In this document: positions 1-34,868 of the stretch, one piece after another
Numbering within the stretch: position 1 is the stretch's first letter
Layout: every line of letters begins with the position of its first letter
Source of the DNA: Hyphochytrium catenoides
Lineage: Eukaryota; Protista; Hyphochytriomycota
Length of the DNA stretch: 34,868 nt
Assembly (NCBI GenBank): GCA_900088475.1
Contig: FLMG01001271.1
Span: forward strand, 1-34,868
Direction of reading: 5' to 3'
The notes under the pieces: model-generated
The model's input: the letters and a program-made list of their open reading frames with translations, nothing else
The model's database searches: none
Told to the model about the DNA's origin: nothing
Position numbers and translations under genes: made by a program

Positions 1-387
1 CTGACTTCGTGAGAACAGCTGTACCTCTTTTCCAAGATAGCCTTGGCGCAGGACAATAGGACCCACTTTCTCAGGAGGACTGGGTCCACTACCTCCCGTC
101 GCTATCGCAGGCATCGCGGATGAATGGGACGCGCAATAACTGCTTACTAGAACACCTTTAAAGGCGAACCAAGCTGATTCTCAGCTGATTCTCATCCAAG
201 CGATCGATAGCAATCCATTGCACACCAAAGCCTTGCGGTGGACGTTTCTCCGCTCAATCTCTCTCGTATTATCGTTCTGATTGTATTGTGACAGCAGGGT
301 GCCAAGCACGCGCACCCTCCGTCGCCCTAATCGTCTTTCTCTGCTTCTTGCTATCGGACTGTGGAGCTTCGTGAGCTGCACCTGCCG

Positions 388-415
388 GTGATGAGTGATG
401 AGTGATGAGTGATGA
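388..415 (+). repeat. Tandem heptamer (GTGATGA)x4
   Basis: Four perfect copies read directly. Confidence 0.9.
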
Positions 416-2155
416 GAACGGGCAAGAAACGCCTGTCTCCTTCCTCTGTTATGATGGGAGGGCCAAAAGGCAAGAGCTGAATGGGCTGTTGCTGCTGCAG
501 CATCACTCCCGCACTTCACTGTTGGTGGTTACTGCGTACTTGGAGAGGTCGGTAATCATCCCAGATGATCTCTTATTGATCTTCAGTGAGCGTCAGAACT
601 TTCCGATCTTCATCAGAGCTTCAGATGCTTACTTGAGGGGCGGGCTTACAGAGCTTCCGAGCTTCAGAGCTCATCCTCATTAGGTAGCAGGCCATGGAGG
701 ACATCGTCCATCAGTCAAGACACAGAAAGCTCTGCCAGATGTGTGCGATGGTATGAGGACAACTCGTCGGGCCCACTCTATGGATTACTACCTCAGGAAG
801 CCTTCAGAAGATCCAAGAAGGATAGGTCGTTGTGATTCCTTTATCTTCTGTTCTGGCTGCATCATGTCAAGGGGACGTTGCTGAGGTCAAAATAGCTGGT
901 TAAGGTGAAGCAGCTGAATAGGATATGGCCGGAACCTAATGAGATGAAGGAAACGAAGGAACGGTTGTTTCTGGACGAGAAGGATGAGCCGTCGGGGACA
1001 AGAAGAAAGAGATGGAGACGGCAATTCTTATTAGATTAGAGAACTGGGAAGAGAAGACGCTACCAAGAATTAGAAGGAAACACCAGTCACGCTAGGTAAC
1101 TGACCACTAATGCGTCCGCTGCCCATGCGGAGTATACGTTAATTGACCGAGGCAACACCATCCCTGTGTGTTGTGACCCTACCATGAATGAGATGACTAT
1201 GACCAGAGCAGTCCTCACACATCCTAAACCTCTTAATCCTCTACCGATTGCCCCTGTTACGAGCAATAGTAGCATCCGTGCTAGCCCTCAGCAGCCTCCT
1301 CGGCCATGTCGTCGTTTATCAAGAACGAAACTTCTTTCCCATTCGAGGGCATCAAAGACAAGCCGGCGAACTCCAAACTATAGCAGGAAGTCGTTGGAGC
1401 TTGGGTGTGTCAATTTCTCACTTCTTCGCTTCTGGTAGGATAGACATGATGCAGAAGCACATCAAGAGAAAGGAAAGCAGGGAAGGCAAAAGAATAGCCG
1501 CTATGGGGAGGGAATAATAAACTGTAGCGCATAGGAAGTACCCTGTCGAAATGGTCAAGTACCTACAGGCTGCGAGACAAGATAGGAAGCCCCACGCGTT
1601 GCTGGGATTACACTTTACAATCTGTCAATTTGGCATAGCACTAATCTTTCTTTCTTTTCCCCTTTCATTTGTTTCGGCGATTTAAGGAGAGGAGAGCCCC
1701 ACTGCCAGTGGCAGGTTATTACCTCTGTGAATGTGACAGTCTAACCTCCTTGTAGCTCCTGTCGCAACTCCCACCTGTGACCTCTTGCGCCGGGATAAGG
1801 TCTACCACGAGCTACAGCAGCCTGAGGATAGTGTCGTACCACCAACCACACGGATGAGCAGTGGACATATTCCAAGTAGCCTTGCTAGGGACAAACGAAG
1901 AGGACTAACTGACCAAGCGGACTGAAGAAGGTCTAATCGGGCAAGTCTTGGCGTGGATATGGGCTTTGAGTGGGACTGAAAGGTACTGACAATCAGATTC
2001 ATAGTCTATGGGCCTTTCACAGGCCACACCCTGGATCTTGCTCTCTTCCAGAAGTGATAAAGGTGACAGAGGAGTAGTTGAGAAATATCATGCGGAGTCA
2101 GCCATGTGAAGGGCAATAAAGGAAAAGGATCACGTTTATTCAAAGGGCTTCATGC

Positions 2156-5100
2156 CTAGTCCACTTTGACCTTACGAGGATTAGGAATGTTGATGATGCT
2201 GGGGCCTGTCATACGAAGCACAAGCTCGGGCGAGCGCATGATTCGCACCAATGTCTCAAACAGCTTCACCTCATCACGGAGATGACCCACATAGGATTGT
2301 TCTCTCGCTATGTAGACTCCCTACACATGGAGAGCCATTTAGTACATCAGCCCTTAGAGCCACAGACAACACATGTAGAAATCCTCACCTCACACAAGTC
2401 CAGCAAAACGGTGGGGTCTGGCATCTCTTCATAGACAATAAATAGATACTTCTTCCGGAAGATGTTCCCAATAAAACCTCCGATCGTGAAGATAATCTGC
2501 AGAGCAGGCGTAGCAAGAGCCAAAATCAGCCACCCGACTAGTCAGAACAATTATGAAGTTACTTTGCTCACAAATATGTAGAGCGCCTTGTATCCATAGC
2601 CGCCTGCAGCCGTCGTAAGAGCCGTTGAGATTCCTGAAATCACATTGTCGGAGACCGTGATGATGCAAAGACCACGGTTGTCCGCCGATCCACAATCCAC
2701 TTTGGCTTGGGAGGAGTTCGTATCAAGCTGGGACGTGACGACCCAGAAAGTTTGGCCTGCTGTGCCAATGAGCTGCATAGTCAGCAGGTACTTGGCATAT
2801 CCTGGAGCCACAAATGCCGGGCCCTCTAGCGGGAGGCGGAGGACAGAGTCATAAATTTGACCAACTTGGAAGACTTCCGACTTAAACTCAGGTTGGTTTT
2901 GGCTCGCATTGATAGCAGACGCGATGGCCTTTTGGGTGGCCATATCTATGGCCCCGAAGAAGGTTTGAGAAATCTGTGGCAAGAGGTAGAAGAGGAAGGT
3001 TTCTGGGTCAGCTACTCTCCTTCTATCCGGTGATGGTTCAGTTGCCCCATGAAGGCGGCAAGTGGACACACTGAGGGGTACTACTTTGATAACTGCCACC
3101 TACCTCTGTGTTGCTGTTCGTGGGGTTGATGGCTGAGCGTGTGAAGGTGAACGTGACCAGCCAACCAAGGTCTAGCCCTTCCGCCAGACTCTTTACCAAG
3201 TAATCCAGCAACGGACGGCTGCAGAGATATTATTTGTCAGCTATGGACGTAAAAGAATGAGCGCAAAGATCAAATGTGGAGAAGGGCGTAAGACTTGGAA
3301 CCATCAAAAAGAAGTATAGACACTCTCAGACGCCTTGAAAATACAACGAACATTTCTTTGATAGTAGGTGAATCACAAACATATCCGGACCCACCTTGCA
3401 CCCCAGGCAGCCTCTGAGAAAGGTAGGAAGGCGATGGACTGAGCCACAGCGTCTACTGTGTCAGTGCGCGGCAAGCTCTTGACATCCTTAAGGTCAAACG
3501 CAGTGGTCATGAAAGGATAGGTGAGAGCTGCGCTGCCATTCCTGCCTAGTCCTATCTTCACCTCCGCACTGGTGACAGGGTTAGGGTCGTAGGATGGGTT
3601 CAGGTCGGAAAATAGGAGCAAGGGGAGGACCAAGAGAAGGACAAGGAAGAAAACTACGAGGCCTCCTTGTATAAACTTTGTGAGAAATGGCTGCTTCTTA
3701 TATCCTTTGAGAGCCTCATCTTCCTGCCTCTCCCTCATGTTGCACTTTTGAATGTAAAGACTTATGTAGATCTCCTCATGCAAGTTGAAAAGAGGGCGGG
3801 AAAGTGAAGTCTCCGCACAGACCCAGTTCAGCGTGCTGCTCAGCTCGAAAAAGAAAGGGATAGCCTGGCATATCTCCTGCCTCAACTTGGTCAACTCACC
3901 AAAGCCTCGACTGGAGCAACAAAAGATGGGTAAGAGTAAGCTCAGACCTCCCACAGCACGACACGAAGAAAGAGGATCAGTAATCACCCGTCACTATAAG
4001 GTTAGATTGGCAAAGCGGGACTGCGGAAAGAGAGACTTGACACCCAGTCAAAACACAGAGAGGTATGCAGGGTAGAGAAAGCAATGTTCTTCTTAGATCT
4101 CTGTGTACCTAGTGAGCAAACGACTATCTCCTGAAAAAACGGGATACCCATACTTTATCTGCAACGCTGACAGCCCCATGTAAGCAGCTTGGATGAGGTA
4201 GAACAGAGAGAGAGACGTCCTTTCCATTATCACCGTATTCACAGACGCTGGAAACCAGAAAAGGATAAGGAGATGCACCGCGAGGACGAAGGAATACTGC
4301 AGACAGAGCTTAATCCGCAATGACTGGTACAGCACCGCCACTCTAACAAACACATTGTGGTCAGTAGGAGAAATCGGACGAAGAAAGATAGACAATGTGC
4401 ACTCGATCAGAGTTTCACAATCAGTTTCATTCTCGCTGCCCGATTTTGCTTCCTCATGCAACATCCGCACTCCACCTGTTATTTCTCTCTAGGTCCTCGC
4501 TCATTTAGACCACAAAGACGACTAGACCCCACTATCTCACCTGTCGCCTATCATTAGCGCCACCTGCAGTATGCACAAGATCACCATGGATCCCGAGAAT
4601 TGAGAGGAGGACATACTGGAGGAGAGGCCATTCGTCTCTTTGCTGCCAATAGAGGAGAATAGAAAGACTATCCCAATAAGGGAGATACCCTGGACTATAA
4701 GGGTAGCAGAGTAGTAGCTCCGTCCTGGCTTTTGTCCATTCGCTGCATCCTGGATGTCGGAGTCCCACCGAGGTGGGACAGGCGGGATAATCCGGTTGAA
4801 ATAGGCAGAGAATGGCTTGGGAACCTTTGAGATGAAAGATAATGAGGTGGCCATCAGGGTCTACTAGTAGCTACTTCTGCCAGAATGGTCTTGAAGAGTC
4901 GAAGAAGAGCGCAAGTCCAAAGTAGATTGGCCAAAGTCAACAAAGTTCGTCACTTACAATTTTATCCACAGATTGCGGAAGTCCGTGAAGCTTCTTCCCT
5001 ACGCCTTGATCCACGTAGATCTATAAAATCTAGGCTTCAGTGTGACTTCTAACCAGCTTGTAGTATGAGATGGCAGTACCTGGCGGGTGTTATTGAGAGC

Positions 5101-8100
5101 TTGCATATTTCTCTTCTCCTCCTCATCGGTGATCACTTCCTTGGTTGACTCTTCTTTCTCAGTAACCTCACTAATTGTCTCTGCAGCTTTGCGAGCTGCC
5201 TCTTCCTCTGCTGCCTTCATGGCTGCCTTTCTGCTCTGCAGCTCCAAGGCGTGCGCGCTGTAGAACAGGACAGTCAGAATGACGAGACACAGGTGAACTT
5301 TTCTGTCTCCTGTGCCTAGAATGGTAGCACTTCGTCAGCTTTCTTCTTCAAACCTCAACATGTTTTAGCTCTCTACCCAGTGCCAAAGCCTGACCGACCC
5401 ACATCCTACTTACATATCAAGCATAACGTCTTGATCACTCAATATCGATTGGTTATCCTTTCCTTGTGAGCCACGAGTGAGCTGCTCAATGAGAAATGTC
5501 CGCCGCACAGAAGCGTCGGCAGTCTCCCAAAGACCCCGTACTCCCAGCTCGAAGCGGTGGTATACGAGGGAGAGGAAGAAGAGGAAGGTCCAAATTAAAC
5601 CTGAAGATGAGTTCCATTGAGTCCGTCAAATACTGATGACCAGAGAAGTACGGAACACTTTTGATTGACCAAGTGGGGCGTGAATAGCAGCAGAAGACAT
5701 AAGCACTGGACAAAGGGTGATCTAATGAAGAATCCAGCTGATGAGAGAGGACTTGGAGTCGTGGACAGAGCATATAGGAGATTGGCCTTTAAAGGCGTCA
5801 CTTCTCTTCGCGTCTCCCTACCTTCTGTTATTGAGGCTACGTTGTTAAGTGACCCGTCAAATTTATAGATTCCTAAGACCAGTAGGGGCTGAAACCTCTT
5901 TACATTGGTACTTTGCACAGTCAGAGATAGAGAGGGGCACCATGGCTGGATCGATGGGTAGAAGAACGCGGACCGGTCGATCTGGGCTGACTGGCAGAAA
6001 ATTGGGACTTGAAAAAGGTATTTCACAGATAGCGCGAAGATGGACTACATGGCAGACGAGCAACTAATTACTTAGACGCCTATCCATCAACCACATATCA
6101 AGCGTGTTTAGAATACGGCAGGAGAAGGAAGTCGCCCTTACCCATGCCAACAAAAACTTCCAGATCTTGACCTTAGGTCTGGGATTTTCGAAGCCAGCAT
6201 ACGCAAAAATAAGCATCACAGGAACGGTGCTGAGCAGATCTCCTTGCATAGCGAACGACAACGCTGCTGCAAAACAGCAGAGAAGCGATGACCAGCCACG
6301 TAGAATGTTTACTAGTATAGCAGGCAGCTCCAACCAAGGAAAAATGGTGGAAGAGTTCTCATCTGGCCTCTTACTCTCATCACGTAGGACTGGGTCCTGC
6401 TGACGCTGCAACGAGGGAGCAACAGTTGGAGTTGAGCATTGTTACAAGTCTGAGGAGATAAAGGTATGGGAAACGACGTTGAATAGAAGAAGAGCTAAAG
6501 GGGGAACCAGCAAAACCTCCTCCTTGGCAACAATAGGAAAGAAAGCAGCATACGAAGGAAACGACGACGGCTTTATGAGGCAGACAAGAAGAGAGGGAAC
6601 TGTTCAATAAGACTCACCCATAATGCTGCATAGTAAGGAAACCACCACGGCAGCTCATCATCTTCTTTGTCTTCGTCATCCATCATCCAGCTCTCAATGG
6701 AGCCAGCCTCACTACCCTGCTCTGACATTTCGTCGTTTTCTGTCGTCTCACCACCATTCTGTTTTCACGGGTGCAGATGCGAGAAAAAGTGAGAAGAGGA
6801 GCATAATATAGTCGCTATTCCATTGAATAGCTGTGAGGAGAGACGGCGGTACCGTGTGTTCTACTTAGACCTAAGACGTGAATCTCATCCAAGGCAGGGA
6901 GGGCTAAGGCGATGGTAAAGCCCAAGTCTCAGTACACAACCTACCGCTCTAATATGCTCTTCCAACCTCTCTTGGAGCGTTGCACCCACAGATTTATTTG
7001 GCGTGTTTTGCAGAAAAGAAGAAATCCATTTCTCCTCATCTTCTTCATCCGCTGGCTGGAATTCGTACAGGTCATAAGGGTGTCGACCTCTCCTCAGCTT
7101 CAGAACGAAGCGCTGCAGTTGTGGCCTCCCATCCTCCAGTTGCACACGTTCAAGAGGGCGCTCAAGGCTTATTACGTCCCCATGGTGGAAGGAAGTAGGC
7201 CAGTGCCTCTTCCGGCGGCTTGACCTGAGGAGTCAAAAGGTTGACGAAGTCAGCTTTTGCTCTACATGGCCTAGATTCCTCAGGCATAGAGATAGAGATC
7301 TCTCTTTTTGTCGCTGCTGTCTAGTTCAGACCGGTCGCTTATCCATAATGCCCAACTTTCCTCGCACCTGTGCTTCGCAGCAACCCTTTCGTTCTTATAG
7401 TAAGATAGACGCCTCCGATCAGCAACAACGTAGCGCAAAAGGCATCGTTTGCTCTCTTTCATAAAGAAAAAGTGCCATGGTCGTTTGTTTGTCTGACTCG
7501 GCAGAAACCGTCAGTTAGTGGAGTCGTGCATGGGAGTATTCGAGCAGATGTACGCAAGCAGCCCTTTTCGTCCGGTGTATCTTTCCCCACATCTCCTCCT
7601 GTTGAACACTTTCTTTCCACTTGAGATCGGCCGTCGCTGTCTGCTACTCCTAAGTTGGAGATGCCCAGTTGCTCATAGACCTCCAAAGGTAGCCTTTTTT
7701 GTATTACTCACCGCTTTCCTCGTAATTCGCATCCACCCAGCGGTGACATCAGTCCCAAAGTCGAGTGGCGCAGTCGTAATGGGTGGCGATGGAATAGAAA
7801 AGGGACCCTCTCCGTTTCTGTTGACAGCTGAGACCTTGAACTGGTATGAAGAGGCAGGATGTAGCCCATCAATCGTTAGCGCGGTAATGTGGCCTATAAG
7901 GTGAGACGTTAGTTTTCTCGCTGAGATTGACAAACGGTTGAAGTCTTTCTGCTCCCTCCAATCAGTGTACCTGGCACTTCAATCATATCGTCATAGTCAC
8001 CCAATAGAGTGAGTGAAGGAACCTTCTGCTGCACAATTCTGTAGGCTTTGATCCTTAGGCCGCCGTAGCTCTCCGCTGGCTCCCATCGTAGCTCCACAGA

Positions 8101-11100
8101 GTGCGCTGTAGCGTTTGATGCACGAGGATTCTTCGGAGCGAGAGGGGGTAGCGAGAGATTCAACCCGATAGCGACATCAAGAAGCTCCGACGTCACGTTC
8201 AGGGTCTACGACACAGCGCCATAAAGGACGGGAAGGCAGTAAAGAGACACAACGGTCAGTTATCCTCATTGGCAGTTAAGATATCTGCTCTTTATCAGAG
8301 AAGAACGGATTGAATTGATACTGAGCCATTCTTGACCTACCCTTGTGACAACTGTCTTGAGCTTGAGGATCATAGCCCCCTTCACCTTGTGCATACGCCA
8401 CCACCTCTCAAGCCTGTCCGTATATTCCACCTTCTCGCTCAATTCGAACCTCTCATTCCGCTCCTCCCGCAATCGGTCCAAGTAGTGACGCATGTATCCA
8501 TATTTCTGACTTCTATACAGTTCACTCTGTACTGAAGCAAGAGCAAATATGATAATTGAAGCCCACGGCAATTCAGTACTGCCACTCGAAGTCTGAGACT
8601 GAGAATAAGGAGAAGTGAATGCCGCCCCTGGATAGTCCACGGGATACTTCACCAATCCCAGCAGGTTGCCCGCTGAAAGACAGGCGCCACCCATGTTGGA
8701 GTCATTGGTCCCTAACGTAAACGCACCCGCAGGGAAGTGGAGACGGAGCGCCAATTAGGTTTAAGCGCAGGAGCGCCAAAGGTAACTCAGAGGTCCAATA
8801 AATGACCGAGGTGCATTAAGAAAGCTGGGAAAAACTTAAGGAACGATAGAGAAGTGGACCACGGTACGGGGGAGAGGAGACAAGAAGGAAGAGTCAGGAA
8901 GAGTAATAAGCTAAATGGACTCTCGATATGACTTACCTATCACACACTGTTGCTTCGCTGCTGAGATTTCGATCGCAGGAAACTGGTACACAATCATGGC
9001 AAACATCTGTGTCCAATTAACCGCACGCAAACTCGCAAACACCCTAGTTCCTCCTCTGGATAGGTACTCCGAGCAGCAGAAGAAGACCACGGAGACGGAG
9101 ACATACAGCAGCGAGAAGAGATTGGCTTGGCTGCAGCCTGCAGCAAACGCCACCACCAGAACAATGTTGATGAAGAGCGCGAAGCAAAAGAAGGAAATCC
9201 AATGGAACAAAGTACGATTGTTGCCGCAGGTATAATCGCCTGGATCTCCAGGGAAGAGTTTCTGGCAGATGGCTTGAATTGTGCGCAAACGCTAGCCCAG
9301 CAAAACAGTCAGTTAGCCCCAACGGCAGGAATTCAAACGGCCAGGATCTAGCAAGCTCCCAAGAGCCGTTATCTCTTGTTTATCGAACACCGCAATCTTC
9401 AGCGTACCTTTCTGGATCATTTGTCCCCCTACCTATCCCTGCTAACGGTCTCCCTCTGCTAGCGGTCAGTCCTACACCATCAGGTATTGCTCGCAACTGC
9501 TTACCTTCACAGCGGGCTCCATAAGCCCGAATTGATCCGCCTCTTGCATCATCGGAGCCAGTGCGAGGGCATCCAGGGTGACGCCATAATGCCTTGCAAT
9601 GCTCTCATGGGCCCTCAATTCTGCCCAATAGTACGGGAGGTATTAGCGAATATAAGCGTTATGTGGGAGAAACGATAATACGGTGTCGGTCCTTCTCCAT
9701 TAGGTTTCCAGCCATCTCTTCCTCGAGACAGGCGCGACTACTTCTCTACTAGTCCGTCACTACATCTGCTCCTGATCAAAATTGCTGTCCAACTCCCTGC
9801 GGACAGATCTCCCTTTCTCCCTTGAGCCATTACGTACCTAGCTCTTCATAGAGCTGACGCAGTTTCCAAGCTTTAGGGATCATGCCCACGACGAAGAAAA
9901 CAGCTGCATCAGATAGGAGTTGCCACGGTGAACCATACCCCAGGCCGCCAATGCCTGTTAGACCAAGGGAGACAAGGTACAGATAAGATTTTAGTGAAAT
10001 CAATGTCAGAGGAATTGAACATTCAGAATTCAAGTGAGGGAAGACGTATAGAGAAAAACAGCGAAAAGGCTGCCTTCGAAAACTCTTAACCTACCGAACC
10101 AATACTGCCAACTGTTAGACAGCACTCTCCAGGGCCAGTAGCTCTGTCTGTCGGCTCCCAAAAATGGGGGAAATCCAAGAAAGGACCCGTACTGGGCTAT
10201 CAAACTCAGAATAAGCACCAGCTCAAGCCACCACCATCCGCCACGCACGAGAACTTTTCTCGGAGTATATATCAGAAGGACGACAAGGAGCATGTAACAT
10301 AGAGAAAGGAAGGAGAGGTGTACAAAGGACGAGACGACCAGTCCCACCAGCGTTAAGATGGTGAGAGCCCGGATCATGATGCGGACGTACGCTAGCCGCC
10401 AACGCCAAAAGGATGGTTCGACGTCATAATAACTAAGACCTCGACCTTCCTCAGCGGAGTCTCTCCCTTTGCTTGTGGGAGTTGCTCCCTCTTCACCCCC
10501 ACGGCTTTGTCTGTCTTTGTAGCGATGGTCTTCCGCTTCATGAAAAACCGTTTCTCCAAACTCTACAGCTCTCCGATCCTTCAGAGGTATTGGGTCACTT
10601 CTTCCCTCGGATGCAATGCTGTCCCTTTGCGAGTCGTTCGCCCCAAAGGCACTCGTTCGAATACGAGTGCTTTCCCTGTCCGTACTTCCACTTATGCGTT
10701 CACTTAGGCGTTGAGAGGGTTCCTTACGTCGTTGATCTTCACTTTCTGTTAGGCTCCTTACCAAGGACTCTCGAAGCACTGTACGGAAGCCCTCGTCGGA
10801 AGTGGGCAATGGTCTCCACGATGAGCCTTTTGCCCCGACTACCTGAATGGAAAATTCCGACATTTGGCCAGAATAACGGGCCGTTCCCGTCCCCGACGCC
10901 CCAAGGTAAGATCCTTTGCTCCCTCTTCCCATATCCAATTCGGGGACTTCTCGGCGCGATGAGGCACTAGCGGCATCTGATTCTCCAGGCAGGCTTTCTA
11001 TCGCGCTGTCAGCAGCCATGGCGGAGTTCATCTCAGCTGCCCCTAAACAAGCGAGAAAGTTGCGCGAGATCAAGCAAGTAAAATAGACGACGGCCCATGA

Positions 11101-14100
11101 GGACGCTTAGTTAGCCAATCCCAGTAAAGAGTAGTCGGGATATTATACGTACAAAACATCTTCTGTTTCACGCTGAAGGTAAGGGCAGCCTCAAGGGCCT
11201 TCAAGTCTTCAGCCTCAAAGTCCCGTTGGTAGATCTGGGCCCTGGAGAGACAGCAGAGAGTAGTTGAGAGGAAAGCAGCAAATTGAAAGTAGTAGGCAAG
11301 CAGAAAGGAGGGGAACTATGCTCGAAGAGAGGAGGCTTTAAATAGCTAGAGGTTTGACAGTGCATAGACTGTGACGCTGGATCAAAGTGGGAGATGCTTT
11401 AAGTCACGCGGGACATGGCAGAGCAAAATATAAAGTATCCTACCATCTTTGGATGCTACAGCAGATGGTCACGAAGGTGTGATAGCGCAATACCCGCCAC
11501 AGGCCATCTCCATCCTCCTCAGCCCTGATGAAGCCCCACCATGAAGCAGAAGGACCAGCAGAGAGAAAAGAATTGCCAGGTGCGAAGAAAGACAGCTGGA
11601 AGCAATATAACGCAAGAGAGAGCAAAGAGGAGAGGAGAAAATAAAACCACCAAATGGCATCCCATCGCATTGTGGGGATGACTATGAAGGCGTAGAGCCC
11701 GTACACAGAGTTAGCTACTGAAATTTGGCTGACACAGGCAACCGCCGCCAGTGCTAAGGTCAACTTAGAAGAATGGAGAGATAGCATTCTTTTGCCAAGA
11801 TGGACGAGATAGAAGAACCCGAGGCGGATGCTGTCGAAGACCTTCTTTAGAAGGAGGTTTGACTCTTCTTCCACGGCATCCTGCAGGAAATGGAGGAAGC
11901 TCTATTAGTGCAAACACCCAGGAAGTGCCAAGTAAACAGGGAAAGCAAGGGCTACGGAAGACAGAGAGTATGCATTTCCGAGCGCATGGAAGCCCAGAAC
12001 GGGAGCCAAAGCTGTGTGAAGGAGAAAAAAAGAGTCTATTACCCTGGGAGGACATGATTGCTGCCCGTCGACGGTTTGTGGCAGTGTATGGGTACTTTGA
12101 AGAGAACGAATATTCTGCCCTTGTATAACCGATACTAGGACCACCTGCATTAGATGATGTGAGTATGCACCCTGCTATCCAGCTCTTGGTAGAAGACCAT
12201 GGGAAAAGAAGGAGGAAAGGGACGTGCATCATAGCAAGGTGACCTAGGGCTAGGGATTCAGACGGCAGGGGTGTCAATGAAGCAACTAGCAAGGGACAGG
12301 CAGCTTGAGGCGCAAAACCGTAATCATACACTTAGCAGCTCGAGATCCACTTACCGCGGTCGTAGGGAAAAGGCTGACAAAGAGTGAGCGTGTGGGGAAG
12401 ACTATCAACCCTATCTCGACCAGTGTTATCCAGCGGTTAAGTGGCTCCCATAGGTCGAGAAGAGCAGTGTTTATTGCAGGAAACTGGTAGATATATTGCA
12501 TACACAGGATCAGCACGTTGGTGAGAACGATGGCCCGCCAGACGTTAAGCTCCAGGGTATTGCATTTCTCGTAAAATCTGTCAATAGAGACTGGTTAGAC
12601 CAAAACATGTCAAGACGGGGATTGACAGGAGACATATGTACAGGAGTCAAAGCGGAAGGGAACACCGCCACCCTCAAGACCACGGTAGGAGGAGAGTGAC
12701 AACTCCACCACAAAGCACAGATTAGCCTCGCAGCCCCATAACGGCGCCTTGATATAAGGTGCACGAGTGCCTATGAGGTAGATCAGGAGGGGCTGGTCAT
12801 ACCATACCTTTTGACCCCTAGAAGATACACCCAAATAGCAAGGAAGCAGAAGAGGAGCTGGATGAGTCCCACTACTGTCACTGTCCGTCCTGGAATCATC
12901 GGATCCTCAGGACCTTGAGGCTGCTGGGTAGGACGCTGGTACCAGACCGCGACTGAATAAAAGACAGAGTAAGAAACCGGCCTTCCAATGAACGAGTAGC
13001 CGCGCCAGATTAAGTCTGATAGAGAAGAGAGATAGAACCACGGCGCGGGAACAAGGGCTTGTGTTTGGGGATTCTGCTGACGCTGCTTCTTGACGATGAT
13101 GATCTGCAGAAGCCGCTGCGCCTGGGCCTACATTTTGTTGAAGCAACGGCGCGGCGAGTGAGTGCAAAGCCATGAGAATACTTCTCGAAGACAGCGAGCC
13201 CGAGTCCTTCTGAGAGCCGAGGACGCTATTCACTCTCCATTGAACGTCCTTACCAGGATCAGCACTGCCACTTGAATCATGTACTCCGTACTCCAGAGTC
13301 GTGCCCAATGGGAGATGTTCTTGTCAAAACAGACCAGGCCCATTGTGGTAAGGGTTGTTTGCTCTTCTTCCGCTGTGTTCTCCGAGCAGACCAGATTCCA
13401 AATGAACACTAAGAGACAGGCAAGGGAGGAGTACCAGCAGAGAAGAGGCCATAGGAAGACGCGAAACTTGGGATATAGGAGCACAAAGGCAAGCATCACA
13501 ATGTAAGCTGTTTGTAGAACGCTGACACTGGCTGCGAGCACGAGTACGATCATGCACAGAAGGAAGAACAGGTCCGTGTTCCGCATTATCACGCTTTTCG
13601 CATCCTCAAACCATATGGAGAAGGAGGATGGCTGGACTCTATCACTCTGCTGCGATGAGAGCTGCATCGTACGCAAAAGAAGTTTAAGGAGGAGGTGGAA
13701 GAGAGCAGTAGTAAGTAAGTGGCAATAGGTCAGCTGAGATGGCATAATAAGATGATTGCTGCATTGAAGAGCCACCTTTCAGGAGATGGACATATCATAC
13801 AAGCGACAAAACGATGGTGCATTGTTGCCATCCACCAGATGTCGGTGATGCCCACGCCCGCCAGCATTCATCCCTTTCTTTAGTCTGTCTTCCTTTGCTG
13901 CCTGTCTCTTCTCTCCTCATTCTCTAACCTCTTCTGCCTTTTCGCTCTCTCGCTCTTTCTTCTCTTCTTCTTCCCTCGACTGCCTCTTCTCCCTCTCTCG
14001 TTCTCGCTCCTGGCTTCTTCACTAGGGGATTCGTGGCCAGCAGTCGTCACTCTTCATCGCCAGCCTGTTGCTGTTCTTCCTCCTCTTCTGTGACCATGAT

Positions 14101-16925
14101 TAATCATCCTCGCACCCAATCTCTTCTTTATCCTTTCGCTGTGCCTCTGTATTCTTTCGCTGCGCTGACCCACTAAATAAGGTACTTCCTACGGTGCGTG
14201 ACACAAGCACTTACCGGTGCGTATTTCGGCGGCGTTCCGGCGACGCCTACTTCAGCTCCGGGAGCGGCAGCCTCCGGCGCCATTGTTCTGGGCGCTTCTT
14301 CGCAGTCCTTTGACACGACAGTATTCCATACCTCAAGCATTGCATAGTAACGCCCGCTCGTGAAGCACAGGTATGCAAGCAGAAGATTAAGGAGGAGTTG
14401 CACCCCGAGCTCCAGAGCTCCGTACTCGAATACGGAAACCTCCGTCTTGTCAGCCCACTTTCGTACCGTCTCCTCTGCGACCCCCAGACTTCCCTCCGAC
14501 ATCGCAAGAAGGTTAAAGGCATATTGAATAGAGATAAAGAACCATCCGTAGGCGAAGGCCAGCAGGTAGAAGTAAGGAATCCGCAAGATTCCAACGATGT
14601 TGATTCCAATGAGGCCCCAAGATAATAGAGGAATCGAAAAAAAGGATGGATATGAGACTGCCCATAACATGAGAACGACGCCAATGAGGAACACTGTGAC
14701 TTTCTTTACAGCAAATCTTCCCTCCGGAAAAGGTACTGGCGGCAGTATGTCCTCATTCTCCATCCTCTTGGAACGCTCCAGGCCTCCGGACAGGACTGGA
14801 TGTGGATGATCAGTAGCATCCCCCACGTGCAGTCCGGGTTGATCTAGTAAGGACGACCGAGGAGCCAAGGAGAAGGGACCCATCTTGTCTCCTCCTAGAC
14901 TCTCCCCTTGCCTTCTCAAACGACCAGAGGGGGTGACGTTGTCCAAAGGGAGCGAGAGCTGAACCCCCAAGAATTTTCCGGAAGATTGTCGTGGGGTGTC
15001 AAATGATCGGAAGCGACCTCCTGGAGAAGGGCTGCCCACTGGAACCTTTGGAGTCGTAAGAGAGTAAGGAGGACAGGGTAAGCCACGAGACTGAGAAGAG
15101 TGGACAGGCAGGACGGTTAGATGAGGGCTCGGCCTAAAGAAGGTGCAAGAACACATATCAATGTAAGTTGGCCGGGATGGCATAAGGCGTCGCTGGCTTT
15201 AATCTTAGCTGATGAGAAGAGAAGAGAAACACTTCGTCTCGGCAAACCTAACAGCCAAATTCAACTAAGAAGGTACCTTCGGAGTAGGGAGAGACCCGTA
15301 CTCAGAAAACCTCAATTTAGATTGAGGAGATTGGGGCGACAGAGAGAGCAGTCGCCCTTCTCCTCCCTCCGGGTCCGAGGCTCGGGGAGTGAAGTTGTGA
15401 CGAGGTCCACGCCAGAGCACAATCGTCGACTCAAAGATGACCAACTGTCCAGCAAAAAGAAGGTACAGCCCCCAGCTCTCCGGAGCCTACATTATTAGAA
15501 CGGACATCAGCACATCAGCCTATTTAGAACAAAAAAGCGCTACACGGATATGCTCGAGCGAAGGTTCTTTTTCTGGAGAAGTGAACCAAAATGACAGCAG
15601 CTTTTCTGTTCTCTTGCTCATTACTAACGTACCGTGGGTAGAGATGCTAGGCCTAAAATGCCTCTCAGAGCTTCTACAGTTGTCCATCGAGTCACTGCTG
15701 GTATCTGGAAAAAGTAGCTGTCGGAACGTGAAGTCCAGTAGAAGTGGTAGACAGGTGGCATAAGCACTTAAGTCAGTTCGTTTTCAAATGTAAACTAGGC
15801 CAGAGAAAGCCCTTCCACTTACCATATCACAAATGCAGTAAGGTTGAGCCCAAACAGGAATAACAGGAACAAAGGAGAGAGCGGTATACTCTCCAAGAAG
15901 GACCCAAGAAGCCTGCAACGAAGCTGTAGGACTCTGGAGAGGAGCGCCAAGAATGCACCATAGTAGGTGAGGCAAAGGAGCCCTGGCTGCGCGACAGAAC
16001 ATAGAAGAAGAGAGAATAGAAGGGCACAGGATGTGCCCAGAATACGACTGTGACTGATATCTCCTGTCTCCCTGCTGACATAGTGATGCATCCTACATCG
16101 TCTCTTTCCTTCTGTTAGAGACCTTGCTGGATGCAGGGATGTGGTGTACAAAGGGGATGCGGCGAACGTAACATGACGGGCCTTGCGATAGTGCCAGCCC
16201 GTGAATAGAGAGGAGAAAGCAACAAGAAGATCTGGTAGTACTAGCCAGCTGAGCCCTCCCCATAGCCCTAGCTCCTCAGCGCTAAACCCAAGCCAGTTAA
16301 GACTTGAAGGTATCGAAGTCACTGCTTGCAGCTCGGCGTAACCCTAAGCAGCAGAAGAGAAGAGTGGGCCGAAAAGTAAGAGATTTGGAGAAAGATGAAG
16401 GGTTCATTGCTTGAGAAGGAAAGAGGGAGCATGTTAAGGGATATCCTTCTCTAAGATATCAGCCCATGTAATGCAGGACAGAGATCAGAGGAAAGCAGGG
16501 AAGGCCAATGAGGCAGAAGAGAGAACGAGGGAATTAAAGGACCTAGAGAAGTCAACGCGAAGGCCTTTCTTTTGTTCGTCACGTACCTGGAAGACGATGT
16601 GCAAGATGAGCAATGTAAAAGAGACCAGGAGCGTGAGCCACGCAAGAAATGGACGAAGATGGGGCCGTAAAGCATCGAGGACATACGCCCCAATATATAT
16701 GTACGAGAACCCAATAGGGCGCGTTGCTATGGCAAGCAGTAGAGAGAAAGGAAAGATGATGTTGACTGCTCTGCATAGAGTGGGGGAGAAGCAGGATGAC
16801 GAGGAGGATGGAGATGAGAGAGGCTCAGGCTCTCTCTCTCCTCCTTCTCGGCTGAGCCGATGGAAGGCTCCGGATGCCCAGGGATGGCCAACGGACGGCC
16901 TCCCCCTGCCGTCGTCCGTGACCAT
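2156..16925 (-). CDS. PIEZO: Piezo-type mechanosensitive ion channel (multi-exon) with an inserted FN3 + PH cassette
   Basis: PF(x2)E(x6)W anchor motif PFFFELSSTLNW (3823-3858), then EEIYISLYIQKC, outer helix KFIQGG...LVLPLLLFS and PNPV. Inner helix GYGYKALYIF|IIFTIGGFI. The spliced C-terminus YEEMPDPTVLLDLCE|GVYIARE...LFETLVRIMRSPELVLRMT ends at a TAG (plus 2156-2158). Repeated 4-TM units carry Piezo motifs (LHIVFQ, LHSSKL, LGFPP..YWPW, NPRP..W..KYLFQ, LQVALMIGDR, LSALQIKYGYP). ATG at 16925. Junctions checked are GT-AG; not every exon boundary was resolved. Confidence 0.96.
7005..7745 (-). other. Pleckstrin homology (PH) domain within Piezo (three exons)
   Basis: Spliced AGWMRITRKA|TNKRPWHFFFMKESKRCLLRYVVADRRRLSYYKNE...KHR|SSRRKR...FVLKL...LYEFQPADEEDEEKWISSFLQ. 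It shows beta1 G-W, RY(V/F)V...LSYYK and a C-terminal helix with the conserved Trp. Introns are 7493-7711 (GTGAGT..CAG) and ~7225-7367 (GTGCGA..CAG). Confidence 0.85.
7775..8148 (-). other. Fibronectin type III domain within Piezo (two exons, intron 7894-7970)
   Basis: Spliced PPLAPKNPRASNATAHSVELRWEP..YGGLRIKAYRIV...VPG|HITALTIDGLHPASSYQFKVSAVNRNGEGPFS..S. This matches the FN3 consensus (P.AP..., L.W.P, Y.I, L.P...Y.F.V.A.N..G.G..S). Confidence 0.93.
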
Positions 16926-17218
16926 CCTCCTTACAGGAAGATAGAACTGAAAGGCGCTAGTGCCTAGATGAAAAACAAAAAAAAGTGCGGGTCAGGCCCT
17001 TGCCGTAAGCCTTCTTCACACGCTATGCTGCAGGGCTTTTAACGTTTAACAAGCAGCCTATAAATACCTTCTTCCTGTGAAGATCCGGCGACACCTGCGT
17101 ATGATCTTCTTCATCATTGGCCGTGAGTGGTAGCACCCATGATTGAGCACTGCTGGTGACGCCCTAGAGCCTTCCTAAGGAGCGATACTACCCAGTACTA
17201 AGAGTAAGAGCGAGAGAC

Positions 17219-17254
17219 CAGACAGACAGACAGACAGACAGAGAGAGAGAGAGA
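17219..17254 (+). repeat. Compound microsatellite (CAGA)n(GA)n upstream of Piezo
   Basis: cagacagacagacagacagacagagagagagagaga, read directly. Confidence 0.9.
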
Positions 17255-18421
17255 GGGAGACCTTATGAAGATCGCCAGACGGAGATGAGGGGCCTGGTGG
17301 ATAGTGCGATAAGAACAAGGTGTGCGCTCTGCTTCTCTGATCATACCAAGGCAATGAGCAGCAGCAGCAAGCAGCAGCAACGCGCCTCCCTGATCCTTGG
17401 AAGAGATAGGCAGATGGTGCTCCAAGACAGACTGAAGGAAAGACAGACAGAGGAGAATGACTGACGAGTGAGGGTTTCTTACTTTAGTATAAACAGTAGA
17501 AAAGTGAGTGTATGGAGAGGAAGAGACGGAGAGAGATACAGCTTCTGGGAGGGGATAAGTTGAAGGACGGCGGCAAGGAGCCAGAGCATGGCGTTTGGCC
17601 CTGCTCCCTCCTCTCCCTCCTTCCCACACTGGCCCAAAATCACCACACCCGCCCACAACACGCTCTGTGCGTAAGACCGCGTAATGCCTCTGTACGGGCC
17701 TCACGAATATCGTACGTTGTAGTATCCCACCTAACCCAATAGGGTTGAGTTCTTTTGTTATTTACCACTTTGTACTGTTTAACCCACCATGAAACCCATA
17801 ACGAAGTGAAGAACGCCGTCGATGGTAGAAAAGTTTGATTCCCACAGCAAAGTCACATCGAGAATGAGTCTTCAGCTGGACAGCACGGAGGCTTGAGAAA
17901 GGCTGTCAGTCTCACAGTCCGAGTACATTTTATTGGGCTTCCATCCTTCCAAGGATCAGAAGCTCAAGAGTTCCTTCAGAAGTTAAGAAGCTATCGCCAA
18001 GTGCGCAGTCACCCTTTGACGCTTCAATAAGGCGTAGAGAGCGAGTAGGTCAACGGGAGTGCATATCTAGAGGATGGGGGAATGCGGGCAGCCTCCTCCT
18101 ATAATTCCTGGCGCCGTTGTCATCGCAGGTCTTGAGTCCTGAAGGAAAGTGGTTAAGGTTGATGGCTAGCTCATGCAGAGCTGGCACGAAGGTGGTCATC
18201 ATGTGGTGTCGGCGTATCTCTGTCGCAGGAGGGAAGATAGAGGTATGGCAAGAAGAGAGACAAGAGAGTTTCGGAAGATAACAGAGAATAGCTATCACTA
18301 GAACTTCTCAAGCCCTCCAGTTTCAAGCCAATAAAGATTATAGCACTGGCTGTGTTAGACAAACTGGTTCCTTATCATAGCGCTAGTCATACTTAAAAGG
18401 CTGTTATTCCCTTTCATCTGT

Positions 18422-21400
18422 CTACTTGAAGGCATTAGTTGCGTTTGGATCCCACTCGAAGGGCTCAGGAGCCGCAGCATCTTCCTCCTCCGCTGGCTTC
18501 TTGGCCCTCATCTCCACCAGCTCCTCAGGTTCTTCAGGCTTGCTATCAACTACCACGTTGATGCCGAAAGGTGTCCTCTGTGGATAATGATTAGGCAAGA
18601 GTTTGCTAAAGTAAGCATAAGGCACATATGACGTAAGAGCGACCTAGTGTTTAGAATGTCATGGACTTCTAAGGACCACATGATAAGAGCGACATGGGAA
18701 AGAAGGATCATACCACCCGGAGACTCACATCTCTAATGACTGGTTGATAGCGGCCACCCGAAGTGAAAGAGCATAGCTTCGACTGTGATAGAGTGACGCG
18801 GGATGGATTTTTCAGGGTGAAGGAGGTCGGCTCAGGCTCCTTCTTCTTCCTTTCTTTTTTCTCTGCGCTGGGCTGAAAAAGTTCGGACAGAGATGAGACT
18901 GGAGTTATGCCCGAGAGGTAAGCTGCAGAGGAGTTAGAGTAGTAGGCAACCGTACCTCTTCCTTCGCTTCCTTCTCCTCTGCTTTTGTCTCTCCTTCAAC
19001 CTCCATGCTCTCCTTCGTCTCCTTCTCAGGTGGAGCAACCCCAGCCTTGGCCTATCAGAGTGCTGACTAATCAGATATGGCCATAACAACACAACGACAG
19101 GAACTCAGCGGACAAGCACTAAGAGGCACATATCCCATCCCAAGAACTGAGCTTAGAAGCGAGAATGGGAAGAGAGAAATGGACGTCACCTGCTCTTCCG
19201 CCTTCTTATGCGCTTGTTTTGCCTTCGCTCTTGCAGTGGTTGAAAGAACAGCCTGAGTGACGACTGCCTTCTTCTCTTCCTTCTTTTCCTCCAAAGGTTT
19301 AGGGTAGGCAAAGAGAGATGGACGAGCACTGCAAGTGACAGTCACTGGGGATGGCATCTTGAGATCTTTGTTTACCGCAATCGTCATAGTTGGCTGGGGG
19401 GAACAGAAGCAGGAGGAGGCTATGACTGAGGACAATGCAGTAGGAGGATAGCAGAGGGAAGTCTAGAAGAAAGTTGAGATGTACAGGAAAAGTTAAGGTT
19501 CAGAGATGACATGCTCTATGGCAGACCTGACATCGTGGCAGTCAATGAGAGAAATAGCTAGGAGAGAAGAAAGTCCTTGTCAAGGATATGGCGGCATAGC
19601 GGAGGCCAGTGTTTAGTGTCTATCAGAACAAAACGAGAAGGGCAATTGCAACGAGTTGCCTCGACAGTAGCACAATGGGAAGAGATCAGAAAGATGCTAG
19701 GAAAGTAATCCCCTCTTTACCTGAAAAGCCAGCGCAATAAAGTGGTGCAGAGGGTACCAGAACCAGTACTGAGCCCAAAGAGCTAGCCCGACCACCGAGC
19801 TCATTTTGGTGAAGCCTGCCCGGGACTGCAGCGAAACGACTACGTTTCTGCCTCCTGCATCCACAAGCCCACAGGCGATGATAGCACCCATCTTGGTCAT
19901 TGTGCTTTGGTGCTTATCTGAGACCACCTACGATTGCAAGGCGAAGCAAAGTGTGAGGATTGTTGGAAGATCGGAGACAAACATGAAAACAGAAAGTCTG
20001 CAAGCCACCACCGAGCTGGGCACAAGAGACCAAAGGTGTGAAACGTACTATAATCATCGCAGACCATCTTGGTGACTAGTCCGCGTAATTGAAGAACAAT
20101 GAGAGATGGGAGTTCACCTCACCTTCAGAAACTTCTCCTTGAAGGTCTTGACCTTAGGATTTCTGGCCTCACTCTCCTGCATGATGACCATGGCAAGTGC
20201 CATCATGGCTCCCTGCCTAACGTAATCCACGGCGTCATCAAGCATCGGCTCCAACAGCGCAATGGCCTCAGGTCTGGCAGTCCCTGCACACGAAATAGCA
20301 ACGGCCATGCAAGCTCCATAGCGAACGTGCGGATTGAACGACTCTGCCAATAATGAGACAAGATTCGGGACCTGGTAGACAAGCGAAGAACGAGACGTCA
20401 GTTGCAAGCATAAGGATAGACGCCCACATGCGCCCTGATACGCAAAAAAAATAAATCTGAACAAAGCACTTAAACAGCACTCACAGGCAAAAAAAGAGAG
20501 CAACAGGGAAAATTCCGCACAACAAAGAGATAGACTGAGGAGACACAACCAGCTTTGAGTTGATGAGAGCATTTCACCTTCTTACCTGCTCTGAAGACCT
20601 GAACAGAACGAAGCCTAGACATGTGACGGCTGCCCTTCTGACATCATCGTTGACATCGCTCACTGCGACATGCAGAAGCCGCCGAATAGCGCTGTTACTG
20701 CTGGTTCCTACAAAGGCCAGGCCGATGGTATACATAGCTCCATAGCGGATAATAGGGTCCTTGTCTCTTGTCAGTTGCTCCACCAAAACGTCACTCTCCT
20801 CTTCTCGGCCATACATAATCAGGGCAATGCCAAGGGCGACTGCCCTGATGATCTTTTCGTGCTTTGTATCATGGGCATACGAAATGAGCTCGCTGATAGC
20901 TGTGCGAGACAGCTCGGTGCTCTGACCTTGCCCGAGAAGAAGAAGGCCAATTCCCAAGCCTGCCGCTTCACCTGTGGCAGATTGGCGATTGAGAGACTAA
21001 ATAGGCAGCAACACAGTGAAAGGCAGACAATAATCGTAGAGAGACACGAACACCGACCCTAACCTTTGAGAAGGCGAACTAGGCCAACAAGGTAGGAGAC
21101 CAACCAGCTAAGATAAGGTAAATGGATCAACTCACCGGCCACGGCGCTGTCTGTGTAGAGTGTATTTTTGAGATCTTCGTACAGCTCTTCGTTTGCTGTG
21201 GCCATTGCAGCCAAACCCAAACCCAGGCAGGCACCGTGTTGCACCACTTCCATCGTTCCAGCGTTACGAAGGGCATTTTGAAGGTAGGTGATCGTTGTTC
21301 CATGGCCTGTTTTAGAGCATACAAGATAGAGGAGTAACAGCCACTATGTAAGAATCACCCGCTCACTCAATAGAGTTGCCCCAAAGAACAGAAGTAAAGC

Positions 21401-23764
21401 ATGTTTAGGCGATGACAAGGGCCCAAAGAGTTGAGAGAAGAGATCAACTTCTTCTTCCATCCCACGCCTTTACCGCACACGGAGCACTTACCGGCTCCGC
21501 CGCTATTGGCATGAATAAGGCCGAGTGCATATAGGGCACCGCCTTCTGAGTAAGGGGAGGCGGAGATACCTCCCTGTGGCAGATAGGGCTGCAGAAGATT
21601 CATGCTCTCCTTCACATGACCCTTATGAATCACGCCTAACCCGCCTGTAGCTGTAAACTTTGCCCAATTGGTAGCCTTGCCCATCCATTCAAGGTTATCC
21701 CGGAGAAAAGAATCCACGGTAGTCCCAGCCTATGCAAATAAATAGGTAGAGGGTAGGGAAGAGAGAGCAAGGGAGTGAGAAACAGAGCTAAAGCTACAGA
21801 GAAGAAGGTTGTTTCTATTCCTCCTTTCTCACCTGCATGTAGCCATGTGCGACGACAGTGGCCCCATGAAGTACTGAGTTCCTATTCTCAACCGCCGTCT
21901 TAATGTTTTTTAGGATTAGAAGGTCGGTCTTATTTTCCCTGTACAGAAAATCCAGAACCAGCTCCCGTGTGTAGCTCCCTTCTAGAATCTGATGGAGGAC
22001 ATTTATCCGCTGGAAGTAGTCGGCAGAGGCGCCAGCAGGTGTAGAGCGCTCGTCCTTGGTCTCTTCGCCTGAGAACATAAAAGAGCCGTCACTCCTCTGG
22101 ACTCCGCAGACGTTTGACTGGACAATGAGACACGGACGATTAAAGTATTGACGTGTGCTAATACCTTCTGAAGCTGCAGTGGCGGCAGGAAGAGCGCTGG
22201 CAACGCTCAAAAGGAACTTCTGGTTCTCGTTTTCGCAAATGTCGAACGCAACCTACAAAGATGGCAAACCCAGAGCAGGCGTAAGCACCAAGCACCACCA
22301 AGCAGCCAACTCACAATGGAAGGTGCCATTTGGCCAACAGCGGAGGAGCAATGAGCATTATCTCACCTGGTAGGCTAGAAGCGCGCTATTAAGGTCTCCT
22401 TGGACCAGCTTTTCTAAATTCTCAGCGATGCCCTTTGAATCGTCCAAAAATTGCAGGCATAGGCAGAGCCCGCTGTAGTCAACCTCAGGCATACTTCTGT
22501 GAAGCTGGAATGCGCAGCACGGAAGGTAATGGGTGTAAGCGATGGCTAACAGAGAGGTAAAAGGCATCATAAGCAGACTACACATAAAATCCCATGATCA
22601 ACGGTTTGAGACAAAGAGCATCGCTTACCCTCACGCAGATCTCGATGACTTTGAGTCTAAAGTCCCTGTGGTCCACCACCGACTGGCACATTTGGAGGCA
22701 CGAACGAAGCATTGAGGCCTTATCCTTGGACTTATTGATTGCCTCCTCCACCTGCGAATGACAGAAGCCGAAATTCGATGAGTCCGTGGAGACGACAGAA
22801 TAATGCCAGAGCATGTCAGGCCACACCTATCTCTCTATATGTATATAGTCAAGACAGGTGACAAGCAGCTTAGAGGCTTGGTGATAGAACTTATGGCGGG
22901 CAGCAGTCTTCATTCAAGAGAATAACGTAGAGAGGAAGGAGAGAGTTGCAGCTCCACCTTGTCCAGCCTTCGGCTTTCGATGGCAACTCCTAGGGCTTGC
23001 GTGTAGGCTCCGTCGGCGTAACATCTTTCAAACATCCGTTCAACAACAGCTTCCATTCTTTTGTCAATGGTGACAGGCTCGTTGGGTTCCAAGGCTTGCT
23101 TGGCCCGGAGGCTGATATACTCATCAATGCACTTTGCTGAGCGTTCGAGATCCAAGAGAGCGCTTTTAAATAAAACGGCATCAAGCAGGAGGATCTAGTG
23201 TCTTACCAATCATCTTTTCAACATACTCAGACTTGCTGCTGATATCAAAGAACTTGCCAGCACTCAGCGCTAGGCGGAGTGCGTCCCCATACTCCTCCAA
23301 ATGGAAATAGCACTGCCAAGGTGGCTGCTGTTAGTGCTTTCCACATATATAGAGAGAAAGGTTTGACACTGTGCTCAGGATAGTACGTTCACCTTAGAGA
23401 CGACTGCGGCTGCAAGCTCTCGTTCTGGAAACGTGTCATCCTCAGCCAAACTTTCAATCAGAGGTAAGCTATCCGCAATCTCTGCCCAAAACTGGTCGAC
23501 GACTTTGTAGAGATACTGCAACGCGTGTGCCTATAAAGAACAACGTGGCACTTACATCTCTATTCGCTCATAAACGTCAAGTCGTACTAACCTTTAGTTT
23601 GTAGTCTTCTTCATCCAGTAGCGCCAGCACACCAGAAGCTGCTCGCAACAATCGAAAAAGTAAGTACATTCACTGTCCCATTCTATTGCAAAGACGGATG
23701 GTTTAATGAGCTTACCGCTGGTGATTGGGGCAGAATGAGGAGTAGAGATTGCTGTTGCCGCCAT
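18422..23764 (-). CDS. RPN2: 26S proteasome regulatory subunit RPN2 / PSMD1 (multi-exon)
   Basis: N-terminus [16 protein letters not shown]|[16 protein letters not shown]|[20 protein letters not shown]. Internal [41 protein letters not shown] repeats ([51 protein letters not shown]), [25 protein letters not shown]. Ends [16 protein letters not shown]. Confidence 0.97.
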
Positions 23765-25506
23765 GCTGGTGGTGGTGGATCGCTTCGTTAGTTCTGACGA
23801 TGCAAACGGCAGCGTAACGAAGAAGCGCCGCTAAGAACAGGTGTGGTCTCGTATCCAAAGGACCCTCCTTGGTCAACCCCACTTCAATATCCTTCCACTA
23901 TGGCGGAGTTCCTATAATACCGTCTTTCAACGACTTCTCTTTCGTCTACCACGAGGCACTCTTTCGGTCTCTGCTCCGTGATGACTTTATAACCGTCCTA
24001 CTCATCTCGCAGTTCACCTCTACGTTTTGAAGATCCTCGATATCTTCTTGGTTGCAGGCCCGATAATCGCTCTTCAGACTCTGTCGCAGCGGCGAATCCA
24101 AGCGGCAAAAGGGCGGAAGTCGAAAGAAATCCGGCGATCTTCCCCTAGCGTGCATTCTGGATAGGAGGCCAGAGGTATGGCCTCTATTTAGGCAAATATC
24201 TTCAATGATCAAGCTTATCCGTGATATGCTATAGTACTTGGCAGGTACTTGACAATTACATTACAAGTACACGTAGAACGTACCGTAGTAGGGTTTTGAT
24301 AGTTACCTACTTGTTGTTTGTACTTGATATTTGTATGATTTGGTACTTGCGGTACTGGTCATGAGGATTTTGTTGAGGAATCATCATGATTAGGACGTTT
24401 TCTCTTCGTTTATCCTCATCAAGATAGAGCTCTCTTCTTCTTCTGCTGGGGCTAGCGATGAAGGAAGGATAATAATAATTCAAGGAACTGTGAGTGGAGC
24501 TCTTTTGCCCTCATTATTGGGACGATCTCTGTACCGTCGTCCTGCTGCATACTACATCCACTACACGAAGGAGGAGGAGGCAGCGGTGCTGGCGCGGCGG
24601 GGGACTCTTCTTGCCATCCATCATCATCATCGTCAAGTTCTAAAGTAATAGGAGGAGTGTAACTCTTCTATATACCATCATCTGCAACAAGGGGCAGAAG
24701 AACCATTTTATAGAGGAGGAAAACAAACAAATGTGACAGAAGGAGACCACGAACGCAAGAACAGCACTGACCGATTAGCTATATGGCTGTCTGATTTTTT
24801 CAAATTTTCGCGTTTGATAATCAAAACGTAGAACTCATCCATCGATTTTCTCATTGTAGAACACCATTTACCAGAAATACATGCCGGAAAATTAGAAAGA
24901 ACGCATTGCTTGGGGTAACTTTCCCTTGCACACCATATGTAGAATCCACCCCCACCATCAATATTACTATCTATTAGGGGTGTCCTCTACCTATGTAGCC
25001 AGAGATGTCCGAGCCGCTTGACTTCACTTTAACGGCTGTTGGTTCTCGGCAGCGCGGAGACTCATCTTCATACTTTCCACCGCAACGCCAAAACCGGAGA
25101 AAAACGATTTCTTGGATTCACATTTCAAAGTTCAGCTCCGCGGGTTCTGACCTCCTGAATTCTGACTCTTCGTCTCGGCTCCCATCATCAAGGGATAGAG
25201 CCAGCGCTATCCGTGTTACCTGCTTGCTGTCTTCAGCGGGCGGTGCTCAATAGTGGATGATCGACAAGCATTAAGTGTGAACCGTCTTGAGATCATTGAA
25301 GCGCAGGAAGCGCTGTTCCCACCCTTCTGTGGTCTTGCTTGTGTCCCTTTGGCATTCACGGAGGGCAATAAAGGTGGAAGTGTGTCCTCTCTCTGACTGT
25401 AAATTGGACGTGTTGATCCTTACCTGCTTCTTTTTGTCTTAGAATTCTGGTGTGAGGAAAGAACGGCATTTTCGATCGAAGCTTCCGGACAAGGGCTAAG
25501 CGTAAT

Positions 25507-26999
25507 ATGGATCGAAGTCACCCTATGCATGGTGCATCGGGAGATGTTGGCTCCGGCCATAATCCGTTTTCCCTTCCCCATATCGTGGATCAGCCTTACT
25601 TAAATCAAAGCCTGGCCGGCGTAGATGGTGCTCCGTTTGGAGCTCCATCTCATGATATCATGCCAGTTCGCAGAGGCCGAGGAAGGCCTAGAAAATATCC
25701 GGTGGGCGAGAAGCCGCCCAAAAAGGCAAAGAAAGAGAAACCTCCAGTGCCTATCGTTACTCCCCTGATACCTCCAGAAGGCTATGTAGCCCCGGGAAAC
25801 TCTAGTAAATCGGTGCACCAAAAGGCTGCATTGATGAGGCTGTTCGAACAGGATCAGACTCCAAAGAAGGATGCTATCAGGGATGTCGTGATGAAAACTG
25901 GGCTTGATTACAGGGAGTGCCTCAAATGGTTTGTAGGTCAGCGTGGAGCAGCCAAAAAGAAAGGGAAGGGCAATGAAGAGGAAGGAACCACCGGCGGAGA
26001 AACCGCTGCAGGTTCGAGCCAGAAAGTAGAGGAGAAAGAATCTCCTAAGCCCATGGAAGAGGCGGAGCTCAGCAGCACACGGCCCGCGGCTCGCCCCCGC
26101 CCAGACGTAACAAACCTTACCAAATCTCAAACCAAGGCCGCAAGGGAGTGGGCCTGCCAATATTCTTTGGTTGACGATTTGGCTGAGAAAGAATATATGA
26201 TTCACCAGCTGGTGGACCAGCTTAATGTTAAGAGGCGGAAAGAGCTCAGGAATCTGCTCGTCAAAGAACCCTTACGTCTGGAAATTCCGAAAAATTTTAA
26301 AGTTAGGAAGAGTGCAGCGGACCCCTCTTTGACCCGTGATGCGCTGATTGAGCGTGCCGATCACTGCTGGAGTTATCTGAAGCAACGGTTCGGAGCACAG
26401 GAGAAGGAACCGGGCGAGGAGAACTGTCTGGATGAGAGTAAGCTGCCGTCGTGTCTCTCTCGCATACATTCTTCTCACCCATGTTTCTGCTGTTGCTATT
26501 GTTCACTTTGCTCACTTCTTGCTTCTCGGAGTAGGAACGGGTTGCTCTATTTATCGCACACCCTAATCTTTCCACTATTAGCCCCTGATGGGCTTCTGCT
26601 GTGACTAGTCTAACTTGTCCTACATACGCAGATGGCAATTTGTTGCTTGATGCTGCCATGGTGGCCGGGCTAGAGGCGATGTTTTCCCGGCATCGCGACT
26701 ATTTTATGGCCCTTGTGTACCGCTTCAACATCAAAGGTGTGATAGCTAACCTTGAACTGAAACCATAGGGACGGATAGCAATGGATATTTGTATATTCTT
26801 CCGTCTTTTGCCTGACGTCTTCATGGCTTCCTCTTTCGATTCTGTAGACATGTTCCGCCGGCAGATTGTTAAGGAGGCTCGTTCAGAGTTTGAAGGCAAG
26901 AAGAAAGTTGGGACAAAGAGGACCGCTAAGGACTCCAAGTCGCCTTCGGCAGCAAAGAAAGTAAAGAGACAGGATTCGGGGTCTATCGGATATGTCTGA
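25507..26999 (+). CDS. Putative nuclear DNA/chromatin-binding protein with AT-hook and atypical homeodomain (about 3 coding exons)
   Basis: AT-hook RRGRGRPRKYP (~25669-25701). Homeodomain-like QKAALMRLFEQDQTPKKDAIRDVVMKTGLDYRECLKWFVGQR. Splicing GAGA|GTAAGC (~26438) to CAG|ATGGC (~26632) and AAAG|GTGTGA to TAG|ACATG keeps the frame to the stop at 26997-26999. Basic NLS-like C-terminus. Confidence 0.8.
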
Positions 27000-27253
27000 G
27001 AGAGGATGTAGAATCCAAGTTGCACACTGCGAGATTGATACTGATCTAGACGAGGGACCACACAGAGAGTTGAGGAGAAAGGCATAGCAAGCAATGCAGT
27101 TCTCAGAGAATGATGTTTAACTTGTAACATTATTTGTGATTGAGTTGATGCTTTAACACATCATTAAAAGCCTTATGGCCCCATGCGTATACTTTCCCTT
27201 CCCAATCTCTTCTCTTTTCCCCTAAACAGACCAATTACATTCGAAGCCTATGC

Positions 27254-28568
27254 CTACTCGTCATCGTCATCATCATCTGCCATCTCATCCGCCTCGATTG
27301 ATTCCTTGGCCCAGGTCTCAGCCTCATCCCTGATAACAATGTACAGTTGGCGACGCGGAATAATTAGGAACCGATCGGTATACGATGAGTCCAGGAGAAC
27401 ACGGAGGGTCCAGGAGAAGACGGGGGGATTCGAGTCACATGAGCTTGACAAAATGCAAGAATGGAACAATATGGCGAAGCTGACCTGATCTCTTTCGGTA
27501 CCATACGGTGCTTCCATTGAGTCTCCTCACAGATCCAGCTAAGNNNNNNNNNNNNNNNNNNNNNNNNNNNNNNNNNNNNNNNNNNNNNNTTTTCAATCTC
27601 TGTCTGCGCGTTGTTGCGCCCTTTACCAATGGCACAGCCTCGGTATCGCTGAAGAGGACGAGAGTCAAGCGCTGATTACGTCTGATGTCCAAGGGCATCC
27701 TCTGCTGTTTCGGTGACTATGACACTGATTATCCTTCACCTTCTCTAAGCTCTCTTTCCGTACACTCTTTCTCAATCGCTTCATACTGAATGAAAAGACC
27801 ATACTTCATGCTTACCCATGACTGGCCAGACGGCTCTACCATCGACAGGAAGGGCTTGCTACTCTCTTCATCATAGCCAGCAATCATGATAGAGGCACCG
27901 AAAGGCCGAAGCGCACCGGTGAGTGTGAAATAGTGCACGTAGTGGCTGATCCTCTCGGTAAGTATCTAGGGAGCGATGCTTAGAAAGATTGAGGAATTTG
28001 CTCTTCCAAGTAATTCACCTGAGGGGGAATAGGTTCGCCATAGGTCTCCCTGTACTTCTGAGCCTCCTCTCGAGCTCTGTTGATCAACTGCCGCCCGTCT
28101 GCGCCGAGACCTGACACAGCCTGGAAGGGGTGGGTCCTGGTTAGTGAAGGAAGCAGAGAAGATCTAAACCCACTTGAGTAACGCAAACCTACCGCGCCGA
28201 GATGATAGTCAATGTGATGAATGCGCCGGTTTGTCCCTGCCACCAGCATTTTTGATATCAGAACCTTCTCAACGCCGAGGATCACGCCATCTCTGCATCT
28301 AACGCCGATGCCAGTGCTACACATGGATCGCCCGTGGCATAAGAATACATGACGAGGTGTTCTTAGCTGCTTGATGACACTTTACTAACCCGCTGTTTCC
28401 TGCCGCCTTCTCGGCGTATTCTAACTGGTAGATCCTTCCATCTGGGGAGTAAGTTGAAGAAGAAAGATCATACTGCGAGGAGCGAACATGTTAGATATAG
28501 GAGGCTTACGTAGCAGCGGACGGTCGCAAGCAGGACATTTTACTCACCCCACCACCGGTGCTACTCAT
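27254..28568 (-). CDS. PSMA3: 20S proteasome subunit alpha type-3 (alpha7), multi-exon, spans an assembly gap
   Basis: MSSTGGG|[25 protein letters not shown]|[17 protein letters not shown]...NRRI; [17 protein letters not shown]; LRPFGAS; MVEPSG..W|[20 protein letters not shown]; LSWICE; acidic tail [12 protein letters not shown], typical of alpha7/Pre10. Confidence 0.95.
27544..27589. other. Assembly gap (N run) inside PSMA3
   Basis: 46 Ns between the TEIEK and LSWICE codons. Alpha7 normally has more residues here than 46 nt can encode, so the true gap is probably longer. Confidence 0.95.
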
Positions 28569-29030
28569 GGTGCCTTCGAATATAAAGGCCTTTGCTTCTC
28601 GCAACACAGGAGTGGGTCTCTTTTTATCTGAAAAGCCAGGTTCAAAGGTTCGCCTGAGTCGGGAAGCAAGCTCTGATCGCTGATCCGCAAATGCCAGATA
28701 TCTGAAGCTCGTTCATAGAGATCTGAAGAAAATCTTCGTTGACAGGCAAAAAGACACTGAATTCGGTGGAACCCCAAATCCTTCAAAAGCCCCATACATA
28801 CCAATGATCTCCGATAACACACTCCAGATCCGTCATACCGCAAAGATATTTTGAGGATACAGCCCAGCACTCTGAACTTCTGAGGTACATGTACAGCGCA
28901 CCATCGCTCGAAAAGCAGGAAGGAACAGAAGGCCAATCCTTTTCTCAATCTGGAAGGCTTTTATTTGTGATGATGGAGAGATGTCGCTTGATTGATGACT
29001 TAGACAGTTATGCCTATTCTGAATAGGGTA

Positions 29031-29051
29031 GTTTAGAGTTTAGAGTTTAGA
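29031..29051 (+). repeat. Tandem heptamer (GTTTAGA)x3
   Basis: Three perfect copies in the intergenic region between PSMA3 and the coiled-coil gene. Confidence 0.8.
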
Positions 29052-29398
29052 ACACTTTGCTCAGAGGGGAGCACTGGGAAGGATAGTAAGGTTTCCTAGG
29101 ATGTCAAGAAGATCAGCAGACCAACAATACAATAATCGTAGGATCTCCGCAGTTACTGCGCGGCGGCGGCAGCTTGCAGGCTGATCAGAGACACTGAGAC
29201 AGATGGACTTGTGGCGATGGCTGCTCTGACTTCGGAGCCGCCATCAAAGAAGTGACGGAAGGAGTGGACTGCCCAGGCCAAGCTGCTGCCTTTCCCAATC
29301 TGGCGCCAACCGCCCTCAGCGAAAGAGTGGGCCCTTTCTTAGGTGAAGCTTCATTTGCAGGGAGGCAACCAAGGCTGCTGCATCAGCAAAGGCGAGAT

Positions 29399-32290
29399 AT
29401 GGCACAATTCAAGAGTGCCAGAGCCCTGGTGCTGTTGGTCCTGCTGTCTCTGGTCCTAATTCTATTTCAAACAAGGGCAGACGATGGCAAAGGTGGAGTT
29501 GTGCTTTCGGAATTGAAGTACCGTCACCTACGCCACTACATTTCAGCTAGTTTTTTCATGGCGCCGTTATCTGCAAAAGCTAACTTATTCTTCTGTACCT
29601 CCTTCAGTTTGCATCGCTCCTGAACGCCTGGATGAGGTCGTAAAGGAGAAGGATGCTCAAGAGAAGGTAACCACCACTTAACTTTCTGTTGCTTTGAAAG
29701 GTCCTGTGACTCATAGAAGCCTTCCTTTTCTATTTAATTGGATAGGCTCTCAAGGCGGAGGTAAGAACCATCATGAGAAGGCGACCGATCTCTCGATCTA
29801 GCGCCATGTCCGTTATGTCGGTCTCTTTCCGCTGGTGCTGGACCCGGAGTGGGTGTTTATCACCTTGCTGATATCTTTGCCCCTCAGCTTGAAGGACTGA
29901 GAACCAAGGCTGCCCTACTTCAAGAACAGCTCGAAGCAGAGGTAATGCAGACAACTGGCATATTCTATTCTTTTATTAAAAACGGCACTTCTCTTTTTCC
30001 AGAGCAAGAAGCTTGCCACACTTAGAACGGAAAGCGATGCCGCTGCTGAGGACGCCGCGCGACGTCTATCCAAGGCAGAAGAGGAAGCAGCAGAGCTAAA
30101 GAGGCAGCAAACCGATGCTGTCGAGAGTCTGCTACAGTCCCGCATGACGTTGGGAAAGCTACAGAAGGACCTACAGGCAGCGGAAGCGAAGGTACCTCAA
30201 GAGGTGGGTCAAGAGCTGGAGACCCTCAGAGAACAGCTGAAAACTCTTCAAGGAGAGACGGAAGGATCCAGGAGTCGGGCCAAAGAGCTTGAGAGTCAAC
30301 TTCAATCTTTGAAAAAAGAAGCAGAGGTAAGCTGTCTCCCCTTTTTGCATTTAATCTTGCCGACCCTATACGGCTGTTTTTTCTTCGGTACGTTCTGCGT
30401 ATGCGAAATTCCTGCCATCGCAAGATGACAATGAATGCGGTCTCTCCTTGTCTCACGCTTCCCCAATATGTTATCTCACGCTATTTCTGGACACAGAGCG
30501 CAAAAGATGCGCTTGCCAAACTCGATCAAGAGAAGTCTGCGGCGCAGGAGATAATTGGAAAGCTTCAGGCCCAGGTCGCGAGCCTCGACGAAGAGGTAAA
30601 CCACCGTGACAAGTACACTTCAGTTCTCAATCACCTTGCATCGCTTAGGACCGGCTTACACAGAACTGCGACTAACATCTGTTAACCGGGTCCTTTTGCC
30701 ATGTCTTGCAGCTAAAGGACCGTCTCGGTAGGGCAATGGACTCCGCAAAGAGTGAGGTCTCGTCTCTGAAGAACCAACTCCGGGTCACTGTGTCGGAGCT
30801 GACTGCGGTATGTTGAGAGTATAACCGCAAGGGCCATCTATACTGATGCTGAAGCACTACTTCTCAGGCAAGGAGGTCTCTTAACCTGAAGGCCTGGGCT
30901 GAGGATAGGCTTGAGGATAGCTCGAACTTCCTTTCCTTTCTTTTCGACAAGGCAGTCGAGCATGGCTCATGGCTAGCTCAGGAGGGAAGGGTTCACACCT
31001 TAACCGCTAGAAAAAGCGTTTTGAACCTTTATGAAAAAGAAGTTAGTCCGGTCGTAGGAAGCTACGTCGATTCAGCCAAAAAGACGGGTGGGAAGGTGTA
31101 CGACGAGTACCTGAAGGAGCACGGTATGCATGCGTCTCCTCTTTTTTGAGCAGACTCTCTATCATCTGTTCCACTAATCTCTTACCTCTTCATGACCTTT
31201 CCTGTGCTCCTCACGCATTCAAGGTTCCCAGATTCCTTCTGCCCTCCTTTGCCCTTCTCGAGTTACTTGTCCCGCGTCCCGCTTTTACGTCCTATTTGAG
31301 CGTGTGCTAACGGCCGTCTGCAGTTGATCCCTTGCTCTCGCAGGCCGACGAAGCACTGGGGCCGCACATTAAGGAGGTAAAGTAATGTGTATGAATAGGA
31401 CTGACTCCTAAATCTAACACTCTGTCACTCCACTTGCCCATTCATTTTCCTCATGGCTGCACAGCTGAACCGTGCCTGTTCCGCTTTGCACAAGGAAGCA
31501 AGTGCCCATTTGGAGACTTCATATAAGGCTGGCAGTCAGTACTTCTTCACATACCGGCAGCATGCCATTGACACGTTGAGCAAGTATCCGCAGGTGTCTT
31601 CACTTCCAGATACTATCTTCTCTTACAGCCCTCTCATCTGGCCATATTTCTCCTCTTCCCTCTCTCTACCACTGTTCTCCTGGTACTTTGTGGATCCCTT
31701 GCCCCTCCGTCATCAGTTCTCGTCGCCATTTCCCTCTATTACTAGCACATCCCTTTGCTGACGCCACTTCAATGAAATCCTCGTTTCATGTGCAGATCAA
31801 AGACTATGCGAAGACCATCGTTGACTCCTTAATAGCGGTAGTAGCTGCTGTGCTGGGAGTGAACCTCTCCCTGGTTCTGCTGCGGCTAGCGTTCAACATC
31901 ATCACCACCCTCCTTTATTACGGATTATGCTGTTGCTGCTGCAGCCGAAGGTAGGCAAGCACCTCCTAGTTTATAGTTGAATACCGCCCTTCTTGCCCTT
32001 CTCGGCGCTCTTCTATCCTTTGCGCTTGACCATTTGTGGCCTTGTTGCTTCTTTTTCCGAGCCGATGGGCCACTTTGCTCCGTACTCTCCCTCAAGCACT
32101 ATTCAATCCTCTGCTCCTTAGCTTACTTCGAACCTCTCCTCACATATTAAATAACAGAGCAAGCAAGGGGAATGGCCCACAGTCCGCCACGATGAAGAAA
32201 AGACCTAGCGTCTCTTCCACTTCGTCATCGGGCTCTACAGGCACAGCTGGAGGGAAGAAGAAGAAGAAGGCTCCCTCAGCTACCAAATAG
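29399..32290 (+). CDS. Uncharacterised signal-peptide + long coiled-coil + C-terminal transmembrane protein (about 12 exons)
   Basis: MAQFKSARALVLLVLLSLVLILFQTRA (signal peptide-like). GT-AG exons splice in frame through heptad-rich segments (KEKDAQEK|ALKAE|LEGLRTKAALLQEQLEAE|SKKL...KKEAE|SAKDAL...DEE|LKDRL...). Hydrophobic SLIAVVAAVLGVNLSLVLLRLAFNIITTLLYYGL, then CCCCC and a basic tail GKKKKKAPSATK* (TAG 32288-32290). Confidence 0.8.
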
Positions 32291-32524
32291 GGGAGTCGTT
32301 ACCGTAGGATATTCAGGAGACATTATCGCTATTTGACTTCTATTACTAATATACAATGAGCTATTATGAATAATGAGCCTCGAGGCTCTTTGAGCAGGGA
32401 TCTTTCTCGTCCTCATCGCATCAAAAGAGAGAGAGAGAACTTGGAGAGAGACAGAGAGAGAAAAGAAGAAAAGGAAGAGATTTATTGAGCGCATTTGTAG
32501 GCCTTGACAACGCAGAAACCATCT

Positions 32525-32642
32525 NNNNNNNNNNNNNNNNNNNNNNNNNNNNNNNNNNNNNNNNNNNNNNNNNNNNNNNNNNNNNNNNNNNNNNNNNNNN
32601 NNNNNNNNNNNNNNNNNNNNNNNNNNNNNNNNNNNNNNNNNN
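32525..32642. other. Assembly gap (N run)
   Basis: Run of Ns between the coiled-coil gene and BRAP2. Confidence 0.98.
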
Positions 32643-32827
32643 CATGGAGACAGAGAAAGTCTGCTGGCCCTTGCCTAAGATAAGAAGGTGAGGGTGACCG
32701 CTCTGCCAAAGGCAGGCACGGGCCGTACAGAGTCCTTCAAAGAGCGGGGACTATCAAAAGCTTACTACTCTACGGAAGAAGAGAGAGCTGGAGCTGCAAG
32801 GGAGAATGATGAGCCGAGCATGAGACT

Positions 32828-34868
32828 ATGTTTCACATCCGCGTCTCCGGCGTGACGTCAAGGCATCAGACGACGGCCCACACCATCAATAAAGGGCGAA
32901 AACCTCCCAAGAAGGTTGCAGTGAGCGCAATGGACCGGGAAGAGAAGACTCAAGACCGAGAGGTCTGTTTCTGGTCTCTTCTGTTCTTAACCGTGTGACA
33001 GACAGATGTCTATTCAGAGATCACTCTCTCAAGTCTCCAAGCTGACACCCTCAGCTCACTGTCCCGTGCAAATGCCGGCTCCTCTTTGCCATTTTCTTAG
33101 AAAGGCTTCTCTCGCCCTCTTTCTGAACACAATGTCCTTTGTTTCCCCTTTCTGGCTCTCCGAACCTCCTTCCCTCCCAATCCTTCACTCTTCTCGTTCC
33201 GCTCTCGAATCTCATCCGTTATCTCACGACTTTAAGGTCCCACGGCCTACTTCTCGGCGGCGAAAGAAGCATTCTCGAGGAGGAAAGGGTGGCTCACTAA
33301 GTCCTGAGAAGAAGAAAGAAGAAGACGATGACTCTTCTCTCGCTTTCTTTACCGGGAATCCTGCTATTGAGATTATCTCAGGCAAGCTACGGCTGTACAA
33401 GAGTGAGAAGGCCTCCTATGAACCTGTACGCAGCTCAAGCGAAAGCCCTCAGCCGTTGATAGCTCTTACTTTTTAGCTCCATGGCTTTGACTCCTGGACT
33501 CTCTCCATGGCGGCTGGGCTCCAGCATCCTTGTTATTAGCTACTTCCATGTTTTGCTCTATCGTCGCAAGACCTTTCTTATCACTCGCTCTCCAGTTTTC
33601 TATCTATTTGTAACTCGCTTTCAGAGTCTTGTCTTCCTCTTCGATTGGTTCGTTTTCTATCCTTTGCCTTGGCCTACTTTCTTTCTTGCCTGTACTGCTC
33701 TCCCAAGCTCACCATGCAACACGTAGTCGACTCTGCCGCCCCTTTCGCTCTTGTCGCCCCTAGTTATCTGCCTTGCCCACCATCTGTCTCACTCCTTCCT
33801 GTCTAACTCCTTCTCAGGCCAAAGTATTAAATTCTTTTAGTGAAGCTCTAGGGTTTGGGCCTCCTCCAATTCAGCTGCCAACCCCTCGCGGTTGCCTAAT
33901 CTGCATTATTGCAGTCCCGTCTCACATCTCTCCAAGAGAGCTGCTTGACTTCCTCTCTCCCTTTATAGAGCGGATCAAGTGCCTCAGGATCCTGCATGAC
34001 TCTCAGCCCTATCGGTACATGGGCTTAGTAGAGTTTGATGGACAAGAGGCCGCCGATGAGTTTTTCGTGGTAGGCTAACAGGCATGACGATGAGTACGGG
34101 AGGCGTGTGATGAATGGCTTGGGACAGGATGGAGAGGAAAGACGATGGTAGAAGGCACTAAAGATTCTCTGTCGGTTAACAGGGATACAATGGAAAGCTC
34201 TTCCACTCTTTGGAGGTCGAAAGGTGCAAGCTCGTCTATGTGTCAGAAGTTGAGATAGACAGTCCTGGCGGGGCGGCGTCAGGTGATGCCGTAGCTGACG
34301 ATAAAGACGGAGAGCAGCAGGAACCACACCCTCGCCCTCCCTCTGGCATGACCGAGATACCCACCTGTCCAGTCTGCCTAGACCGATTAGACATGTCCGC
34401 GAGCGGCGTCTTTACTACTGCTTGCAACCACAGCTTTCATTGCGCCTGTCTTTCCAGTTGGGAGGACTCCAGTTGTCCTGTCTGCCGCTACTGCCAGAGT
34501 GTCCTGGACGAGGACTCGTCGGCTTGCGAGGTGCGCGGGGGTTACTTTGCACTTCTTTCCCAGATTGAGCAATATGAAACCTACAGGTTTACCTCTTTCT
34601 CACTTTGCTTGGTTCGGTTCTACAATGATGATAATCCGTTTGTGGGTTAGCTCTCTCTGGGGCCATCCTATCGCCTTTACAAGCGCGTTTATGGGCACTT
34701 TCCTCTTCACATTATCCTATAATCAAATACAGGTTTGCGGCACACACGAAAGCCTTTGGATCTGCCTTATTTGCGGTCACGTGGGGTGCGGGCGCTATCA
34801 GTCGGAACATGCTAAACAGCACTACCAGGAGACACTGCACACCTATGCGCTTGAACTGCAAAGTCAGA
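32828..34868 (+). CDS. BRAP2: BRAP2/IMP/ETP1/BRIZ-family RING + ZnF-UBP E3 ubiquitin ligase, 5' part (runs off window)
   Basis: Start MFHIRV; [19 protein letters not shown]; BRAP2 domain [19 protein letters not shown]...[18 protein letters not shown]|[11 protein letters not shown]; [17 protein letters not shown]...[26 protein letters not shown]; ZnF-UBP CE|[42 protein letters not shown]. Confidence 0.93.

What the first reader, a model, noticed from the sequence alone, without database searches (positions are those of the whole stretch)
6945..8204. Piezo channel with a fibronectin type III + PH domain cassette spliced in directly after the beam
Seen in sequence: the pre-beam TM unit ends LPWASIIIFALASVQSELYRS and continues into the beam helix (YLDRLREERNERFE...KLKTVVTR). 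It then splices in phase 0 (AGG|GTAGGT 8341/8340; TAG|ACC 8204) into TLNVTSELL, an FN3 domain and a PH domain. From there it passes via EEHIRA|NGGETT...YAALW|RQQDP into the THU8-like unit (LLCCF...NPRPKVKIW). Every junction checked is GT-AG and in frame, so the cassette is part of the channel rather than a neighbouring gene. Established: animal Piezo1/2 carry the latch/lateral plug and a largely disordered loop here, with no folded FN3 or PH domain. Intracellular FN3 domains bear force in titin-type proteins, and PH domains bind phosphoinositides or small GTPases. Inference: a Piezo with a built-in cytoplasmic tether or force-bearing module and a lipid sensor on the lever beam, implying a different gating or regulation system. 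I cannot tell whether this architecture has already been catalogued in other stramenopiles or oomycetes.
Basis: partly seen in the sequence, partly recalled or inferred. Interest (0 to 1): 0.88.

Follow-up and report, generated by a model that had tools for sequence, protein, structure and literature searches.

The report
Piezo channel with built-in FN3–PH module
The window encodes a Piezo-type mechanosensitive channel carrying a folded fibronectin-III plus pleckstrin-homology module inside its chain just after the lever "beam"; this is real, but it is the standard, database-catalogued (though unstudied) architecture of all oomycete Piezos rather than a one-off.

Summary
One coordinate is off by one: the exon starts at 8205, not 8204. 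The spliced 547-residue product aligns end to end, as a single HSP, with 34 Piezo proteins (E to 3e-92).

- **FN3:** shown directly on the two window exons by Pfam, and by AlphaFold/Foldseek on an orthologue.
- **PH:** not detected by Pfam on the split window pieces. It is established by an orthologue-only profile (E 1e-28), by PF00169 hits in 30 of 34 orthologues, and by a confident model matching AKT, anillin and ArhGAP9 PH domains.
- **In-chain status:** in Phytophthora infestans DNA, one uninterrupted 1308-codon frame carries the flanking transmembrane helices, beam, FN3, PH and linker. The module is therefore part of the channel.

The novelty claim falls. Every oomycete Piezo retrieved (about 40) has this module, UniProt names them after it, and one Plasmopara annotation spells out the combination. 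I found no paper discussing it. Animal, plant and ciliate Piezos lack it.

The window's copy branches outside the sampled oomycetes, so the module is older than that group. Function is inferred only: a strongly basic PH followed by a strongly acidic linker at the pore-proximal end of the beam.

The parts
8341..8711 (-). Exon encoding the last helix of the pre-beam transmembrane unit (TM28-like, 8571-8515) and the first ~48 residues of the beam helix (from 8484).
   Evidence: AG acceptor at 8713-8712 and GT donor at 8340-8339. The exon aligns to the oomycete orthologues. An orthologue profile aligns to mouse Piezo1 1017-1328, ending in the TM28-to-beam transition.
8206..8340 (-). Phase-0 intron (135 nt, GTAGGT...TAG) lying inside the beam helix.
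   Evidence: It contains 3 in-frame stops and has lower GC (44%).
7971..8205 (-). Exon: end of the beam helix (8205-8149), then the N-terminal half of FN3 (from ~8148).
   Evidence: Pfam fn3 profile positions 2-41, E 7.5e-4. The AF2 helix runs to residue 61 of P0005:1416-1799. Coordinates.
7712..7893 (-). Exon: C-terminal half of FN3 (to ~7757) and the first strand of PH (GWMRIT motif, from ~7747).
   Evidence: Pfam fn3 profile positions 27-82, E 4.4e-8. 49-60% identity to orthologues by tblastn. PH profile positions 2-18 map to 7744-7694.
7368..7492 (-). Exon: PH strands 2-3 (RYVV.D...YYKNE) and the start of the conserved polybasic loop.
   Evidence: PH profile positions 14-57, E 3e-11. Alignment A2.
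6945..7224 (-). Exon: rest of the polybasic loop, PH strands 4-7, the C-terminal PH helix with its conserved Trp (7046-7008), and a short post-PH helix.
   Evidence: PH profile positions 54-131, E 1.4e-8. Alignment A2. Coordinates.
6618..6758 (-). Exon: acidic, Ser-rich linker (47 residues, net charge -14), ending in a conserved Trp/Tyr-rich pre-THU8 helix.
   Evidence: Orthologue linker profile E 2.4e-10. Charge analysis. The equivalent part of the orthologue model is disordered.
6142..6405 (-). Exon holding the start of THU8 (transmembrane helical unit 8). The 3' end of the exon was not fixed precisely.
   Evidence: Pfam THU_Piezo1 E 2.7e-8 on frame 6067-6441. tblastn to P0005 residues 1796-1886.
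2159..6044 (-). Rest of the channel core in several exons: THU8 continuation (6044-5820), THU9 and anchor (4845-4540, 4353-4129, 3876-3397), cap (2973-2389) and the C-terminal domain up to the stop (2320-2159).
   Evidence: Pfam Piezo_THU9_anchor E 2.9e-21 and 1.4e-15, and Piezo_cap E 3.6e-6. Colinear tblastn to P0005 residues 1887-2773.
8937..14910 (-). Upstream Piezo blade exons (approximate; the gene start lies further upstream, below about 18.3 kb). Exon boundaries were not refined.
   Evidence: Colinear tblastn hits to orthologue residues ~450-1440. Pfam Piezo_TM1-24 on 12289-12594.

Best explanation
**What it is.** The region is the middle of a single, intron-rich Piezo gene on the minus strand. 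It is the orthologue, in a lineage branching just outside the sampled oomycetes, of the 'oomycete-type' Piezo. In that subfamily the cytosolic loop between the beam and THU8 is not the animal latch/plug/clasp plus disorder. It is a fixed series:
- the end of the beam helix;
- one FN3 beta-sandwich;
- one PH domain with a conserved polybasic loop (K-H-R-S..R-K-R..T-S-F);
- a short helix;
- a strongly acidic, Ser-rich disordered linker;
- a conserved aromatic helix, then THU8.

This much is shown.

**How it most likely works (inferred).** By homology with solved Piezo1, the C-terminal end of the beam lies under the central pore module. The trimer would then hold three FN3-PH modules at the cytosolic pore exit, where animal Piezos place the latch and lateral plugs.
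- The very basic PH (net +14 here, median +10.5 in orthologues) most likely docks electrostatically on acidic inner-leaflet lipids.
- It may alternatively, or in addition, dock on the acidic linker that follows it (net -14 here, median -11 in orthologues).
- Lipid composition or phosphorylation of the linker would then set how the beam end is held, and so tune gating or ion exit.
- FN3, the best conserved segment, would act as the rigid spacer or docking surface.
For: **One chain**
- The open spliced frame aligns as a single HSP with 34 orthologues.
- P. infestans DNA has an uninterrupted 1308-codon frame (L001 3018-6941). It covers P0037 residues 630-1933: transmembrane helices, beam, FN3, PH, linker and the start of THU8.
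- A metagenome scaffold shows the same in one ORF.

**Folds**
- Pfam fn3 on the window exons.
- fn3 in 36 and PH in 30 of the 39 rows of alignment A1 (34 orthologues and 5 window pieces).
- The AF2 model of the beam-FN3-PH region has pLDDT 85.4 and pTM 0.70.
- Foldseek matches titin Fn3-56 and Robo3 FN1 at target TM 0.82-0.88.
- The PH-only model has pLDDT 86.5. Its listed matches at E <= 0.001 were all PH or closely related PTB domains, led by AKT1, anillin, PLEKHA7 and ArhGAP9 PH.

**Position**
- An orthologue profile aligns to mouse Piezo1 1017-1328, up to the start of the beam.
- THU8 follows the module.

**Conservation and charge**
- FN3 is 48.5% identical between the window and the orthologues, against about 27-32% for the flanking segments.
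- The PH is basic and the linker acidic in all members.

**Distribution**
- All oomycete Piezos retrieved carry it. The animal, plant and ciliate Piezos listed do not.
Against: - There is no transcript evidence for this organism.
- The window's own PH was not recognised by Pfam on its split exon pieces, and its spliced sequence could not be folded.
- The fold evidence therefore comes from a 35%-identical orthologue and is carried over by alignment.
- The canonical (K/R)-X-R phosphoinositide motif at the start of PH strand 2 is incomplete: only the Arg before the aromatic residue is kept. Specific phosphoinositide binding is therefore not indicated.
- No trimer model was made, so placing the module under the pore rests on homology with Piezo1 geometry recalled from the literature.
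- The functional part has no experimental support in any organism that I could find.
Confidence: 0.8

Rival explanations
1. Gene-model artefact: the FN3 and PH exons belong to a separate or nested gene, or the long frame is a chance read-through of neighbouring genes.
For: There is no RNA evidence here. Pfam found no PH on the split window pieces.
Against: The spliced product is colinear and gap-free against 34 orthologues across both junctions with the transmembrane parts. Intron-poor relatives encode the transmembrane helices and the module in one uninterrupted frame. Antisense frames have no domain hits. Composition matches the rest of the gene.
Confidence: 0.02
2. Facultative cassette. Exons 8205-6945 total 822 nt (274 codons) and are flanked by phase-0 introns. 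They could be skipped in frame to give a module-less isoform, loosely like the mammalian Piezo1.1 splice form that lacks the plug and latch.
For: The exon lengths sum to a multiple of 3, and both flanking introns are in phase 0.
Against: Relatives cannot skip it, because it lies in a single exon. It is among the best conserved parts of the protein. Skipping would also remove the last ~19 residues of the beam helix. Phase symmetry alone is weak evidence.
Confidence: 0.08
3. Tether or adaptor model. FN3 is a force-bearing link and the PH binds a protein partner, such as a small GTPase or the cytoskeleton, rather than lipid. The module would couple the beam to intracellular structures.
For: FN3 is the most conserved segment. 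The closest solved folds include intracellular titin FN3 domains. The canonical lipid motif in the PH is incomplete. Foldseek hits include GTPase-linked PH domains such as ArhGAP9, ARHGAP21 and Dbs.
Against: A single FN3 joined at both ends to the same polypeptide is not in series with any external load. No partner is known. The extreme positive charge of the PH and its polybasic loop are more typical of membrane docking.
Confidence: 0.15
4. Passive structural replacement. The module merely fills the space taken by the clasp and latch in animals, stabilising the beam and THU8 with no regulatory input.
For: The inter-domain model is confident (pTM 0.70), and the module keeps a fixed length across the subfamily.
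Against: The conserved basic/acidic charge pair and the Ser-rich acidic linker look like regulatory features. Saprolegniales paralogue B varies the polybasic loop length, which suggests tuning.
Confidence: 0.15

Closest known systems
Oomycete Piezo homologues, e.g. Saprolegnia parasitica SPRG_20361 (XP_012201597.1, P0005), Phytophthora infestans PInf_013599 (P0037), and a Plasmopara protein annotated 'putative pleckstrin domain, fibronectin type III, immunoglobulin-like, Piezo family' (P0034)
   Same: The order of parts is the same: blades, TM28, beam, FN3, PH with a polybasic loop, acidic linker, THU8, THU9-anchor, cap. The window aligns colinearly over about 2,200 residues. The charge pattern is the same.
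   Different: Identity is only about 30-36% (up to 57% in short stretches). The window copy is intron-rich, whereas the P. infestans gene has roughly two short introns. It branches outside the Saprolegniales plus Peronosporales clade. Its FN3 is slightly acidic rather than basic.
Animal Piezo1/Piezo2 (solved structures 5Z10, 6B3R, 8YEZ, 6KG7)
   Same: The pore module (anchor, cap, C-terminal domain) matches at E down to 1e-42. THU7 and the start of the beam align to mouse residues 1017-1328. The beam helix has a similar length of about 60-65 residues.
   Different: The precomputed Pfam lists of the animal Piezos listed contain no fn3 or PH. From the literature (my recollection, not tested here), they have the latch, lateral plug, clasp and long disordered stretches in this loop. 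The listed animal and plant sequences carry other Piezo-family Pfam models (PF15917 or PF25288, with PF24871) that were not recorded for most oomycete-type sequences.
Ciliate Piezos (Blepharisma stoltei PIEZO2_5, Tetrahymena, many uncultured; P0134 group) and plant Piezos (Marchantia, Ceratodon)
   Same: They have the Piezo core domains. In my trees they are the nearest Piezos lacking the module.
   Different: None has fn3 or PH, either in the precomputed Pfam lists or in my own scan at E <= 0.1.
Membrane-docking PH domains (AKT1, PLEKHA7, ArhGAP9, anillin)
   Same: The fold is the same: seven strands, a C-terminal helix and a conserved Trp. One face is basic.
   Different: Sequence identity is only 10-18%. 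The canonical strand 1-2 motif is incomplete. An extra short helix and a polybasic insert sit in the strand 3-4 loop.

Membership tests
Piezo mechanosensitive channel family | C-terminal pore module: THU9-anchor, cap (CED) and C-terminal domain | tested here: met
   Pfam on raw window frames gives Piezo_THU9_anchor at E 2.9e-21 and 1.4e-15, and Piezo_cap at E 3.6e-6. The orthologue P0005 matches solved Piezo chains at E 1e-42 to 1e-27.
Piezo mechanosensitive channel family | Blade of repeated four-helix transmembrane units upstream of the pore module | tested here: met
   THU_Piezo1 E 2.7e-8 and Piezo_TM1-24 E 8.5e-5 on window frames. tblastn is colinear to orthologue residues ~450-2773. The number of units was not counted, because the full gene model was not built.
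Piezo mechanosensitive channel family | Long cytosolic beam helix after TM28, before THU8 | tested here: met
   The profile alignment to mouse Piezo1 ends in the TM28-to-beam transition. A 60-residue helix is predicted at pLDDT ~90 in the orthologue, and the window aligns to it.
Piezo mechanosensitive channel family | Homotrimeric propeller giving mechanically activated cation currents | not testable with these tools
   This needs expression, electrophysiology or cryo-EM.
Fibronectin type III domain (PF00041) | Profile match and seven-strand beta-sandwich fold | tested here: met
   The window exon halves match profile positions 2-41 and 27-82. The orthologue-only HMM scores E 3e-38. The orthologue model matches titin and Robo3 FN3 at TM 0.82-0.88.
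Pleckstrin homology domain (PF00169 / PH fold) | Profile match to PF00169 | tested here: inconclusive
   There was no hit on the split window pieces, and the spliced window protein could not be submitted. 30 of 34 orthologues hit PF00169, best E 3.9e-8. The window matches the orthologue PH profile at E 1e-28.
Pleckstrin homology domain (PF00169 / PH fold) | Seven-strand sandwich capped by a C-terminal helix with a conserved Trp | tested here: met
   The orthologue model has pLDDT 86.5, and its top Foldseek matches are PH domains of AKT1, anillin, PLEKHA7 and ArhGAP9. The Trp is present in the window helix at 7046-7008. This holds for the window by alignment, not by its own model.
High-affinity phosphoinositide-binding PH subclass | K-Xn-(K/R)-X-R motif spanning strands 1-2 | tested here: inconclusive
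   The strand 1-2 region is rich in Lys and Arg, and the Arg before the aromatic residue of strand 2 is nearly invariant. The position two residues before it is Leu, not a basic residue.
Oomycete-type FN3-PH Piezo subfamily | FN3 then PH between the beam and THU8, with a polybasic PH loop and an acidic linker, colinear with the members | tested here: met
   Single HSP to 34 members. The motifs are aligned and the charge pattern is shared. The window is sister to the remaining members in trees built without the module's residues.

The most novel reading that the evidence does not exclude
The FN3-PH module with its acidic linker is a self-contained electrostatic switch at the cytosolic pore exit. 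It would be the functional replacement, in oomycetes and their sister lineage, of the animal plug-and-latch. The basic PH would alternate between the inner-leaflet acidic lipids and the phosphorylatable acidic linker, gating lateral ion exit or setting the beam's pivot. This would be a lipid- and kinase-controlled Piezo with a mechanism not seen in animals. It would also be a clade-specific handle on mechanosensing in major crop and fish pathogens.
Probability: 0.2. Interest if true: 0.7.

Novelty: new member of a known kind. Interest (0 to 1): 0.42.

Why it matters
Piezo gating models rest almost entirely on animal channels. In those, the loop after the beam (latch, plug, clasp) is short or disordered and hard to study. 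Here a whole eukaryotic clade replaces that loop with two well-folded, easily expressed domains and a conserved basic/acidic charge pair.

- **A natural experiment.** It shows what the beam end needs in order to work. It also gives a tractable way to ask whether lipids or phosphorylation act on Piezo through this site.
- **Age of the module.** The window pushes it back beyond the last common ancestor of the sampled oomycetes.
- **Practical angle.** The module is absent from the plant and animal Piezos retrieved here and present in every oomycete Piezo retrieved. It is therefore a clade-specific feature of a probable Ca2+-entry channel in organisms whose zoospore release and encystment respond to mechanical cues (PMC4820453).
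- **What limits the interest.** The architecture is already visible in public annotation.

Tried and rejected
- **Pfam on the split PH exon pieces.** No hit. The spliced window protein has no reference, so it could not go to Pfam, structure prediction or database searches. Everything on the window's PH is by alignment to orthologues.
- **Exhaustive representative search with the beam exon.** It gave only 6 hits, all at 39% identity or less. Neither the window's own protein nor any close relative is in that library.
- **Metagenome scans.** A scan with the window's FN3/PH exon found no relative.
- **Organism identity.** It could not be established. The conserved neighbour genes are split into exons too short for the length-limited protein search. 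I can only say that the gene branches outside the sampled oomycetes and that the genome is intron-rich, with about 50% GC.
- **Nested or antisense gene.** Rejected. Plus-strand frames over the region have no domain hits.
- **Recent insertion or horizontal transfer of the module.** Rejected. Its composition is similar to the rest of the gene, its introns cut through the domains, and it is conserved across the clade.
- **Literature.** Searches for Piezo with FN3, PH, oomycete or stramenopile found nothing on this architecture. The two most relevant papers do not mention it.
- **Foldseek on the whole beam-FN3-PH model.** It returned only FN3 matches, so a PH-only model was needed.

Full report
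**1. What is in the sequence**

The region lies in a eukaryotic, intron-rich gene on the minus strand. The exons are 8711..8341, 8205..7971, 7893..7712, 7492..7368, 7224..6945, 6758..6618 and 6405 onward. Every junction is GT...AG. Each intron has in-frame stops, and the introns have mostly lower GC than the exons.

Two small corrections apply. The exon after the beam exon begins at 8205, not 8204. The upstream acceptor of the beam exon is at 8713-8712, so that exon starts at 8711.

**2. It is a Piezo**

Pfam on raw open frames of the minus strand finds these models:
- THU_Piezo1 on 6067-6441;
- Piezo_THU9_anchor on 3376-3990 and 4096-4488;
- Piezo_cap on 2554-3099;
- Piezo_TM1-24 on 12289-12594.

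tblastn with full-length relatives gives colinear hits. They run from orthologue residue ~450 at about window 14.7 kb down to the stop near 2159.

A profile of the pre-beam region of the relatives, with the window's pieces included, aligns to solved mouse Piezo1 (5Z10) residues 1017-1328 and to human PIEZO1 residues 1022-1326. The alignment ends in the TM28-to-beam transition.

**3. The FN3 and PH domains**

*FN3.* The two FN3 exons hit Pfam fn3 as complementary halves: profile positions 2-41 at E 7.5e-4 and positions 27-82 at E 4.4e-8.

*PH on the window itself.* PH gave nothing on the split pieces. The spliced protein has no reference, so it could not be passed to the tools. I therefore worked through orthologues.

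*Finding orthologues.* An exhaustive HMMER search with the beam exon found only six proteins, all at 39% identity or less. Four are oomycete Piezos and two come from metagenome assemblies. They carry fn3 directly after the beam, and PH after fn3.

*Linking them to the window.*
- The spliced 547-residue window segment aligns as one HSP, end to end, with each of 34 such proteins, for example P0005 residues 1351-1886 at 35% identity, E 3e-92.
- HMMs built from the orthologues alone hit the window's FN3 (E 3e-38), PH (1e-28), linker (2e-10) and beam (1e-7).
- The PH profile tiles over the three exon pieces just as the splice model requires.
- In alignment A1 (34 orthologues plus 5 window pieces), 36 rows hit fn3 and 30 hit PF00169.

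*Structure models.*
- AlphaFold2 on the Saprolegnia segment (alignment A1) gave pLDDT 85.4 and pTM 0.70. It shows a 60-residue helix, an FN3 sandwich, a PH sandwich with a C-terminal helix, and a disordered acidic stretch.
- Foldseek matched titin Fn3-56 and Robo3 FN1 at target TM 0.82-0.88.
- A PH-only model (pLDDT 86.5) matched PH domains of AKT1, anillin, PLEKHA7 and ArhGAP9 at probability 1.00.

**4. The module is part of the channel**

In Phytophthora infestans genomic DNA, one uninterrupted open frame (L001 3018-6941, 1308 codons) encodes P0037 residues 630-1933. That stretch covers transmembrane helices, the beam, FN3, PH, the linker and the start of THU8. A metagenome scaffold shows the same in a single ORF. 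No splicing assumption is needed in those genomes.

In the window, the introns fall inside the beam helix, inside FN3, and twice within PH: after its first strand and after its third. The module is an old integral segment rather than a shuffled cassette. The helix in the model continues about 19 residues past the first junction.

**5. Distribution**

Searching with the module region of P0005 returned about 40 full-length oomycete Piezos. Genera include Saprolegnia, Achlya, Aphanomyces, Thraustotheca, Pythium, Globisporangium, Phytophthora, Nothophytophthora, Bremia, Plasmopara, Peronosclerospora and Hyaloperonospora. All carry PF00041 and many carry PF00169. UniProt names many of them 'Fibronectin type-III domain-containing protein'. 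One Plasmopara entry is annotated 'putative pleckstrin domain, fibronectin type III, immunoglobulin-like, Piezo family'.

Searching with the conserved C-terminus listed the same set plus about 90 animal and plant Piezos. None of those has fn3 or PH. The nearest outgroups in my trees, P0132 and P0134, also lack the domains. P0134's named relatives are ciliates, Blepharisma and Tetrahymena.

In maximum-likelihood trees the window's Piezo is sister to a clade holding a metagenome sequence, the Saprolegniales (two paralogues) and the Peronosporales. One of these trees was built with the module's residues removed. SH-aLRT support is 96-97. The window's branch is long, so its placement is not fully secure. 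The module therefore predates the common ancestor of the sampled oomycetes. Other stramenopile groups were not sampled.

**6. Literature**

I found no paper combining Piezo, FN3 and oomycetes, or any related combination. A review of oomycete calcium signalling counts Piezo homologues (one in P. infestans, three in S. diclina) without mentioning extra domains (PMC4820453). A survey of protozoan mechanosensitive channels is likewise silent (PMC3681921). The architecture is catalogued by annotation but, as far as this library shows, is not discussed.

**7. Mechanism (inference)**

| Feature | Window | Orthologue median or mean |
|---|---|---|
| PH net charge | +14 | +10.5 |
| Linker net charge (exon 6758-6618) | -14 | -11 |
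| FN3 identity, window vs orthologues | n/a | 48.5% (best conserved segment) |

- The PH also carries a conserved polybasic loop after strand 3.
- The linker is Ser-rich and is predicted to be disordered.
- By homology with Piezo1 geometry (established structures; recalled, not computed here), the beam's C-terminal end lies beneath the central pore module. That is where animal channels place the latch and lateral plugs.
- I therefore favour a membrane-proximal docking and regulatory module. The basic PH would engage acidic inner-leaflet lipids and/or the acidic linker, and so set how the beam end is held.
- The canonical high-affinity phosphoinositide motif is incomplete. Specific PIP recognition is therefore not indicated.
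A single FN3 joined at both ends to the same chain is not in series with an external load.

**8. Verdict**

The novelty claim fails, because this is the normal and already annotated architecture of oomycete Piezos.

The window adds a divergent, intron-rich member from outside the sampled oomycetes. Moderate interest remains because a clade-wide folded module at the beam end is unstudied and experimentally tractable.

Noticed in passing
window 6945-8205 (-): The four module exons total 822 nt (274 codons) and are flanked by phase-0 introns. Skipping them would keep the reading frame and give a module-less Piezo isoform. This has no support beyond the arithmetic.
   Followed up: partly
window 7375-7200 (-), across the 7367-7225 intron: A conserved polybasic loop sits inside the PH domain (K-H-R-S-S-R-R-K-R-H-W, then T-S-F). 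It is nearly invariant across the subfamily as K-H-R-S.K.R-K-R.K-T-S-F. It looks like a basophilic kinase site or a membrane-binding patch. Saprolegniales paralogue B lengthens this loop by 10-30 residues.
   Followed up: partly
window 10033-11106 (-): A 358-codon open exon of the same Piezo gene encodes a long Ser/Arg/Glu/Gly-rich, apparently disordered loop ahead of conserved transmembrane helices. The loop part has no counterpart in the oomycete proteins by tblastn.
   Followed up: no
window ~19000-23200 (-): The neighbouring gene is the 26S proteasome regulatory subunit RPN2, with hits to RPN2_C, PC_rep, HEAT and RPN2_N. It is split into many short exons.
   Followed up: partly
window 27732-28381 (-): Exons of a proteasome subunit gene (PF00227; alpha-type by my reading of the sequence) adjoin a 46-base run of N (27544-27589), which is an assembly gap.
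   Followed up: no
window 25456-26601 (+) and L002 12882-14624: A 382-codon open frame with a weak homeodomain hit lies about 7 kb beyond the upstream end of the Piezo gene. In the metagenome scaffold that carries the related Piezo, two homeobox (KN-type) genes sit just downstream of it. This is probably coincidence.
   Followed up: no
window 34180-34647 (+): An open frame with BRAP2 and RING-finger domains, suggesting a BRCA1-associated-protein-like E3 ligase. It runs towards the end of the window.
   Followed up: no
window ~17220-17260 and 32525-32642: A (CAGA)n/(GA)n microsatellite lies just upstream of, or inside, the 5' part of the Piezo gene. A second assembly gap of 118 N is at 32525-32642.
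   Followed up: no
P0134 relatives: More than 70 distinct ciliate-like Piezo proteins were retrieved. Most sit on contigs of about 9 kb, barely longer than the gene. That is consistent with gene-sized macronuclear chromosomes of uncultured ciliates. All lack the FN3-PH module.
   Followed up: no
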